Of a stretch of DNA of 32,000 nucleotides, positions 1 through 32,000 are shown one piece after another. The notes under the pieces are model-generated. The model worked only from the letters and a program-made list of their open reading frames with translations, was not told where the DNA came from and did no database searches. This DNA comes from Pirellula staleyi DSM 6068. Its GTDB lineage: Bacteria > Planctomycetota > Planctomycetia > Pirellulales > Pirellulaceae. The DNA is taken from contig CP001848.1 in NCBI GenBank assembly GCA_000025185.1, positions 4,410,001-4,442,000 of the forward strand, written 5' to 3'. The position numbers were made by a program, and so were the translations under genes. Position 1 is the stretch's first letter. Each line of letters opens with the position of its first letter.

Positions 1-127
1 ATGGCCGAACTATACGAAAGCAGCCAGACACAAATTCAATGTCATAATACCAGCGATGCCATCCTGGCCGAGTGTCCTGGTACGTTTGGCAGTGTGGAAA
101 AAATGTCGGGTGCATGAAAGGTACAAA

Positions 128-149
128 CTTGCATTTTCGTAAATGCAAG
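128..149 (-). terminator. Candidate intrinsic terminator hairpin downstream of the 213..1463 gene
   Basis: Perfect 9-bp inverted repeat cttgcattt / aaatgcaag with a 4-nt loop. On the minus strand it is followed by TTTGT. It lies 64 nt past the stop codon. Confidence 0.35.
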
Positions 150-212
150 CGGTATTCTTCCGCCATTGGCAAGTCGGGCTCCCTACCTGTGCTTGTCGAA
201 GGACCCTACGGT

Positions 213-1463
213 TCAATCCACTGAACTGAAGGCTGGACGAGCATCTTGACGGGAAATCTTCCGGCGACGCCTGTGCTTCACCTCGGGCCGCACGGGTGGT
301 CCCATTGGTGTGGCGATCTCGTAGTGTTCAAGCGTTGCGATTTTGCCTGCCTTGTCAGCATGGTTGTTGGCAGCGTGGTCCTCGTCATCCCGCCAGAAAA
401 CTGACAGGTCAGTTCCCAACGGCAGACGATAACGCTTGGCGAGCTGCTCGACCGTCAACCGACATAGTTGCTCGCGTTCCGTGGCGCCATGTACGGGGCT
501 GGGGATGCGAATCAATTTGCGTGACGGAATCTTTCGATTGATGTAATCGGCCCTTAGCAATCCAGCCTTCTGGAGCTGCTTCATAGCCAGCGCCACAGAT
601 CGCTCCGAAAGCCCCGCTTGCTGGGCGATCTGCCCGTGAGTGTTTTCCGGACGCTTCTTTATTCCCTTCCTTTCAAGCCAGCGCAACCACCGCGCCAACA
701 CCAGCGACTGTGTCAGCCGTGGCAACGCTATGAACTCGGAGGCGTTGAGCCACGTTCGCCATTCACATTCATCGGGATGCGGCTTCCATGCGCCATCGAG
801 CTTCCCCAGTTGGGCCAGCTCAAAGTGCACGTTTCGATCCAGCACCAGCACCGGGCCGCGATGCCCCTTTATCTTGAACCGATCAATCAACCCACGTGAC
901 TGCAGGGCATAGACAGCCTCGACGACGCGGCGCTCGGACAACCCGAGCGTATTGAACAGCCGCGTGTAGGTCGCGAAGTAGGGACGCCGCAGAAACTCGT
1001 CCGGATTCGGGTTGAGATCCTCGTCGGTAAGGCCCGCCACAAATGACGGTTTGAGCCTGTGCTTTCCGTAAAGGCCCGGACTGCGTTGATTGAGGTACAC
1101 GAGATGGGACAGCAGCAAGCCCGCACCCACATTCCCTTGCGTGGCGAGGACGGCCCAACTAGAGATCAGTGTGCCAGGTCGTGGATCGTCCGTGGGTCGG
1201 TTGTCCCGACCCATAAAGTGCTCGCAGATTCGACCGAATTGCTCCAGATCGACAGCAGGAGGCGGATTCTTTGGCCGCTTGGGCTCGGGGGTGTCTGGAG
1301 ACTTGCGACTGATCCCCGTGGGATATGGTTTCAGATTGTCAGCTTGGCGGACCGGCAACCCGGGAAGATTTGGACGACGACAACTGGCACCGTGTTCGCT
1401 GCCGTTCGACGCCTCGCCAATTCGACTTGACCGTAAAGAGCGCTTTGATACGCTGACTGACAT
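213..1463 (-). CDS. Putative replication-initiator-like DNA-binding protein with two winged-helix-like segments
   Basis: 416-aa ORF with GGGAGA 7 nt upstream of the ATG at 1463. Two MarR/Rep-like HTH stretches (GLSERRVVEAVYALQSRGLIDRF and AGLSERSVALAMKQLQKAGLLRADYI). Iteron-like repeats lie immediately upstream. The Rep function is inferred from context only. Confidence 0.55.
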   Translation of the reverse strand: MSVSVSKRSLRSSRIGEASNGSEHGASCRRPNLPGLPVRQADNLKPYPTGISRKSPDTPEPKRPKNPPPAVDLEQFGRICEHFMGRDNRPTDDPRPGTLISSWAVLATQGNVGAGLLLSHLVYLNQRSPGLYGKHRLKPSFVAGLTDEDLNPNPDEFLRRPYFATYTRLFNTLGLSERRVVEAVYALQSRGLIDRFKIKGHRGPVLVLDRNVHFELAQLGKLDGAWKPHPDECEWRTWLNASEFIALPRLTQSLVLARWLRWLERKGIKKRPENTHGQIAQQAGLSERSVALAMKQLQKAGLLRADYINRKIPSRKLIRIPSPVHGATEREQLCRLTVEQLAKRYRLPLGTDLSVFWRDDEDHAANNHADKAGKIATLEHYEIATPMGPPVRPEVKHRRRRKISRQDARPAFSSVD

Positions 1464-1626
1464 TGCTGATCTCCCATTGCAAGGACGGCAATACCCTCGG
1501 CCAGGCGAGAGCTACCCACTCTCGCCTGGCCTTTTTCGTTTTCCAGACCCCTGATTTCTTAAACAATCCCGAAATCCAGTCAACAGCAGCGCTGGCAGGC
1601 AAATTGGAAGTGGCCTCCTGAAACCA

Positions 1627-1734
1627 TGAAACTGCGAAAGTGGTAATCGTGAAACTGCGAAAATGGTAATCCACCAGCACCTGAAACTGCGAAGGCGGTA
1701 TTCTACCGCCCATGTAACTGCGAAAATGGTACCC
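1627..1734. repeat. Four iteron-like direct repeats (~22 bp), candidate oriV or operator array
   Basis: tgaaactgcgaaagtggtaatc (1627-1648), tgaaactgcgaaaatggtaatc (1650-1671), tgaaactgcgaaggcggtattc (1682-1703), tgtaactgcgaaaatggtaccc (1713-1734). Spacings are 23, 32 and 31 bp. An AT-rich patch follows (gactatataaaaacaagag, 1741-1760). Confidence 0.7.
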
Positions 1735-1787
1735 ACCAGAGACTATATAAAAACAAGAGACTCCTCTGAATTAAGAAACTCCGTAAT

Positions 1788-1826
1788 TGAGTGCGGCTAC
1801 TCGTCGCTACGCTCCGCCGCCGCACT
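1788..1826. repeat. 10-bp inverted repeat flanking a 19-nt spacer, next to the iteron array
   Basis: tgagtgcggc (1788-1797) and gccgcactca (1817-1826) are exact reverse complements. Confidence 0.5.
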
Positions 1827-2026
1827 CAAAACACGCTTGCGCTTACGAGCCAAGCCAGAAGTGGGCCAAGGGAAGTGTCCTGATCGCTGTGATCTCTCCG
1901 AGAACACCGAATTTCTTCGATTGGAACTCAATCTGCCCCTGACTAGACCAGTATTGCCTTGCCGCGCAAATACTGCTCGACTCGCTGAATACGATTGGCT
2001 ATCCGACGCGATAGACTGGTTTGGAA

Positions 2027-2686
2027 CTACTCGCTGACGCTCCTACGGATTGTTCGTTCGTTGGCTGCATATTTGCTAGAACTGCGGGTTTCCATCGCTG
2101 CTGCTTGCGCTGACTTACTCATCCCGGCCACGGCTCGTGCAACTTGAACAGGTAAGTCGCCGATACTGACACCCTTTGTATCATCCTTATCTTCTATCAT
2201 CTCTACCCATCTCTCCCACTGCTGCACCATCCGCTGAATTTGCCCAAGGGCCTCATCGACGGTCGCAGGCCGTTTCGGCCGCCGACCGCCTTGGCTGCTC
2301 TTGCCCTCCTTGGTAATTTCAGGTCCCAGTCGCTGAACGGTCCACTGCTCACGTACGATGAGCTTCGCTAACTCATCTCGCCGTCGCTTGCTGGGGACAG
2401 CAAGCAGGCGAATAACGTGGCTCTTGGTGATTCGCCCTTGATCACTCCTGTTCACTAACTCACAGAGAGCGTCCACTTCTTTGTCGCTGTACATCGCAGC
2501 AAACTGCCGAGCTTTGTCGATCTGGTCACGCTTTAAGCCCAGCCTGCTGTCAAACTCTCGCGCTACGCCACGACGACGGCTGCCGCTCGCCAGCGGCTCG
2601 CTGGTCTCATAGACCTGGAGCACTTTTTTGCCCAGCGCGTGGAACTTACGAAGGCGTCGTATTTCTGGTGGCGGTGGTTTCTTCAT
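2027..2686 (-). CDS. Hypothetical protein with a ParB/KorB-like HTH segment
   Basis: 219-aa ORF with AAGGAA upstream of the ATG. The segment ITKSHVIRLLAVPSKRRRDELAKLIVREQWTVQRL resembles the GHARALL...LA..IV..GLSVR region of the ParB HTH domain. No N-terminal ParB GxxRxxA box was seen. Confidence 0.45.
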   Translation of the reverse strand: MKKPPPPEIRRLRKFHALGKKVLQVYETSEPLASGSRRRGVAREFDSRLGLKRDQIDKARQFAAMYSDKEVDALCELVNRSDQGRITKSHVIRLLAVPSKRRRDELAKLIVREQWTVQRLGPEITKEGKSSQGGRRPKRPATVDEALGQIQRMVQQWERWVEMIEDKDDTKGVSIGDLPVQVARAVAGMSKSAQAAAMETRSSSKYAANERTIRRSVSE

Positions 2687-2925
2687 TGCGGGGCAATTCC
2701 TTTGGCACGATCATCGCAAGTCCATTTTACATTCACAAAAATGGACAACATCCTGCCTATTGCTTTGACCGCGGATATGGCCATTTCCCCTGTTGCCGAT
2801 GTTCTGGAGCCGCAATGTTGAAGCGGAGTGCGAGAAAGACGTCCGACAGAACTACTCATTTGCCCCCACGCGATTTGTTATGCTGCCAAGACAGCAAACA
2901 TGCGCACATGGATCATTGAGGACAA

Positions 2926-5463
2926 GTGATGGAACCTCTCACGTCGATTGTGGATGTAGCGAAAGCGTTTGATCGAAACGGATTGAAAGAGCGAGCCCAA
3001 AAAGCGGAACAAGAACGGCTTGCTGTGGTGAGCCGGTTTCCGTTGAATCAATGGCCCAGCTTGGAGAAAGAGTCCTACGCGCTCGGGCACGACAAGGCAG
3101 AAGACAGCTTTTGTCGATGGCTCGAATTTCGAACGCCAACGATCGCTGGCATGAAAGGTGGTCAGGCCAGCAAACACCTCCTGTATAAACATGCTCGTAA
3201 ACCAGGCTGGTTTTTCAGTAGCAACTATGGCGACGTCGATTCCGCTTGGGCTGCAATCCGAGCCGGTTTTGTCGAGGCATTCACCAAGGCGCAAGCAGGC
3301 GACTGGGATACCATCGACGACATCGCAGTGCTCAATGGTGGCCAAGCGTTGCGTTCGAAGGCGCTCTACTGCTACTTTCCCACAGAGCTTCTTCCGATCT
3401 GCTCCTCCACGCATATCAAACGCTTCGTCAAAGCAATCCAGCCTGAGTTACTGGAGCACTCCGCCGGTGCGATTCGCCTCAATCGCCAATTGATGAAAGC
3501 TTTGCGCGCGAAAAGTTGCTTTCAAGGTTGGTCGAATTGGGAGCTGGTAGCATTCTTGTATCAATGGAACGATCCACGCGAATCACGACAAATTGTCAAG
3601 ATCGCCCCTGGCGAACAGGCCATGTATTGGGACGACTGTTTGAAGCATGGTTACATCTGCGTTGGTTGGGATGAAGTCGGCGACCTCAAAGATTTTGGAA
3701 CGAAGGAAGAGTTCTTCAGCCGCTTCAAAGAGGTTTACGGCGAGCGCTACACCCCCGCGATGTTGAAACAAAAGGCCAATGAAGTTTGGATACTGCAAGA
3801 GCTGGAAGCGGGAGACATCATCGTTGCCAACAAAGGTACGAGCGAGGTTCTGGCGGTAGGCGAAGTTGTCGACCCCTGCTATGAGTTTCGTAGCGATCGA
3901 GAAGTCTTCACACATACGGTGAATGTTAAATGGAACACATCACTTGCCACGCACATCGAGCCACAAAGGCGTTGGGCTTTTGTCACCGTTGCCAAGTGCC
4001 CAGTCGACCTTTACCAAACCATCGTCGGCAAGAATGCAAAGAAACTTCCGATTCCCATCGACCCGCTTTATGAAGAGATCGCTGCTGCACTTGAAAGAAA
4101 GGGGCAGGCGATTCTCTATGGACCTCCCGGCACCGGAAAAACCTATGCAGCGCGGCGGTTGGCAGTCTGGTGGCTACTGCGAAAGTTTGGTTTGCCGGAA
4201 GCGCAGGAAACGCTTTCCGATCCCCAAAAATTCGCGCAGGCTGAGCGATCGCTTTCGACGGTGCAAGTCAGTCAGCGTGTGTGGTGGGTGACAGCAAGTC
4301 CCAAGACATGGTCGTGGGAACGACTGCGAAAAGAGAAGACCGTTGAATTTCACTATGGACGCCTTCAGCGGAACTACCCACTCGTGCAGCCTGGTGATTT
4401 GGTGATTGGATATCAGTCGACTCCCGACAAACGCATCATGGCACTTGCCCGAATTTCACGTGGCCTCTCGAAATCGGAGTCGGGGGAATCCAGCATCGAA
4501 CTGAGCTACCTGCACGACGTCAAGAATGGCTTGACCTACGACGAACTGCTCGCCGATCCCATCCTCGCGAAGTCCGAGCCGATGCGATTTCGAAGCCAAG
4601 GCACACTCTTTTCGCTCGAGCACGACGAAGTCAATCATCTACTAGCGCGATTGACCGATCGCGATCCCGATGTTGCCGACTATCTCGACGTCGAAGGGCG
4701 TGTTGGTCAACTAACCCGCCTGACGTTTCATGGCTCCTATTCCTACGAAGATTTCATCGAGGGATTTCGCCCCGTGCAGTCGACCGGTGGCCTGACGCTC
4801 AGGCTCGAAGATGGTGTGTTCAAACGTATTTGCCGTGAAGCTCAGGCGAATCCCGATCAGCCTTATCTTGTGTTGATTGACGAGTTCAATCGCGCGAACG
4901 TCGCCAAAGTGTTTGGGGAGTTGATCACGCTGTTAGAACTCGACAAACGGGGACTGATTATCACGCTGCCGCAAAGCAAAGAGAGCTTTTCGATACCTCC
5001 CAATGTGTTTGTTCTGGGGACGATGAATACAGCCGATCGGAGTATTAAACTGCTAGATTCCGCCATGCGACGTCGGTTTGCGTTTATTGAATTGATGCCC
5101 GACACCGAGCTACTTCGAGGTGGGAATATTCACGGACTAGAGCTTTGCGAGTTTCTCACCGAACTCAATCGCCGTATTGCTGAACATGCGGGGCGCGAGA
5201 AGCAAATCGGTCATTCGTTTCTGCTAGAGAAAGGGCAACCGGTCAGCGACGCGGAAGAGTTTGCACGCCGCTTTCGCCAAGAGATCTTGCCACTCTTGCA
5301 AGAGTATTGCTACGACGACTACGAGCAGTTGACGCGTTATCTTGGCAATGGGCTTGTCGACAAAACGGCCCAAGTATTGCAAGAGGAGAAGCTTGCCGAT
5401 GCCGAGGAACTCGTCGCGGTGTTGCTGAGTGAATTCACGCAAGCGAGCAGTGCTGAGTTATGA
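2926..5463 (+). CDS. mcrB: McrB-like AAA+ GTPase subunit of an McrBC restriction system, with extra N-terminal and inserted reader-like domains
   Basis: Walker A GPPGTGKT (4120-4143), FHGSYSYEDFIEGFRP (~4725), Walker B LVLIDEFNRAN (~4867), GTP-specificity motif MNTADRS (~5023), RRRFAF. Stop overlaps the mcrC start (ATGA at 5460). The start may be ATG 2929 (GAGGA 6 nt upstream) rather than GTG 2926. Confidence 0.9.
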   Translation: MMEPLTSIVDVAKAFDRNGLKERAQKAEQERLAVVSRFPLNQWPSLEKESYALGHDKAEDSFCRWLEFRTPTIAGMKGGQASKHLLYKHARKPGWFFSSNYGDVDSAWAAIRAGFVEAFTKAQAGDWDTIDDIAVLNGGQALRSKALYCYFPTELLPICSSTHIKRFVKAIQPELLEHSAGAIRLNRQLMKALRAKSCFQGWSNWELVAFLYQWNDPRESRQIVKIAPGEQAMYWDDCLKHGYICVGWDEVGDLKDFGTKEEFFSRFKEVYGERYTPAMLKQKANEVWILQELEAGDIIVANKGTSEVLAVGEVVDPCYEFRSDREVFTHTVNVKWNTSLATHIEPQRRWAFVTVAKCPVDLYQTIVGKNAKKLPIPIDPLYEEIAAALERKGQAILYGPPGTGKTYAARRLAVWWLLRKFGLPEAQETLSDPQKFAQAERSLSTVQVSQRVWWVTASPKTWSWERLRKEKTVEFHYGRLQRNYPLVQPGDLVIGYQSTPDKRIMALARISRGLSKSESGESSIELSYLHDVKNGLTYDELLADPILAKSEPMRFRSQGTLFSLEHDEVNHLLARLTDRDPDVADYLDVEGRVGQLTRLTFHGSYSYEDFIEGFRPVQSTGGLTLRLEDGVFKRICREAQANPDQPYLVLIDEFNRANVAKVFGELITLLELDKRGLIITLPQSKESFSIPPNVFVLGTMNTADRSIKLLDSAMRRRFAFIELMPDTELLRGGNIHGLELCEFLTELNRRIAEHAGREKQIGHSFLLEKGQPVSDAEEFARRFRQEILPLLQEYCYDDYEQLTRYLGNGLVDKTAQVLQEEKLADAEELVAVLLSEFTQASSAEL

Positions 5464-6767
5464 CCGATATAGCGATGCCAATCGTCGAAGTCTGCGAGTG
5501 GAAGAGTTGTGATCGGCCCGATCTGAATCTCACCGCCGACGATCGCGCTCTTGCGAAATCACTCGCCCAAGAAGGAAAGTGCCGACTGATCGTCGAAGAG
5601 CGGCGTCGTGGAATTCGGATCACAGCACGGTCTTGGGTAGGTGTAGTGCGATTCACTGAATTTGAGGTGCATGTTCGTCCCAAGCTGGCAGGCGATAACC
5701 TGCGACTCCTTCAAATGATTGAGTTCACTACAGGACTCAATACACTCAAACACTACAGTTCTGTATTGAAGTTAGCTGCAGGTGGTGGGAACCTGCTCGA
5801 TCTGATCATGCTGATGTTTGTTGAGGAGTGCGAACGGATCCTTCGTGGCGGATTGCTTTCGGACTACGTTGAAGAGGAAGAGGAACTTCCGGTCGTGCGA
5901 GGTCGAATGCTGTTTGATCGTCAGATTCGCAAGCGATTGGGTCGACTCGACTTGATCCATTGTCGACACGATGAGCGCAAACAAGACGTCCCCGAGAATC
6001 AGCTTCTTGCCTACGTTCTGGATGTCTGCGCGCGGCATGCCTTCCAGCCAACGCTGCGTCGTAAGGCACGACAGCTCGAACATCATTTGCTGGGGAGCTG
6101 TGATCCATCGTTGCTCGATTTAGTGACCACGCGAGGCGGAATCTACTATGACCGCATGAACGAGCACTATCGTGATGCCCATGAATTGTGCTGGCTGATT
6201 GTGGACGCCCTGGGTATCAGCGACATCTATAGTTCGGGCTCCTCGCGCATCTTTGCGTTTCTACTGGACATGAATCGACTGTTTGAAGTTTTTGTGCTGC
6301 AGGTCCTTCGACAATTGACATCTACGACAGCATTAAAGGTTTCGTATCAATCTTCGGATCGCTCGATCATTCGCGACAGCGCGACGAACCAGCCCTACTC
6401 GAGTGTGATACCCGATTTCCTGATAGCGGCCCCCTCATTGTCAGGCAAATTGGTACTCGACGCAAAATACAAACTTTATGACGCAGCAGGAGTCTCTAAT
6501 TCCGACATCTACCAGTCGTTTTTCTATGCCTATGCGTTTGGCCGTCATCAACTTGGTGGTCACGTTGCAGGTTTGATTTACCCTTCGGAATCAACCACAG
6601 CGAGCCGCAAGGAGCTAACCGTGCGGAGCCAATTTAACGCGAATGCTGCACGCGTTGTATTGATTGGCCTTCCCATACCGGCAGTTCTCGATGAAGCGAA
6701 GTCGCACGTCTGGGGACCAGCTACCGCTCCTCTGCAAACTTTCCTCGCTGAGTTCAATAAGGCGTAG
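5460..6767 (+). CDS. mcrC: McrC-like PD-(D/E)xK nuclease subunit
   Basis: 435 aa, translationally coupled to mcrB. C-terminal nuclease motif IPDF...LVLDAKYKLY (~6408-6480) is typical of McrC. The size and the position downstream of mcrB fit. Confidence 0.85.
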   Translation: MTDIAMPIVEVCEWKSCDRPDLNLTADDRALAKSLAQEGKCRLIVEERRRGIRITARSWVGVVRFTEFEVHVRPKLAGDNLRLLQMIEFTTGLNTLKHYSSVLKLAAGGGNLLDLIMLMFVEECERILRGGLLSDYVEEEEELPVVRGRMLFDRQIRKRLGRLDLIHCRHDERKQDVPENQLLAYVLDVCARHAFQPTLRRKARQLEHHLLGSCDPSLLDLVTTRGGIYYDRMNEHYRDAHELCWLIVDALGISDIYSSGSSRIFAFLLDMNRLFEVFVLQVLRQLTSTTALKVSYQSSDRSIIRDSATNQPYSSVIPDFLIAAPSLSGKLVLDAKYKLYDAAGVSNSDIYQSFFYAYAFGRHQLGGHVAGLIYPSESTTASRKELTVRSQFNANAARVVLIGLPIPAVLDEAKSHVWGPATAPLQTFLAEFNKA

Positions 6768-7866
6768 CGACGCCCAGCGGCAAAGGACCGTTTCGAATGT
6801 CTGTAAGTCTGAAGCGAGCAAACAAACGGCAGGGAAGAGGCACTCCTCACACTGAGGGCTCGCGTCTGTAAATCGCAGTCCTGAAGGCTGTCTCAGTGCC
6901 CAAACCGGGGCGGCAGTCGTGGGTCGGCGAGGTAGTACGCCTCCATTAAATGCCATGCTGACCGGTACCAGAAAGCACTGGTGTGATGGCCCGAAAGGCT
7001 GCAGCGGAAGCCCATCTTAGCTATCTCTCACCCAGGAACCATGAGTCTAGCGAGGTGCTGCGATGCCTCGTGTAGCCCTCTCGCCCATCCACGGAATCGG
7101 ATTCATAGGATTAGTTGCATGACACCTGACAACCCAAGTGAATACTCTCCCGACGGCTCGGGGAGTACTGTGGATGGGCAGCTCGGCTGGCCGCAAATAG
7201 GCCGTCGACACTACCCCCGCACCCTTTCCCGCACTCAATCTCCTATCCCTTAGAAGGGGCTACGGAGAGTGTCTTCGTACCAGTAGTCCTACCTCTCGCG
7301 ACCCCGTGAGCGTGGCTGGCTGGGCTCACTGCTGGCCAGAATGCCGTCCCAGAATGGAGCTATAGATGCCAGCAAAGGCTGGGGGCGAGCCCCATTACAC
7401 CCTGGTCCAATGGTGACGGCCGCCCCGGGGTGAGAGGCTAGGACAGCGTAGGGATGTGTGCATGGCGTGCAGGGCTAGACTGCCCGTTTGGGAGGTAGGA
7501 TCACCTTGTCGGGCAAAATCAACAGGTATCATTGATGGCCCGGAACAGCAAAACGTCTCTTTCAATGCGAACGAGTTGTCGATGTCGGGGTGCTTTTGTA
7601 GTGCGATACTCCCTAGCGAATTCGTTCTAGCACCAGTGCTCACGCGTCAAAAACAAGCATCACTTAACTTATACTTGTCAAAAAAAACACAATCTGGCTG
7701 TGTTTTGGCAGACTAGGCGATTTGGGGGTGGGGCCGTGCGGCTATAGCTCAACTTTTGATCGGCTTCACCCTGAGCGTGGCGAATAGGCTGCGATTACGA
7801 GGCGTGTTCGTTCGCGCGCAAATTGTGGGACGAGCTGATAGCCAAACAATGCTGACACACCTCGAC
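6768..7866. other. ORF-poor ~1.1-kb region of normal GC content; candidate structured RNA or decayed gene
   Basis: Only short ORFs (at most 113 aa) with non-protein-like composition in all six frames. Many short GC stems with small loops, e.g. accag-aaagca-ctggt, ccagc-aaag-gctgg, gggg-cgag-cccc and gcc-cgaaa-ggc. Confidence 0.3.
7684..7706. terminator. Weak bidirectional terminator-like hairpin
   Basis: aaaacaca-atctggc-tgtgtttt. It is flanked by an A8 run on the plus strand (T8 on the minus strand) and by TTTT on the plus strand. The stem is AU-rich, so this is weak. Confidence 0.25.
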
Positions 7867-8058
7867 TCACGTGATGTTTGGTGTGCTCCGGATTGGCAAA
7901 TGTCGTTTAGATGAAAACAGACCATTTATTCGGCTGGGATTTTTCAATTCTGATGATCGACAATTGATCTTCAATATAGCGGTCGCAGATTCATCACCGG
8001 GTTCTGCAATAGCTAAAAAAACGCACCGTCTAGTTGTTCGTCTGCTATTGGACCCTCC

Positions 8059-8087
8059 CCCGTATGCGGCTATCTGCCGCATACGGG
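8059..8087 (-). terminator. GC-rich hairpin at the end of the minus-strand clamp/nuclease unit
   Basis: Perfect 12-bp stem cccgtatgcggc / gccgcatacggg with 5-nt loop tatct, 20 nt after the stop at 8107. No U-tract follows. Confidence 0.45.
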
Positions 8088-8106
8088 CTGATGTTGATGG
8101 CTCAAA

Positions 8107-8232
8107 CTAACGTCGTCGTCCGCGACGAAGGCCGACTCCGAATGCTTTGCGGCTACCTAGGGATTTCCCCTGTTGGTAGACCCATGCACCTACCACAAGG
8201 ACGACGACCACCAAGATGATAGATTCGATCAC
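8107..8232 (-). CDS. Small single-pass membrane peptide with an Arg-rich tail (41 aa)
   Basis: GTG at 8232 is preceded by AGGAGA with a 6-nt spacer. Product (M)IESIILVVVVLVVGAWVYQQGKSLGSRKAFGVGLRRGRRR. The longer 96-aa ORF (8107..8397) overlaps the nuclease gene and is unlikely to be real. Confidence 0.35.
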   Translation of the reverse strand: MIESIILVVVVLVVGAWVYQQGKSLGSRKAFGVGLRRGRRR

Positions 8233-8288
8233 GCGAATTCTCCTATTGCACAGTGTTTGTAGATTCGTGTTTTCAATAGTTTGCAAAA

Positions 8289-9113
8289 TCAGCCCTGCCA
8301 ACTGCGGCAAGGCTTTTGAAACGGACAGTTGGGGCAGTTCATTGGCGATGGAATGGGGTAGACGATCCCGCGCCGCATCGCTTGCCAAACCTGCCAAAAA
8401 ATGGATCGAGTCCGCTTAATCCGCGCCGAGTCGATGCTGATCTTGCGCATTTCGACGACAGGCGACTTCGACTTCGTTACCACCAGGAATTGCAGCCGAA
8501 TTGGCTTGCCGGGCATTAGCTCCTTAGCGAGCTCGGAATAGAGCATTAGCTGTCCGCCGCTGTCGTGTGCCTGATGCTGGCTCCATCGGCTTTTCGCAGT
8601 TTTAAGATCCGTCACTACCAGTTCACTGCCCTCGTCGAGTATCAAGTCGACACGAGCAAGTAGTTCGGGGCACCCCTCTACGATTCGACCGCGCAGTTCT
8701 TCTTCTACCCCAACGATTTGGCCGTTCGGGTTTGCCAAAGGACTTGCTCGGAAGGCAGACAGTACACGTTCGGCGAGATCGCTAAGTGAGTTGATGTCTT
8801 CGTCTTTGCCGAACTTGATGCTGGCAAGATCGCGTTCCAGCCACGCCGCATGATAGGCGGAAAGCAGTGTATCCAAGGCCGGAGCTGGATTACCTGACAA
8901 GAGTTCGTAGTAATGTAGTTCGGCAGCTTGGTGGATCGCGCTGCCAAAGACCAAGCTGGACGATACGAAGGCCTCTGGAAGACCGTGGACATACCGAAAA
9001 CACCAGCGCAGTGGACAAGCCTGATACGTCGATATCGCTGACCACGAGATGTAATTTCTGCCCGTCAGTTTCTCAGCTACTTCGTTGGGGTCGACGTCGA
9101 GCTCAAGACTCAT
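8289..9113 (-). CDS. Cas4/RecB-like PD-(D/E)xK exonuclease with a 4-Cys (Fe-S type) arrangement
   Basis: N-terminal Cys in YQACPLRW. Core RVDLILDE...LVVTDLKTAKS (8581-8630). C-terminal CPNCPFQKPC, giving the C...CxxCx5C pattern of Cas4/AddB nucleases. The ATGA start overlaps the upstream gene at 9110-9113. Confidence 0.8.
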   Translation of the reverse strand: MSLELDVDPNEVAEKLTGRNYISWSAISTYQACPLRWCFRYVHGLPEAFVSSSLVFGSAIHQAAELHYYELLSGNPAPALDTLLSAYHAAWLERDLASIKFGKDEDINSLSDLAERVLSAFRASPLANPNGQIVGVEEELRGRIVEGCPELLARVDLILDEGSELVVTDLKTAKSRWSQHQAHDSGGQLMLYSELAKELMPGKPIRLQFLVVTKSKSPVVEMRKISIDSARIKRTRSIFWQVWQAMRRGIVYPIPSPMNCPNCPFQKPCRSWQG

Positions 9114-9565
9114 CGTCCCCCTCCGCTGTCGCTGGTCTGAGGCTTAAACGCATCAATCAGTTCCGAAGCCTCCGTGATCGATAGTTCGTCGGCCCGTTTG
9201 ACACCGTAGCGAGCAGCAACTTCTGATGCTAAGTCGATCGCTTGGCGAGTTGCGATACCGTGGAGCGCGCGAACCTGGCTGGCTGTTGCGCTCCGTCGCT
9301 TTGCTGGATGTTGATGACGGCCGCTACCATGTCCGTTGCCATTAGCGTGGCCGTTGGTCGCCGGAGGTGCCGCTTCGCCTTTCAGCTCCTCCTCAACGGC
9401 TTCTTTCGCGAGCCGAAACAAATAGCGAATCTTCTCGCGCAGTTGGTCCGGTTCCCGGACGAGGCTCGACTCCAGTTCGACCTCCAAGTTTACGCTCGCT
9501 CCTCGCGAGCCATAGTTCGCTTCACCGACTTTGCGGTTAAGGCCGACATTCATCGTAAGTGGCAT
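9110..9565 (-). CDS. Hypothetical protein (151 aa) with a His/Gly/Asn-rich linker
   Basis: GGAGC 7 nt upstream of the ATG. Translationally coupled to the nuclease gene. No motif recognised. Confidence 0.65.
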   Translation of the reverse strand: MPLTMNVGLNRKVGEANYGSRGASVNLEVELESSLVREPDQLREKIRYLFRLAKEAVEEELKGEAAPPATNGHANGNGHGSGRHQHPAKRRSATASQVRALHGIATRQAIDLASEVAARYGVKRADELSITEASELIDAFKPQTSDSGGGR

Positions 9566-9630
9566 GATCTGCTCCGACTTGAAATGGACAACAATAGATC
9601 GAAACGGTGGAGTCGCTTGGCCACCGTTTG

Positions 9631-11079
9631 CTACGCAACATGCTGCAACTGTTTGAGCGAAGCTAGCGCCGACTTGAGTGACTTCTGGCTGCGCTTTTCG
9701 ACGTTGATCTGCCGAATCAGATCCTTGACTGCATCAAGCGTTGATCGCAGTTGGTCTCGCACGACGACAGCCTGCTCGTAAGCTCCACCTGGCCTTTTCG
9801 GCGATGTCGCGGAGCAATGGCGATTGGGCGAGTGCTTCGCAGCGACTCGCGGCTCATTCGTAGGTGGAGCTGAAGAAGCCTGTTGCGCGGCTGGTCTGGA
9901 AGCAATTCGATTCACCGCAATTGCACTTCGAGTAAGTGAGCTAGGTTGACGGTGGCCGGAGCTAAGCGGCGACTCGATGCGAAGGCAATCGGTGGTCGGC
10001 TTGATCGCCTCTTTGGGATCGAGAACCATCCACAAAAAGACGCGGGAACCGTCACGGGCCACAGCAGGCGACGTGTTGTCGGGCAGTTCGATCTCTGTAA
10101 ATCCCAATCGCGCCGCTCGCGCCAAGTACTGGCGATCTGTGCAAACGAGCAGATCGTCGCCTCGCTTACTGGAGTTGCGCAGAACCATCTCGGTGGGGCG
10201 AAGAGTGTCAGGAGCTGAGGCTCGGAGAACGACGTGTCCATTGACGTCGAGCGTCAATTCACGATTCGTTGTGCCGCTCGGGAGTCGATGGAGATTTTCG
10301 GTCAGGAACTTCGCATCGGTAGAACCGAGCTGTAGCGTCGCCTTACTGTGGCCAGGCGCGGGAACAGTTCTGTCCACATCGGGGTAGCGTCCTTCGACGA
10401 CAGGCAGCCAATACGACCAGGGGCCGATCTGGAACACGACCATCTTGTCGCCGCTCTTGCCGACTCGCACCGGCTGATCAGCGGGGAGATGCTTGCTGGC
10501 GAAGAGCTTCGTTTGGCAGAGTAGCAAATCCTCGTCAAATCCAAACGTGAAGCCGGATTGCTTCAGGAGTTGTCGGCCATCGGTGGCGGCAATCACCCCT
10601 TCGCGGCCGCGCACCTGGATGCTTGCGAGTGCGTAGCGACTGCTTTCGGCATCGGTAGTTTCGTATGCTTCGCGCAGTGCAGTCAGAAGCGCGGGCGGAT
10701 TCTCGCTGAAGGTCTCCGGCAGAGTTGGGAACGGTGGAGCATCCGCACTGGATTCAGGAGCATCGTACTCCAGATCGCGCACAATACCTCTGTCTTCCCA
10801 GTTCGCGCCGAGCACGCCGTCGCGGCGAGAGTCTAAATAGACCGGCTCAGGTTTCGATCCCTGAACGTCCTCCAGCACGTTAAACGGAACGAGTAAGTGC
10901 TGCTGCTCACGAGGCTGCGGATCGTGATATCGCAGAGCTTGATTGGCCCCTTGGACATCGATGAACAAGCCATCCTGTCCCGCGCGAAACGCAAGAGCGG
11001 GTATTGGGCCTCGGCCTGGAAACAACATTTTGACCATCGAGCGAAGTTGTTTGGCCAGCAGACGGGAAATTTGAATCAA
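9631..11079 (-). CDS. DNA polymerase III beta sliding-clamp homologue (DnaN-like) with a ~110-aa C-terminal extension
   Basis: SRYALASIQVRGREGVIAATDGRQLL (10561-10600 region) matches the (S/T)RY.L.G...ATDGHRL clamp signature, about 150 aa from the N-terminus as in DnaN. Start chosen as TTG 11079 with AAGGAG 8 nt upstream. The 552-aa track ORF has an implausible N-terminal extension. Confidence 0.75.
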   Translation of the reverse strand: MIQISRLLAKQLRSMVKMLFPGRGPIPALAFRAGQDGLFIDVQGANQALRYHDPQPREQQHLLVPFNVLEDVQGSKPEPVYLDSRRDGVLGANWEDRGIVRDLEYDAPESSADAPPFPTLPETFSENPPALLTALREAYETTDAESSRYALASIQVRGREGVIAATDGRQLLKQSGFTFGFDEDLLLCQTKLFASKHLPADQPVRVGKSGDKMVVFQIGPWSYWLPVVEGRYPDVDRTVPAPGHSKATLQLGSTDAKFLTENLHRLPSGTTNRELTLDVNGHVVLRASAPDTLRPTEMVLRNSSKRGDDLLVCTDRQYLARAARLGFTEIELPDNTSPAVARDGSRVFLWMVLDPKEAIKPTTDCLRIESPLSSGHRQPSSLTRSAIAVNRIASRPAAQQASSAPPTNEPRVAAKHSPNRHCSATSPKRPGGAYEQAVVVRDQLRSTLDAVKDLIRQINVEKRSQKSLKSALASLKQLQHVA

Positions 11080-11167
11080 GGCTAGGACTCCTTGGTGATT
11101 GCAGAAGATCGAAAAGGGGGCAGCAGCCCGATTGCTGCCGCCGTGAAAAAGCCAGCACACAGCGTCG

Positions 11168-11359
11168 TTAGGCCGCGTAGTTTCCTCGCGCCAGATCGAG
11201 CATGTCCCAATCCACCGTATTGGGATCAAGGTTTTCTTCTTCCTGCTCGATCGGAAAGACTTGCAGTGGCGAAATGATGCTGAATCCACGACGACTGACA
11301 GTACGGACCGATTCGCCGGTGGCTTCCGCCACAGCTTGGTTTAGTTCTGCTTGGGTCAT
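11168..11359 (-). CDS. Small protein (63 aa); N-terminus resembles HU/IHF helix 1
   Basis: Internal ATG 11359 is preceded by GAGGAG. MTQAELNQAVAEATGESVRTVS resembles the MxKxELxxAVAExTGxS start of HU/IHF proteins, but the protein is too short to be a full HU. Confidence 0.45.
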   Translation of the reverse strand: MTQAELNQAVAEATGESVRTVSRRGFSIISPLQVFPIEQEEENLDPNTVDWDMLDLARGNYAA

Positions 11360-11390
11360 GTAAAATCTCCTCAAACAAGTAGTGACAAAC

Positions 11391-11427
11391 AAAAAAGGCT
11401 CGCCAGCGCACGCGCGCAGAACGAGCC
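11391..11427 (-). terminator. Intrinsic terminator splitting the minus-strand block into two units
   Basis: Minus strand reads GGCTCG-ttct-GCGC-gcgt-GCGC-tgg-CGAGCC followed by TTTTTTGTTTG. It lies between the stop at 11473 and the next start at 11359. Confidence 0.55.
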
Positions 11428-11472
11428 CGACAAATGGCTTGAGCAAAATTCAAAAGAGAAGCGCAGCGAGCG

Positions 11473-11718
11473 CTAGACAGCTGGTGTAAGCCAATGCTCT
11501 GCCAGCCAGGCCACCTCGGCCGCTAAGGCGTCGCTGCGAGATTCAAACGGCCCTAGAGTAGGACCGGAAACCGGTGACAGATCGCAGAGCCAGCGTCCCT
11601 GCGAATCGGGCTCGACGTGCGATCCTCGGCGAATGGTGAGTAGTCCGAACTGCGCGAGGTCAATCGCTTCGCTGTAGATGCAGCGCAGGTCGCCGCTGGG
11701 TTCAATGACTAGCTCCAT
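11473..11718 (-). CDS. Hypothetical protein (81 aa)
   Basis: ORF starts 9 nt after the upstream stop (operon packing). Normal composition. No motif recognised. Confidence 0.55.
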   Translation of the reverse strand: MELVIEPSGDLRCIYSEAIDLAQFGLLTIRRGSHVEPDSQGRWLCDLSPVSGPTLGPFESRSDALAAEVAWLAEHWLTPAV

Positions 11719-11726
11719 GGGGATAG

Positions 11727-12671
11727 TCAGCCCTTTCCCCGGCGCAGAATGTTACGGCGAGGCTTATCGACCAGCAGGCCGTCAAGCGTTGCTTGAACGG
11801 TCGAGAGCTGTGTGGCGATTTCTTGCCGGAGCGCGGCATCGTCGCGCAGTTGCTGTGGCTGGACTCCCGAAACGATGCTGCGGGCATCGGACACTAGCGA
11901 GTCGAGCTGTTCATTGGATCGTACATTGAGTTGCCGGAAGCGCTCGAAGAACTCACGCAGGTTCTCGATGGCCGAGTCGCGGAAGATTTTTGGCTTGCCG
12001 TCGTCGCCACCGCTAAGCCGCTCCGTGAGATGCGAAACGAGCTTCGCCAGTTCTTCTGTGAACGCTTGTTCGGCAAGCTGAACCGCTTCATCGAATCGCG
12101 CAGCAACACGGGCGGCTTCGCGCTCGTAAAGCTGCGGCGCGAGCCGATGGAGATAGTTGGGCGGTTCCACGGACGGAAAATCCCAACTCACGTCGAACCA
12201 ACCACGCAGCGTCGCCGGATAATCACTCGCGTTGTAGAGCGACCCGAGCCTGCGACGGGCGGCCGACTTCAATTCGTCGTACCGAGTTTCAAGTTGCCGC
12301 ACCGATTCTTCCAGCTCCTGCCGGAAGGTCGTGAGCTGCAGCGAGAACCCTTCGATCATGACTTGGCGAATCAGGCGAATCCCCGGCTCGGGAAACGGGA
12401 GCGAGACATTCCGCCAGTACGCAAGAATCTGGGTTCGTACACTCGTGACCGCTTTGAAACTGGGATGGGACGTATCGAGCAGCTTCTTCCCGGCTGACAG
12501 ATAGGTTCGCTCGGCCCCGAAGGTCTCGGCCGCTTGCGACTTTTGTTCGGCGCTGAGGGTCTTACGGACTCCAAGCCAGGTGAACATGACGCGGACGGCT
12601 GCCGTCGTGGCGCGCAGTCGCTCCACCGAATCGCTGGCCGCATTAGAAAGATCGTCTAATAGTGTGGGCAT
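11727..12671 (-). CDS. Hypothetical helical protein (314 aa), possibly DUF3150-like
   Basis: AAGGAA 6 nt upstream of the ATG. Long predicted coiled/helical segments. The DUF3150 assignment is from memory of family-like length and context only. Confidence 0.6.
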   Translation of the reverse strand: MPTLLDDLSNAASDSVERLRATTAAVRVMFTWLGVRKTLSAEQKSQAAETFGAERTYLSAGKKLLDTSHPSFKAVTSVRTQILAYWRNVSLPFPEPGIRLIRQVMIEGFSLQLTTFRQELEESVRQLETRYDELKSAARRRLGSLYNASDYPATLRGWFDVSWDFPSVEPPNYLHRLAPQLYEREAARVAARFDEAVQLAEQAFTEELAKLVSHLTERLSGGDDGKPKIFRDSAIENLREFFERFRQLNVRSNEQLDSLVSDARSIVSGVQPQQLRDDAALRQEIATQLSTVQATLDGLLVDKPRRNILRRGKG

Positions 12672-12716
12672 GAAGATTCCTTGGAATTTGGTTAAGAGTT
12701 AGGGGGCGATGGAGAG

Positions 12717-13280
12717 CTACGCCGCGCGGCGAAGGCCAAGCGACTTGCCGATTTCAAACGCTGGTAACGGTGATGGCCTGACAGGGATGATCCGCTGGAA
12801 CCGCTGCATCACCTCGTCGCATTGTTGCCGTAGCTGTCGTCGCGGCCCGCGATACAACTGCCTGCGAAACGCAGTGAGTGTTTCGGCGAACTCCCAGACT
12901 GGCAGTGCGGCTGTCACCAGTTCGCCATCGTGCAGTGGCAATGAACACTCGCCGATTTCAGGGCGATACACGGTGAGTGTCTCACCGCCGTCAAACCCGG
13001 CTTCGGTTTGGAGATCAAACGGGATTCGTCGCTTGCGGAGGAACGCTTCGAGCGGCTCCATCCGCCCATGACGGGCCTCTGCATCCAACAGACGCAGTAC
13101 ACTTTCGCCGTCAATTGTTTGCCGCGCGGCGAGTAGATCGTCCGCCGACTGTGGCAAGAATGGCTCATCGCCCCAATCGAGGGCGACTCGCTGCAAGCGA
13201 ATCGTTGAACACAGACTTGGCACGATCGCCCGTGAAAGGCAGCCGCCGATGGTGATTTGAGCGGCGCGAAAATCCGACAT
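12717..13280 (-). CDS. Hypothetical protein (187 aa)
   Basis: Internal ATG 13280 (MSDFRAAQ...) is preceded by AGGAG 8 nt upstream. The upstream extension to 13355 lacks an RBS. Confidence 0.6.
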   Translation of the reverse strand: MSDFRAAQITIGGCLSRAIVPSLCSTIRLQRVALDWGDEPFLPQSADDLLAARQTIDGESVLRLLDAEARHGRMEPLEAFLRKRRIPFDLQTEAGFDGGETLTVYRPEIGECSLPLHDGELVTAALPVWEFAETLTAFRRQLYRGPRRQLRQQCDEVMQRFQRIIPVRPSPLPAFEIGKSLGLRRAA

Positions 13281-13363
13281 CGGACATCTCCTGAAATATG
13301 AAAAAGTTTGTTGGGAATGCGCATCCACTACGCAGCGGACGCGCTGTAGCAACACAAGTTCCC

Positions 13364-14854
13364 TTAGTTCTGCGACGGATCACGCGAGACTTTGCGGCGA
13401 GCCTTGGTCTCCGCCGCGCACCGGTAGATCCCAGGTTGGTCGGCACTGAGGCAGCGCCCCGATGCCCACGCGCGCAACTTGCTGACCGATTCGGCGGCAG
13501 TGACGGCGACTGGCACGACGTTCTGTGCAGCCTGAATCAGCGGCAGGTCGAGAATTGAGGCCAGACGACAGCAAGCTCGAATCTCAGCGCCTGTCCAACC
13601 TTCGTCAGGAGGGAGTCGTTGGCGAGCATCGAGGTCAAACTGATGGAGGTACAGTCGCCAAATCGCTTGACGCTCCTCCTCACCTGGCAAGTTCAAAAAG
13701 AAGACACCGTCGAAACGCTCAGCTCGCGAGAACTCGGGAGGTAGCCGCGAAATGTCGTTGCACGTGGCAACTAAGTAGACATCACTGGTGTGATCGTTCA
13801 TCCAAGTGAGCAGCGAACCGAACAGCCTTGCCGAGACACCGCTATCACCGCTGCTTCCAACACCCGAGAGACTCTTTTCAATCTCATCTGCAAACAGGAT
13901 GCAGGGGGACATGGCGTCGGCAATCTTGAGCGCCTGCCGAATATTGGATTCCGACTGACCGACGAGGCTCCCCATCAGTGCGCCGATATCGAGCGTAAGT
14001 GTTGGCCTGCCAGTTTCGTGCCCCAACGCTTTGGCAAATGCGCTCTTCCCTGTGCCAGGTACACCCAGCAGCAGCACACCGCGCGGACGCTTGTGAGGCT
14101 GTCGCTGTGAAGTGTGCAGCAACGATCGCTTGCAAAATGCTTTCAGTGCTTGGAGTCCTCCCAAGCTCTGAAAGTCCTGCTCACTTCGATGCAATTGCAG
14201 CAGACCACTTTTCTTTAGCTGTTGCGATTTGAGTTCCCAAAGTGGTTGGGGTTCGATCCTTCCGTGTCGAACAAGTGAGAGGCTAAATGCGTTCTCAGCT
14301 TCGTGTCGCGTAAGGCCTACCGCCGCATCCAGAACGCGATCGAGCCCCGCTCCCGAAGGAAGCTCTCCCTCTTCTGTCGCTACTTCCTGGGCAATCGACC
14401 GTAGCTGCTCGCGTGACGGCAGCTCATGCTCCATCACCACGAATAACTTTTCGAGCTCCACCGGAATCTGAACGATCGGCGCGAGAATCACCAATATGGT
14501 TCGATTCTGTTTACCGGCCACGATCTGACGAGCGAGTGCCTGAACAATCTCTGCGCTCTGCAGGAATCGGTGGAAATTCTGAAGCACGAGAATCGCAGTG
14601 CCATCGGGGGTCGCCAGACCGTTGATTGATCGGATTGCCGCGAGTGGATCTTGGCCACCGCTTTCCGTGGGGGACGATTGTGCTGCGATCACCAATCCCG
14701 ATTCGATGTCCCAAGTGGCCATGTGCCATGCAGGTTGTTGCTGCTCACACATCTGGCGGATTTCAGTGAGAGCGTCGGAATGTTCGTGGGATTCAATCCA
14801 TAGTCCGCTGAAAGCAGCGGCAATGTGTTCTTGCAGTTGGGTAGCTAAGGACAT
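13364..14854 (-). CDS. Classical-clade AAA+ ATPase, Ycf46-like (496 aa)
   Basis: Walker A GVLLLGVPGTGKS (14041-14080), Walker B CILFADEIEK (13873-13902), and an FtsH/Cdc48-type second region of homology. ATG 14854 is preceded by GGGAGGTG. The N-terminal domain MSLATQLQEHIAAAFSGLWIESHEHSDAL resembles Ycf46-type proteins. Confidence 0.88.
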   Translation of the reverse strand: MSLATQLQEHIAAAFSGLWIESHEHSDALTEIRQMCEQQQPAWHMATWDIESGLVIAAQSSPTESGGQDPLAAIRSINGLATPDGTAILVLQNFHRFLQSAEIVQALARQIVAGKQNRTILVILAPIVQIPVELEKLFVVMEHELPSREQLRSIAQEVATEEGELPSGAGLDRVLDAAVGLTRHEAENAFSLSLVRHGRIEPQPLWELKSQQLKKSGLLQLHRSEQDFQSLGGLQALKAFCKRSLLHTSQRQPHKRPRGVLLLGVPGTGKSAFAKALGHETGRPTLTLDIGALMGSLVGQSESNIRQALKIADAMSPCILFADEIEKSLSGVGSSGDSGVSARLFGSLLTWMNDHTSDVYLVATCNDISRLPPEFSRAERFDGVFFLNLPGEEERQAIWRLYLHQFDLDARQRLPPDEGWTGAEIRACCRLASILDLPLIQAAQNVVPVAVTAAESVSKLRAWASGRCLSADQPGIYRCAAETKARRKVSRDPSQN

Positions 14855-15088
14855 AGCACCTCCCTGGAAATTTGAATGTTGCGCGGCATCCAAAACGGTG
14901 AGCCGAAGAAGAAACCTTGCTGCAACGAGCAGTAGGTCTTTAGAAGTCACAGCGCGAAGGCGCATAGCCCTGCCCTGCGATCGAAATGTTTGGTTGGCCA
15001 AGACTGATTAGGAGCGACAGCGAGTATGGCCTGCTGCTGTATGTGATAGGAGTTGAGTTCTGCAGTGATCGCAGACGCGAGAAATCGA

Positions 15089-15286
15089 CTAACCGGCTCG
15101 CCCCTCGTGCGATTGTTGCTGTGTCGATGGAGTGTAGAACTCGCTGGTCAGCTTCTCGGATGTCACAGCTCCTAGCGCCTGCTCTAAGTAGGCCGACGCG
15201 GACTTGCATTCTTGACCGCCAATTCCTTTCGTGTGAATGGAAAGTTGACCACTCGTTGAAATAATCACTTCGATGATCTGGCTCAC
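15089..15286 (-). CDS. DUF2997-like small protein (65 aa)
   Basis: (M)SQIIEVIISTSGQLSIHTKGIGGQECKSASAYLEQALG fits the DUF2997 pattern (I.V.I.pdG.v.i..kG..G..C......le.aLG). The GTG start overlaps the upstream stop (GTGA), and GGGAGG lies upstream. Confidence 0.65.
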   Translation of the reverse strand: MSQIIEVIISTSGQLSIHTKGIGGQECKSASAYLEQALGAVTSEKLTSEFYTPSTQQQSHEGRAG

Positions 15287-15651
15287 GCTGCACCTCCCAC
15301 ATGGATGGTCAGTTTGATCTCGCCGCTGGGAAGTGTTTGCTCGGTGACGGAATGTCCGCGTTTACGAGCCTCGATCTTCGCTTTTTCAGCAGCGTAGGCT
15401 TGCAGAAACTTGTCGAGTTCAGCTTGCTCCCCCCAGCGCCCGCCATAGTTGTCAAAATCAACCCGCCCACTGCTGACATCAACGACAGCCGGATATTTCC
15501 AGCCTGGTAGCTGAACGATCAGTCCTGTTTTCGTCGTAGTAAATAGCTTCGCTGTGCCCTGCGTCGGTGCCGGAATTCTGATCCGCCGACAGGCAGCATC
15601 CACAGCCACTGGATCACGAACTTGCGTTTGAATCTGAACAATGTGTGACAT
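15283..15651 (-). CDS. DUF1257 (Ycf35-like) protein (122 aa)
   Basis: MSHIVQIQTQVRD...LPGWKYPAVVD...DNYGGRWGEQAELDKFLQAYA matches the remembered DUF1257 pattern (MSHFS.I.T.I.D ... GW.YP ... Y.G.WG). AGGAGG 8 nt upstream of the ATG. Confidence 0.72.
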   Translation of the reverse strand: MSHIVQIQTQVRDPVAVDAACRRIRIPAPTQGTAKLFTTTKTGLIVQLPGWKYPAVVDVSSGRVDFDNYGGRWGEQAELDKFLQAYAAEKAKIEARKRGHSVTEQTLPSGEIKLTIHVGGAA

Positions 15652-15737
15652 GGGTTATGTCCTCCTAGCGGAAGGTAGATCGAATAGCTCGCAGCAGAAG
15701 GCAGGAGCATCGGGATGGCCAGATTGGCCACGAGTGA

Positions 15738-15771
15738 GCGTGAACTTTACAAATGCTCGCAAAGTTCACGC
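15738..15771. promoter_or_regulatory. 11-bp perfect palindrome upstream of the DUF1257 operon (candidate operator)
   Basis: gcgtgaacttt (15738-15748) and aaagttcacgc (15761-15771) with a 12-nt spacer. It lies 87-120 nt upstream of the 15651 start and downstream of the J-domain gene terminator. Confidence 0.4.
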
Positions 15772-15898
15772 GTCGTGATGGATACACTCCACCACCAACT
15801 CTTTATGACGCAATTGATGCGGCTATTTAGGCTCGGCTTTGGCCTGTAGATGGACGCGCAATCTCGGTAGCAATCGCGTCGAACTTGGGCGAAAACAA

Positions 15899-15925
15899 GA
15901 AGGCCCCGCAGGGGCATATTCCTTC
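15899..15925 (-). terminator. Intrinsic terminator of the J-domain/protease gene
   Basis: Minus strand reads GAAGG-aatatg-CCCC-tgc-GGGG-CCTTC followed by TTGTTTTC. It starts 66 nt after the stop at 15991. Confidence 0.5.
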
Positions 15926-15990
15926 GGCGAATAGCAAGCTGGTAAAGCGATGCTCTGCAGAATTGGCTCGAATGAAAGTGGCTCCGTCAG

Positions 15991-17649
15991 CTACTCTTTG
16001 CGACCGTAGCCACAGCCCGGACAGTGACCTACCGAGTACATGGTGTAGGAGTTTCTTTTGCACTGGGGACACTCCACTTCTCCCCACCCTTTCTTCGCTA
16101 TTCCATTGTCAGCAGGAATTGACTTTTGAGAGTTGTCCTCGACGCTTGCACTACGAAATGTTTTTGTGATCCAAGCACCTGCGGCTGCTAGAACTGCAGG
16201 AACGACAATCCATAGGAGATATCCGAAACGCGAAAGCCGAAATGCCATACCAAGTATGTCTGTTTTTTGGTGTGTACTTTTTGAATTTCTCTCTCGCTGC
16301 GTCTGGAGGGCTAGTGGTGCATTTGGGCCAGTGCTATTGATGGAAGTGTCGAGACCTGTTGAATGCTTGGAAGATTCCTGATCGCCGACAGCGGCTGCGA
16401 CGCCGTAGACCTGGCCGATCAGCTGAGCTGCTCCTGCGGGATTGGCGTCGGCCCAAATCAACTCGGCGGACGAAACTTCGTCGGCGGAAATGGCCATTGA
16501 TAACGCAGCACCATCGGCTCCACGTGTGTTAATACCGATCCAGTGGTATCGTTCACCTTGGCGTAGAAATAATGGTCCACCACTGTTGCCAGGACTGATC
16601 GACGCATCGTGTTGTATCCACGTGGCCCCCGAAGTCGCGCTCTTGGGAGCCCGCAGTGAGCTAATTCTTCCGAACGTCATGCTGTTAGCAAACAAAATGT
16701 CAAGTGGCGTACCGACTGCAACGACTTCGCCACCATTTTTCACTTCGAGTACTTTCATCGCGTTAGAGACTTTCGGGACAACGACGTAGTCCAAACCGGC
16801 AACCAGTCCATTGGGATTCACTTCGATGCACGCGACATCGAGGTTGGGATCGGCCGCAAGGCCGACTCTCTCAGCTCGCCGCTTGGCTCCCGATGGAAAC
16901 TGCACCTCCAGTGCAAACTGTGTGATGTTCGCAGTACGATCGCGCTGTTTAGTTGCTCGACCAGCAACGTCTTCCAAACCAATCACGTGCGCGTTGGTAA
17001 AGAGGCGCAGCTTGCCACCGGTATTTTCAGTAACAACCGACGAGCCTAGTTTGATGAGAGCCTGCGAGAAGTCTCTTTCATTCACAGTTGCTACGATTGC
17101 CGGTGAAGTCTTCTCTAGATCGTCGAATCGGAGTGACGAAACGCCGCCAGAGAAAAGCGACATCGATAGCAGAATCAACGCTAACACTGCCACAGCGCCG
17201 CTGCCGACGAGAGCCAGTATCTTTTGTTCGTCTCGTTTGGTCGTGCCAAGATACGCGAGCCATGTGGCGCATCCCAAGCCTGCGAGACCCATGACTATAA
17301 ACACAAGTCGCCAAACTGATTGCAACAAACAAAAGGTCATCAGCAGCACAACGGTCACTACAGCGACTGCCACCCATCGCTGCAGAAGCCATTGGACTAC
17401 TGGGTGAATTGCGGCTAGAGCTGTATTAGTAGGTGCTTTTGGCCCGCTCTTTTCTGGAATGGTGAGCTCGGCATTGCCCGGTTGGCCCAATTTTTTCATT
17501 AGCTGTTCATAGGCGACTAGCACCTGTTGGTAGGCCCAGCTGTCGCCTCCCGAATCGGGATGATATCGCTTTACTCGCTCGCGATAGGCCGCTTCGATTT
17601 GATCTATGGTGGCGTCGTCGTCGAGGCCGAGAATCTTGTAGGGAGTCAT
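15991..17649 (-). CDS. Membrane protein fusing a J-domain, TM helices, a trypsin-like (S1/DegP-type) serine protease, a further TM helix and a C-terminal zinc ribbon
   Basis: YKILGLDDDATIDQIEAAYRERVKRYHPD (HPD at 17554-17562). Several hydrophobic helices at aa ~85-170. Candidate triad TNAHVI / DVACIEV / GNSGGPLF (~16566-16595). TM helix YLLWIVVPAVLAAAGAWI. C-terminal CPQC...CPGC. Confidence 0.85.
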   Translation of the reverse strand: MTPYKILGLDDDATIDQIEAAYRERVKRYHPDSGGDSWAYQQVLVAYEQLMKKLGQPGNAELTIPEKSGPKAPTNTALAAIHPVVQWLLQRWVAVAVVTVVLLMTFCLLQSVWRLVFIVMGLAGLGCATWLAYLGTTKRDEQKILALVGSGAVAVLALILLSMSLFSGGVSSLRFDDLEKTSPAIVATVNERDFSQALIKLGSSVVTENTGGKLRLFTNAHVIGLEDVAGRATKQRDRTANITQFALEVQFPSGAKRRAERVGLAADPNLDVACIEVNPNGLVAGLDYVVVPKVSNAMKVLEVKNGGEVVAVGTPLDILFANSMTFGRISSLRAPKSATSGATWIQHDASISPGNSGGPLFLRQGERYHWIGINTRGADGAALSMAISADEVSSAELIWADANPAGAAQLIGQVYGVAAAVGDQESSKHSTGLDTSINSTGPNAPLALQTQRERNSKSTHQKTDILGMAFRLSRFGYLLWIVVPAVLAAAGAWITKTFRSASVEDNSQKSIPADNGIAKKGWGEVECPQCKRNSYTMYSVGHCPGCGYGRKE

Positions 17650-18360
17650 TGATTGCCCTCGGTTGTGTTGGATACCGAAAGGCCTCAGTCAGCGCATAAA
17701 AACAGGGAGCGCCGAACCAAGGCCGCTCGCTCCACCCCCGCCAAGGGGCGATCAGAACAGCGCAAGGCCGACGCCCCCCTTTCGGGAGGCGTTCGGTCCG
17801 AGCACTGCATCTGATCTCAAGGGCCCGAAGACCCAGGTTGGCGGTTTTGGAGCGATGCAAATGTGGACGCGTAACGCGTCGTTCAAATTGTCGGTAAGTC
17901 GCCTGCTGGCGACGGAAAAATCTCCTTGGACGGTCATGGCGCAACAGCACGAAAGCGCCACTGCGGCCCCTCAGTATAGCAAGCCGTATTCGGAATGCTC
18001 GTCCTCTGCAAAAAGTACTCTGGCGATTCGCTTGCTCGGCAAAAAACAGTCGCCACGAGCGAATTGCACCTTCGGACTGGCAGTCCGCGATAAGGTCCAA
18101 AGATTGCTTCTCAGGTCAGGTTGTCGCCGAGTCCGACATGCCTTTGGCGCGCACGGCCAAGGGCAGAGTGTTCAAGCGATCGCCATGACATGTGACATGA
18201 GTACGATCGGCCTTCGAAAAAAGATGTCCAGAATGCGTTATGCACTCTCCTTTTGTCAAACTTGAATGGAAACGAGTGATGAACATCGAAACTCAGTTAC
18301 TCGATAACGAGTAAACCATGTGCGAGCCTATAACTGGCAATCTTCACGGAGACCAATGTC

Positions 18361-18627
18361 ATGCCGCCGAAACTCAGCGAATCAAACGAGCACATGGCGA
18401 AATACATTGCGATGGTGATACGCAATGCGATGGAAGATTTCCATTGCGAGCACCTGACCGATGAACAGATGAAGCATCTCAATCCGCTCATTCGCAACGC
18501 CATCGCAACAGCACTTCATGCGTTCGACCACTATGAGCGGTCAGGAGCAGCCCACGAATTTGTGGACTATCACTTCCGGTCGATCCCAAGTTATTGGGAG
18601 CAGCCCGAGATGCTGGAAGGCTATTAG
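18361..18627 (+). CDS. Hypothetical protein (88 aa)
   Basis: Isolated ORF with protein-like composition (MPPKLSESNEHMAKYIAMVIRNAMEDFHCEHLTDEQMKHL...). No motif recognised and no clear RBS. Confidence 0.45.
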   Translation: MPPKLSESNEHMAKYIAMVIRNAMEDFHCEHLTDEQMKHLNPLIRNAIATALHAFDHYERSGAAHEFVDYHFRSIPSYWEQPEMLEGY

Positions 18628-19399
18628 AAGATGTGGCTGCGTCGTGGCGAGACGAGTTAGAGCCCGCCGAATGACCCTGCGAGATGCCATAGGCGTCGTC
18701 ACATCCCACCTACTACTGAACCTCTTGAGCTCGCTGCAAAAGAGTTTTCTCCGAAATAGAATACTCAGAGAGTCTTGCTGTTGGCTATCGAAGTCGATCT
18801 ATTTGCGGTGTTGAAGTTGCAGGTCAGCTGATAGCCGCCGTTCCACAACTGAGCCAGTTAACTGCTCAGGCTCGCCCCAAACCGATCCCAACAAATTAAG
18901 CCGTCTCCGTAGCTATGCTACGAGCCTCACCTTAGTATGACGCGGTTTTGGCTCGAATTCAGCCCGCTCCAAGTGCTGCAATCGCTGTAACTGCTGTAAT
19001 TGGCAACGGACTTGTTTTTACTATCTAGTGAACTTGCGGCCGATTGCCCGTGACTATATCGACCTGATAAGGATTGAGTTATTTTCAAGACATGGTCGCA
19101 ACTTTCTAGTCGCGATTGTTTTCGTCAGTGTGGAGTTCGTTCTGGTTAGGGAATCAGAAAAAGTGTTCGGTGATTGCCCGAATTATCCTTCAGGCATGCG
19201 GCTAATGGAAGAGATTCGTGGAACCACCACAATCCTGTGAACTCGTACCGTAGGTTCCAACGAAACGACATGACGACATTGAACCGCTAACTCAAAACTG
19301 AAAATGCAAGACTAGATCGTAGCGGGATCAACTTTGCCAGACGAGGATCAACAAATTCCTGGCCAAAAGTAAAATCTGAAATTAGAGACAAGTGCTGGA

Positions 19400-22300
19400 A
19401 TGGACGTTTTCAAGTTGCGAGAAGATGTGATTCACGACTACGCAGAGTACGTGCGTAGTTTTGTTCGCATTCGTGAGCCACGCCTTCGGCGCTTTGTTGA
19501 CGATAGCCTGACGGACCAAGCGCTTTGGCCGCAGCCGCTGATCCAGATGAATCCCAGCTTTGAATCAGGTGGGTGGATTGACGAACTGGTCGATGCGGGT
19601 GTTCTGCACCAGAAGTCCAAAGATGTCTTTCGAGTTAAGACGGAATCTGACCCGCGTGGGATACCAATGCGACTCCACCGACACCAGGTGGACGCCATCC
19701 GAGAGGCGCAGGCACGCCGCAATTACGTTCTGACCACTGGGACCGGCTCTGGTAAGAGCCTCGCTTACATTATTCCCATCGTCGATCAAGTTCTCCGAAA
19801 CGGTCGCGGCAAGGGTATCCAGGCCATTGTCGTGTATCCGATGAACGCTTTGTGTAACAGCCAGTACGGGGAACTCGAAAAGTTTTTGCGGCTGGGATTC
19901 GGAGAGGGGTCAGAACCCGTCCGCTTCGAGCGTTACACCGGCCAGGAAACACGCGAGAAGCGCGAGGAGATCACTCGAAATCCTCCGGACATCCTGTTGA
20001 CCAATTACGTCATGTTGGAATTGCTGCTAACTCGCCCATTCGAACAAGCACTCGTCAGTTCCGCACGCAATCTCAGCTTTCTCGTCCTCGATGAACTACA
20101 TACCTATCGGGGGCGACAGGGAGCGGATGTCGCATTGCTTGTCCGTCGCGTTCGTGAAGCCTGCCACGCAACATCGCTTCTCTGTGTGGGCACTTCGGCC
20201 ACAATGGCAAGTGGCGGGACTATCAACGAGCAGCGTCTTGAAATTGCCTCGGTCGCTTCGCGATTGTTCGGAACTGAGGTTCTACCCAACTCGATCATCG
20301 GCGAGACCCTGACCCGTGAGACCATCGAGTTGGATTTCAGCGATCCGCAGGTCGTCTCTCGCTTGCAGCTCGATGTTACCCAAAAGGACGGCTTCCCAAC
20401 GAACTACGATGAGTTCATACGGAAACCAATCGCAAGCTGGCTGGAAGACTGCCTCGGCCTGACTCGCGAGAACGGCACGAATCGACTCGTTCGTGCCCGT
20501 CCGCAATCAATTCAGGGGCCAAGTGGTGCCGCCAAACAGCTATCCGATTTGGTGGGAATGACTGTCAAGGATTGCGAAGACGCCATCGAACGCTGGCTGC
20601 TGGCGGGGTGCAATTGTCATCCTCACCCCGAGACCAAACGGCAGCCTTTTGCTTTTCGGCTCCATCAGTTCATCAGTCGCGGCGACGCGGTGTTTGCATC
20701 GTTGGAGGAGAATGACCACCGGCATTTATCGCTCAGCGGACAACAATTCGTACCGAACAGCGATCGTAAGAAAATCCTGCTTCCATTGGCTTTCTGCCGA
20801 GAGTGTGGCGCGGAATACTATTCCGTCTGGAAATCGAATGATGTCGGAACTGGCCGAGTTCATTTCCGGCCCCGTGACCTGAATGACCGGGTCGAAGATC
20901 CCGCCGAAGGCGAGGCGGGCTTTCTCTATCGTGATCCAGAAAAGCCTTGGCTAGACGATCCTGATGAGATTGTACAGCAGCTGCCGGATGATTGGCTGGA
21001 GGAGCATCGCGGTCGGCAACGTGTTCGCAGCAACCTCCGTGATGACGTTCCGCAACCCATAGTGATTGGCCCCGATGGAACCGTCGACGCACAGGGATTG
21101 ATCTATTCTTACACGAGCACGCCGTTTCGCTTTTGTCAAAACTGCGGTGTCTCTTACCGCGTTCGAACTGGAGCTTCTGATTACGGACAACTGGCCACGC
21201 TCGCGAGCGGGGGACGTAGCACTGCCACGACTATCCTCAGCTTGTCGAGTGTCCGCCTGCTGCGGAACGAGCCAACGCTTCAGAACTTTGCACGAAAGCT
21301 CCTCAGTTTCACAGACAATCGGCAGGACGCTTCGCTTCAGGCTGGGCACTTCAACGATTTCGTGGAAGTCAGCTTGCTGAGGTCGGCGCTCTACAAGGCC
21401 GTTGCGGCGGCGGGCGAAGCTGGGATTTCGCACGATGAACTAACGCAACGCGTCTACAAGGCACTGAACCTGCCGTTCGAACTCTTTGCCCGCGAGCCAG
21501 GCGTCCAGTTTGCCCAGCGAGCCGATACGGAACGAGCCTTCCGAAATGTTCTTGGGTATCGCCTCTATCGAGACCAGAAACGCGGATGGCGAGTTACATC
21601 TCCGAATCTCGAACAGTGTGGGTTGCTGCGAATCGAATATCCGTCGTTGATGGAACTTTGCAGGGCAGGAGAGTTCTGGCGTGGAACTCACGCTGCTCTG
21701 ACAACTGCCACTCCGCAAACCCGCGAGCGTATCGCGAAAGCCCTGCTGGACTACCTACGTCGCGAGCTGGCGATTGATGTCGATTATCTGACCACGGAAT
21801 TCTTTGAACGGTTGCAACAGCAAAGTTCGCAGCGACTCCGTGAACCGTGGGCCATCGACGAGCAGGAACGCCCAGAAGTGGCTGCGGCCGTATTCCCACG
21901 TGGCCGGCGCCCCCATGATCGTCAGTTCTACACATATGTGTCGGGGAGGAGCGGATTCGGGATTTTTCTCGGTCGACCAAGTACCCTTCCAGAATTTGAT
22001 CGCTCACAGGGAAAACTGAAGCTCACCGATAAAGATTCAATCATTCAGGATCTGTTCCGGGTACTTGCCAACGCGGGCTACATCGTCCAGATCGTTGAAC
22101 CCACTGATGACGACCTTCCGGGTTACCAGCTCTCCGCATCGGCCATGAATTGGGTCGTTGCCGATGGGACAGTCGCATTTCATGATCCGATCCGTGTTCC
22201 CAATCCTCCGCAGGATGGTGGCCAGACCAACGATTTCTTCGTCAATTTTTACAAGACCGTGGCCAACGATCTCCGTGGACTGGAGGCTCGGGAGCATACG

Positions 22301-24937
22301 GCACAGGTTCCTTATGAAGAACGCGAACGGCGGGAGCAGGACTTTGGATCTGCGAAACTCCCCGTCCTGTATTGCTCACCAACAATGGAACTGGGCGTCG
22401 ACATTCGCCAATTGAATGTCGTCAACATGCGAAATGTCCCACCCACGCCCGCGAACTACGCGCAACGCAGCGGTCGGGCGGGCCGAAGTGGACAACCGGC
22501 CTTCGTCCTGACCTATTGCACGTCAGGTAGCTCTCACGATCAGTATTTCTTCCGTCAGCCCGAGCGGATGGTGGCCGGGGCCGTTAGTCCTCCTCGACTG
22601 GACTTGGCAAACGAAGACCTGGTCAGGGCACACGTTCATGCGATCTGGCTGGCAGAGACCGGTGAATGGCTGGGAAACTCGCTGACGGATCTGTTGGACG
22701 TCGAAGGAGCAAATCCCTCGCTGACGATGCTGCCGAGCAAGGTCGCTGGACTGTCGAAGAAGACCGCCATCGAATCTGCCCGAGCGAAGGCGGAAGCCGT
22801 TCTGCGAACCATTTCTGAAGAACTAGGGACCTCCCCTTGGTTTACCAGCGAGTGGCTGAAGCAGACACTCGATCACTCCCTGCATGCTTTCGAAGATGCC
22901 TGCCAGCGGTGGCGAAGCCTGTTCCGGGCGGCGAAAGATCAGTTCGAACGGCAAAACGTCATCATCGGTGACGTGGCGATGCGATCTCAGTGGGATGAGG
23001 CCCGACGCCTGCGGCGCGAGGCCGAAGCTCAGATCGAATTGCTGACGGATTCGCAGAGCGTGATTCAGTCCGACTTTTACAGCTACCGGTATTTCGCCAG
23101 TGAGGGCTTCCTGCCGGGATATAACTTCCCTCGTTTGCCGCTCTCCGCGTACATCCCTGCACGCCGCAAGACCAAAGGTCAGGACGAATTTCTGTCCCGC
23201 CCGCGTTTCCTCGCCATTTCGGAATTCGGCCCTCGGAGCATCATTTACCACGAAGGCTCTCGCTACATCGTCAACAAAGTGATTCTCCCCATCGCCGATG
23301 GCGATGTGCCCCTCACGGGCTCCGCCAAGCAGTGTGAAGACTGCGGATACATGCGCGAGTTGAATTGGGGTGAAGCCGGGCCGGATCGCTGCGAGAACTG
23401 CCACAGTTACCGTCTCGCCAGAATCGATTCACTGCTTCGCCTCCAGAACGTCGCGACGAAGAGGCGCGATCGAATCAATTCCGATGAAGAAGAGCGACTC
23501 CGGATGGGGTACGAATTGCGAACCGGCCTGCGTTTCAAGGAGGTGGGCGGACTCGCGTATTACCAGGTTGCAGAAGTGAGCGGCTCGTCCTCGTCGATTT
23601 GCACTCTCACTTACGGGGACGCTGCGACGATTTGGCGAATCAACCTGGGTTGGCGACGGCGAGCCAACCGGGATCAGCATGGATTCGTTCTGGATGTCGA
23701 GAAAGGATACTGGCAACGGTCGGATCAACTTCCAGACGATGAAGATCCCGCCGATCCGTTGGGAGCACGAACTCAGCGTGTCGTTCCTTACGTGGAAGAT
23801 CGTCGCAACTGCCTGATTCTCGAACCGGCGACACAAGTCTCAGCCGACGAGATGGCGTCATTGCAAGCCGCCCTGAAGAAGGCCATCCAGACGATCTACC
23901 AACTGGAAGACAATGAACTGGCAACCGAACCCCTTCCGTCGGTCAACGACCGGAAACGGATTCTGTTCTTCGAGTCTGCTGAAGGTGGCGCTGGCGTCTT
24001 GCGTCGAATCCTGGAAAGCGGTGATTCCTTGGCACTGATTGCGGAAGAAGCTCTCCGCCTTTGCCATTTTGACCCCACAACCGGAAATGACCTGCGACGC
24101 GCATCCGGAGCGACGGAAGACTGCGAAGCCGCGTGCTACGACTGCCTCATGAGCTACTCCAATCAACGGGATCATGAACTCCTGGATCGCAAGAAAATCC
24201 GCGGCTTCCTGCTCGACATGACAAAAAGCCGCGTCAAAGCCTCTCCGGGAATCAAAGCATTCAGCGCTCACCTGGAGACGTTGAAGTCGCAGTGCGATAG
24301 CCATCTGGAAAAGTCGTGGCTGGATTACCTGGTGGCTCGTGATTTACGTCTTCCGTCCTGCGCGCAGAAGTTCTACGACCAGTGTGCGACCCGACCCGAC
24401 TTTGTTTATGAGAAGCATCACACGGTGATCTATGTCGATGGACCACCCCACGACTTTTCGGATCGGCAACAGCGTGATCGGGAGAAGACAGCCGCAATGG
24501 AAGACCTTGGTCTGACCGTCTTGCGGTTTCATCACGAGGCTCAGTGGGATGAGATTCTCGCTGCCCACCCGCACATCTTCGGAGTTATACGCGAAGCCAC
24601 GTCTTCTCCTGAACCGGCTGCTGCGTTGACCGGTGATTTATTGGACCTCGAACTGTTCCCCGGCGATTGGCATCCCATCGTCCAAGAGCTTTCTGGTCGT
24701 GACGGCTTGATGATTGAACCCGGTGGTGATGTCGCCACGGGCGGACGGGTCTTGGGGGCTTACGTTCTCGACATCGCGAAAAATGATCAGCGATTGTGGG
24801 TGATCGATGGTCGCGAACAAGCGGGCAACACGCTCTTAGAGGCAATTGCAGCGCAGGGTTATGCAGCACTGTCGATTGATCCTACCGAGTCGTCGGCAAT
24901 GGAGAAGATTCTTTCGAAGCTCGGAGGTCTCGGATGA
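19400..24937 (+). CDS. Giant DExH helicase - DUF1998 (Zn-ribbon) - DUF559/Vsr-like endonuclease fusion (1845 aa); DrmA/DrmB- or DruE-like
   Basis: Motif I TTGTGSGKS (19733-19759), Ia VVYPMNAL, II DELH (20089-20100), III GTSAT, SFTDNRQDAS, VI QRSGRAGRSG (~22461-22490). Cys pairs CEDCGY..CENCH (~23332-23406) and CEAACYDCLMSY (~24121-24160) are typical of DUF1998. PDFVYEKHHTVIYVDGPPHDF...LTVLRFHH (~24390-24537) is typical of DUF559 PD-(D/E)xK nucleases. Confidence 0.9.
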   Translation: MDVFKLREDVIHDYAEYVRSFVRIREPRLRRFVDDSLTDQALWPQPLIQMNPSFESGGWIDELVDAGVLHQKSKDVFRVKTESDPRGIPMRLHRHQVDAIREAQARRNYVLTTGTGSGKSLAYIIPIVDQVLRNGRGKGIQAIVVYPMNALCNSQYGELEKFLRLGFGEGSEPVRFERYTGQETREKREEITRNPPDILLTNYVMLELLLTRPFEQALVSSARNLSFLVLDELHTYRGRQGADVALLVRRVREACHATSLLCVGTSATMASGGTINEQRLEIASVASRLFGTEVLPNSIIGETLTRETIELDFSDPQVVSRLQLDVTQKDGFPTNYDEFIRKPIASWLEDCLGLTRENGTNRLVRARPQSIQGPSGAAKQLSDLVGMTVKDCEDAIERWLLAGCNCHPHPETKRQPFAFRLHQFISRGDAVFASLEENDHRHLSLSGQQFVPNSDRKKILLPLAFCRECGAEYYSVWKSNDVGTGRVHFRPRDLNDRVEDPAEGEAGFLYRDPEKPWLDDPDEIVQQLPDDWLEEHRGRQRVRSNLRDDVPQPIVIGPDGTVDAQGLIYSYTSTPFRFCQNCGVSYRVRTGASDYGQLATLASGGRSTATTILSLSSVRLLRNEPTLQNFARKLLSFTDNRQDASLQAGHFNDFVEVSLLRSALYKAVAAAGEAGISHDELTQRVYKALNLPFELFAREPGVQFAQRADTERAFRNVLGYRLYRDQKRGWRVTSPNLEQCGLLRIEYPSLMELCRAGEFWRGTHAALTTATPQTRERIAKALLDYLRRELAIDVDYLTTEFFERLQQQSSQRLREPWAIDEQERPEVAAAVFPRGRRPHDRQFYTYVSGRSGFGIFLGRPSTLPEFDRSQGKLKLTDKDSIIQDLFRVLANAGYIVQIVEPTDDDLPGYQLSASAMNWVVADGTVAFHDPIRVPNPPQDGGQTNDFFVNFYKTVANDLRGLEAREHTAQVPYEERERREQDFGSAKLPVLYCSPTMELGVDIRQLNVVNMRNVPPTPANYAQRSGRAGRSGQPAFVLTYCTSGSSHDQYFFRQPERMVAGAVSPPRLDLANEDLVRAHVHAIWLAETGEWLGNSLTDLLDVEGANPSLTMLPSKVAGLSKKTAIESARAKAEAVLRTISEELGTSPWFTSEWLKQTLDHSLHAFEDACQRWRSLFRAAKDQFERQNVIIGDVAMRSQWDEARRLRREAEAQIELLTDSQSVIQSDFYSYRYFASEGFLPGYNFPRLPLSAYIPARRKTKGQDEFLSRPRFLAISEFGPRSIIYHEGSRYIVNKVILPIADGDVPLTGSAKQCEDCGYMRELNWGEAGPDRCENCHSYRLARIDSLLRLQNVATKRRDRINSDEEERLRMGYELRTGLRFKEVGGLAYYQVAEVSGSSSSICTLTYGDAATIWRINLGWRRRANRDQHGFVLDVEKGYWQRSDQLPDDEDPADPLGARTQRVVPYVEDRRNCLILEPATQVSADEMASLQAALKKAIQTIYQLEDNELATEPLPSVNDRKRILFFESAEGGAGVLRRILESGDSLALIAEEALRLCHFDPTTGNDLRRASGATEDCEAACYDCLMSYSNQRDHELLDRKKIRGFLLDMTKSRVKASPGIKAFSAHLETLKSQCDSHLEKSWLDYLVARDLRLPSCAQKFYDQCATRPDFVYEKHHTVIYVDGPPHDFSDRQQRDREKTAAMEDLGLTVLRFHHEAQWDEILAAHPHIFGVIREATSSPEPAAALTGDLLDLELFPGDWHPIVQELSGRDGLMIEPGGDVATGGRVLGAYVLDIAKNDQRLWVIDGREQAGNTLLEAIAAQGYAALSIDPTESSAMEKILSKLGGLG

Positions 24938-27024
24938 TCGCCGTGAGCATCGCAAAGACCTTCTCGGCTTCCACAAAGAAGTTGAGCACTCCTGACCGTG
25001 GCCGTGTCCTCGACTTTCTGACGAAGTTCATGGATGACCCGAGCAGCCCAGGACTAAATTTCGAGACGATTCAAGGTGCCAAAGATGGCAACATGAAGTC
25101 GGCTCGAATTACGCAAGACCTGCGCACGATACTTCATCAAAGCAATGGGATGTTGACGCTCCTGTATGCGGGCCACCACGAAGATGCGTACCGCTGGGCC
25201 GAGCGTCGCAGGATGGAGAATCATCCTGTCACCGGAACGCTCCAAATCGTTGAAACTGCCGAGGCGGCGCAGAATGAGGTGAATGTCGCGGACCTGACGT
25301 CCAATTCCACCAGGACTTTCAATGGTTACGACGATGACTACTTGCTGAGCCTTGGCGTCCCCACGGATTGGCTCACCATCATCCGACAGATTCAAAACGA
25401 CGACCAGTTGCTGGCAGTTTGTCAGAAACTTCCCGAGGAAGTTGCCGAAAGGCTGGTAACGCTCTCGACGGGTGAACTGGTCACGCCACCGCCCCCAGTC
25501 CCGGCCACCGCACCTGTTGAACAGAGTCCAGACAACCTGCGACGGTTCTGGGTCGTCCAGGATGCAGCCGATCTGGCCAGCGTACTGGATCGTCCGATCG
25601 AGGACTGGGTTCGTTTTCTGCATCCGTCTCAACGCTTGCTGGTGACCCAGGAATTCAATGGACCTGCCAAAGTCTCTGGTGCTGCCGGTACGGGTAAGAC
25701 CGTCGTCGGAATGCACCGAGCCCGCAGACTGGCTTCGCAAGGCAAACGCGTGCTGCTCACCTCGTTTGTGACGACGCTTTGCCGGAACATCGAACGGAAC
25801 ATCCACATCCTCTGCGCCGGCACTCAAAACGCGTTTGACGGGTCGACGGAGAGCCGAATCACGGTCAGTACCGTCCATAAGCAGGCACTAGCCCTCGCGA
25901 AGGCGACCCATCCGAAGCTCAGGCCATTGGAATCCGACAAGATCGAAGCTCTGGTCAATCGGCATCACAGTCATGGGGGATACCTGTTCGACTCAGGATT
26001 TCTCGTTACTGAGTGGAATGCCGTGGTCGAACCGCAGGGCATCACGACCTGGGAGGAGTATCGGGATGCCGTTCGCACCGGTCGCGGAAAACCGTTGACG
26101 ATCAAACAGCGCAAGGAGTGCTGGAAGGTATTTGCACGCATTTGGGAAGACCTCATGGCCGCCCATGCGTATCCGTGGTCAGCGATTTGTCGCATCGCGC
26201 GCGAAGCCGTGGAATCGGGAGCCGTGGAAAGCCCGTTTGACGCGGTGATTGTCGATGAGGTTCAGGACCTTCAACCGCAGGAGCTTCGGTTCCTGAAAGC
26301 TCTCTCCGCGAAGAATCCGGGTGACTTCATGCTGCTGGGAGACGCCGGACAACGCATCTATCCGGGGGGATTCAGCCTGAAGAAGCTCGGAATCGATGTT
26401 CGCGGACGGTCCCACATCCTGCGAATCAATTACCGCACCACGGAGCAAATCCGCCGATTTGCCGATGGCTTGCTGGCCACCACGTCCAATGACTTCGATG
26501 ACGGTGCGGAAGACCGGCGATCTCAGAGTCTGCTGAATGGCCCCAGACCCACGATCAGAGAGTTTCCCAACGAAGCCGAGCAAGCCAAGTTCGTGCTTGA
26601 TCAGGTTCGCTTGTTGCTCGAACAGGGAATGTCGCCGCGAGAAATCGCTGTTTTCGCCCGGTCGAGCAGTCGGTTGCAATCCATCCGTGACATCCTGACG
26701 GATGCGAAGATGGAGATTGCCCCGCTGAACGACGAAGAAGATTTGTCAGAAGTCAGGGGCATCAACCTCGGCACGATGCACCGGGCCAAGGGGCTGGAGT
26801 TCAAAGTCGTCTTCGTCATCGACTGTAACCAGGGGGTCGTCCCACATGCCTTCACCTTGTCCAAGATGCGGGATCAAGGGGACTACGACGCCGCGTACGA
26901 GCGGGAAAGACAACTTCTGTACGTCGCGATTACGCGTGCGCGTGATGAAGTGTTTGTCACGTCCGTCGGCAAGCCATCTGAGTTCCTGACGAGCCAACCC
27001 GGAAACACGAGAGGCCAACAATGA
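24934..27024 (+). CDS. UvrD/PcrA-like SF1 helicase with an N-terminal RelE/ParE-like module (696 aa)
   Basis: Walker A GAAGTGKT (25678-25701), VIVDEVQDL, INYRTTEQI, GTMHRAKGLEFKVVFV, LLYVAITRARDEVFV. N-terminal ~95 aa ...KSARITQDLRTILHQSNGMLTLLYAGHHEDAYRWA fits the RelE/ParE C-terminal pattern. ATGA overlaps at both ends (24934, 27021). Confidence 0.88.
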   Translation: MIAVSIAKTFSASTKKLSTPDRGRVLDFLTKFMDDPSSPGLNFETIQGAKDGNMKSARITQDLRTILHQSNGMLTLLYAGHHEDAYRWAERRRMENHPVTGTLQIVETAEAAQNEVNVADLTSNSTRTFNGYDDDYLLSLGVPTDWLTIIRQIQNDDQLLAVCQKLPEEVAERLVTLSTGELVTPPPPVPATAPVEQSPDNLRRFWVVQDAADLASVLDRPIEDWVRFLHPSQRLLVTQEFNGPAKVSGAAGTGKTVVGMHRARRLASQGKRVLLTSFVTTLCRNIERNIHILCAGTQNAFDGSTESRITVSTVHKQALALAKATHPKLRPLESDKIEALVNRHHSHGGYLFDSGFLVTEWNAVVEPQGITTWEEYRDAVRTGRGKPLTIKQRKECWKVFARIWEDLMAAHAYPWSAICRIAREAVESGAVESPFDAVIVDEVQDLQPQELRFLKALSAKNPGDFMLLGDAGQRIYPGGFSLKKLGIDVRGRSHILRINYRTTEQIRRFADGLLATTSNDFDDGAEDRRSQSLLNGPRPTIREFPNEAEQAKFVLDQVRLLLEQGMSPREIAVFARSSSRLQSIRDILTDAKMEIAPLNDEEDLSEVRGINLGTMHRAKGLEFKVVFVIDCNQGVVPHAFTLSKMRDQGDYDAAYERERQLLYVAITRARDEVFVTSVGKPSEFLTSQPGNTRGQQ

Positions 27025-29870
27025 GTTTTTCCGTCGGGACATTGGTGAAGGCTCGCGGACGCGAATGGGTCGTCCTGCCCGAGTCACAGGATGATTTTCT
27101 GGTCGTTCGCCCACTCGGGGGAACCGATGCGGAAGTCGCCGGGATCGATACCTATTTGGAGTCGGTCGACCCGGCGAGCTTCGACCTTCCCGACCCGACA
27201 CGGCTGGGTGATTTTCAATCGTGTCGCATGCTGCGGAATGCGATCCGCTTCGGATTCCGTTCCAGTGCCGGGCCGTTTCGATCATTCGGCAAGATTGCCG
27301 TCGAACCGAGACCCTATCAACTCGTGCCACTCTTAATGGCACTGAAGCTCGATCCCGTGCGGCTCCTGATCGCTGACGACGTCGGTATCGGGAAAACCGT
27401 CGAGGCATTGTTGATTGCTCGGGAACTGCTGGATCGGGCCGAGGTCCAGCGAATGTCCGTGTTGTGTCCACCCCACCTCGCAGAACAGTGGCAGGACGAA
27501 CTCCGCGACAAGTTTCACATCGAGGCCGAACTCGTCCTCTCCAGCACGGCGAAACGCCTCGATCGGGTCTGCGGCAACCGATCCGTCTTCGATGTGTTTC
27601 CCTACACGATTGTTTCTCTCGACTACATCAAGAGTGAATCGCGCCGTAACGATTTCATCCGTGCCTGTCCTGAACTGGTGATCGTTGATGAGGCACATAC
27701 CTGTACGTCATCCGCCCAACCAGGGCGGGGTGGCACACGGCAGCAGCGCCACGAGGTCGTGAGGGAGCTTTCCAAGAGTCCGAATCGACACATGCTCCTC
27801 GTCACGGCGACACCCCACTCAGGCAATGAAGAGGGCTTCCGCTCACTGTTGGGGTTACTCAACCCCGAATTCGCGGACCTTCCCACAGACCTCTCTGGTG
27901 ACGAGAACCGCCGACAACGCGAACGCCTCGCCCAGTATTTCGTGCAGCGCCGTCGCGGTGACATCAGGCACTACCTGGAATCGGACACTTCGTTTCCTGA
28001 TCGCCTGGAGCAAGAGCAGACCTACAAACTCGGCACGTCCGAGTACCGTAAGCTGTTCGATCGCCTGTTGAGCTACGCTCGCGAAGTCGTGCAGGAATCG
28101 GAGGGAATGTCCCGCGTACGGCAACGTGTTCGCTGGTGGGCGGCGCTGGCGTTGTTACGGGCACTGGCCAGCAGCCCGGCAGCTGCCGCTGCGACACTGC
28201 GGAGCAAGCTCCAGGCCATCGCGGCGGAATCGCCGGATGAAGTCGATGACATCAGTCGCCCTCTCGTCTTCGACGATGACGCCGAAGACTCCGCAGATGC
28301 CCCGGACATCACGGCGGGTGCGGACCTGGCTGACCTCGAAGAGAACGAATCGGACGCTGCCAAAGAGCGGAAGCGCTTGCTCGACATGGCGCGTGCGGCA
28401 GACAAGCTCGAAGGCGACGGCGACCCCAAACTCGTTCAGATGGTGCCGATCGTCAAAAGGCTCGTCTCCGAGGGCCACCGACCGATCCTGTTCTGTCGTT
28501 TCATCGCCACAGCCGAATACCTCGCCGAGCAGCTACGCCAGCGACTTCCGAAAGGGGTCACGGTGATCGCTGTCACCGGGCAGATCCCACCCTCGGAGCG
28601 TGAGGCCCGCATTCAAGAGATGCGGAATCACGAACAGTACGTCCTGGTCTGTACCGATTGCCTGTCCGAAGGGATCAACCTCCAGCATCTGTTCGACTCG
28701 GTCATCCATTACGACCTGAGCTGGAACCCCACGCGACACGAACAGCGAGAGGGACGTGTCGATCGCTTCGGCCAGCCCAAGCCCGAAGTCAAAGTGCTGA
28801 CCTACTATGGCACCGACAACCAGATCGACGGCGTCGTTCTGGAAGTCCTCATTCGCAAGCACAAGGCGATTCGCAAAGCCCTGGGCGTTTCGGTCCCCGT
28901 GCCGACAACCAGCAATGCTGTGCTGGAGGCGTTGTACGAGGGGTTGCTGCTGCGGCGCAAAGATACTCAGCAGCAGATGTTTCAGTTCCCGGATGATGAC
29001 GAACTGAAGCCGATGACCAATGAGTTCAACGCCGAATGGCAGAACGCGGCGGACCGAGAGAAGAAGAGCCGCTCACTGTTCGCTCAGCACACAATCAAGC
29101 CCGACGAAGTCGCCCACGAAGTGGCCGAGATTCAGTCTGCGATTGGTTCGGCTGCGGATGTCGACGCCTTTGTCACATCGAGCGTCAAGGCGTTTCGAGG
29201 GGTGATCACCCGCCAAGGGGGCCGATGCGACATCGACCTGACAGAAGCTCCCCGCGCCGTGCGGGAATCGATCCGCTCCACACCGAAGTTTGCCGGACGC
29301 TTCCAGCTTCCGGTCTCCAACGATGAGCTGTATCTCTCGCGAACGCACCCTGTGATCGAGGGGCTTGCGACTTACGTGATGGATTCGGCGCTGGATGCCA
29401 CTTCGGTCAGCGACGGACCGGTTCCGGCAGCCCGATGCGGTGTCATTCGGACCAAGGCTGTCAGCACCCGCACGACGTTACTGCTGCTCCGGCTGCGGTA
29501 TCACATCATCACCACGCGCGGTGATGAGTCGACTCCCTTGCTCGCGGAAGACACACTGATCGTCGGCTTTCGAAGTGCCCCCTCCGCTGCGGAATGGTTG
29601 TCGCCCGCTGAGGCGGAATCCCTGCTTCTGGCCACTCCCGATGACAACGTCACCGACGATGTGGCTCGCAACTTCGTTCAGAAGGTGATTGATGAGTTCA
29701 GCCACTTGAGGTCTCATCTCGATGAAGTCGCCGAGGCACACGGGAAGGAACTGCTCGACGCTCACCAGCGTGTGCGGACCGCCTCCCGCCGTGTCGGAGT
29801 GAAATACAGCATCGAGCCACAACTGCCGCCGGACGTTCTGGGGCTGTACGTGTATCTGCCGGTGATGTAA
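27021..29870 (+). CDS. SNF2-family helicase (DrmD-like), 949 aa
   Basis: PRPYQLVPLLMAL, LIADDVGIGKTVEA (27375-27398), VIVDEAHT (27679-27700), LLVTATPHSG, VLVCTDCLSEGINLQ, HYDLSWNPTRHEQREGRVDRFGQ. Confidence 0.9.
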   Translation: MSFSVGTLVKARGREWVVLPESQDDFLVVRPLGGTDAEVAGIDTYLESVDPASFDLPDPTRLGDFQSCRMLRNAIRFGFRSSAGPFRSFGKIAVEPRPYQLVPLLMALKLDPVRLLIADDVGIGKTVEALLIARELLDRAEVQRMSVLCPPHLAEQWQDELRDKFHIEAELVLSSTAKRLDRVCGNRSVFDVFPYTIVSLDYIKSESRRNDFIRACPELVIVDEAHTCTSSAQPGRGGTRQQRHEVVRELSKSPNRHMLLVTATPHSGNEEGFRSLLGLLNPEFADLPTDLSGDENRRQRERLAQYFVQRRRGDIRHYLESDTSFPDRLEQEQTYKLGTSEYRKLFDRLLSYAREVVQESEGMSRVRQRVRWWAALALLRALASSPAAAAATLRSKLQAIAAESPDEVDDISRPLVFDDDAEDSADAPDITAGADLADLEENESDAAKERKRLLDMARAADKLEGDGDPKLVQMVPIVKRLVSEGHRPILFCRFIATAEYLAEQLRQRLPKGVTVIAVTGQIPPSEREARIQEMRNHEQYVLVCTDCLSEGINLQHLFDSVIHYDLSWNPTRHEQREGRVDRFGQPKPEVKVLTYYGTDNQIDGVVLEVLIRKHKAIRKALGVSVPVPTTSNAVLEALYEGLLLRRKDTQQQMFQFPDDDELKPMTNEFNAEWQNAADREKKSRSLFAQHTIKPDEVAHEVAEIQSAIGSAADVDAFVTSSVKAFRGVITRQGGRCDIDLTEAPRAVRESIRSTPKFAGRFQLPVSNDELYLSRTHPVIEGLATYVMDSALDATSVSDGPVPAARCGVIRTKAVSTRTTLLLLRLRYHIITTRGDESTPLLAEDTLIVGFRSAPSAAEWLSPAEAESLLLATPDDNVTDDVARNFVQKVIDEFSHLRSHLDEVAEAHGKELLDAHQRVRTASRRVGVKYSIEPQLPPDVLGLYVYLPVM

Positions 29871-29959
29871 CGGCTCGCTTCACCCTCTGTCAGGGAGACA
29901 GGGTGAGGTCAGAGGAAACCAGTACGGAGACGCGTTGATGTTCGACCAGAAAGACGCTC

Positions 29960-32000
29960 GTGCGAACTCGTACCCGCAATCCATTCACGACGGTCTCCAC
30001 GGCTGGGCTGCTGCTCCCGGTCGATCTGCTCGCGCGCATTGTCGACGGCGATCCCAACCTGCCGGGCCTCACCCCCAAGGATTACCACCTGCGCTCTGGC
30101 GAACGGCTCAATGAAGCGGCCAGCCGGGCCTGGAATGAATGCCTGGCCGCCTGGAAGTCGTTTCGCAAGAAGTTCGCCTCTCTTCCAGCCTCGGATACCG
30201 GCACCACGCTCACCCGCGATGAATGGCTGTTGCCGCTGTTTCAGGAACTCGGCTACGGGCGTCTGCAACCCAAGCGAGCCATCGTCATCGATGGCAAGGA
30301 ATACCCGATCAGCCACGGTTGGGAAGATCACGTCCCTATCCACCTGCTGTCAGCTCGCTATTCCATCGACCGCCGCACGCCGGGGGCCGCCGGGGCGGCC
30401 ACCCGTGCCCCGTACAGCCTGCTTCAGGAGCTGCTCAACAGCAGCGGCCAGCATCGCTGGGGATTTGTCACCAACGGTCTCAAGCTCTACCTGCTGCACG
30501 ACAACGCCGCCCTCGCGCGGGCCGCGAATGTCGAATTCGACCTCGAAGCGATGATGGACGGCGAACTCTACGCCGACTTCATGCTGCTGTTCCTGCTCTG
30601 CCATCAATCCCGCGTCGAGATTCAGCCCACGCCGATTGCCAAAGTCACCCTGGATCGGAAGACCGGCAAGGCCAAGAAGGCGAAAGCCACGAGTCAGAAG
30701 AAGCTGGTCACCGATGACGATGCCGAAGCCGGTGAAGGCGACGACTCCGTCGACGCGGAAGCAGAAAAGACCCGGCTTGGTCCGGAGAACTGCTGGCTGG
30801 AGCGCTGGGCCAATCAGGCTGATCAGCAAGGGACCCGCGCCCGCGACAAACTACGAGATGGCGTCGAAGCGGCGATCAAGTCCCTCGGAGCCGGTTTCCT
30901 GACCACCAAGGGGAATCAGGCACTTCGCGAGCGGATGCGGACGGGCGAACTGTCGACCCAGGACTATTACCGCCAGCTTCTCCGCGTCGTCTATCGGCTG
31001 CTGATGCTGCTCGTCGCCGAGGAAAAGAAGACCGAGAACGGGGCCAACCTCTTTCATCCCCCCGGCACTCCGCCCGAGGTCACCGACCGTTACGCCCGCT
31101 TCTACTCGGTCAGCCGCATTCGCACGCTGGCCTACGAGCGGCGCGGCACCGCTCACACTGATCTGTATGAATCGCTCAAGGTCCTGTTCCTCAAGCTGCG
31201 CGAGGGGTACGCCCCGCTGGGCATTCCCGGCATGGGTTCGTTTCTCTTCTCGGACGACTCCACGCCCGATCTGGACGACGCCTTCCTCGCCAATCAGGAC
31301 TTGCTCGATGCCTTCCGGAATCTCTGTTACACGGAAGACACATCCGGGCGCGGCGGCAGCATTCGCCGTCCGGTCGACTTCGGCAGCCTCGGCAGCGATG
31401 AACTCGGCAGCGTGTACGAATCGCTGCTCGAACTGCATCCCAAGATCGACACCGATGAGGGGCCGTTCACGCTCGGCACGGCGTCCGGTAACGAACGCAA
31501 AACGACCGGTAGCTACTACACCCCGACCTCGCTCATCAACTGCCTGCTCGACTCGGCCCTCGATCCGGTCGTTCACGCCGCCATCGATGTTCCTGATCGT
31601 GCCGAGGCCGAACGCAAGCTGCTCAATCTGAAAGTCTGCGATCCGGCGTGCGGCAGCGGACACTTTCTGATCGCAGCCGCTGAGCGAATGGCGATGCACC
31701 TGGCTAGGCTGCGGACCGGCGATGACGAGCCGAACACGCTCGATGTCCAGCACGCCAAACGCGACATCATCGGCCGCTGCATCTACGGCGTCGACATCAA
31801 CCCGATGGCCGTTGAGCTGTGTAAGGTCGCCCTCTGGATGGAAGCGATGGAGCCGGGGAAGCCGTTCTCGTACCTCGAACATCACATCCAGTGCGGCAAC
31901 AGCCTGCTCGGAACCACACCCGCGCTGCTCGCCAAGGGAATCCCCGACGATGCGTTCACGGCGATTGAAGGAGATGTGAAGTCCCGCGTCAGCGAACTGA
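29960..32000 (+). CDS. Eco57I/DrmMI-type N6-adenine DNA methyltransferase, 5' part (continues beyond the window)
   Basis: Open frame (positions = 2 mod 3) from the in-frame stop at 29936-29938 to the window end. Not in the ORF track because it has no stop. First start-type codon is GTG 29960 (MRTRTRNPFTTVSTAGLLLPVDLLARIV...). Motifs GSYYTPTSLINCLLD (~31508), motif I VCDPACGSGHFL (31637-31666), IYGVDINPMAVELCKVALWME, HIQCGNSLLG. Confidence 0.85.
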   Translation, partial: MRTRTRNPFTTVSTAGLLLPVDLLARIVDGDPNLPGLTPKDYHLRSGERLNEAASRAWNECLAAWKSFRKKFASLPASDTGTTLTRDEWLLPLFQELGYGRLQPKRAIVIDGKEYPISHGWEDHVPIHLLSARYSIDRRTPGAAGAATRAPYSLLQELLNSSGQHRWGFVTNGLKLYLLHDNAALARAANVEFDLEAMMDGELYADFMLLFLLCHQSRVEIQPTPIAKVTLDRKTGKAKKAKATSQKKLVTDDDAEAGEGDDSVDAEAEKTRLGPENCWLERWANQADQQGTRARDKLRDGVEAAIKSLGAGFLTTKGNQALRERMRTGELSTQDYYRQLLRVVYRLLMLLVAEEKKTENGANLFHPPGTPPEVTDRYARFYSVSRIRTLAYERRGTAHTDLYESLKVLFLKLREGYAPLGIPGMGSFLFSDDSTPDLDDAFLANQDLLDAFRNLCYTEDTSGRGGSIRRPVDFGSLGSDELGSVYESLLELHPKIDTDEGPFTLGTASGNERKTTGSYYTPTSLINCLLDSALDPVVHAAIDVPDRAEAERKLLNLKVCDPACGSGHFLIAAAERMAMHLARLRTGDDEPNTLDVQHAKRDIIGRCIYGVDINPMAVELCKVALWMEAMEPGKPFSYLEHHIQCGNSLLGTTPALLAKGIPDDAFTAIEGDVKSRVSEL

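What the first reader, a model, noticed from the sequence alone, without database searches (positions are those of the whole stretch)
8107..17649. Eleven co-oriented, mostly uncharacterised genes sandwiched between McrBC and the helicase/methyltransferase operon
All are on the minus strand with tight packing (overlaps at 9110-9113 and 15283-15286, gaps of 9-90 nt). Two intrinsic terminators (15899-15925, 11391-11427) divide them into three units. Only generic activities are recognisable: J-domain, serine protease, AAA+ ATPase, sliding clamp, Cas4-like nuclease. No capsid, tail, integrase or conjugation genes are visible. In defence islands, unknown operons flanked by restriction-type systems are enriched for new immune systems. 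The same gene set could equally be the replication/recombination module of the mobile element suggested by the iterons.
Basis: inference. Interest (0 to 1): 0.7.

Follow-up and report, generated by a model that had tools for sequence, protein, structure and literature searches.

The report
Conserved mobile-element gene module, not immunity
The block between McrBC and the helicase operon is mostly a conserved gene module of unknown function that phages, plasmids and integrated elements carry in several bacterial phyla, and the defence genes around it are swappable cargo rather than partners.

Summary
The window comes from the Pirellula staleyi DSM 6068 chromosome (gene 9110-9565 is Psta_3408). 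The minus-strand block is real and tightly packed, and all its genes are under purifying selection. It is not one eleven-gene system.

About 8.3 kb (8107-16434) forms a conserved cassette. Its core is DUF1257, DUF2997, a Cdc48-like AAA+ ATPase, DUF3150 and an 81-aa protein. This core recurs in about 50 Planctomycetota loci, often in several diverged copies per genome. It also occurs on circular Ca. Manganitrophus plasmids, in Tunturiibacter phage Tunturi_3 and in Acidobacteriota elements that carry PRTRC genes.

The 3' part (DnaN-like clamp, Psta_3408, a Cas4-like nuclease and a 41-aa membrane peptide) is optional. Other elements carry a Ubl, Zn-ribbon and E1 set in that position.

The J-domain protease and the 212-aa gene are lineage-specific extras.

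The flanks differ in every close relative: McrBC plus DruE/UvrD/DpdE-like helicases here, CBASS plus PDC-S39 in one relative, and a type I methyltransferase in another.

The best reading is a backbone module of a mobile element, acting in DNA processing or establishment, flanked by variable defence cargo. The mechanism is inferred. A new defence or anti-defence role is not excluded.

The parts
8107..8232 (-). 41-aa membrane peptide with a basic tail (VIESIILVVVVLVVGAWVY...GLRRGRRR). It is the last gene of the cassette.
   Evidence: Conserved in L081 and called as a 41-aa gene in L082/83. dN/dS is 0.14 against L081. DNA homology to L081 ends at its stop codon. Present in 7 of 30 eligible Planctomycetota loci.
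8289..9113 (-). Cas4-like PD-(D/E)XK nuclease with a 4-Cys cluster (274 aa).
   Evidence: Pfam PDDEXK_1 7.9e-33. phrog_69 exonuclease 2.7e-19. TIGR00372 cas4 scores 37.9 bits against a cut-off of 65. Cysteines at 33, 260, 263 and 269. Present in 9 of 31 eligible loci.
9110..9565 (-). Psta_3408, 151 aa. It has an N-terminal beta-hairpin plus helix, an N/G/H-rich linker, a C-terminal three-helix domain and a GGRR tail. Function unknown; I infer it binds DNA or the clamp.
   Evidence: 100% identical to Psta_3408 of Pirellula staleyi DSM 6068; 1049 homologues. Alignment A5. AF2 pLDDT 67, with the C-terminal domain at 84-88. No PDB relative. Present in 16 of 33 eligible loci.
9631..11079 (-). DnaN-type beta sliding-clamp homologue (about 482 aa) with a C-terminal linker and helix of about 120 aa.
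   Evidence: Profile A2 matches PDB beta clamps at E=1e-11, with some alignments spanning domains 1-3. phrog_947 processivity factor 1.9e-7. A 'DNA polymerase III subunit beta' gene sits beside the DUF3150-like gene on a B. gladioli plasmid. Present in 15 of 36 eligible loci.
11168..11359 (-). 63-aa protein (MTQAELNQAVAEATGESVRTVSRRGF...). From memory, its N-terminus resembles the first helices of HU/IHF.
   Evidence: Called as a 63-aa gene in L081-L083, L093 and L094. dN/dS 0.25. Present in 29 of 39 eligible loci.
11385..11428 (-). Terminator-like hairpin plus U-tract between the 81-aa and 63-aa genes.
   Evidence: Fold of -25.5 kcal/mol, z=-1.5, followed by UUUUUUGUUUGU. Listed in weaker form by the scan.
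11473..11718 (-). 81-aa protein that always follows the DUF3150 gene.
   Evidence: Present in 41 of 43 eligible loci. 53% identical over 75 aa to the gene after DUF3150 on the Ca. Manganitrophus plasmid, E=2e-22. dN/dS 0.11.
11727..12671 (-). DUF3150-family protein (314 aa), the most constant partner of the ATPase.
   Evidence: tblastn to annotated DUF3150 proteins at 5e-38. Alignment A1. The AF2 model (pLDDT 73.6) matches a viral 'DUF3150 domain-containing protein' at E=1.7e-11, TM 0.67-0.71. No PDB fold match. At least 6091 homologues. Present in 41 of 43 Planctomycetota and 24 of 24 Acidobacteriota-type loci.
12717..13355 (-). 212-aa protein of unknown function in a variable slot. Not part of the conserved module.
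   Evidence: No family hit. Found in 3 of 46 eligible loci. 96% identical in L081 with dN/dS 0.12.
13364..14857 (-). Classic-clade (Cdc48/p97-like) AAA+ ATPase of 497 aa with a family-specific N-terminal domain of about 230 aa.
   Evidence: Pfam AAA 2.7e-28. phrog_8638 4.7e-89, full length. Best PDB matches are Cdc48/p97 at 8.7e-44, covering residues 230-440 only. Walker A GVPGTGKS. dN/dS 0.05.
15089..15286 (-). DUF2997 protein (65 aa).
   Evidence: Pfam DUF2997 1.4e-16. Present in 44 of 48 Planctomycetota and 24 of 27 Acidobacteriota-type loci.
15283..15651 (-). Divergent DUF1257 protein (122 aa).
   Evidence: Pfam DUF1257 E=0.045. Profile-profile match to annotated DUF1257 proteins at probability 96.9%, E=1.7e-10. 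Present in 44 of 48 eligible loci.
15903..15915 (-). Weak terminator-like hairpin after the protease gene.
   Evidence: 5-bp GC stem followed by CUUCUUGUUUUC. The fold is no more stable than shuffles, z=0.0.
15991..17649 (-). J-domain, TM, trypsin-like protease, TM and Zn-ribbon protein (552 aa). It is a lineage-specific accessory gene. Only its last 147 codons are shared with L081.
   Evidence: DnaJ 1.2e-9 and Trypsin_2 2.5e-19. HPD and GNSGG motifs are intact. Only 4 full-length homologues, in other mobile-element contexts. L081 keeps an 85-aa TM plus Zn-ribbon ORF.
2926..6767 (+). Left flank: McrB (EVE plus AAA_5, with extra N-terminal modules) and McrC. Variable defence cargo.
   Evidence: McrBC 1.8e-54, AAA_5 5.6e-14 and EVE 3.5e-7. 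Absent from all 80+ related loci.
19400..29870 (+). Right flank: a DruE-like helicase (1845 aa), a UvrD-like helicase and a DpdE-like SNF2 helicase. Variable defence cargo.
   Evidence: PADLOC DruE3 1.6e-101, GajB-like UvrD 9.5e-28 and DpdE 1.4e-262. Not conserved beside the block in relatives.

Best explanation
The stretch is a composite.

Shown:
- Positions 8107-16434 form a conserved cassette under purifying selection. It belongs to mobile genetic elements, not to the host's immune repertoire.
- Its five-gene core is DUF1257, DUF2997, a Cdc48-like AAA+ ATPase, DUF3150 and an 81-aa protein. The full five-gene set is carried by a circular plasmid and by integrated, multi-copy Planctomycetota elements. 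Parts of it occur in a tailed phage and in Acidobacteriota elements.
- In Planctomycetota the core is followed by one of two sets. One is a DnaN-like clamp, Psta_3408, a Cas4-like nuclease and a 41-aa peptide, as here. The other is a Ubl, Zn-ribbon and E1 set.
- The J-domain protease, the 212-aa gene and the restriction-type systems on both sides are variable additions.

Inferred mechanism:
- The module works on the element's own DNA when the element enters a cell or is induced.
- The Fe-S PD-(D/E)XK nuclease resects or trims DNA ends.
- The clamp homologue, the 63-aa HU-like protein and Psta_3408 tether the nuclease to DNA.
- The hexameric unfoldase, guided by its small partners (DUF1257, DUF2997, DUF3150 and the 81-aa protein), remodels or removes a protein bound to that DNA.
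- The result would be that the element can replicate, recombine or become established.
For: Same gene order elsewhere:
- The order recurs in about 50 Planctomycetota loci. Presence among eligible loci: DUF1257 44/48, DUF2997 44/48, DUF3150 41/43, the 81-aa gene 41/43, clamp 15/36, nuclease 9/31, protease N-terminus 1.

Mobile-element behaviour:
- There are several diverged copies per genome: three in PLYM01, JBBDXA and JALHQZ, four in CAWHRX, and three DUF3150 genes in Anatilimnocola floriformis.
- Decayed or interrupted copies exist. One is IS-disrupted in Lignipirellula cremea, and one carries a group II intron in the ATPase gene of A. aggregata.
- A large serine recombinase lies directly upstream in 6 loci. 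Tyrosine integrases, IS110, DDE transposases and TniQ occur in the flanks.

Bona fide mobile elements carry it:
- Circular Ca. Manganitrophus plasmids carry JAB, AAA, DUF1257, DUF2997, DUF3150 and the 81-aa homologue, with toprim, helicase and ParB genes nearby.
- Tunturiibacter phage Tunturi_3 carries the ATPase gp103, a DUF3150-like gp96 and a Cas4-domain exonuclease gp75.
- A MoxR, DUF3150 and vWA variant occurs in cyanophage MinM2 near a DnaG/twinkle primase.
- An ATPase, DnaN-like and DUF3150-like set lies beside PRTRC and a T4SS on a conjugative B. gladioli plasmid.
- Acidobacteriota relatives carry prim-pol, SSB, Sipho_Gp157, a Gp3-like RDF, PRTRC_B and PRTRC_E.

Variable flanks:
- The closest relative, L081, is 90% identical over 8109-16434 only. 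It is flanked by CBASS (cyclase 3.9e-115, 2TM effector 5.9e-48) and PDC-S39.
- L082 is flanked by a type I methyltransferase (1.3e-159).

Other support:
- All genes have dN/dS of 0.05-0.40 against L081.
- The window holds iterons beside a wHTH protein and a ParB-HTH-like gene.
Against: - No integrase, replication initiator, primase or transfer gene lies inside the cassette or elsewhere in the 32-kb window. The element around it and its boundaries are therefore not defined.
- Homology between copies, both between genomes and within one genome, stops at the edges of the cassette. A self-contained accessory system such as a defence system would behave the same way.
- The three nearest relatives all have defence genes next to the cassette, and roughly a tenth of a flank sample hit defence models. 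By guilt by association the cassette could be immune.
- The mechanism is inferred from domain identities only.
- DUF3150, DUF1257, DUF2997, the 81-aa protein and Psta_3408 have no known activity and no PDB relative.
Confidence: 0.6

Rival explanations
1. The cassette is itself a new anti-phage or anti-plasmid defence system that rides on mobile elements. The AAA+ ATPase and its partners would sense infection. The clamp-tethered Cas4-like nuclease, or the Ubl/E1 set in other variants, would be the effector.
For: - It lies between McrBC and DruE/UvrD/DpdE-like genes.
- Its nearest relatives lie beside CBASS, PDC-S39 and a type I RM methyltransferase.
- The flank sample includes IetAS, BrxD/PglZ, PycC, DrmMII and RT models.
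- The ATPase is distantly IetA-like (1.7e-20).
- The 3' part swaps between a nuclease set and a Ubl/E1 set. Sensor-plus-effector defence systems show the same modularity.
- The cassette moves as a unit whose homology ends at its own edges.
Against: - Six of the ten proteins scanned have no PADLOC hit.
- The IteA equivalog scores 66.5 bits against a cut-off of 510.
- Three or four diverged copies per genome, and frequent decay, are unusual for a defence system.
- The core also sits in the early or replication regions of phages that can be cultured and on plasmids next to primase, helicase, SSB and ParB genes.
- Many flanks are ordinary host genes.
Confidence: 0.15
2. The cassette is a counter-defence or establishment module. 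It would be expressed early by the incoming element to neutralise host nucleases or nucleoid proteins. The unfoldase would strip or destroy host defence proteins, and the nuclease and clamp would repair or protect the element's DNA.
For: - It is present in the early or non-structural regions of phages and beside PRTRC and a T4SS on conjugative plasmids.
- It is associated with ParB-like genes, orphan methyltransferase plus SNF2 genes and SSB in Acidobacteriota elements. From general knowledge, these are typical of regions that enter the recipient first.
- The ATPase is an unfoldase type (Cdc48-like, 8.7e-44).
Against: - No similarity to any known anti-defence protein was found.
- No expression data are available.
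- In the integrated P. staleyi copy the genes are intact and under purifying selection without an obvious way to transfer.
Confidence: 0.15
3. There is no functional unit. Unrelated small operons simply lie next to each other in a gene-dense island.
For: - The protease gene and the 212-aa gene are not conserved with the rest.
- Terminator-like sites are not more frequent than chance.
- The 3' part is optional.
Against: - Order and orientation of 10-11 genes are kept at 30-70% protein identity across dozens of genomes. The five-gene core is kept in full on a Nitrospirota plasmid, and parts of it recur in Acidobacteriota and in a phage.
- Two 4-nt start/stop overlaps occur within the block.
Confidence: 0.05

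Closest known systems
AAA, DUF1257, DUF2997 and DUF3150 cluster on circular Ca. Manganitrophus plasmids (CP114559, CP114554, CP114562)
   Same: The same five core families are present, including the 81-aa gene after DUF3150 (53% identity). The ATPase is 37% identical over 94% of its length. A ParB-family gene lies downstream.
   Different: The gene order differs: the ATPase comes before DUF1257 and DUF2997. A JAB-domain gene lies upstream. There is no clamp, Psta_3408-like gene or Cas4-like nuclease in the stretch examined. It sits on a plasmid rather than a chromosome.
PRTRC (ParB-related, ThiF-related cassette) neighbourhood on conjugative plasmids and ICEs, for example Burkholderia gladioli p1
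   Same: A DUF3150-like gene lies next to an ATPase and a DnaN-like gene. Acidobacteriota relatives of the window's ATPase and DUF3150 pair carry PRTRC_B (5.8e-48), PRTRC_E and ThiF. Planctomycetota relatives carry a ThiF/E1 gene after the core.
   Different: No window protein matches any PRTRC model. The window has no ThiF, E2 or Ubl gene. The plasmid ATPase pairs with a vWA protein rather than with DUF1257 and DUF2997. The function of PRTRC is itself unknown; no functional paper was found.
Early or replication region of Tunturiibacter phage Tunturi_3, and the MoxR, DUF3150 and vWA set of cyanophage MinM2
   Same: In Tunturi_3 the ATPase gp103 is 27% identical over 407 aa, the DUF3150-like gp96 matches at E=2e-24 over 92% of its length, and a Cas4-domain exonuclease (gp75) lies on the same strand. 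An annotated DUF3150 gene lies near a primase in MinM2.
   Different: These are phage genomes with structural genes elsewhere. Many small phage genes are interspersed. No clamp homologue was seen. MinM2 uses a MoxR-type ATPase and a vWA protein.
IetAS (AAA+ ATPase plus serine protease) anti-plasmid and anti-phage system
   Same: An AAA+ ATPase with distant similarity to IetA (1.7e-20) and a serine protease gene are both in the block.
   Different: The IteA equivalog scores 66.5 bits against a cut-off of 510. From general knowledge IetS is a subtilisin-type protease, whereas this one is trypsin-like with a J-domain. The protease is absent from every other locus that has the ATPase.
Phage exonuclease and recombination modules, and CRISPR Cas4
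   Same: The nuclease has a PD-(D/E)XK fold with a Cas4/AddB-type four-cysteine cluster. It hits phage exonuclease families (phrog_69 2.7e-19).
   Different: It scores below the cas4 cut-off (37.9 against 65). No CRISPR array or cas genes are in the window. No recognisable single-strand annealing protein was found. Its partner is a clamp homologue, which is unusual.
Cyanobacterial DUF2997, ycf35 (DUF1257) and fed7 gene cluster
   Same: The same pair of small families is adjacent there (PMC4284462).
   Different: That is a chromosomal housekeeping context with a ferredoxin. No ATPase, DUF3150, clamp or nuclease is reported in that cluster.

Membership tests
DUF3150 family (gene 11727-12671) | Sequence or fold homology to DUF3150 proteins. 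| tested here: met
   The Pfam DUF3150 model itself did not hit at E<=0.1. However, tblastn to annotated DUF3150 proteins gives 5e-38. The full-length alignment A1 includes them. The AF2 model matches a viral DUF3150 protein at E=1.7e-11, TM about 0.7.
DUF1257/Ycf35 family (gene 15283-15651) | Homology to DUF1257. | tested here: met
   The Pfam hit is only E=0.045, 14.4 bits against a cut-off of 22.2. The profile-profile comparison with annotated DUF1257 proteins gives probability 96.9%, E=1.7e-10 over 114 columns.
DnaN-type beta sliding clamp (gene 9631-11079) | Three-domain beta-clamp fold, recognisable by sequence profile. | tested here: met
   The profile of 9 homologues matches 38 PDB beta-clamp sequences. 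The best is E=1e-11, and some alignments cover positions 1-358. Ring formation and DNA loading were not tested.
IetAS defence system | An IetA-equivalog ATPase above the curated cut-off. | tested here: not met
   NF042959 IteA_antiphage scores 66.5 bits against a cut-off of 510. The PADLOC IetA hit of 1.7e-20 covers the AAA domain only.
IetAS defence system | A conserved partnership of the ATPase with its protease. | tested here: not met
   The protease N-terminus was found in 1 locus, the window only, among 88 loci with the ATPase.
CRISPR-associated Cas4 | A score above the cas4 equivalog cut-off, and adjacency to cas genes or a CRISPR array. | tested here: not met
   TIGR00372 scores 37.9 bits against a cut-off of 65. 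No repeat array is in the window. No cas genes are among the window ORFs scanned.
PRTRC system | Presence of PRTRC A-F, a ThiF protein and a ParB family protein. | tested here: not met
   No window protein hits a PRTRC model at E<=0.1. PRTRC_B, PRTRC_E and ThiF occur only in distant relatives' loci.
Mobile-element backbone module | Occurrence on independently recognised mobile elements (phage genomes, circular plasmids). | tested here: met
   The core is on three circular Ca. Manganitrophus plasmids, in Tunturi_3 phage and, in variant form, in MinM2 phage and 55 plasmids.
Mobile-element backbone module | Multiple diverged copies per genome, decayed copies, and adjacency to recombinases or transposases. 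| tested here: met
   See for copy number, for decay, and for serine and tyrosine recombinases, IS110, DDE transposases and TniQ.
Mobile-element backbone module | Defined element ends (att sites, integrase, empty site in a sister genome) around the P. staleyi copy. | not testable with these tools
   The source genome is not readable beyond the window. Exact-protein look-ups of window genes returned nothing. No tRNA or integrase is in the window.
Anti-phage defence system (generic) | Statistical enrichment of each family next to known defence genes, and a protective phenotype. | not tested
   Only a sample is available. Three of three nearest relatives are flanked by defence genes. About 12-15 defence-type proteins occur among 116 flank proteins. 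No genome-wide background and no experiment are available.

The most novel reading that the evidence does not exclude
The core would be a mobile-element-borne segregase: a Cdc48-like unfoldase with dedicated adaptors (DUF1257, DUF2997, DUF3150 and the 81-aa protein). It would pull proteins that encircle or coat DNA off the element's genome. Candidate substrates differ between variants: the DnaN-like ring here and on Burkholderia plasmids, a Ku-like ring in Corndog-type mycobacteriophages, and Ubl-tagged targets in the variants that carry Ubl, E1 and JAB genes. That would make it a prokaryotic counterpart of p97-driven extraction of proteins from chromatin. Alternatively, the same machine could serve as a new immune or counter-immune effector.
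Probability: 0.1. Interest if true: 0.85.

Novelty: new variant of a known kind. Interest (0 to 1): 0.45.

Why it matters
The DUF3150 partner of this ATPase has at least 6000 homologues in the public protein collection, and none has a known function or a solved structure. The same core travels in phages, plasmids and integrated elements of several phyla.

In Planctomycetota the core marks a family of islands that carry different defence systems on either side. Recognising the cassette as backbone rather than immunity has two practical uses:
- It avoids a false-positive 'new defence system'.
- It gives an anchor for finding defence cargo in a phylum whose mobile elements are almost undescribed.

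The core also pairs a Cdc48-like unfoldase with either a clamp plus nuclease or a ubiquitin-like conjugation set. This points to an untested piece of mobile-element biology.

Tried and rejected
- IetAS membership: rejected. The ATPase is far below the cut-off and the protease is not conserved with it.
- CRISPR Cas4: rejected. The score is below the cut-off and there is no array or cas genes.
- PRTRC membership of the window genes: rejected.
- Homology of Corndog-type phage gp99 and gp101 to DUF3150 and DUF1257: no pairwise similarity.
- Close relatives in IMG/VR viral contigs: none with a single-protein query.
- PDB relatives of DUF3150 and Psta_3408, by sequence profile and by fold: none.
- Structured RNA in the intergenic regions: no tRNA, no Rfam hit and no excess folding stability in the conserved 490-nt stretch.
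- Pseudogene remnants in 17650-19400: nothing found by tblastx against all loci.
- Exact-protein look-ups to extend the P. staleyi context beyond the window: nothing on record.
- Literature on DUF2997, DUF1257, DUF3150 or PRTRC function: only incidental mentions.
- The Psta_3408 model is too uncertain (pTM 0.35) for a fold search.

Full report
SOURCE AND ANATOMY

The gene at 9110-9565 is 100% identical to Psta_3408 of Pirellula staleyi DSM 6068, and the protease gene matches that strain's 'heat shock protein DnaJ domain protein'. The window is therefore chromosomal DNA of that planctomycete.

On the minus strand between 8107 and 17649 I count 13 genes, not 11. In order of transcription they are:
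- a J-domain, TM, trypsin-like, TM and Zn-ribbon protein (15991-17649);
- a divergent DUF1257 protein (15283-15651);
- DUF2997 (15089-15286);
- a Cdc48-like AAA+ ATPase (13364-14857);
- a 212-aa unknown (12717-13355);
- a DUF3150-family protein (11727-12671);
- an 81-aa protein (11473-11718);
- a 63-aa protein (11168-11359);
- a DnaN-type clamp homologue (9631-11079);
- Psta_3408 (9110-9565);
- a Cas4-like Fe-S nuclease (8289-9113);
- a 41-aa membrane peptide (8107-8232).

The domain calls rest on the following results:
- Pfam, PADLOC, PHROGs and NCBIfam scans;
- a profile search of the PDB for the clamp, E=1e-11;
- a profile-profile comparison for DUF1257, probability 96.9%;
- tblastn, alignment and a fold match for DUF3150;
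- motif checks.

Against the closest relative every gene, including the small ones, shows dN/dS of 0.05-0.40, so they are real coding genes.

Of the two proposed terminators, the one at about 11385-11428 looks genuine and the one at 15903-15915 is weak. Terminator-like sites are not more frequent than in shuffled sequence.

WHAT IS CONSERVED AND WHAT IS NOT

A scan of one genome per species found 155 relatives of the ATPase, and 80 loci were fetched. Two methods gave a presence table among loci with enough flanking sequence: tblastn synteny, and iterated HMM searches over all reading frames.

In Planctomycetota the counts are:
- DUF1257 44/48;
- DUF2997 44/48;
- DUF3150 41/43;
- the 81-aa gene 41/43;
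- the 63-aa gene 29/39;
- clamp 15/36;
- Psta_3408 family 16/33;
- nuclease 9/31;
- 41-aa peptide 7/30;
- the 212-aa gene 3/46;
- the protease N-terminus in the window only.

The middle one is the core, the 3' one is optional, and the 5' one is private to this lineage. Where the clamp, Psta_3408 and nuclease set is absent, many loci carry a 77-aa ubiquitin-like protein, a 349-aa Zn-ribbon protein and a ThiF/E1 enzyme instead.

CLOSE RELATIVES DEFINE THE CASSETTE AND SHOW THAT THE FLANKS ARE CARGO

A metagenomic contig (L081) is 90% identical to the window over 8109-16434 and nowhere else, apart from a 490-nt non-coding patch.
- Upstream it carries a CBASS operon (cyclase 3.9e-115, 2TM effector 5.9e-48) and a PDC-S39 candidate.
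- Downstream it carries a DUF123 gene and ParB-like genes.

A second relative (L082/83) is flanked by a type I methyltransferase and a sigma54-type activator.

The window itself has McrBC on one side. On the other side it has a DruE-like, a UvrD-like and a DpdE-like helicase.

The homology break on the 5' side falls inside the protease gene. L081 keeps only an 85-aa TM plus Zn-ribbon ORF. Full-length homologues of the protease do exist elsewhere, next to an HTH repressor-like gene and a large serine recombinase. L081 is therefore the truncated form.

THE CASSETTE BEHAVES LIKE PART OF A MOBILE ELEMENT

- Several genomes hold three or four copies that are 70-96% identical only within the cassette.
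- Anatilimnocola floriformis has three DUF3150 genes.
- Copies decay. In Lignipirellula cremea the ATPase is truncated and an IS66 replaces the nuclease. In A. aggregata a group II intron sits in the ATPase gene.
- A large serine recombinase lies directly upstream of the cassette in six loci.
- A random sample of 116 flanking proteins contains tyrosine and serine recombinases, IS110 and DDE transposases and TniQ. It also contains some defence proteins (IetAS, BrxD/PglZ, PycC, DrmMII, RT) and many ordinary host genes.

THE CORE IS CARRIED BY RECOGNISED PHAGES AND PLASMIDS

- Three circular Ca. Manganitrophus plasmids encode JAB, AAA, DUF1257, DUF2997, DUF3150 and the 81-aa homologue. Toprim, helicase and ParB genes are nearby.
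- Tunturiibacter phage Tunturi_3 has the ATPase, a DUF3150-like gene that is mis-annotated as HNH, and a Cas4-domain exonuclease on one strand.
- Cyanophage MinM2 has a MoxR, DUF3150 and vWA set near a primase.
- A conjugative Burkholderia gladioli plasmid has an ATPase, a 'DNA polymerase III beta' gene, a DUF3150-like gene and a vWA gene between a PRTRC set and a T4SS.
- Acidobacteriota relatives add prim-pol, SSB, Sipho_Gp157, a Gp3-like directionality factor, PRTRC_B and PRTRC_E.
- Corndog-type mycobacteriophages have a full-length ATPase homologue a few kb from ParB-like and Ku-like genes. Their neighbouring genes show no detectable similarity to DUF3150 or DUF1257.

INTERPRETATION

The shown facts fit a backbone module of mobile elements flanked by variable cargo.

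The window also holds a plausible replicon nearby. There are 23-nt iterons at 1627-1739, beside a winged-helix protein with an HTH_36-type match and a ParB-HTH-like gene.

The mechanism is inferred from the parts. They are a clamp-tethered Fe-S nuclease, small DNA-binding proteins, and an unfoldase of the Cdc48 type (8.7e-44 to Cdc48/p97) with four small dedicated partners. Together they suggest processing of the element's DNA and remodelling of a protein bound to it during entry, induction or replication.

I put 0.6 on 'mobile-element function, not host immunity'. I put much less on any specific step of the mechanism.

A defence role (0.15) or a counter-defence role (0.15) is not excluded. 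The cassette moves as a self-contained unit and keeps company with defence genes.

WHAT IS NEW

The individual families are catalogued as DUFs, and the PRTRC neighbourhood is annotated in genomes. I found no paper that describes this cassette or assigns it a function.

DUF3150 has at least 6091 homologues and no PDB relative by sequence or fold.

The Planctomycetota form has the clamp, Psta_3408, nuclease and peptide extension. I rate it a new variant of a known kind of thing: conserved accessory or replication-region modules of mobile elements.

LIMITS

- The island ends in P. staleyi could not be determined.
- No genome-wide enrichment statistic could be computed.
- ORF calling in the related loci was crude. 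I used a greedy longest-ORF method and cross-checked it with HMM searches over all frames.
- Two structure libraries were offline.

Noticed in passing
window 1627-1739, with genes 213-1463 and 2027-2686: Tandem 23/32-nt repeats (TGAAACTGCGAAAATGGTAATC, about 4 copies) lie between two genes. One encodes a 416-aa winged-helix protein (HTH_Crp_2 3.4e-8, HTH_36 8.9e-5). The other is a DUF1016_N/ParB-HTH-like gene. The arrangement looks like an iteron-type replication origin with its initiator.
   Followed up: partly
window 7355-7846: A 490-nt non-coding stretch is 80.5% identical to L081 16898-17387, with patches at 95-100%. In L081 a DUF123 gene separates it from the cassette. It shows no codon periodicity, no Rfam hit and no excess RNA stability, and it is absent from all other loci. 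It could be a regulatory or origin-like DNA element.
   Followed up: partly
window 8059-8087: A perfect 11-bp-stem hairpin (CCGUAUGCGGC-AGAUA-GCCGCAUACGG, z=-5.07) lies about 20 nt past the last stop codon of the cassette. That is exactly where homology to L081 ends. No U-tract follows it.
   Followed up: partly
window 19400-29870: The right-hand operon encodes a DruE-like 1845-aa helicase (DEAD, Helicase_C, MZB, DUF559), a UvrD-like helicase and a DpdE-like SNF2 helicase (PADLOC DpdE 1.4e-262). There is no DruH, no Dpd modification gene and no methyltransferase. This three-helicase combination matches no complete known system.
   Followed up: partly
window 2926-5463: The McrB homologue is 845 aa. 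Ahead of its EVE and AAA_5 parts it carries N-terminal regions that match PD-T4-1 (1.1e-24) and PDC-S02 (2.9e-13) models.
   Followed up: no
window 15991-17649; L091 479-2284; L092 5726-6892: The J-domain, TM, trypsin-like protease, TM and Zn-ribbon architecture is rare, with four full-length homologues. It occurs next to HTH_3 repressor-like genes, a large serine recombinase, and an HTH_3 plus Peptidase_M78 gene. This hints at a role in mobile-element regulation.
   Followed up: partly
L007, L011, L014, L016-L018, L034 (for example L018 13946-16482): In these relatives the clamp, Psta_3408 and nuclease set is replaced by three other genes. They are a 77-aa ubiquitin-like beta-grasp protein, a 349-aa Cys-rich Zn-ribbon protein and a ThiF/E1 enzyme. 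This puts a ubiquitin-like conjugation set next to a Cdc48-like ATPase.
   Followed up: partly
L082 5537-7048; L081 1-340 and 6025-6236: Sigma54-type activator genes, with an N-terminal domain that recalls RtcR from memory, lie directly upstream of the cassette in L082/83. Remnants of such a gene abut the truncated protease gene in L081. None is present in the window.
   Followed up: partly
L093 5956-9314 (Anatilimnocola aggregata); L094 8024-9757 (A. floriformis): In one copy of the cassette the ATPase gene is split by a group II intron (RVT_1, Intron_maturas2, HNH). In another copy the ATPase carries a PIN_12 N-terminal domain and the DUF1257/DUF2997 pair is missing.
   Followed up: no
L087 8905-9864 (Tunturiibacter phage Tunturi_3 gp96): The phage gene annotated 'HNH endonuclease' is in fact a DUF3150-like protein, with E=2e-24 to the window gene over 92% of its length.
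   Followed up: partly

Follow-up and report, generated by a model that had tools for sequence, protein, structure and literature searches.

A divergent sliding clamp paralogue encoded with a Cas4-type nuclease in a conserved cassette of planctomycete genomic islands

Within a 32,000-nucleotide stretch of the Pirellula staleyi DSM 6068 genome (contig CP001848.1, positions 4,410,001 to 4,442,000; hereafter the window), five minus-strand genes encode proteins of 63, 482, 151, 274, and 41 aa. The 482-aa product is, from its predicted structure, a true three-domain paralogue of the DnaN sliding clamp, accessory and divergent, and the 274-aa product is a nuclease of the Cas4/AddB/RecB type. Together they make up a sub-module, probably transcribed on its own, within a conserved cassette on which integrating genomic islands of Planctomycetota are built; this gene set recurs on many such elements and has never been studied. 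The unit is probably not a new immune system, and a clamp-guided defense nuclease is a less likely interpretation than a function for the element itself, for which we tentatively propose DNA end processing together with recombinational repair or replication.

The unit opens with the gene for the 63-aa acidic protein (11168-11359), which is preceded by a GAGGAG ribosome-binding site (RBS). Upstream of it, a terminator-like hairpin read directly from the sequence at about 11395-11427 (GGCTCG...CGAGCC followed by six T residues) forms the boundary with an 81-aa gene; a terminator scan also lists a weaker, overlapping site in this interval. A boundary at this position fits one locus, L065, at which the five-gene unit occurs alone. 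Many other genomes carry these five genes with their order unchanged, so they are not chance open reading frames. Short gaps separate the genes for the clamp, the 151-aa protein, the nuclease, and the terminal peptide, with no terminator T-run between the clamp gene and the 151-aa gene, and the nuclease start overlaps the stop of the 151-aa gene as ATGA. An earlier description of this DNA made from its letters alone (the sequence-only reading) had listed these five products behind a terminator and RBS, with a second, divergent clamp operonic with an ATGA-coupled PD-(D/E)xK nuclease of four-cysteine Cas4/AddB pattern, and each of these points is borne out, as is the association with mobile DNA that it had considered.

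The clamp gene (9631-11079, minus strand) starts at a TTG codon 8 nt downstream of AAGGAG. A 552-aa reading from a GTG at 11289 was rejected, as it overlaps the 63-aa gene and homologues begin MIQ or MIE. Searches of Pfam and NCBIfam with the 482-aa protein returned no match at E≤0.1, and none of PF00712, PF02767, PF02768, and TIGR00663 was matched. Phmmer against the PDB retrieves beta clamps (E 6e-4), a profile built from the clamp family retrieves solved beta clamps (E 7e-9), and PHROG 947 (processivity factor) is matched at 1.3e-7. With the AF2 monomer model (pLDDT 88) as query, the top 50 Foldseek matches are all bacterial clamps (E 7e-21), and the model superposes across three domains with a TM score (target) of 0.74-0.80 over about 375 columns. 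Residues 1-370 comprise the three predicted clamp domains, followed by a Ser/Pro/Ala linker (about 372-432, predicted to be disordered at 381-428) and a basic amphipathic helix (433-481), modeled as a single helix of 49 residues. The protein carries SSRYAL...AATDGRQLL, and among 33 homologues ATDG is invariant and the blocks RYAL, ATDGRQL, and EGR[FY]PD are invariant or at least 90% conserved, each aligning with the corresponding block of Pseudomonas aeruginosa DnaN and of the host DnaN. We take the RY.L, ATDG+.L, and G+[FY]PD blocks to belong to the partner-binding pocket, an assignment made from established E. coli clamp structures. The SRY.L....ATDG+.L signature, the linker with its helical tail, and the clamp fold were all anticipated by the sequence-only reading.

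Compared with the bacterial DnaN structures 1mmi, 6ams, and 2avt (E. coli, P. aeruginosa, and S. pyogenes), the protein retains the three-domain fold over about 375 positions along with the pocket-lining elements, namely the RY.L, ATDG+.L, and G+FPD blocks and the C-terminal MP[LM] strand. It differs from them in that identity is only 12-19%, in the approximately 110 additional C-terminal residues of linker and helix, and in lying in a mobile island rather than beside dnaA and recF. The housekeeping, single-copy role falls to another gene, a canonical host dnaN 3.1 Mb away (1281632-1282738 of the host contig; 194 bits vs. a cut-off of 137.65), whose existence elsewhere had been the other expectation of the sequence-only reading. 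The distribution of the paralogue is patchy, with members in 9 of 301 Planctomycetota genomes; the family comprises at least 1406 clusters (E≤1e-30), and 109 close homologues were retrieved.

The nuclease (8289-9113, minus strand) matches PDDEXK_1 (PF12705) at 7.9e-33 (114.9 bits, cut-off 22), and PHROG 69 and 1218 (both 'exonuclease') are matched as well, families in which its phage relatives are labeled exonucleases. Its catalytic motifs are D..DxK and QhxxY (Q..LY), with D156, D169-x-K171, and Y192 invariant among homologues. C33 and the C-terminal CPNCPFQKPC (CxxCx5C) supply four cysteines, kept in every homologue not cut by a contig end and forming a putative 4Fe-4S site of the Cas4/AddB type. 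By family membership, the enzyme is expected to be an exonuclease of 5'-3' polarity. Motifs of the RecB type and cysteines spaced C-x(n)-C-x2-C-x5-C are common to it and CRISPR Cas4, but it does not qualify as a CRISPR-associated Cas4: its TIGR00372 score is 37.9 bits, below the cut-off of 65, and the window has no cas1, cas2, other cas genes, or CRISPR array. It belongs with the PDDEXK_1 proteins that are 'solo/MGE Cas4-like' as PMC5704561 uses the term.

The 151-aa protein (9110-9565, minus strand) may serve the nuclease as a partner or adaptor, as suggested by its AF2 model, Foldseek matches, gene coupling, and co-variation, and is possibly a minimal annealing protein. The model (pLDDT 81) consists of an N-terminal domain with a long beta-hairpin and a helix, a Gly/Asn/His-rich linker, and a three-helix, DUF3072-like C-terminal domain. 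Its top three Foldseek matches in the PDB are to the Red-beta C-terminal domain (E 0.05-0.4, probability 0.98-1.0) and include the lambda Exo complex 6m9k, and phage ERF proteins are among its fold matches in BFVD. These similarities to the Red-beta C-terminal domain and ERF are weak (E 0.002-0.4) and involve a small helical domain, and sequence profiles of annealase families gave no match. Among 29 family members, 19 match DUF3072 weakly and 15 match PHROG 286. Across loci, the divergence of the 151-aa protein follows that of the nuclease (rho 0.61), while nuclease and clamp divergence are uncorrelated (rho 0.00); clamp divergence tracks that of the 63-aa and DUF3150 genes, not that of the nuclease/151-aa pair.

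The upstream half of the cassette (11473-15651, minus strand) is defined by synteny in more than 30 loci and encodes the 81-aa protein, a 314-aa protein that is probably a divergent DUF3150 member, a variable 212-aa protein, a Ycf46-like AAA+ ATPase (AAA domain 2.7e-28; PHROG 8638 4.7e-89), and small DUF2997 and DUF1257 proteins. The order of the whole is DUF1257, DUF2997, and AAA+, then the divergent DUF3150 and 81-aa genes, and then the five-gene unit as the 3' end. The DUF3150 model (PF11348) gave no direct match among 11 members of the 314-aa family or in the genome; a Manganitrophus plasmid protein with which the 314-aa protein shares 32% identity (E 5e-38) does pass this model (35.3 vs. 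24.9 bits). Both the nuclease and the 151-aa gene follow the clamp at 29 of the 43 loci with enough flanking sequence. The nuclease is absent from 14 of these 43, some of which carry unrelated tail-anchored proteins instead. An ATP-dependent DNA ligase lies within or adjoins seven cassettes, and in a Gemmataceae variant the AAA+ protein is MoxR-like instead of Ycf46-like.

Several features place the cassette on mobile DNA. It lies beside recombinases, either a large serine recombinase with HTH_17 or tyrosine recombinases; single metagenome-assembled genomes may hold two to four copies, several divergent copies can occur per genome, and decayed or truncated copies are found. Within these islands the cassette is the constant part and defense genes unrelated to it are the variable part, carried as cargo between and around the cassette genes. 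Here, the window starts about 2.6 kb downstream of a tRNA-Ser, which is about 10.7 kb from the unit. Phage, plasmid, and IMG/VR collections yielded no member of the clamp family, which leaves independent replication or transfer of the islands conjectural.

The biological role that we infer would begin with a break in element DNA, or with its excision or replication. The ends would be resected by the exonuclease, the 151-aa protein would hold the nuclease, pass on the 3' tails, and possibly anneal them, and the host loader would place the clamp on the resulting primer-template junctions. The clamp would then recruit host polymerase and, in several relatives, also the cassette-encoded ATP-dependent ligase, and these enzymes would complete repair or recombination-dependent replication. 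Such a role is supported by the ATGA coupling and co-variation of the nuclease and 151-aa genes, the Red-beta and ERF fold matches and the nuclease motifs, the ligase in seven cassettes, the patchy distribution, the tRNA-Ser, and related blocks on plasmids (see below). Counting against it are the lack of a recognized annealase, SSB, or polymerase within the unit, the weakness of the 151-aa similarities and their want of profile support, the failure to find a clamp-binding peptide in the partner proteins, the uncorrelated divergence of clamp and nuclease, the loci without a nuclease, the absence of the clamp family from the collections named above, and the position of the cassette among McrBC, ARMADA, and pAgo-SIR2 genes. 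A more far-reaching and rather doubtful proposal holds that the clamp is not a replication processivity factor but the DNA-loaded platform of an unrecognized mobile-element machine, whose ring, and perhaps basic C-terminal helix, would mark broken or replicating element DNA and organize the Cas4-type exonuclease, a miniature annealase-like adaptor, the ligase, and an AAA+/DUF3150 remodeler as a counter-defense repair complex; another version of this proposal makes the assembly a clamp-guided immune nuclease acting on invading replicons.

The sequence-only reading had suggested clamp-tethered DNA processing, either in the replication and recombination of a mobile element or in a clamp-guided attack on foreign DNA. 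Tethering itself is not directly supported; a search for QL[SD]LF-like clamp-binding peptides found none in the nuclease or the 151-aa protein, and the uncorrelated divergence of clamp and nuclease, together with the one third of loci that lack the nuclease, indicates that the clamp does not strictly need it. That divergence and the loci without a nuclease, with the co-variation of the clamp with the 63-aa and DUF3150 genes, would fit a clamp that is a replication accessory only, capturing the host replisome so that the excised island replicates as an episome, with the nuclease and 151-aa protein an unrelated neighboring recombination pair linked to it by gene order only. Among phages, the clamps grouped in PHROG 947 serve as processivity factors, and on this island iteron-like repeats adjoin a winged-helix protein and a ParB-HTH protein (213-2686). 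This explanation is nevertheless unlikely: no polymerase, primase, helicase, or clamp-loader gene of the DnaX/HolB type is present in the cassette, the order of clamp, 151-aa protein, nuclease, and peptide is kept in 29 loci despite wide divergence, these genes stand alone at L065 with the rest of the cassette absent, and the gaps between them are short and free of a terminator T-run after the clamp gene.

Of the two roles proposed earlier, that of the mobile element is favored and that of defense is not, given the adjacent recombinases, the several copies per genome, the decayed copies, and the defense genes as cargo. In a defense system, the clamp, once loaded on foreign DNA or sliding along it (free ends, nicks, and phage or plasmid replication intermediates), would position the Cas4-like nuclease to degrade it; the AAA+ and DUF3150 proteins would have a sensory or regulatory task, and the membrane peptide would be an abortive effector. 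The cassette does sit in a defense island, with McrBC at 2926-6767, ARMADA from 19400 onwards, and a reverse transcriptase and pAgo-SIR2 downstream, and at other loci the flanking genes include SIR2-HerA, type I restriction-modification, CHAT, and NERD. PADLOC weakly matches the AAA+ protein as IetA-like and the nuclease as Cas4 and DruK, and the clamp evolves fast, with a median identity of 35% as against about 62% for the AAA+, DUF3150, and 81-aa genes at the same loci. PADLOC-DB 2.0 has no match to the clamp or to the 151-aa, 63-aa, 314-aa, and 81-aa proteins, however, cargo is inserted even between cassette genes, divergent and decayed copies fit selfish backbone genes better, and a related AAA/DnaN-like/DUF3150/VWA block belongs to the region that conjugative plasmids use for transfer and establishment; a defense role is accordingly improbable. 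Least probable is that the unit is an inactive remnant of an old element, functionless in this genome. Within the window the cassette has no recognizable recombinase beside it, a search of the genome for another copy of the tRNA-Ser 3' end found none, and truncated copies of the cassette exist in other genomes, but all five frames and those of the upstream cassette genes are intact and have good RBSs, catalytic and pocket residues are conserved, and the closest relatives are full length and 84-90% identical.

Partial parallels to the element-borne end processing favored here are found in several systems. In the hde operon of IncC plasmids (ssb-bet-exo/hde), repair of element DNA after host cleavage has been demonstrated (PMC7498323). 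Both it and the present cassette are mobile-element operons in which an AAA+ ATPase and an unknown protein accompany a DNA-binding accessory factor, a small partner for recombination, and an exonuclease of the PD-(D/E)xK superfamily with 5'-3' polarity, which for the cassette is a prediction. In the cassette, however, the clamp takes the place of ssb, the exonuclease is of the Cas4/RecB type with a putative Fe-S site rather than the YqaJ/lambda Exo type, the 151-aa protein is not recognizable as RecT or Red-beta, and the AAA+ protein is Ycf46-like (or MoxR-like in the Gemmataceae variant). As in lambda Red and the gp17-gp18-gp19 operon of the rudivirus SIRV2, a small partner gene lies directly upstream of, and coupled to, the exonuclease gene, and the C-terminal three-helix domain of its product has a weak similarity to the part of Red-beta responsible for binding lambda Exo and SSB. 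The SIRV2 operon provides ssDNA binding, annealing, and a Cas4-like nuclease. According to work cited in PMC6105669, SIRV2 shows that Cas4-like nucleases act with annealing proteins, and the virus recruits the host sliding clamp; lambda Red and SIRV2 use the host clamp, while the planctomycete element encodes its own. The N-terminal domain of the 151-aa protein differs in having a beta-hairpin and helix instead of the full beta-beta-beta-alpha annealase core (PMC11611040).

Conjugative plasmids of Burkholderia (e.g., NZ_CP045575) carry, beside PRTRC and type IV secretion genes, a likewise unstudied block encoding an AAA ATPase, a 267-aa 'DNA polymerase III subunit beta', a DUF3150-like protein, and a VWA protein, and so also unite a clamp-like gene with DUF3150-like and AAA+ genes on mobile DNA. 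The clamp-like protein of these plasmids is short, with the central clamp domain alone detected and no profile similarity to the present clamp family, and the block is without a Cas4-like nuclease or 151-aa protein; its VWA protein and MoxR-type ATPase are clearly homologous (36-43% identity) to their counterparts beside the Gemmataceae clamp.

The small proteins at the two ends of the unit are also conserved. At 37 of 50 loci the 63-aa gene directly precedes the clamp gene, and the 63-aa product has an invariant DWD motif and an N-terminus, MTQxEL..AVA.ATGE...RRGFS, that resembles an HU/IHF or HTH helix pair; it matches nothing in Pfam, NCBIfam, or PHROG. The 41-aa single-pass membrane peptide with an Arg-rich tail (8107-8232, minus strand) is read from a GTG start after AGGAGA, with a 13-bp GC hairpin downstream of the gene. 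Its conserved pattern is W.Y..GK..GSRKaF.vG.RRGR, and conserved ORFs of 36-45 aa occupy the equivalent position in other loci.

An accessory sliding clamp had been called in the sequence-only reading from a short motif, and the call needed testing because the 482-aa product (window 9631-11079) matches no model in Pfam or NCBIfam; PADLOC models gave no match either. The assignment is borne out by several kinds of comparison. DnaN chains are the top three matches in a phmmer search of the PDB (best E 6e-4), a profile of 33 homologues run against the PDB matched 25 clamp sequences (best E 7e-9, profile positions 135-355), and the protein matches PHROG 947, 'DNA polymerase processivity factor', at 1.3e-7. 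An AlphaFold model made from the alignment of the 33 homologues (mean pLDDT 88) comprises a folded region (residues 1-370), a disordered segment (381-428) and a single helix (433-481). The best 50 matches of this model in a Foldseek search of the PDB are bacterial clamps throughout, with target-normalised TM scores of 0.74-0.80. Because these matches span approximately 375 columns, all three domains of the clamp fold are predicted to be present. The gene is not the only dnaN of its genome, as a canonical dnaN that clears the cut-off (194 bits) lies at 1.28 Mb; its product shows only local similarity to the paralogue (31% identity over 103 residues). The SRYAL, ATDGRQL and EGR[FY]PD blocks are invariant or nearly so among the 33 homologues and line up with their equivalents in the host DnaN and in that of Pseudomonas aeruginosa. 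Established structures of Escherichia coli beta place these blocks along the partner-binding pocket, which in the paralogue is probably functional. Just beyond the end of a canonical clamp the model shows, at high confidence, a strand with the conserved sequence D.LRIESP (residues 365-371, window ~9967-9987), and the helix that follows the linker (433-481) carries a leucine heptad, is rich in Lys and Arg, and ends in a conserved LASLKQLQ. DnaN has no counterpart to either the strand or the helix.

The clamp gene is the second of five open reading frames on the minus strand (window 8107-11359), all of which are confirmed as originally delimited. Its best start is TTG 11079, preceded by AAGGAG at 8 nt, because the longer frame from GTG 11289 runs over the 63-aa gene and the homologues all start with MIQ or MIE at the TTG point. 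The 63-aa gene has GAGGAG as its ribosome-binding site and is separated from the upstream 81-aa gene by a terminator-like hairpin on the minus strand (GGCTCG...CGAGCC followed by T6, window ~11395-11427). The genes for the 151-aa protein (9110-9565) and the 274-aa nuclease (8289-9113) overlap by ATGA, and the final 41-codon frame has a GTG start downstream of AGGAGA, with a 13-bp GC hairpin beyond its end. A perfect 9-bp hairpin, AAACGGTGG...CCACCGTTT, occupies window 9600-9628, within the 65 nt that separate the clamp stop from the start of the 151-aa gene; no T-run follows it, and it may serve in mRNA processing or stability.

The nuclease gives a full-length match to PDDEXK_1 (7.9e-33). For Cas4 proper its score falls under the threshold. 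Alignment places D156, D169-x-K171 and a Q..LY motif, and the four-cysteine Fe-S arrangement of the Cas4/AddB type that had been proposed is present as C33 plus CxxCx5C. Sequence profiles for the 151-aa protein are limited to DUF3072 and PHROG 286, and profile searches of the PDB with this protein and with the 314-aa protein encoded upstream gave no credible match. The model of the 151-aa protein (pLDDT 81) consists of a beta-hairpin and helix, a disordered linker and a three-helix C-terminal domain. The top three PDB fold matches are all the C-terminal domain of Red-beta (probability 0.98-1.0, TM 0.62-0.67, E 0.05-0.4), two in complex with the SSB tail and one in complex with lambda Exo, and several phage ERF annealases are among the fold matches in BFVD. 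Annealases have a common beta-beta-beta-alpha core (PMC11611040), of which the 151-aa protein has at most a part. The modelled likeness to Red-beta and ERF is suggestive, not proof, of an annealase-type partner for the nuclease. Both small genes are conserved, the 63-aa protein, which matches no Pfam, NCBIfam or PHROG family, with an invariant DWD and the 41-aa peptide with counterparts of the pattern W.Y..GK..GSRK.F..G.RRGR.

Close homologues of the clamp number 109, each of about 480 aa and each with the tail, and the family comprises at least 1406 clusters (50% identity) at E<=1e-30. Apart from two MAGs that belong to other phyla, the named host genomes are all Planctomycetota (Pirellulales, Planctomycetaceae, Gemmataceae, Thermoguttaceae, Singulisphaera, Kolteria and Anatilimnocola). 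At least 9 of 301 sampled Planctomycetota genomes carry the clamp, and some MAGs hold two to four divergent copies. The family is absent from INPHARED phages, PLSDB plasmids and IMG/VR as searched, so that it cannot be described as phage or plasmid borne. Truncated clamps occur at three of the retrieved loci, which are designated here by L numbers. At L019:9591-11053 a decayed cassette copy carries a deletion that fuses clamp residues 1-269 to nuclease residues 48-274, and the decayed copies at L020 and L017 have truncated clamps without the nuclease pair.

The unit belongs to a larger cassette. Comparison of the window's proteins with 52 clamp loci by tblastn revealed a fixed order: DUF1257 - DUF2997 - Ycf46-like AAA+ ... 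314 aa - 81 aa ... 63 aa - clamp - 151 aa - nuclease - peptide. Counting only clamp loci with enough flank, the 63-aa protein accompanies the clamp at 37 of 50, the 314-aa and 81-aa proteins at 31 of 40, the 151-aa protein and nuclease at 29 of 43, and the AAA+ protein at 24 of 37. Locus L065 has the five-gene unit without the rest of the cassette, in keeping with the terminator that precedes the 63-aa gene. The AAA+ protein was considered as a clamp loader and rejected, being a member of the classical CDC48/FtsH-like clade with a generic match to PHROG 168. An ATP-dependent DNA ligase of the PRK09125 type lies in or beside seven cassettes (L027, L032, L039, L043, L045, L005 and L066), either between the AAA+ and DUF3150 genes or after the nuclease, with a WGR domain in L005; the window's copy has no ligase gene. 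Variable insertions between and around the cassette blocks include DUF2726, RAMA, metallophosphatase, SIR2-HerA, type I R-M, CHAT and NERD genes. A tyrosine integrase and HTH_17 adjoin the cassette in L002 and L004, three tyrosine recombinases adjoin it in L042, and in L027 a large serine recombinase and HTH_17 lie directly 3' of the clamp. Defence genes are cargo in these islands, whose constant backbone is the cassette.

Within this backbone, co-variation was measured as the Spearman rho of identities to the window's proteins across loci, a crude measure because related genomes have a common history. By this measure the clamp varies with the 314-aa protein (rho 0.70) and the 63-aa protein (0.52), the 151-aa protein varies with the nuclease (0.61), and clamp and nuclease are uncorrelated (0.00). 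Distant nuclease pairs accompany the closest clamps (54-55%), and the converse is likewise true. These sequence comparisons indicate two sub-modules that have been shuffled, one made up of the 63-aa protein and the clamp and the other of the 151-aa protein and the nuclease, an arrangement that supports the 151-aa protein and nuclease as a functional pair and weakens the case for a tightly co-adapted contact between clamp and nuclease. The clamp-binding peptides entertained in the sequence-only reading were not found in a scan of all cassette proteins, which picked up nothing beyond the nuclease's own QhxxY core and chance matches at internal positions.

Relatives of the cassette occur on plasmids. 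The 314-aa protein was negative when tested directly for DUF3150 membership; its link to the family runs only through an intermediate homologue, a Manganitrophus plasmid protein that passes the DUF3150 model and shares 32% identity with it. The order on the Manganitrophus plasmid is AAA - DUF1257 - DUF2997 - DUF3150 - 84 aa. Burkholderia conjugative plasmids also encode a match to the 314-aa protein, within an AAA/clamp-like/VWA block ordered AAA ATPase - 'DNA polymerase III subunit beta' - 314-aa homologue - VWA and flanked by PRTRC and T4SS genes. The 'subunit beta' is a 267-aa protein (PF02767, 38 bits) in which no homology to the planctomycete clamp family was detected. A variant in Gemmataceae/Gemmatales (L003/L053, L054, L056 and L062) keeps the clamp tail and has two Ala/Val-rich, tail-anchored proteins (190 and 211 aa) in place of the 151-aa protein and nuclease. 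In L003 a MoxR-type ATPase, a 299-aa protein and a DUF2201/VWA protein precede the clamp; the ATPase and VWA/DUF2201 protein of this variant are 36-43% identical to the Burkholderia genes, and its 299-, 190- and 211-aa partners share no homology with either the 314-aa or the 151-aa protein. The combination of a clamp-like protein, AAA+ and DUF3150 is therefore a recurrent feature of mobile elements, and the Cas4-type nuclease pair is a planctomycete elaboration of it.

The best-supported reading, which we hold tentatively at somewhat short of even probability, is that the five-gene unit would be an element-borne module for DNA end-processing and repair, or for recombination-dependent replication, with a private clamp. 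A functional parallel is the hde operon, which likewise begins with an AAA+ ATPase and a protein without known function and repairs element DNA cut by host defences (PMC7498323). The ssb-bet-exo part of hde parallels the clamp/nuclease module. A role purely as a replication accessory is unlikely. That the clamp instead guides a defence nuclease is similarly unlikely: the neighbourhood of defence genes and the fast evolution of the clamp favour such a role, but the cassette behaves as backbone, its copy number argues the other way, and recombinases adjoin it.

Taken singly, accessory sliding clamps and exonuclease/annealase pairs are both familiar. A large family of tailed clamp paralogues that spans the phylum, in fixed association with a Cas4-type nuclease and an AAA+/DUF3150 cassette of mobile elements, is not described in the literature searched: no functional study came up for DUF3150, for PRTRC or for DnaN-like and clamp homologues of mobile elements, and a paper on Cas4 phylogenomics makes no mention of a clamp. 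The uncharacterised proteins of the cassette (DUF3150, DUF1257, DUF2997, Ycf46-like AAA+ and PRTRC-side DnaN-like genes) recur on plasmids, ICEs and islands across many phyla, and the clamp offers a concrete, testable biochemical handle on them. Were the module one of repair, the evasion of host defence by break repair, established for IncC/SXT, would reach a distant phylum, and the sliding clamp would gain a new use; were it one of defence, it would be the first clamp-based immune nuclease. To our knowledge very few mobile elements of Planctomycetota have been characterised, and the cassette is therefore also a practical marker for their islands.

The window itself lies in such an island. In the source genome just upstream (L025:17291-19190, genome 4407291-4409190), a tRNA-Ser(GCT) approximately 2.6 kb from the window start is followed by a 536-aa open reading frame. 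The product of this frame has no match in Pfam, NCBIfam or the PDB and fits no recombinase family; its C-terminal half has blocks that, judged by eye, resemble those of tyrosine recombinases, and it may be a very divergent integrase marking the island start. A repeat of the tRNA-Ser 3' end, sought as the far attachment site, is absent from the genome, and the far end of the island was not located. Downstream of the window (L026, genome 4442001-4462000) the island goes on, encoding a reverse-transcriptase protein of 1044 aa and, side by side, a Piwi-domain protein (660 aa) and a SIR2_2 protein (437 aa) that form a pair of the short pAgo-SIR2 type. Four direct repeats of TGAAACTGCGAAnnnGGTA, against a chance expectation of none, occupy window 1627-1734, and an AT-rich run comes after them. 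The repeats are flanked by a 416-aa winged-helix protein with HTH_Crp_2 and HTH_36 (213-1463, minus strand) and by a ParB-HTH/DUF1016_N protein (2027-2686). They resemble iterons or operators, possibly marking a replication origin or control region of the island.

Follow-up and report, generated by a model that had tools for sequence, protein, structure and literature searches.

The six genes that run along the minus strand from position 15,651 down to 11,473 of the window, by which we mean the whole 32,000-nt stretch analysed, one strand of Pirellula staleyi DSM 6068 (GCA_000025185.1 CP001848.1:4410001-4442000), are the upstream half of a longer cassette of about 8.3 kb (8109-16434, minus strand). 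With a probability of roughly 0.45, we read this cassette as a mobile element's conserved backbone, derived from a phage or plasmid and now lodged among defence genes on the planctomycete chromosome. Five of the six genes, together with a small neighbouring gene, form a conserved module that recurs across several bacterial phyla, in integrated elements as well as in phages and plasmids. This backbone consists of a DUF1257-like protein, a DUF2997 protein, a hexamer-type classical AAA+ ATPase, a DUF3150-fold protein and two small proteins of 81 and 63 aa, and in the window the genes that come next encode a homologue of the beta clamp, a protein of 151 aa and an exonuclease of Cas4-like type. The data below demonstrate which genes the cassette contains, their synteny, where they occur and the purifying selection acting on them. 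As to function, we speculate that the AAA+ ATPase acts as a protein remodeller, that the DUF1257/DUF2997 pair may be its adaptor or regulator, and that the DUF3150 protein and the 81-aa protein coupled to it could provide the ATPase's platform or substrate on the replication/recombination machinery of the element; jointly they would serve the element's replication, recombination or establishment.

The cassette was delimited by comparison with its closest relative, locus L092, to which it aligns in a single continuous blastn match (8345 nt, 90.4% identity), while the sequences beyond its ends are unrelated between the two. In this comparison every gene varies most at its third codon positions, which shows purifying selection. 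The original prediction had described the six open reading frames as a transcription unit ending at a terminator; all six, and each of the sequence features it listed, lie exactly where it had placed them, but the unit continues through four further conserved genes (W07-W10). Nor do the six co-occur as a set: among 27 related Planctomycetota loci with enough flanking sequence, the 187-aa gene is found in one, the other five together in 23. The cassette as a whole is flanked by McrBC (2926-6767) and by a DEAD/MZB helicase-UvrD-SNF2 block.

The DUF1257-DUF2997-AAA+ triad from which the prediction started is real and widespread, and plasmids of Manganitrophus and Geminocystis carry it under that annotation. 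The assignment of W02 (65 aa, 15089-15286, minus strand) to DUF2997 is well founded, with 60.5 bits against PF11211 of Pfam (cutoff 24.1, E = 1.4e-16, model positions 1-47) and a match to phrog_23133 at 4.4e-6; its residues G13, G21, G24 and C27 are invariant. The DUF1257 assignment of W01 (122 aa, 15283-15651, minus strand) stood only in part. W01 itself scores 14.4 bits against DUF1257 (PF06868; E = 0.045), below the Pfam cutoff of 22.2 and over its C-terminal half only, and alignment of its family with bona fide DUF1257 by hhalign gives E = 0.0033 over 102 columns at a probability of just 9.7%; an HMM made from the W01 family only, on the other hand, matches a PGAP-annotated DUF1257 protein at 1.7e-7. 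This link, transitive and at the level of profiles, weakly suggests that W01 is a divergent, sub-threshold DUF1257 relative. Homologues of W01 occur in 25 of the 27 Planctomycetota loci, and the place of the W01-type gene, directly upstream of DUF2997, is constant.

The third member, W03 (496 aa, 13364-14854, minus strand), is a classical-clade AAA+ ATPase as had been proposed (PF00004, 99.4 bits, 2.7e-28), preceded by a distinct N-terminal region of about 250 aa that bears a weak likeness to an AAA+ module (RFC5, E = 0.004). Its translation contains Walker A (GVPGTGKS), Walker B (LFADEIEK), an arginine-finger region (RAERFD) and a pore-loop-like LVGQSE; the two Walker motifs, with the second region of homology, place it in the classical AAA class. 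A match to phrog_8638 spans the full length of the protein (4.7e-89). Homologues are numerous, with 6887 proteins at E<=0.001 among the 8000 candidates scored; among the 120 matches listed, identity is 67-76% (100% for one) and those that are named all come from Planctomycetota, and matches of 32% identity are found on cyanobacterial plasmids.

The original prediction had suggested that the 314-aa protein W05 (11727-12671, minus strand) might be DUF3150-like, and this is supported at the level of both family and fold. PF11348 is matched by 13 of 32 aligned members of the W05 family, with a best E-value of 8.3e-8, and a homologue from Manganitrophus is annotated DUF3150; W05 itself gives no match to PF11348 even at E<=10. 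An AF2 model of W05 (pLDDT 77) aligns with a viral 'DUF3150 domain-containing protein' in BFVD over 306 columns (E = 1.1e-12, TM 0.66/0.70), and the model has no fold match in the PDB, where no solved structural relatives were found for DUF3150, W01, W02 or W09. The tightly coupled 81-aa gene W06 (11473-11718, minus strand) has a homologue in 25 of 27 loci and lies within 20 nt of W05 in 33 of 41 loci, the spacing in the other eight being 26-1959 nt; it is 52-53% identical to the gene that adjoins DUF3150 on Manganitrophus plasmids. On Burkholderia and Rhodovastum plasmids, a DUF3150-like gene has a VWA protein on one side and on the other a different ATPase, whose annotation is ATP-binding or AAA family, so that the link to an ATPase is held across two different ATPases.

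Two junctions in the backbone, DUF2997/ATPase and ATPase/DUF3150, are insertion slots for swappable cargo. In the window, the first slot is without a gene: the 234-nt gap at 14855-15088 (minus strand) is real and is untranslated in the frame of either neighbour. The same spacing among relatives ranges from 7 to 2017 nt, a range that omits locus L040, where the ATPase match is partial and the computed value is -685. In other loci slot 1 carries genes, and the slots elsewhere vary in length and hold zeta toxin, ARPP-1, WGR or XRE genes. A check of the gap for conserved structure or a small RNA, as had been recommended, revealed neither: there is no match in Rfam, the fold z-score is -0.22 and no similar DNA was found in the 80 loci L001-L080. 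Identity to L092 is lowest in this segment, at 81.2%, and lies within the 75-89% range of third codon positions; the gap evolves at a near-neutral rate. The second slot is occupied by the 187-aa gene W04 (12717-13280, minus strand), which is swappable cargo outside the conserved unit; among the loci examined it is found in this slot only in L092 and L093-L095. The W04 family has 325 representative clusters of its own, and its AF2 model, with a pLDDT of 93, has no PDB fold match, nor does the protein match Pfam.

Beyond the six genes, the small conserved protein W07 (63 aa, 11168-11359, minus strand) belongs to a family, F16, that 17 related loci share with the window; by HMM it is detected in 19 of the 27 loci. 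W08 (482 aa, 9631-11079, minus strand), with a disordered tail and a C-terminal helix, is assigned by sequence homology to the beta sliding clamp (DnaN) superfamily: its family profile matches PDB beta clamps at 1.1e-5, with clamp residues ~147-365 aligned, and the processivity factor phrog_947 at 1.9e-7. The two-domain protein W09 (151 aa, 9110-9565, minus strand) is conserved in a block at either terminus, with a low-complexity linker between the two, and has no family or PDB match. Its stop codon overlaps the start of W10 (274 aa, 8289-9113, minus strand), a PD-(D/E)XK nuclease of Cas4/RecB-like type (PF12705, 7.9e-33; TIGR00372 cas4, 1.6e-9; phrog_69 exonuclease, 2.7e-19). At the other end of the cassette lies W00 (85 aa, 15991-16248, minus strand), with a membrane helix and a zinc ribbon, which is a separate ORF in L092 (85 aa, 7025-7282, 87% identical); in the window it lies in frame as the C-terminus of a 552-aa DnaJ/trypsin ORF (15991-17649), within which the homology breakpoint at 16434 falls.

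The distribution of the module argues for a mobile ancestry. DUF1257, DUF2997, AAA+ and DUF3150 genes occur together in 15 of 16 distant loci, mostly from Acidobacteriota, and in IMG/VR an AAA+ gene lies just upstream of the DUF3150 homologue in each of the 27 viral contigs that have one. Two contigs (L099, L100) have a large terminase subunit 4-6 kb from the pentad, and in two more (L107, L110) the genes after DUF3150 code for a RecT-like annealing protein and a helicase. The Rhizobium phage L338C carries AAA+, DUF1257-like and DUF2997 genes immediately upstream of DnaB and Pol I. The core is found on plasmids of four phyla, with the triad on those of Manganitrophus, Geminocystis and Thermovibrio, and a B. 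thuringiensis megaplasmid has the ATPase and DUF2997, no relative of DUF1257 being detected there. L096, L097 and seven genome loci have a serine recombinase in the vicinity of the module. Genomes hold 2-4 copies at 69-97% identity, some of these counts coming from metagenome bins, which can merge strains; the Anatilimnocola floriformis assembly has three copies of W05, each listed with one and the same longest contig of 6.25 Mb, on which two of them were placed. The 32-kb window has no integrase, transposase, structural or replication-initiator gene, no recombinase or remnant of one, and no flanking direct repeats were found, so that mobility of this particular copy cannot be demonstrated.

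A self-contained host anti-phage defence, with foreign DNA or replication sensed by the clamp homologue and the DUF3150 protein, activation or regulation left to the AAA+ ATPase and its small partners, and the Cas4-like nuclease as effector, would fit the flanks equally well, as the cassette lies between McrBC and the helicase block, and we consider this reading unlikely. It gains from the copy in L092, which adjoins CBASS genes, and from those in L089 and L090, which adjoin RT, N6-methyltransferase and HATPase genes, as well as from the nuclease, the absence of integrase and structural genes from the window's copy, and the resemblance of the W03 AAA domain to IetA (PADLOC, 1.7e-20). The PADLOC systems, however, match the proteins at single domains only, and many relatives swap the clamp/nuclease half for other modules while keeping the core. 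The core also lies in the replication region of the lytic-type Rhizobium phage and on terminase-bearing contigs, and genomes carry several diverged copies; such mobile contexts weaken the reading, although phages and plasmids carry defence systems too. Slightly more doubtful is a counter-defence or establishment module whose AAA+ unfoldase, directed by DUF1257/DUF2997 and DUF3150, would take apart host defence or host proteins bound to DNA upon entry or induction of the element. Here the argument is one of context: a core found in at least six phyla, on islands as well as in phages and plasmids, conflict-type genes in the cargo slots, and neighbours in relatives that include SSB, AEP primase, ParB and PRTRC genes and a methyltransferase-like protein identified by eye from its NPPY motif alone. 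Its position in phages is among replication and recombination genes, not obviously early anti-defence genes, and no likeness to known anti-defence proteins was found.

The label 'Ycf46 type' in the original prediction would imply a housekeeping chaperone set equivalent to the cyanobacterial and plastid Ycf35-DUF2997-Ycf46, which we regard as highly improbable. The likeness is one of domain families: the two adjacent small proteins, one of DUF2997 and one DUF1257-like, resemble the pair in the DUF2997-Ycf35-fed7 cluster described in cyanobacteria (PMC4284462), and the ATPase, like Ycf46, has about 500 aa and a single classical AAA domain at its C-terminus. Homologues of W03 are indeed named 'SpoVK/Ycf46/Vps4 family' by JGI, a name given at COG level only. 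Unlike the Ycf35-Ycf46 set, however, the set in the window belongs to a multi-copy, patchy module on mobile elements, phages and plasmids among them, is tied to DUF3150, a clamp homologue and a nuclease, and has flanks that differ among close relatives; it is without a ferredoxin, its host is a planctomycete and not photosynthetic, and W01 falls under the Pfam threshold for DUF1257.

The backbone of a mobile element, which remains our preferred reading, also shares features with several known systems. PRTRC (ParB-related, ThiF-related cassette) modules of proteobacterial conjugative plasmids and ICEs likewise have a DUF3150-like protein beside an ATPase on a mobile element, and Acidobacteriota relatives of the window's set have PRTRC_E, Prok_Ub and Prok-E2_D genes directly after DUF3150. 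The ATPase of the Burkholderia and Rhodovastum plasmids is different, at about 340 aa and with the VWA protein downstream, and resembles MoxR by reading, without a family match. In about a third of the Planctomycetota relatives the core is immediately followed by Ubl, E2-like, JAB and ThiF/E1 genes, the kinds known from the ubiquitin-like anti-phage system Bil (BilABCD); the window's copy has the clamp, W09 and nuclease genes in their place. A search of all its ORFs of at least 40 aa with the relatives' HMMs found no Ubl, E2, JAB or ThiF/E1, which rules out PRTRC- or Bil-type membership for this copy, and a ParB gene is absent as well. With lambda Red/RecET, phage recombination modules of an exonuclease plus an annealing protein, the cassette shares a PD-(D/E)XK exonuclease translationally coupled to a small upstream gene, and its viral-contig relatives the RecT-like protein and helicase; the window, however, has no recognisable annealing protein, and the AAA+, DUF1257, DUF2997 and DUF3150 genes have no counterpart there. 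Through its AAA domain, W03 hits the IetA models of both NCBIfam (2.3e-18) and PADLOC. Membership of Iet (IetA-IetS) is ruled out by a score of 66.5 bits against a cutoff of 510, confined to residues ~306-480, and by the lack of the IetS protease partner or any protease gene in the cassette.

The signals in the DNA were for the most part as predicted. A strong ribosome-binding site on each gene was slightly overstated: AGGAGG precedes W01 and AGGAG precedes W04, but the sites of the 314-aa and 81-aa genes, AAGGAA and GGGGAAAGGG, are weaker. W03 starts with the ATG at 14854, just after GGGAGG, a start supported by homologues of 491-501 aa; GAGGAG lies ahead of the ATG of W07 at 11359, and AAGGAG precedes the TTG of W08 at 11079. 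W01 and W02 overlap by the GTGA at 15283-15286. The palindrome at 15738-15771, 120 nt upstream of W01, has perfect 11-nt arms (GCGTGAACTTT and AAAGTTCACGC) around a 12-nt spacer and is possibly an operator; it is retained solely in L092, with one mismatch, and is missing ahead of the homologous gene at 45 other loci. The predicted terminator is present at 11391-11428 (minus strand) as a GC-rich hairpin (GGGCUCG...CGAGCC) followed by UUUUUUGUUUG, an intrinsic-terminator-like arrangement with a U-tract; the surrounding intergenic stretch (11359-11472) shares 95.6% identity with L092, above the flanking genes.

The five genes encoding the DUF1257-like protein W01 (122 aa), the DUF2997 protein W02 (65 aa), the AAA+ ATPase W03 (496 aa), the DUF3150-like protein W05 (314 aa) and the 81-aa protein W06 form the core of one module. 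This gene set, conserved, selected and translationally coupled, is carried by phages, plasmids and integrated elements (islands) of at least six phyla; it has two cargo slots and lies within or beside the replication and recombination genes of its elements. The copy in the window is one ordinary member of this large uncharacterised family. Here the five genes and that of the 187-aa W04 are present, as described in the original prediction, as six minus-strand ORFs in series from 15651 down to 11473, and the sequence confirms the GTGA stop/start overlap between the first two, W01 and W02. The strong ribosome-binding site claimed for each gene is seen for W01 (AGGAGG), W03 (GGGAGG, for the ATG at 14854) and W04 (AGGAG), the sites of W05 and W06 being weaker. 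At the downstream end a GC-rich hairpin with a U-tract lies at 11391-11428, in agreement with the proposed terminator, and at the upstream end the palindrome at 15738-15771 does have perfect arms of 11 nt. Its candidacy as a conserved operator was rejected, as it is not kept beyond the closest relative, locus L092.

Two of the family assignments are straightforward: W02 scores 60.5 bits against a DUF2997 cutoff of 24.1, and W03 is a classical AAA ATPase (PF00004 at 2.7e-28), which the PHROGs family phrog_8638 covers over its full length (4.7e-89) and whose Walker A, Walker B and arginine-finger region, read from the translation, are all intact. The N-terminal ~250 residues of W03 (window 14090-14854) weakly resemble RFC subunit 5 in its AAA+ module (E=0.004) and an i-AAA protease in its ATPase domain (E=0.19); this region could be a degenerate AAA domain without a P-loop, making W03 a tandem AAA protein. 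The placing of W01 in DUF1257 stands at the level of profiles and not at that of the protein itself, which is sub-threshold (14.4 versus 22.2 bits): the W01 family profile and bona fide DUF1257 proteins can be aligned along 102 columns (E=0.0033), and an HMM from the W01 family alone matches a PGAP-annotated DUF1257 protein at 1.7e-7. We treat W01 as a divergent relative of DUF1257 and a putative member. Invariant in the W01 family are an N-terminal Met-Ser-His and a single cysteine, C21, and in the DUF2997 family a G-x7-G-x2-G-x2-C motif with one cysteine (C27); it is conceivable from these motifs that W01 and W02 share a metal or redox site.

W05 itself has no direct Pfam match, and its description as DUF3150-like is upheld by 13 of 32 aligned homologues that match DUF3150 and by the fit of its AlphaFold model (pLDDT 77) to a viral DUF3150 protein (E=1e-12, TM 0.66-0.70); neither a profile search nor a fold search of the PDB found a solved structure related to it (best fold E 0.18). 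W04 has a confidently predicted fold (pLDDT 93) and a family of 325 representative clusters, with no match in Pfam, PDB sequences or PDB folds (best fold E 0.53). PDB profile searches with the families of W05, W01, W04, W02 and W09, a protein encoded further downstream, gave nothing significant, and W01, W04, W06 and W09 have no family in PADLOC, NCBIfam or PHROGs.

With one genome scanned for each species, 155 stretches were found to encode relatives of the ATPase, and the best 80 of these were kept as loci; L001-L050, nearly all from Planctomycetota, encode ATPases 49-78% identical to W03. Gene co-occurrence, counted over the 27 loci with enough flank, does not support six genes as the natural unit: all five core genes, the ATPase counted, stand together in 23 loci, and W04 is found in one. 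Relatives of W01, W02, W05 and W06 each occur in 25 of the 27, and a 63-aa gene past the terminator (W07) in 19. The DUF3150 and 81-aa genes are at most 20 nt apart in 33 of 41 loci and 26-1959 nt apart in the other eight. Spacing between DUF2997 and the ATPase runs from 7 to 2017 nt (leaving out L040, where -685 comes from a partial ATPase match), and that between the ATPase and DUF3150 from 43 to 5734 nt where the locus is of Planctomycetota type, slightly negative values being computed for two distant loci. Depending on the copy, the variable junctions hold a 71-aa gene; a zeta toxin; ARPP-1, WGR and a W04 homologue; or an XRE regulator with two unknown genes. Since these junctions vary in both length and gene content, W04 is cargo of the second slot, between the ATPase and DUF3150, and the 234-nt gap between DUF2997 and the ATPase is an empty first slot. 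The two slots point to sites in Planctomycetota worth searching for new genes of defence or counter-defence. For family F39, found in the first slot of some relatives, a Toprim-like reading made by eye was dropped since Pfam gave no match. A copy in Anatilimnocola floriformis (L089 8024-9757) is a variant architecture of the core module, in which the ATPase has 577 aa with an N-terminal Pfam PIN_12 match and no ORF is matched by the DUF1257 or DUF2997 profile.

The gap itself is real, because the W03 start at ATG 14854 is backed by more than 100 homologues of 491-501 aa. The conserved structure or small RNA for which a check was suggested was found neither by Rfam, with no match in the whole window at the gathering threshold or in 14700-15950 at E<=1, nor by folding, which is no better than for shuffled sequence (z = -0.22), nor by comparison: blastn against the best 80 of the 155 loci gave no match for the gap or for the upstream, W04 and terminator regions. 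Relative to L092 the gap is the least conserved segment, its 81.2% identity being no higher or lower than third codon positions show. The two intergenic stretches flanking W07 are 95.5-95.6% identical to L092: 11359-11472, with the terminator hairpin, and 11080-11167, with another hairpin past the stop codon of W07. Because this exceeds the identity of every cassette gene (88-95%), both are likely regulatory, and their conservation suggests, for example, an attenuator or internal promoter.

Contrary to the proposal, the unit does not end at the terminator. Window 8109-16434 aligns with L092 as a single block of 8345 nt at 90.4% identity, with the same gene content and order and coding-type conservation in every gene. 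This cassette starts, before the six genes, with an 85-aa membrane/zinc-ribbon ORF and continues after them through W07, W08 (a 482-aa beta-clamp homologue with a TTG start at 11079, whose profile matches PDB clamps at 1e-5), W09 (a 151-aa two-domain protein) and W10 (a Cas4/RecB-like PD-(D/E)XK nuclease). Outside the block, the upstream neighbours in L092 are CBASS genes, and downstream lie a DUF123 gene and one with a faint ParB_N match; in the window, the block is flanked by a DnaJ/trypsin ORF and helicases at one end and by McrBC at the other. The left breakpoint, 16434, falls inside this 552-aa ORF of DnaJ, membrane and trypsin-like parts (15991-17649). In L092 the final 85 codons (15991-16248) stand alone as a TM/zinc-ribbon gene, so that the window ORF looks chimeric and may be an in-frame fusion from the rearrangement that changed the left flank. 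The window search for element ends found short repeats only, at chance level, and tblastn and HMM searches found no recombinase or remnant of one in the window.

Between McrC and the nuclease gene lies 1.5 kb without a convincing ORF (6768-8288), within which 7355-7846 is 80.5% identical to L092 17510-17999 and a 66-codon stretch (7513-7710) matches a called 68-aa gene of L092; there, an extra DUF123 gene is inserted between the nuclease and the counterpart of 7355-7846. The McrBC pair just downstream of the cassette (2926-6767) includes an 845-aa McrB-like protein that combines AAA_5 with EVE, a domain usually taken to read modified bases. On the plus strand, 19400-29870 encodes a trio that is probably a defence system: a 1845-aa DEAD/Helicase_C protein of YprA/DrmA-like architecture (with MZB [MrfA zinc-binding] and DUF559), a UvrD-like helicase and an SNF2 helicase.

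Elsewhere the core stands on known mobile elements. In IMG/VR, the ATPase gene directly precedes the DUF3150 homologue on all 27 contigs that carry one; on two of them a large terminase subunit is encoded at a distance of 4-6 kb, and on two others genes for a RecT-like annealing protein and a helicase follow closely downstream. A scan of viral contigs with W05 alone as query gave no match. In Rhizobium phage L338C, DnaB and Pol I come straight after the ATPase, a DUF1257-like gene and DUF2997. The triad is also found on plasmids of Manganitrophus, Geminocystis and Thermovibrio, the first being annotated AAA - DUF1257 - DUF2997 - DUF3150 and then carrying a homologue of the 81-aa gene, and a Bacillus thuringiensis megaplasmid has the ATPase and DUF2997 and, by HMM, no DUF1257 relative. 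Neighbours of the core in Acidobacteriota are an SNF2 helicase, Gp157, SSB, AEP primase, a recombination directionality factor, a radical-SAM protein and PRTRC-type ubiquitin-like genes. Several copies of the module have a large serine recombinase nearby. Genomes hold 2-4 copies that are 69-97% identical; the A. floriformis assembly (longest contig 6.25 Mb) has three, two of them placed on that contig. In cluster O mycobacteriophages an AAA homologue (gp96) is followed by a ~266-aa gene (L084 6676-7476, Corndog gp95), and an uncharacterised 275-aa protein of mycobacteriophage Dylan weakly resembles the W05 model in fold (probability 0.82, TM 0.34-0.38). The pairing of ATPase and DUF3150 may extend to these phages.

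We put at somewhat under one half (about 45%) the probability that the module is a remodelling machine, in which the W03-type ATPase would act as a hexameric protein remodeller, DUF1257 and DUF2997 would serve as its adaptor or regulator, and DUF3150 with the 81-aa protein would be its platform or substrate on the DNA machinery of the element. The defence-island setting of the window copy, and the lack of an integrase there, would fit a cassette that defends the host, which we consider unlikely; the genomic context would also suit a module for counter-defence or establishment, to which we give slightly less credence still. That these genes perform a housekeeping function of the Ycf46 type is contradicted by their distribution and seems highly improbable.

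The core is found with alternative partners. In about one third of the Planctomycetota copies, Ubl, E2-like, JAB and ThiF genes replace the clamp and nuclease part. Such a four-gene set, of a ThiS/Ub-like protein, an E2-like protein (C-terminally Cys-rich, with an HPH...C motif by eye), Prok-JAB and ThiF, directly follows the core in L016 (11245-13798), L097 (11380-14191) and also in L007, L010, L011, L013, L017, L018, L021 and L034. On conjugative plasmids of Burkholderia (L087 8822-12092) and Rhodovastum (L088 7830-11060), a DUF3150-like gene lies between a ~340-aa ATPase and a VWA-like protein, on the former also near PRTRC and T4SS genes. This ATPase, annotated as ATP-binding or AAA family, differs from the W03 type, and MoxR-like is our reading of it rather than a family match; an ATPase thus remains the partner of DUF3150, although it is one of two different kinds. 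We speculate, as a long shot, that the CDC48-like AAA+ ATPase, with DUF1257 and DUF2997 as adaptors and DUF3150 as platform, could be the unfoldase arm of Ubl conjugation systems of mobile elements, of both PRTRC and Bil type. If so, prokaryotes would have their own version of the ubiquitin-p97 axis, with which phages and plasmids strip tagged proteins off DNA or out of defence complexes, and the window copy would be a variant whose Ubl arm was swapped for a clamp-nuclease arm. The recurrent adjacency to Ubl genes is a lead on how such bacterial systems may couple to an unfoldase.

To our knowledge, DUF1257 (Ycf35), DUF2997, the Ycf46-like ATPases and DUF3150 are widespread, each without a known function. 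The families themselves are catalogued, and annotations show the association of the triad; what is new is the extension of the core by DUF3150 and two small proteins, together with its distribution on phages, plasmids and islands, the cargo slots and the alternative clamp-nuclease or Ubl modules. A literature search on these DUFs, PRTRC, Ycf46 and TOTE found no paper describing the module on mobile elements. Seen as one travelling module, four separate unknown families become one testable machine, well delimited, widespread and open to experiment in cultivable systems such as Rhizobium phage L338C, cluster O mycobacteriophages and the Bacillus and Burkholderia plasmids.

The only published context that we found is the cyanobacterial DUF2997-Ycf35-fed7 cluster, in which the pair adjoins the ferredoxin Fed7 (PMC4284462). 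A Fer4_12/radical-SAM protein (NrdG/QueE-like) lies inside the module in L051-L080 of Acidobacteriota (e.g. L063 9222-12420) and on the B. thuringiensis megaplasmid (L086 5080-5721), and there may be a recurring link between the DUF1257/DUF2997 module and Fe-S proteins.

What the first reader, a model, noticed from the sequence alone, without database searches (positions are those of the whole stretch)
19400..32000. Coupled helicase / helicase / helicase / methyltransferase operon: DISARM- or Druantia-like parts in a non-canonical arrangement
Seen in the sequence:
- Four plus-strand genes. The first three are joined by ATGA stop/start overlaps (24934-24937, 27021-27024). The fourth starts 90 nt later.
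- The parts are a DExH helicase + DUF1998 + DUF559-type nuclease in one 1845-aa chain, a UvrD-like SF1 helicase, an SNF2 helicase, and an Eco57I-type N6A methyltransferase.
Established knowledge:
- Class 1 DISARM is defined by DrmD (SNF2), DrmMI (N6A MTase), DrmA (helicase), DrmB (DUF1998) and DrmC (PLD nuclease).
- Druantia is defined by DruE, a very large helicase+DUF1998 protein.
Inference:
- The helicase and DUF1998 functions are fused here.
- No PLD gene is seen in the window, and a Vsr/DUF559-type PD-(D/E)xK domain occupies the nuclease slot.
- An extra SF1 helicase sits between them.
- This could be an undescribed DISARM variant with a DrmA-B-nuclease single chain. Alternatively it is a new two-gene system (giant helicase + UvrD-like) nested upstream of a canonical DISARM whose drmA/B/C lie past 32 kb.
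Basis: partly seen in the sequence, partly recalled or inferred. Interest (0 to 1): 0.82.

Follow-up and report, generated by a model that had tools for sequence, protein, structure and literature searches.

The report
ARMADA anti-phage operon, four-gene subtype
This is a real four-gene bacterial anti-virus operon of the recently described ARMADA family (a relative of DISARM and Druantia), in a gene order and composition that the published descriptions do not spell out, so it is a modest variant and not a new kind of system.

Summary
The locus is DISARM/Druantia-related with a fused helicase-DUF1998-Vsr nuclease chain, but that kind was described in 2025 as ARMADA (PMC12458937) and tested in E. 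coli (also PMC13463889).

The giant helicase is ArmC of the Type I lineage: it is 54-55% identical to the ArmC encoded on contigs the paper lists as Type I. The SNF2 is ArmA and the methyltransferase is ArmB. The 'extra' UvrD-like gene is a full-length ArmD homologue (33% identity, E=3e-110 to E. coli ArmD) with the diagnostic RelE-fold N-terminus. ArmD is described only for Type II.

In a 95%-identical Planctopirus hydrillae locus, no drmA/B/C lies past 32 kb. What follows is the rest of ArmB, an LmuB-like ATPase, a reverse transcriptase and an IS. That refutes the 'canonical DISARM downstream' alternative.

The new part is the arrangement armC-armD-armA-armB. It recurs in about 14 loci across several phyla. 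It always comes with an extra ~95-aa ArmC C-terminal domain of unassigned fold, and ArmD co-diverges with ArmC (r=0.93).

Verdict: a known kind in an under-described four-gene subtype. Interest 0.33.

The parts
19348..19375 (+). Promoter-like site (TCAACA-16-TAAAAT) about 25 nt upstream of armC
   Evidence: It is the only sigma-70-like match in 17600-32000. This is weak evidence: planctomycete promoters are not covered by the scan, and the sequence is not shared with L001, where homology starts at 19398.
19400..24937 (+). armC: 1845-aa YprA-like DExH helicase with OB-CON-DUF1998(MZB), a Vsr-type nuclease and an extra C-terminal domain
   Evidence: Pfam finds DEAD, Helicase_C, MZB and DUF559. 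The best PADLOC hit is DruE3 at 1.6e-101, partial only. No NCBIfam model reaches its cutoff. It is 50-78% identical to the ArmC of syntenic loci. Four of those contigs are listed as 'ARMADA Type I helicase' in PMC12458937 S1, as is the L. cremea genome. DELH is at 231-234 and CxxC pairs are at 466, 579, 1312, 1331 and 1579.
24260..24589 (+). Vsr/DUF559 PD-(D/E)xK nuclease domain of ArmC (about aa 1621-1730), predicted active
   Evidence: DUF559 scores 1.9e-07 on the isolated C-terminus. D1667, D1680, H1684, D1693 and R1709 are invariant in alignment A2. The core RPDF..YxDGPPHD..RD..VxRF is conserved in loci with and without ArmD. The model has pLDDT above 90. Its fold hits are weak and include Vsr-like 3r3p, R2 RLE and FAN1.
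24647..24934 (+). ArmC C-terminal extension (aa ~1750-1845): a compact alpha/beta domain present only where armD follows
   Evidence: It is present in every ArmD+ locus with a complete armC (ArmC 1833-1860 aa) and absent in ArmD- loci, whose intact ArmC are mostly 1721-1775 aa and none of which aligns to it. The conserved motif is EPGxDVxxxGRVVGxY. It is predicted confidently (pLDDT 91-97) after a disordered linker. No sequence or fold match was found: HMM and hhalign against the E. coli ArmC tail and against its own Vsr domain, Foldseek PDB, PDB profile search.
24934..27024 (+). [quoted passage not shown]
   Evidence: It is 33% identical to E. coli Sakai ArmD over the full length (4-687 vs 8-703), E=3e-110. 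Pfam finds UvrD-helicase and UvrD_C. PADLOC GajB hits reach only about 1e-28. More than 120 homologue clusters at 48% identity or above were listed, several named by JGI as 'SF1 helicase / RelE endonuclease'. Walker A is at 249-256 and DEVQ at 441-444.
24934..25221 (+). RelE/YafQ/YoeB-fold domain of ArmD (aa 1-96)
   Evidence: The AlphaFold model (mean pLDDT 79, 80-92 over this part) gives Foldseek PDB top hits RelE 2khe (E=1e-4, TM 0.73), YafQ, and RelE3 3bpq (TM 0.74). R58, R64, H82 and Y86 are invariant in 36 homologues. Pfam alone finds nothing here.
27021..29870 (+). armA: 949-aa SNF2 (BrxHII/RapA-like) helicase
   Evidence: Pfam finds SNF2-rel_dom and Helicase_C. NCBIfam DrmD scores 329 bits against a cutoff of 610, and DpdE 188 against 500. 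The PADLOC model named 'DpdE' (PDLC02853) matches end to end at 872 bits. It is 28% identical to E. coli ArmA, E=4e-44. The scan found 516 relatives; the 80 kept are 55-99% identical across phyla.
29960..32000 (+). armB (5' 680 codons of about 1553): PglX/DrmMI-like N6-adenine methyltransferase, cut by the window end
   Evidence: Pfam finds N6_Mtase, MmeI_Mtase and Eco57I. PADLOC DrmMI scores 1.3e-48. It is 97.8% identical to the first 680 aa of L001's 1553-aa protein, which carries NPPW at 840. It is 26% identical to E. coli ArmB.

Best explanation
[quoted passage not shown] Its order is armC (YprA-like helicase fused to DUF1998 and an active Vsr nuclease), armD (UvrD/GajB-like helicase with a RelE-like N-terminus), armA (SNF2 translocase) and armB (PglX-like N6-adenine methyltransferase). 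It contains the four components of the tested E. coli Type II system. The order is a circular permutation of Type II (armA-armB-armC-armD), and the armC-armD junction with its 4-nt overlap is the same in both.

Likely mechanism, inferred from ARMADA II genetics and from DISARM and Druantia biochemistry:
- ArmB marks or senses host DNA.
- ArmA and ArmC load on invading DNA or its ssDNA-containing intermediates and translocate on ATP.
- The ArmC Vsr domain cuts the DNA.
- ArmD is a required accessory motor, probably tethered through the extra ArmC C-terminal domain.
- Protection is direct, not abortive.

Shown here: the identity, homology and domain content of the genes, intact catalytic motifs, and conserved synteny. 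Inferred: every functional step. The confidence given is for the identification as an ARMADA operon with ArmD as a component; the individual mechanistic steps are much less certain.
For: - Domains and motifs are confirmed.
- Synteny of ArmC, ArmA and ArmB holds in nearly all of 80 loci from many phyla at 50-84% identity.
- Four of those contigs (AP024096.1, JACRBH010000148.1, BPJO01000005.1, JACPWG010000193.1) are listed as 'ARMADA Type I helicase' in PMC12458937 Table S1.
- Lignipirellula cremea CP036433.1 is also listed as Type I, and its locus has the same four-gene order as the window, with an ArmD 80% identical to the window's.
- ArmD matches E. coli ArmD over the full length (E=3e-110) and has a RelE fold at its N-terminus, as published for ArmD.
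- The Vsr core residues are invariant, matching the published 'predicted active Vsr'.
- The same four-gene order with 4-nt overlaps occurs in distant metagenomic loci.
- ArmD distances track ArmC and ArmA distances (r=0.93 and 0.91).
- ARMADA II gave non-abortive defence in which all four genes and their ATPase and NPPW motifs were required (confirmed in EDL933).
- The window is a defence island, with McrBC-like, Cas4-like and IetA-like genes upstream.
Against: - Only Type II has been tested experimentally. No Type I system, and nothing from Planctomycetota, has been tested.
- ArmC, ArmA and ArmB are only 23-35% identical to the tested E. coli proteins.
- No protein reaches a curated NCBIfam cutoff, and no ARMADA HMMs were available to me.
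- The Type I assignment rests on identity to listed members and an NJ tree, not on placement in the authors' tree.
- Methylation as a self-mark has not been shown for any ARMADA system.
- The proposed docking role of the C-terminal domain is pure inference. Its co-occurrence with armD could simply reflect that the two are physically contiguous and are lost or gained in one event.
Confidence: 0.85

Rival explanations
1. Two adjacent systems: a giant-helicase/UvrD pair, followed by the start of a canonical class 1 DISARM (drmD-drmMI) whose drmA/B/C lie beyond 32 kb.
For: The SNF2 and MTase give their best named hits to DrmD (PADLOC 3e-89, NCBIfam 329 bits) and DrmMI (1.3e-48).
Against: In L001, which is 95% identical from 19398 onward, ArmB is followed by an LmuB-like ATPase, a UG5-type RT and an IS transposase. 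There is no DrmA, DrmB or PLD. The DrmD score is below the curated cutoff of 610. The genes are translationally coupled across the supposed boundary by the ATGA overlap at 27021. ArmC directly precedes the SNF2 in about 60 loci that lack the UvrD gene. In the ArmD-bearing loci that reach far enough, the pair was always followed by SNF2 and then the MTase.
Confidence: 0.02
2. A three-gene ARMADA Type I operon into which an unrelated stand-alone UvrD/GajB-like defence gene has inserted. On this reading the helicase is a passenger, not a component.
For: Most relatives (about 60 of 75 loci) lack the gene and appear complete. ArmD+ loci are not monophyletic in NJ trees. PADLOC gives GajB and NERD+UvrD hits.
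Against: It is homologous over its full length to ArmD, a genetically essential ARMADA II component, including the RelE-fold domain. It has 4-nt overlaps on both sides. Its position immediately after armC is the same as in Type II. It always co-occurs with an added ArmC domain. Its divergence parallels that of ArmC and ArmA (r=0.93 and 0.91), which is not expected for repeated capture from an outside pool.
Confidence: 0.07
3. A Druantia variant: the 1845-aa protein is DruE and the other genes are novel Druantia partners.
For: The best PADLOC hits of protein 1 are DruE3 and DruE1 models (1.6e-101 and 9e-92). It is about as similar to E. coli DruE (107 bits) as to E. coli ArmC (112 bits).
Against: The DruE hits cover only parts of the protein, at about 340 bits for 1845 aa. 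No DruH homologue was found by tblastn and no DruA-D, DruM, DruF or DruG model hit among the ORFs scanned (a weak DruK hit on the Cas4-like ORF). The nuclease is Vsr-type, whereas Druantia III has PLD-type domains. The partner genes are exactly the ARMADA set. The paper itself places ARMADA as the sister group of Druantia.
Confidence: 0.03
4. A housekeeping DNA-repair or restriction-modification-like locus and not anti-phage immunity, since YprA/MrfA helicases also act in repair.
For: The YprA family has a large repair branch. NCBI annotates ArmD homologues as '3'-5' exonuclease' or 'DNA helicase UvrD'.
Against: The locus sits in a defence island. Its distribution is patchy and looks horizontal, spanning many phyla at 55-60% identity. 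It behaves as a cassette, with flanks unrelated between two Planctopirus genomes. Homologous Type II systems protect against phages.
Confidence: 0.03

Closest known systems
ARMADA Type I (PMC12458937, Bell et al. 2025 preprint)
   Same: ArmC, ArmA and ArmB belong to this sequence family, at 50-84% identity to loci on contigs listed as Type I. armC comes first and armA-armB follow. ArmC ends in a predicted active Vsr nuclease.
   Different: The text describes Type I as three genes. Here an armD gene sits between armC and armA, and ArmC carries an extra ~95-aa C-terminal domain of unassigned fold. No Type I system has been tested experimentally.
ARMADA Type II (E. coli NCTC 12900, EDL933, Sakai ECs_5261-5264; PMC12458937, PMC13463889)
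   Same: It has the same four component types. ArmD is a full-length homologue (33% identity, E=3e-110) with a RelE-like N-terminus. armD immediately follows armC with a 4-nt overlap. ArmC has additional material after the first Vsr domain.
   Different: The gene order is armA-armB-armC-armD and is described as strict; here it is armC-armD-armA-armB. ArmC, ArmA and ArmB are only 23-35% identical, in patches. Type II ArmC is 2113 aa with EEP-like and second Vsr-like domains, and I could not relate the window's extension to either of them. Type II is reported to be absent from archaea and commonest in Actinomycetota and Pseudomonadota (as is Type I), and in E. coli it travels with Druantia III and Zorya II. 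None of those partners is present here.
DISARM class 1 (DrmD, DrmMI, DrmA, DrmB, DrmC)
   Same: It also combines an SNF2 helicase, a large N6A methyltransferase and a YprA-type helicase with DUF1998, and it presumably targets DNA directly.
   Different: Here the helicase and DUF1998 are one chain, not DrmA plus DrmB. There is a Vsr nuclease and no PLD (DrmC). The SNF2 scores below the DrmD curated cutoff. An additional UvrD-like helicase is present.
Druantia (DruE)
   Same: Both have a giant YprA-like helicase with DUF1998, and protein 1 gives its best PADLOC hits to DruE models.
   Different: No DruH homologue and no DruA-D, DruM, DruF or DruG match was found. The nuclease type differs. The partners are an SNF2 and a methyltransferase.
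Gabija GajB
   Same: ArmD's motor is a UvrD-like SF1 helicase that is similar to GajB.
   Different: There is no GajA. ArmD has a RelE-fold N-terminus. Its similarity to GajB models (about 1e-28) is far weaker than to ArmD (3e-110).

Membership tests
ARMADA (general) | A YprA-like helicase (DExH core plus OB-CON-DUF1998) as the central protein | tested here: met
   Pfam finds DEAD 94-270, Helicase_C 947-1031 and MZB/DUF1998 1488-1583. DELH is at 231-234.
ARMADA (general) | ArmC falls in the ARMADA clade of the YprA tree | tested here: met
   This is indirect. It is 53-55% identical to the ArmC on contigs AP024096.1, JACRBH010000148.1, BPJO01000005.1 and JACPWG010000193.1, all listed as 'ARMADA Type I helicase' in Table S1. 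It clusters at 97-100% NJ bootstrap with the L. cremea locus, whose genome is also listed as Type I. It was not placed in the authors' own tree.
ARMADA (general) | A C-terminal Vsr-type PD-(D/E)xK nuclease on ArmC, predicted active | tested here: met
   DUF559 hits at 8e-06 and 1.9e-07. D1667, D1680, H1684, D1693 and R1709 are invariant. Activity itself was not tested.
ARMADA (general) | An adjacent BrxHII/RapA-like SNF2 helicase (ArmA) and PglX-like N6A methyltransferase (ArmB) | tested here: met
   ArmB is complete only in L001 (1553 aa, NPPW at 840).
ARMADA (general) | BrxA-like, zinc beta-barrel and MarR-like insertions in ArmC | tested here: inconclusive
   CxxC pairs at 466, 579, 1312, 1331 and 1579 are compatible with zinc-binding modules.
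ARMADA (general) | Anti-phage activity | not testable with these tools
   It has been shown only for E. coli Type II.
ARMADA Type I (as described in the text) | A three-gene operon: armC, armA, armB | tested here: not met
   A fourth gene (armD) lies between armC and armA.
ARMADA Type II | [quoted passage not shown] | tested here: met
   Full-length match to E. coli ArmD and RelE/YafQ/YoeB fold hits.
ARMADA Type II | Strict gene order armA-armB-armC-armD | tested here: not met
   The order is armC-armD-armA-armB.
ARMADA Type II | ArmC belongs to the Type II subclade | tested here: not met
   It is only 23-35% identical to E. coli ArmC, in patches (112 bits), against 50-78% to Type I-listed relatives.
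DISARM class 1 | Separate DrmA (helicase) and DrmB (DUF1998) genes | tested here: not met
   The two are fused in one 1845-aa chain. DrmA models hit only at 6e-15, partially.
DISARM class 1 | DrmC PLD nuclease | tested here: not met
   No PLD was found in the ORFs scanned in the window, or in the 10 kb downstream in L001.
DISARM class 1 | DrmD SNF2 helicase at equivalog level | tested here: not met
   NCBIfam NF038317 scores 329 bits against a cutoff of 610.
Druantia | DruE together with type-specific partners (DruA-D, DruM/F/G or DruH) | tested here: not met
   The DruE model hits are partial. tblastn finds no DruH homologue, and no other Dru partner models hit among the ORFs scanned, apart from a weak DruK hit on the Cas4-like ORF.
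Dpd (7-deazaguanine modification/restriction) | DpdE at equivalog level plus the dpdA/B/C modification genes | tested here: not met
   The PADLOC model labelled DpdE (PDLC02853) matches ArmA end to end. But NCBIfam DpdE scores 188 against a cutoff of 500, DpdJ scores 78 against 800, and no DpdA, DpdB or DpdC model hit among the ORFs scanned.

The most novel reading that the evidence does not exclude
The four-gene form armC-armD-armA-armB may be the ancestral state of ARMADA. On this reading ArmD is an original component that co-evolved with ArmC. The common three-gene Type I arose repeatedly through single deletions that removed armD together with the ArmC C-terminal domain, and Type II is a permuted descendant. 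The ~95-aa ArmC C-terminal domain would then be a previously unrecognised ArmD-docking module. Natural pairs of loci with and without ArmD would give a ready-made test of what ArmD contributes.
Probability: 0.35. Interest if true: 0.45.

Novelty: new variant of a known kind. Interest (0 to 1): 0.33.

Why it matters
ARMADA was defined only in 2025 and its mechanism is unknown. The role of ArmD, an essential helicase with a RelE-like domain, is the least understood part.

This locus shows that ArmD is not confined to the proteobacterial Type II systems. It also occurs in the much more widespread Type I lineage: Planctomycetota, Cyanobacteriota, Thermoanaerobaculia and others. There it always follows armC and always comes with an added ArmC domain.

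That blurs the published Type I / Type II distinction and suggests ArmC and ArmD work as a physical pair. It also provides closely related natural operons with and without ArmD for comparison, for example the window or L001 against L005 or L009.

There is a practical point too. Older tools mislabel the parts: PADLOC v2 calls ArmA 'DpdE' and ArmC 'DruE', and NCBI names ArmD '3'-5' exonuclease'. Such loci will therefore keep looking novel to annotators.

Tried and rejected
- Exact-protein look-up of the SNF2 gave nothing on record.
- Megablast of the operon against E. coli genomes and plasmids found no match.
- I tried to identify the ArmC C-terminal extension in four ways. An HMM search against the six E. 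coli Sakai proteins, ArmC included, found nothing. hhalign against the E. coli ArmC tail and against its own Vsr domain gave probabilities below 1%. Foldseek PDB on the two-domain model gave a best E of 0.03, with hits attributable to the Vsr part. A profile search of PDB sequences gave only noise from Rossmann-like segments. By eye the extension resembles the E. coli ArmC terminal segment (…GEIIAEADLAWPSQKWALIID…), but I could not substantiate this and do not claim it.
- Pfam on ArmD residues 1-230 gave no hit, so the RelE assignment needed the structure model.
- I considered Dpd membership because of the 872-bit PADLOC 'DpdE' hit. I rejected it because the NCBIfam DpdE and DpdJ scores are far below cutoff and there are no dpdA/B/C genes.
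- I considered Hma (helicase-methylase-ATPase) because an LmuB-like ATPase follows ArmB in L001. I rejected it as the primary label because the HmaA hit (1e-60) is weaker than the DrmD and ArmA-family hits, and the ATPase is present in only about 12 loci.
- The Rfam, tRNA and repeat scans of the window found nothing relevant.

Full report
**1. Observation**

The window has three large plus-strand ORFs at 19400-24937 (1845 aa), 24934-27024 (696 aa) and 27021-29870 (949 aa). The ATGA stop/start overlaps are at exactly 24934-24937 and 27021-27024. A fourth ORF starts with GTG at 29960 and is open for 680 codons to the window end.

- Protein 1: DEAD, Helicase_C, MZB (DUF1998) and DUF559.
- Protein 2: UvrD-helicase and UvrD_C.
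- Protein 3: SNF2-rel_dom and Helicase_C.
- Protein 4: N6_Mtase, MmeI_Mtase and Eco57I.

The helicase and methyltransferase motifs are intact.

**2. What lies beyond the window**

A scan of one genome per species with the SNF2 protein found 516 relatives. The best, L001 (Planctopirus hydrillae JC280), is 95.2% identical in DNA to the window from 19398 to 32000. L001 therefore shows what follows.

The methyltransferase is 1553 aa, with NPPW at residue 840. It is followed by a 660-aa LmuB-like SMC-type ATPase whose start overlaps the methyltransferase's end, then a 532-aa UG5-type reverse transcriptase, then an IS4/5 transposase. There is no DrmA, DrmB or PLD gene.

**3. The conserved unit**

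tblastn of the window proteins against all 80 loci shows giant helicase, SNF2 and large methyltransferase as a syntenic trio in nearly every locus where the contig allows. Identity is 50-84%. The loci come from Planctomycetota, Chloroflexota, Cyanobacteriota, Firmicutes, Desulfobacterota, Actinomycetota, Acidobacteriota, CPR and others.

The UvrD-like gene is intact in ten of these loci and truncated or fragmentary in two more. In the nine of the ten that have a complete armC, the giant helicase is 1835-1860 aa. In the ArmD-lacking loci the intact ArmC ORFs are mostly 1721-1775 aa, and none aligns to the window's last ~100 residues.

**4. Identification**

PADLOC v2 gives partial DruE hits for protein 1, an end-to-end 872-bit hit of a model labelled 'DpdE' for protein 3, and DrmMI for protein 4. 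NCBIfam places none of the proteins above a curated cutoff: DrmD scores 329 against 610, and DpdE 188 against 500.

The literature resolves this. Bell et al. (PMC12458937, September 2025) define ARMADA, a DISARM-related array.
- Type I is a YprA-like helicase first, then a BrxHII-like SNF2, then a PglX-like methyltransferase.
- In both types ArmC ends in a predicted active Vsr nuclease.

E. coli Type II protects against phages non-abortively and needs all four genes. This was confirmed in EHEC EDL933 (PMC13463889).

Four of my loci are on the very contigs that the paper's Table S1 lists as 'ARMADA Type I helicase': L079 AP024096.1, L017 JACRBH010000148.1, L024 BPJO01000005.1 and L040 JACPWG010000193.1.

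**5. The 'extra' helicase is ArmD**

I fetched the E. coli Sakai armABCD locus (L082). The window's UvrD-like protein aligns to E. coli ArmD over its whole length (residues 4-687 against 8-703) at 33% identity, E=3e-110. ArmC, ArmA and ArmB match their Type II counterparts only in patches, at 23-35% identity and 112-163 bits.

An AlphaFold model of ArmD residues 1-240 (pLDDT 79) gives RelE, YafQ and YoeB as its top PDB fold matches, with target-normalised TM-scores of 0.66-0.74. These include 3bpq, the entry the paper cites for ArmD. R58, R64, H82 and Y86 are invariant in 36 homologues.

The armC-armD junction is a 4-nt overlap both in E. coli and here. The window operon is therefore a circular permutation of the Type II operon, built from Type I-lineage proteins.

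**6. How general the arrangement is**

ArmD homologues at 48% identity or above over the full length fill all 120 listed hits. Three that I looked up sit in ArmC(1833-1847 aa)-ArmD-ArmA-ArmB operons with the same overlaps: a Thermoanaerobaculia contig, another metagenome contig, and the complete genome of Lignipirellula cremea.

L. cremea CP036433.1 is itself listed in Table S1 as carrying an ARMADA Type I helicase. The authors' Type I set therefore already contains an ArmD-bearing locus, although their text describes Type I as three genes and ArmD as a Type II feature.

**7. Evolutionary pattern**

I built a bootstrapped NJ tree of ArmC(1-1735) plus ArmA. The planctomycete clade has 100% support. 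The ArmD+ locus L006 branches first, with 92% support for the remainder. Two ArmD- pairs (L007/L008 and L005/L009) interleave with the ArmD+ core clade.

Elsewhere, ArmD+ loci are scattered in an unresolved radiation. Among ArmD+ loci, ArmD distances correlate with ArmC and ArmA distances (r=0.93 and 0.91). This favours long co-inheritance with repeated loss over repeated capture.

Parsimony within the planctomycete clade alone cannot decide between two losses and two gains. The armC 3' extension and armD are contiguous, so a single indel can remove or add both.

**8. The extra ArmC domain**

The alignment shows that the Vsr core is shared by all loci. D1667, D1680, H1684, D1693 and R1709 are invariant. 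ArmD+ loci add a variable linker and a conserved ~95-aa domain with the motif EPGxDVxxxGRVVGxY.

The domain is predicted with pLDDT 91-97, in the order helix, five strands, helix, strand, helix. I could not assign its fold or relate it to the extra C-terminal domains of Type II ArmC. A role in docking ArmD is an inference from co-occurrence only.

**9. Mechanism**

What is shown here is homology, domain content, intact motifs, coupling and synteny. By analogy with ARMADA II genetics and with DISARM and Druantia, I infer the following.
- ArmB methylates or senses DNA.
- ArmA and ArmC are ATP-driven translocases that engage invading DNA or its ssDNA intermediates.
- The ArmC Vsr domain cleaves the DNA.
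- ArmD is a required accessory motor, and its RelE-like domain may sense or cleave RNA.
- The outcome is direct, non-abortive clearance of the invader.

None of these steps has been demonstrated for any Type I system. Methylation as a self-mark is not established for ARMADA at all.

**10. Context**

The window is a defence island. It holds an EVE-McrB/McrC-like pair, a Cas4-like nuclease, and an IetA-like AAA ATPase with a DnaJ-trypsin protease.

Homology with L001 begins 2 nt before the armC start codon, and everything upstream is unrelated. The operon thus behaves as a movable cassette. No tRNA, Rfam family or notable repeat was found.

**11. Verdict**

But it belongs to a family that is now described and experimentally validated. 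Its distinctive feature is an ArmD-containing, Type I-lineage, armC-armD-armA-armB operon with an added ArmC domain. That is a recurrent subtype the literature has catalogued without describing.

Novelty: a new variant of a known kind, bordering on a new member. Interest: 0.33.

Noticed in passing
window 19398 (boundary); L001:2378: DNA homology between the window and the P. hydrillae locus (95.2%) starts 2 nt before the armC ATG. Everything upstream is unrelated: L001 has a Dam methylase and an IS there, while the window has a DnaJ-trypsin protease and 1.7 kb without sizeable ORFs. The operon therefore has no shared promoter region in the two genomes.
   Followed up: partly
L001:17567-21166 (beyond the window end); also L086:19810-21768: A 660-aa LmuB-like SMC-type ATPase starts inside the end of armB, and in L001 and L006 a UG5-type reverse transcriptase lacking the nitrilase part follows it. 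An LmuB-like gene follows armB in about 12 loci, both with and without armD. In L. cremea a 652-aa protein in the same position, not itself compared with LmuB, is followed by a DUF6361 protein. This may be an accessory module of ARMADA Type I, and the ARMADA paper does not mention it.
   Followed up: partly
window 13364-15001 (-) and 15283-15651 (-): An AAA ATPase (weak IetA-like hits) and a 122-aa protein with no family recur divergently upstream of ARMADA in L. cremea (L086, 65% and 61% identity, with a DUF2997 gene between them) and in Bremerella (L003, 63% and 59%). This could be a co-travelling system. In the window a DnaJ-trypsin-like protease (15991-17649, -) lies between them and armC.
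   Followed up: partly
window 2926-6767 (+): A McrBC-like pair. The first protein is 845 aa, with an N-terminal region matching PADLOC PD-T4-1 and PDC-S02, an EVE (modified-base reader) domain and an AAA_5 motor. It is followed, with a 4-nt overlap, by a 435-aa McrC. This is probably a modification-dependent restriction system.
   Followed up: partly
window 8289-13355 (-): A Cas4-like PD-(D/E)xK nuclease (8289-9113) heads a run of four co-directional ORFs (151, 552, 314 and 212 aa) that have no Pfam or PADLOC match. The content of this part of the defence island is uncharacterised.
   Followed up: no
window 27021-29870 and 24934-27024 (annotation): There are annotation traps here. The PADLOC v2 model PDLC02853, labelled 'DpdE', matches ArmA end to end (872 bits), although the curated NCBIfam DpdE score is far below its cutoff. 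NCBI names ArmD homologues '3'-5' exonuclease'. No NCBIfam model reaches its cutoff for any of the four proteins.
   Followed up: yes
L014:7750-9720: A single 656-aa ORF joins the first ~283 residues of ArmC to the last ~395 residues of ArmD, upstream of an intact ArmA. It looks like a decayed four-gene locus produced by an internal deletion.
   Followed up: no
L083:1-2484 and 18915-22061: The Thermoanaerobaculia ARMADA locus is flanked upstream by a gene whose product hits both SNF2 and, faintly, N6_Mtase. Downstream it is flanked by an AAA ATPase and a Peptidase_S8 pair, which looks IetAS-like. This is another dense defence island.
   Followed up: no
L070:2419-4701: In an Acidimicrobiales locus, a 760-aa UvrD-like gene only 29% identical to the window's ArmD lies upstream of armC instead of downstream. 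It is unclear whether it is a divergent ArmD in a third position or an unrelated helicase.
   Followed up: no

Follow-up and report, generated by a model that had tools for sequence, protein, structure and literature searches.

Gene content of the locus

The analysed window is a stretch of 32,000 nucleotides of the Pirellula staleyi DSM 6068 genome (CP001848.1, positions 4,410,001 to 4,442,000 of the forward strand). Within a defence island, where genes for McrBC, an IetA-like ATPase and a nuclease resembling Cas4 are also found, it contains a tightly coupled operon with the order armC-armD-armA-armB (Table 1), named here after the components of ARMADA, a four-gene anti-phage system described in a 2025 preprint (Bell et al., PMC12458937). 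The first gene is a single ATG-initiated ORF and its product, as proposed in an earlier sequence-only reading of this DNA, is one polypeptide of 1845 aa. That reading had also raised the possibility of a frameshift artefact merging separate genes; this can be excluded, as many independent assemblies, drawn from several phyla, contain full-length homologues of 1835–1860 aa with 55–98% identity. Some homologues carry the JGI name "YprA (DUF1998 family)/very-short-patch-repair endonuclease." The same gene content and order are found in Lignipirellula cremea and on one JGI contig, and SNF2 and PglX-like genes also follow the YprA gene in about 60 related loci.

All four proteins match ArmA–D of E. 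coli EDL933, whose ARMADA locus lies near leuX, with ArmD giving the best match. The armD-like product is 33% identical to EDL933 ArmD over its full length (residues 4–687 vs. 8–703, N-terminal domain included; E-value 2e-110), while the armA-like product shares 28% identity with E. coli ArmA (E-value 2e-44). The open frame of the armB-like gene matches the Pfam models N6_Mtase (2.4e-9), MmeI_Mtase and Eco57I, and its full-length orthologues in two homologous loci (L001, L003) are 1332–1531 aa in length. When 4 kb of armC were compared with E. coli genomes by blastn ("distant" mode), no match was obtained. ORFs lying opposite armB and armC, including 30851–31885 on the minus strand, were discounted as mere shadows on the antisense strand of GC-rich DNA.

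Table 1. Genes and protein domains of the ARMADA-like operon, with window coordinates
Feature	Position	Strand	Evidence
armC-like gene: YprA-family SF2 helicase with Vsr/DUF559 nuclease and C-terminal tail	19400..24937	+	ORF, Pfam, PADLOC
RecA1 lobe: motif I TGTGSGKS (aa 113–120), motif II DELH (231–234), motif III TSAT (265–268)	19679..20209	+	Pfam DEAD, motif positions
Insert between RecA1 and RecA2, aa ~300–625: CxxC pairs C466/C469 and C579/C582	20297..21274	+	Invariant Cys, CxxC positions
RecA2 lobe, interrupted by a second insert (aa ~660–940): SFTDNRQD (636–643), Helicase_C (947–1031), motif VI QRSGRAGR (1022–1029)	21275..22579	+	Pfam Helicase_C, motifs, invariant columns
OB-CON-DUF1998 "canopy," aa ~1225–1590: one inserted zinc module (C1312/C1315/C1331/C1334), DUF1998 Cys cluster (C1555, C1575, C1579, C1582)	23072..24169	+	Pfam MZB, invariant Cys
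Vsr/DUF559-type PD-(D/E)xK nuclease, aa ~1620–1730: E1637, D1667 (RPDF), D1680, H1684 (YVDGPPH)	24257..24589	+	Pfam DUF559, profile match to 3HRL, AF2
C-terminal tail, aa ~1751–1845, alpha-beta-beta-beta-alpha-beta-alpha	24650..24934	+	AF2, Foldseek, conservation, co-occurrence with ArmD
armD-like gene: RelE-like N-terminal domain (aa 1 to ~110) and UvrD/GajB-like SF1 helicase, Walker A GAAGTGKT (249–256), DEVQD (441–445)	24934..27024	+	Pfam UvrD-helicase, UvrD_C; PADLOC GajB, NERD+UvrD
armA-like gene: BrxHII/DrmD/RapA-like SNF2 helicase, 949 aa	27021..29870	+	Pfam SNF2-rel_dom, Helicase_C
armB-like gene: PglX-like N6-adenine DNA methyltransferase, 5′ 680 codons (cut by window end), probable GTG start at 29960, SAM motif DPACGSGHF (aa 561–569)	29960..32000	+	Open frame, Pfam

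Helicase and zinc-binding domains

The armC-like protein had been read as an SF2 helicase with a DUF1998/MZB zinc module, and Pfam agrees on both, with matches to DEAD (residues 94–270, 3e-26), Helicase_C (947–1031, 2e-13) and MZB/DUF1998 (1488–1583, 7e-10). In an alignment of 31 homologues from several phyla, the RecA1 motif residues, the RecA2 columns and the cysteines listed in Table 1 are invariant. A long insert had also been noted between the two RecA halves and this is present at residues ~300–625, but a second insert, lying within RecA2 between SFTDNRQD and the start of Helicase_C, had been overlooked. The position of the first insert matches that of the BrxA-like and zinc beta-barrel domains of the ARMADA and Druantia helicases (domain names as in PMC12458937), while the possession of one ZBM insert only, as seen in the canopy, is a hallmark of ARMADA Type I (PMC12458937).

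Vsr/DUF559 nuclease domain

The nuclease domain is identified by Pfam DUF559 at residues 1667–1714 with 26.1 bits, above the gathering score of 20.6, and with 31.6 bits in a search of the C-terminal 245 aa alone, the match spanning positions 47–92 of the 109 in the profile. Matches to the Vsr models of Pfam (E-value 0.13) and NCBIfam (0.009) are weak. A profile of the domain matches 3HRL, a DUF559 protein of known structure, with the register of D...DG..H kept (E-value 0.017), and the AF2 model has a pLDDT of ~95 across this region. The residues E1637, D1667, D1680 and H1684 are invariant among the 31 homologues, and the original call of a complete DUF559-like core holds. With these conserved acidic and histidine residues in place, the domain is predicted to be active; the Type I Vsr domain is labelled "active?" in PMC12458937.

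Probable assignment to ARMADA Type I

The homologue of the armC-like protein in L. cremea (QDU96253.1) is full length and 82% identical, and Table S1 of PMC12458937 gives it the label "ARMADA Type I helicase"; it is through this listing that the P. staleyi protein is placed in the Type I clade. The system, which had gone unrecognized in the sequence-only reading, was identified by this homologue together with the partner genes. We consider it very probable (about 85%) that the product of the first gene acts as the ArmC-type effector in a phage-defence system of ARMADA Type I, in a four-gene variant with the order armC-armD-armA-armB. In ARMADA, ArmC combines a YprA helicase with a C-terminal Vsr nuclease that is predicted to be active (PMC12458937). 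Since an 82%-identical homologue is listed in Table S1, the fusion of helicase and Vsr domain is already described, and its recognition from the sequence is a correct rediscovery of ArmC and not a discovery.

Like other ARMADA Type I loci, that of P. staleyi has a helicase of the same clade, a YprA gene in first position, a fused Vsr domain with an intact core, one zinc module in the OB region and SNF2 and PglX partners. However, the published form has three genes and no GajB-like helicase, whereas here the YprA and SNF2 genes are separated by an ArmD-like RelE::UvrD gene, and in the YprA protein the Vsr domain is followed by an extra PD-(D/E)xK-like tail of ~95 aa. With the extra gene the locus departs from published Type I in its composition but not in its clade. 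The searched portions of the main text of PMC12458937 make no mention of an armC-armD-armA-armB order, of an ArmD in Type I or of a Type I domain following Vsr.

With ARMADA Type II, the locus has in common the same four protein types, including an ArmD with a RelE-like N-terminus, an armD directly after and overlapping armC, and the presence of ArmC domains beyond the active Vsr. The Type II order is armA-armB-armC-armD (BrxHII-PglX-YprA-RelE::GajB), though, and Type II ArmC is a protein of 2113 aa with EEP-like and second Vsr-like domains, which shows 23–35% identity to the armC-like protein in patches only. Membership of Type II was rejected on this gene order, the patchy ArmC identity and the classification of the close homologue as Type I. 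The locus thus has a hybrid form of ARMADA, with the helicase and gene order of Type I and a Type II-like ArmD, a form which is widespread and bears on the evolution of the types. PADLOC reports DruE and DpdE for the operon and NCBIfam nothing above its cutoffs; as current tools mislabel it in this manner, a clear ARMADA assignment helps its annotation.

Comparison with Druantia, DISARM, Dpd and housekeeping helicases

The best PADLOC models for the armC-like protein are DruE3 (1.6e-101) and DruE1 (9e-92), which made the earlier suggestion of a comparison with DruE/DrmA a good lead and would fit the protein being the DruE of a Druantia-type locus. The helicases of Druantia and ARMADA form sister clades, with BrxA-like, zinc-barrel and MarR-like inserts in both (PMC12458937), and the effector of Druantia type III (DruE/DruH) is likewise a large helicase-nuclease of the YprA family in which the same domains are inserted. 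However, the DruE model matches are partial (e.g., positions 9–681 of 2055), and DruH, DruA–D and the DruM/F/G partners were not found in the window or in loci L001 and L003, the partners being those of the ARMADA set. The nucleases also differ, DruE of Druantia type III possessing PLD domains and Druantia I/II having inactivated Vsr domains, whereas the Vsr residues are intact here; type III moreover has a DruH partner and no methyltransferase, SNF2 or UvrD partner. With the close homologue placed in ARMADA Type I, a Druantia identity appears highly unlikely.

The armA-like SNF2 protein is matched end to end by the PADLOC DpdE model PDLC02853 (1.4e-262; one sub-model only) and scores 329 bits with NCBIfam DISARM_DrmD, and there are weaker PADLOC matches for DrmD, DrmA and DpdJ. 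The locus could on this evidence be a DISARM class 1 system with a DrmA/DrmB fusion, or a Dpd system with DpdJ and DpdE. DISARM class 1 (DrmA, DrmB, DrmC, DrmD, DrmMI) does resemble it: besides a helicase of YprA type with a DUF1998 module, it has a SNF2 helicase like DrmD and a methyltransferase of the PglX/DrmMI kind. The NCBIfam scores, however, lie below the curated cutoffs (DrmD 329 vs. 610, DpdE 188 vs. 500, DpdJ 78 vs. 800), and neither a PLD-type DrmC, a separate DrmB, DpdA/B/C nor genes of 7-deazaguanine synthesis were found in the window and the homologous loci L001 and L003. In DISARM class 1 the DUF1998 module resides in the separate DrmB and the nuclease is the separate PLD protein DrmC, with no tail or ArmD, and DISARM helicases have no fused Vsr domain (PMC12458937). 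This identity is considered slightly more remote than that of Druantia.

Least probable of all is a housekeeping role for the armC-like protein in DNA repair, as a helicase like MrfA/YprA and not as a defence protein, although Pfam MZB is named after MrfA and homologues bear the names "YprA" or "Lhr." Against this are its defence-island setting, its defence-branch inserts, the operon with PglX and SNF2 genes, and the integrases that flank some of the homologous loci. In addition, the gene has a patchy distribution over phyla with 55–60% identity between them, and horizontal transfer is therefore indicated.

Predicted role in phage defence

The experimentally validated ARMADA is Type II, namely ArmABCD of E. 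coli NCTC 12900/EDL933, which protected against 13 of 80 phages in a non-abortive manner, with loss of any one of its four genes abolishing protection (PMC12458937). In an EHEC study armA–D mutants were phage sensitive, with ArmD being the component least required for defence. The claim that the P. staleyi protein senses and cleaves as an enzyme on its own is unsupported, because armC overlaps the next gene by ATGA (its stop with the start of armD), heads a conserved and translationally coupled four-gene operon, and all four genes are needed in E. coli Type II.

Phage defence by this Type I locus is predicted, and a possible mechanism can be put together on the model of E. coli Type II, the system that was tested, and of the precedents set by DISARM, BREX and Druantia. 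The methyltransferase would mark host DNA, while the canopy of ArmC would load on exposed single-stranded or forked DNA of the invader. DruE is reported in 2026 preprints to engage DNA intermediates that are forked or contain ssDNA. ArmC would then translocate and cut with its Vsr domain, a step that the SNF2 and UvrD helicases may assist or license, and the outcome would be direct, non-abortive defence.

C-terminal tail domain

The final ~110 aa of the protein, originally described as free of recognizable motifs, have no match in Pfam or NCBIfam. AF2 nonetheless models the tail confidently (pLDDT 89.8, pTM 0.82) as what appears to be a small PD-(D/E)xK-like fold. Its conserved residues are W1757, E1773, G1775, D1777, G1786, Y1788 and D1803, with D1777 being invariant and E1773 and D1803 well conserved. 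The best Foldseek matches of the model are the PD-(D/E)xK nucleases Bax1, R2 RLE, PvuRts1I and Hjc, with weak E-values of 0.015 or worse. The tail shows no conservation of a canonical (D/E)xK lysine or of a histidine of the Vsr type. Searches of the PDB with the C-terminal 255 aa, both single-sequence and profile, returned chance-level matches only.

The archaeal helicase-nuclease complex XPB-Bax1 (PDB 6P4O/6P4F) is worth mentioning here, Bax1 being a nuclease that works while bound to a helicase; the structural likeness to the tail is weak (E-value 0.015–0.04) with no sequence similarity, and the comparison is an analogy only. As the hhalign comparisons of the tail with the Vsr domain and with the C-terminus of E. 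coli ArmC were both not significant, the tail is claimed neither as a duplicated Vsr domain nor as a homologue of the Type II terminal domain. Nor did the tail HMM detect the terminus of E. coli ArmC, and a homologue search with the terminal 104 aa of this ArmC gave just four near-identical fragments, from which no profile was possible. By eye, the C-termini of E. coli ArmC and a Thermus BrxL show a similar pattern, without statistical support.

Association of the tail with ArmD

Among Type I loci with downstream DNA, the tail and ArmD are both present in eight and both absent in 52, with no mixed cases (Fisher p = 4e-10), a tracking of the neighbouring gene by the tail that the sequence-only reading had missed. 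Loci with both make up about one-seventh of the species-level Type I loci sampled. This pattern does not follow kinship of the helicase, as a tail-less ArmC at 71% identity has no ArmD, whereas tailed ArmCs at 52–57% identity do. The tail is also found at the C-terminus of McrC, GmrSD and NERD-UvrD proteins directly upstream of ArmD-like genes, and occurs on at least four unrelated effector types. Where tails are co-resident in a locus they are mutual best matches in two of three loci, and the duplicated tails of locus L088 are 75% identical. The tail is thus a portable domain lying nearly always just upstream of the gene of its partner helicase ArmD, an observation which is new here. No tail was detected upstream of the ArmD-like genes at 33–37% identity in E. 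coli Type II, a Pseudomonas plasmid and a Thermus plasmid. "Stand-alone" tail proteins of ~100–110 aa from the representative search were rejected where checked, since the quality or length of their contigs did not permit a verdict, one being a gapped ArmC fragment (L093) and the other lying on an unresolvable contig of 596 nt (L094).

This gene neighbourhood suggests that the tail may dock nuclease effectors onto ArmD. It would bind ArmD most simply through the RelE-like N-terminal domain of the latter, the pattern of which is kept in nine orthologues; hhalign of this N-terminus with YoeB is weak (probability 29%), and PDB searches with it gave chance-level matches only. On the DNA, the segment coding for the tail directly adjoins that for the RelE-like domain, and the two would resemble an antitoxin-toxin pair divided by the stop/start overlap. 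Docking would allow ArmD to be coupled to whichever nuclease bears the tail. Tail and RelE-like domain would then form a portable two-part interface by which one RelE::UvrD helicase serves ArmC, McrC, GmrSD and NERD-UvrD, and would define a new family of adaptor domains as well as a subtype of ARMADA that is so far undescribed, a proposal put forward tentatively and at less than even odds.

The tail could alternatively be a second nuclease or DNA-binding domain, or the 5′ flank of an armD cassette fused in frame to the upstream gene, with no docking in either case. It could be catalytic because the acidic residues E1773, D1777 and D1803 are kept within a PD-(D/E)xK-like fold, and a second Vsr-like domain, labelled "active?," closes Type II ArmC (PMC12458937). 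The tails of L088 would fit insertion of a cassette via recombination within tail-coding DNA, and no ArmD-like gene was found adjoining the divergent tail-bearing proteins P0179 and P0133 (loci L091 and L092). However, the tail lacks the conserved lysine or histidine expected of such nucleases, and an autonomous nuclease is hard to square with the perfect co-gain and co-loss with ArmD, whatever the kinship of the helicase cores. The retention of a confidently folded domain (pLDDT ~90) on such unrelated effectors also speaks against these alternatives. They are held to be just as tentative as docking.

If docking is true, type IV restriction modules would be nested in ARMADA to give composite defence operons, and the tails of McrC and GmrSD would make ArmD an accessory motor common to several nuclease-based defences. 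Should the tail recruit ArmD, its deletion or swap should uncouple ArmD from the effector, and the tail is in this respect a concrete, testable lead on ArmD, the least understood component.

Hhe was reportedly described by Gao and co-workers in 2020 as a single-protein SF1 helicase with a Vsr-like/MTES_1575 nuclease. It differs from the armC-like protein in being encoded by a single gene, with an SF1 DUF4011 helicase as opposed to an SF2 YprA helicase and with no methyltransferase, but the logic of fusing a helicase to a Vsr-family nuclease is the same, and one such SF1 helicase (P0133) bears the tail.

The ArmC-like helicase-nuclease and its operon

The protein encoded by the armC-like gene is of a known kind, a Type I ArmC of the anti-phage system ARMADA, which was defined in a 2025 preprint (Bell et al., 2025; PMC12458937). 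The Pfam matches bear out the domains assigned by the sequence-only reading (DEAD, Helicase_C, MZB/DUF1998 and DUF559), the DUF559 score rising to 31.6 bits with the C-terminal 245 aa as sole query. The long insert proposed after the first helicase lobe (RecA1) is present, and a second insert, which that reading had not noticed, lies in the second lobe (RecA2) between SFTDNRQD (aa 636-643) and Helicase_C (aa 947). The final ~110 aa, described as unassigned, have no match in Pfam or NCBIfam searches. The single-polypeptide fusion also stands; an assembly artefact is ruled out by a set of over 100 homologues of full length (55-98% identity), drawn from separate assemblies across Planctomycetota, Cyanobacteriota, Acidobacteriota, Chloroflexota, Armatimonadota and further phyla. 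Several carry the JGI name 'YprA (DUF1998 family)/very-short-patch-repair endonuclease', and they form two length classes, ~1840 aa with a C-terminal tail (aa ~1751-1845 here) and ~1730 aa where it is absent. In an AlphaFold2 model of aa 1591-1845 (mean pLDDT 89.7), a disordered linker connects two separate domains. The catalytic residues of the nuclease were checked and are not lost, and the predicted Vsr/DUF559 nuclease looks intact.

The enzyme had been proposed to be self-contained, which is wrong, the protein being a member of an operon with armD-, armA- and PglX-like partners. The armC-like gene is first, its stop overlapped by the armD-like start (ATGA), and the armA-like start overlaps the preceding gene in the same way. 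The fourth frame encodes a PglX-like methyltransferase, as judged from its three family signatures and the SAM motif DPACGSGHF.

Features of the armC-like protein and its operon, and proteins elsewhere that carry the tail
Feature	Position	Strand	Evidence
armC-like ORF, uninterrupted, 1845 aa	19400-24937	+	ORF call
DEAD	aa 94-270		Pfam 3e-26
Motif TGTGSGKS	aa 113-120		
Motif DELH	aa 231-234		
Motif TSAT	aa 265-268		
Helicase_C	aa 947-1031		Pfam 2e-13
Motif QRSGRAGR	aa 1022-1029		
MZB/DUF1998	aa 1488-1583		Pfam 7e-10
DUF559	aa 1667-1714		Pfam 26.1 bits (gathering score 20.6)
armD-like, 696-aa UvrD/GajB-like SF1 helicase, ~110-aa N-terminal extension	starts 24934	+	Pfam, PADLOC
armA-like, 949-aa SNF2 helicase	27021-29870	+	Pfam
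armB-like, PglX-like methyltransferase	opens ~29960 (GTG), runs past window end	+	N6_Mtase, MmeI_Mtase, Eco57I
McrC (P0131)	tail at/near C-terminus		
GmrSD (P0141)	tail at/near C-terminus		
NERD+UvrD helicases (P0149, P0187)	tail at/near C-terminus		
SF1 helicase with MTES_1575 (P0133)	tail at/near C-terminus		
Another YprA-family helicase (P0179)	tail at/near C-terminus		

Relationship to ARMADA Types I and II

In PADLOC, the ArmC-like protein is matched best by DruE models and the SNF2 protein by a single DpdE sub-model. This sub-model, PDLC02853, is labelled 'DpdE' and covers the SNF2 helicase end to end (1.4e-262); no dpdA-C genes lie near the SNF2 gene, and the NCBIfam DrmD, DpdE and DpdJ models all score below cutoff against the window proteins. 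Sequences of the ARMADA type probably went into building PDLC02853, and the model will wrongly call such loci Dpd.

ARMADA combines a YprA-family helicase bearing a C-terminal, predicted active Vsr nuclease with a BrxHII-like SNF2 helicase and a PglX-like methyltransferase (PMC12458937). Type I usually has the order YprA-SNF2-PglX, whereas in Type II the order is strictly ArmA(SNF2)-ArmB(PglX)-ArmC(YprA)-ArmD, ArmD being a GajB-like helicase whose N-terminus is RelE-like (PMC12458937). Table S1 of the preprint enters Lignipirellula cremea QDU96253.1 as 'ARMADA Type I helicase'; the window ArmC-like protein shares 82% identity with it, and the L. cremea locus has the same four-gene arrangement. 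With the E. coli EDL933 Type II locus as reference, the window UvrD-like protein matches ArmD at 33% over its full length, N-terminal domain included (2e-110), the SNF2 protein ArmA at 28% (2e-44), the methyltransferase ArmB at 26% (9e-29) and the big helicase ArmC in patches only (23-35%, 1e-27). The window therefore has the helicase and gene order of Type I, to which a Type II-like ArmD is added, a combination for which a search of the preprint's main text gave no description. This hybrid arrangement and a portable tail that tracks ArmD are the new elements.

The tail and its association with ArmD

When 80 species-level genome loci were scored by tblastn for tail and ArmD, all eight tailed loci with downstream DNA had an ArmD gene directly 3' of armC, followed by SNF2 and PglX, as against 0/52 tail-less loci (Fisher p = 3.9e-10). 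How closely the helicases are related does not predict the pairing: ArmD is missing beside a tail-less ArmC at 71% identity (L086) and present beside tailed ArmCs at 52-57%. In a rough neighbour-joining tree, whose short deep branches make it not robust, tailed loci are scattered among tail-less ones. One tail-less Type I locus (L040 22696-24117) has, downstream of the methyltransferase, a UvrD-like gene that shares 32% identity with the window ArmD in the helicase core and shows no detectable RelE-like N-terminal domain. Directly upstream of the tail-less L086 operon (139-8857) are two more helicase-nuclease fusions, a Hhe-like 1580-aa DUF4011/AAA_11/AAA_12/MTES_1575/DUF3320 protein and a 1285-aa protein with DEAD/RecQ helicase domains and a weak MTES_1575 match.

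Searched with the tail by phmmer, 1.84 billion representative proteins yielded 71 hits, ArmC fragments among them. Type IV restriction modules were seen nested between armC and armD, with the order ArmC(Vsr+tail)-small gene-McrB-McrC::tail-ArmD-like at L088 (1-6896) and ArmC(tail)-GmrSD::tail-ArmD-like at L089 (2461-12604), in a complete cyanobacterial genome; each nested nuclease ends in its own tail copy. A third locus, L090, reads X::tail-NERD-UvrD::tail-ArmD-like. The co-resident tails are mutually closest at L088 (75%, no other tail exceeding 41%) and L090 (59%); those of L089 are not each other's closest relatives. The gene after the tail opens with an ArmD-type N-terminal domain in 14 of the 16 tailed loci with downstream sequence, the window counted, the exceptions (L091 and L092) having the two most divergent tails.

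ArmD-like RelE::UvrD helicases, annotated '3'-5' exonuclease', also occur outside ARMADA. On a Pseudomonas avellanae plasmid (NZ_CP091148.1; L095 3037-11097) one comes after a restriction endonuclease of the BPTD_3080 family and a methyltransferase in an R-M operon, and on a Thermus oshimai plasmid (NC_019387.1; L096 7451-16149) one has BrxL on one side and a 1716-aa RecQ-family helicase on the other. ArmD thus seems to serve several defence operons as a general accessory. The association of tail and ArmD is limited, in that the tail HMM detected nothing upstream of the ArmD-like genes at 33-37% identity (E. coli Type II and the Pseudomonas and Thermus plasmids); by eye, the C-terminus of the Thermus BrxL resembles the tail, but the HMM does not pick it up.

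Possible function of the tail

Modelled alone, aa 1741-1845 (pLDDT 89.8, pTM 0.82) adopt an alpha-beta-beta-beta-alpha-beta-alpha topology, and conserved residues are W1757, E1773, G1775, D1777 (100%), G1786, Y1788 and D1803 (91%). We tentatively propose, at a probability of roughly 0.35-0.45, that the tail docks ArmD. The RelE-like N-terminal domain of ArmD is the likely contact, since the tail and ArmD coding segments are always contiguous across the stop/start overlap, in the manner of antitoxin and toxin. As the chief alternative, the tail may be a second nuclease or DNA-binding module, or else a 5' flank that hitch-hikes with the armD cassette. High-probability Foldseek matches in the PDB are all PD-(D/E)xK nucleases (Bax1, R2 restriction-like endonuclease, PvuRts1I, Hjc), at weak E-values (0.015 or worse); the tail alignment has no conserved Lys or His at the canonical catalytic positions.

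In E. coli, ARMADA II gives direct defence without cell death, and protection is lost on deletion of any one of the four genes and on mutation of Walker A/B in ArmA or ArmC, Walker A in ArmD or NPPW in ArmB; in EHEC, ArmD is the component needed least. The related DruE is reported in abstracts to work on ssDNA-containing or forked intermediates. Domain composition, intact motifs, operon coupling and the co-occurrence pattern were observed directly; for the mechanism we infer that ArmB would mark self DNA, while ArmC would load through its OB-CON-DUF1998 canopy on exposed ssDNA or forks of invading DNA, translocate and cut with its Vsr domain, ArmA and ArmD assisting or licensing the cutting.

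Other defence genes in the window

Outside the operon, the window forms a defence island. An McrBC-type pair (2926-6767, +) encodes an 845-aa McrB-like protein, with an AAA_5 GTPase core and an EVE domain (aa 452-548), and after it a 435-aa McrC (Pfam 1.8e-54). The N-terminal region of the former matches PADLOC PD-T4-1 (1e-24) and PDC-S02, and this front end is an unusually elaborate reader of modified bases. Another uncharacterised defence operon may lie at 8289-11289 (-), where a 274-aa Cas4/DruK-like PD-(D/E)xK nuclease is downstream of a 151-aa and a 552-aa ORF, neither with a family match. ORFs 11727-12671 and 12717-13355 (-) are likewise without an assigned family.

A three-gene set (13364-15651, -) encodes a 122-aa DUF1257-like protein (weak, E 0.045), a 65-aa DUF2997 protein (1.4e-16) and a 545-aa IetA-like AAA ATPase (PADLOC, 1.7e-20). 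A look-alike trio (AAA, DUF2997, 122-aa gene), whose likeness was judged solely from Pfam labels and the lengths of the genes, lies directly upstream of the L. cremea ARMADA operon (L001 7444-9550), and the trio could be either a neighbour conserved beside ARMADA or an uncharacterised defence module in its own right. A 552-aa protein (15991-17649, -) has an N-terminal DnaJ domain, a trypsin-like protease domain, a C-terminal CxxC...CxxC zinc ribbon and apparent hydrophobic, possibly membrane-spanning stretches, with a weak PADLOC match to the protease part of RT-Protease_XI.
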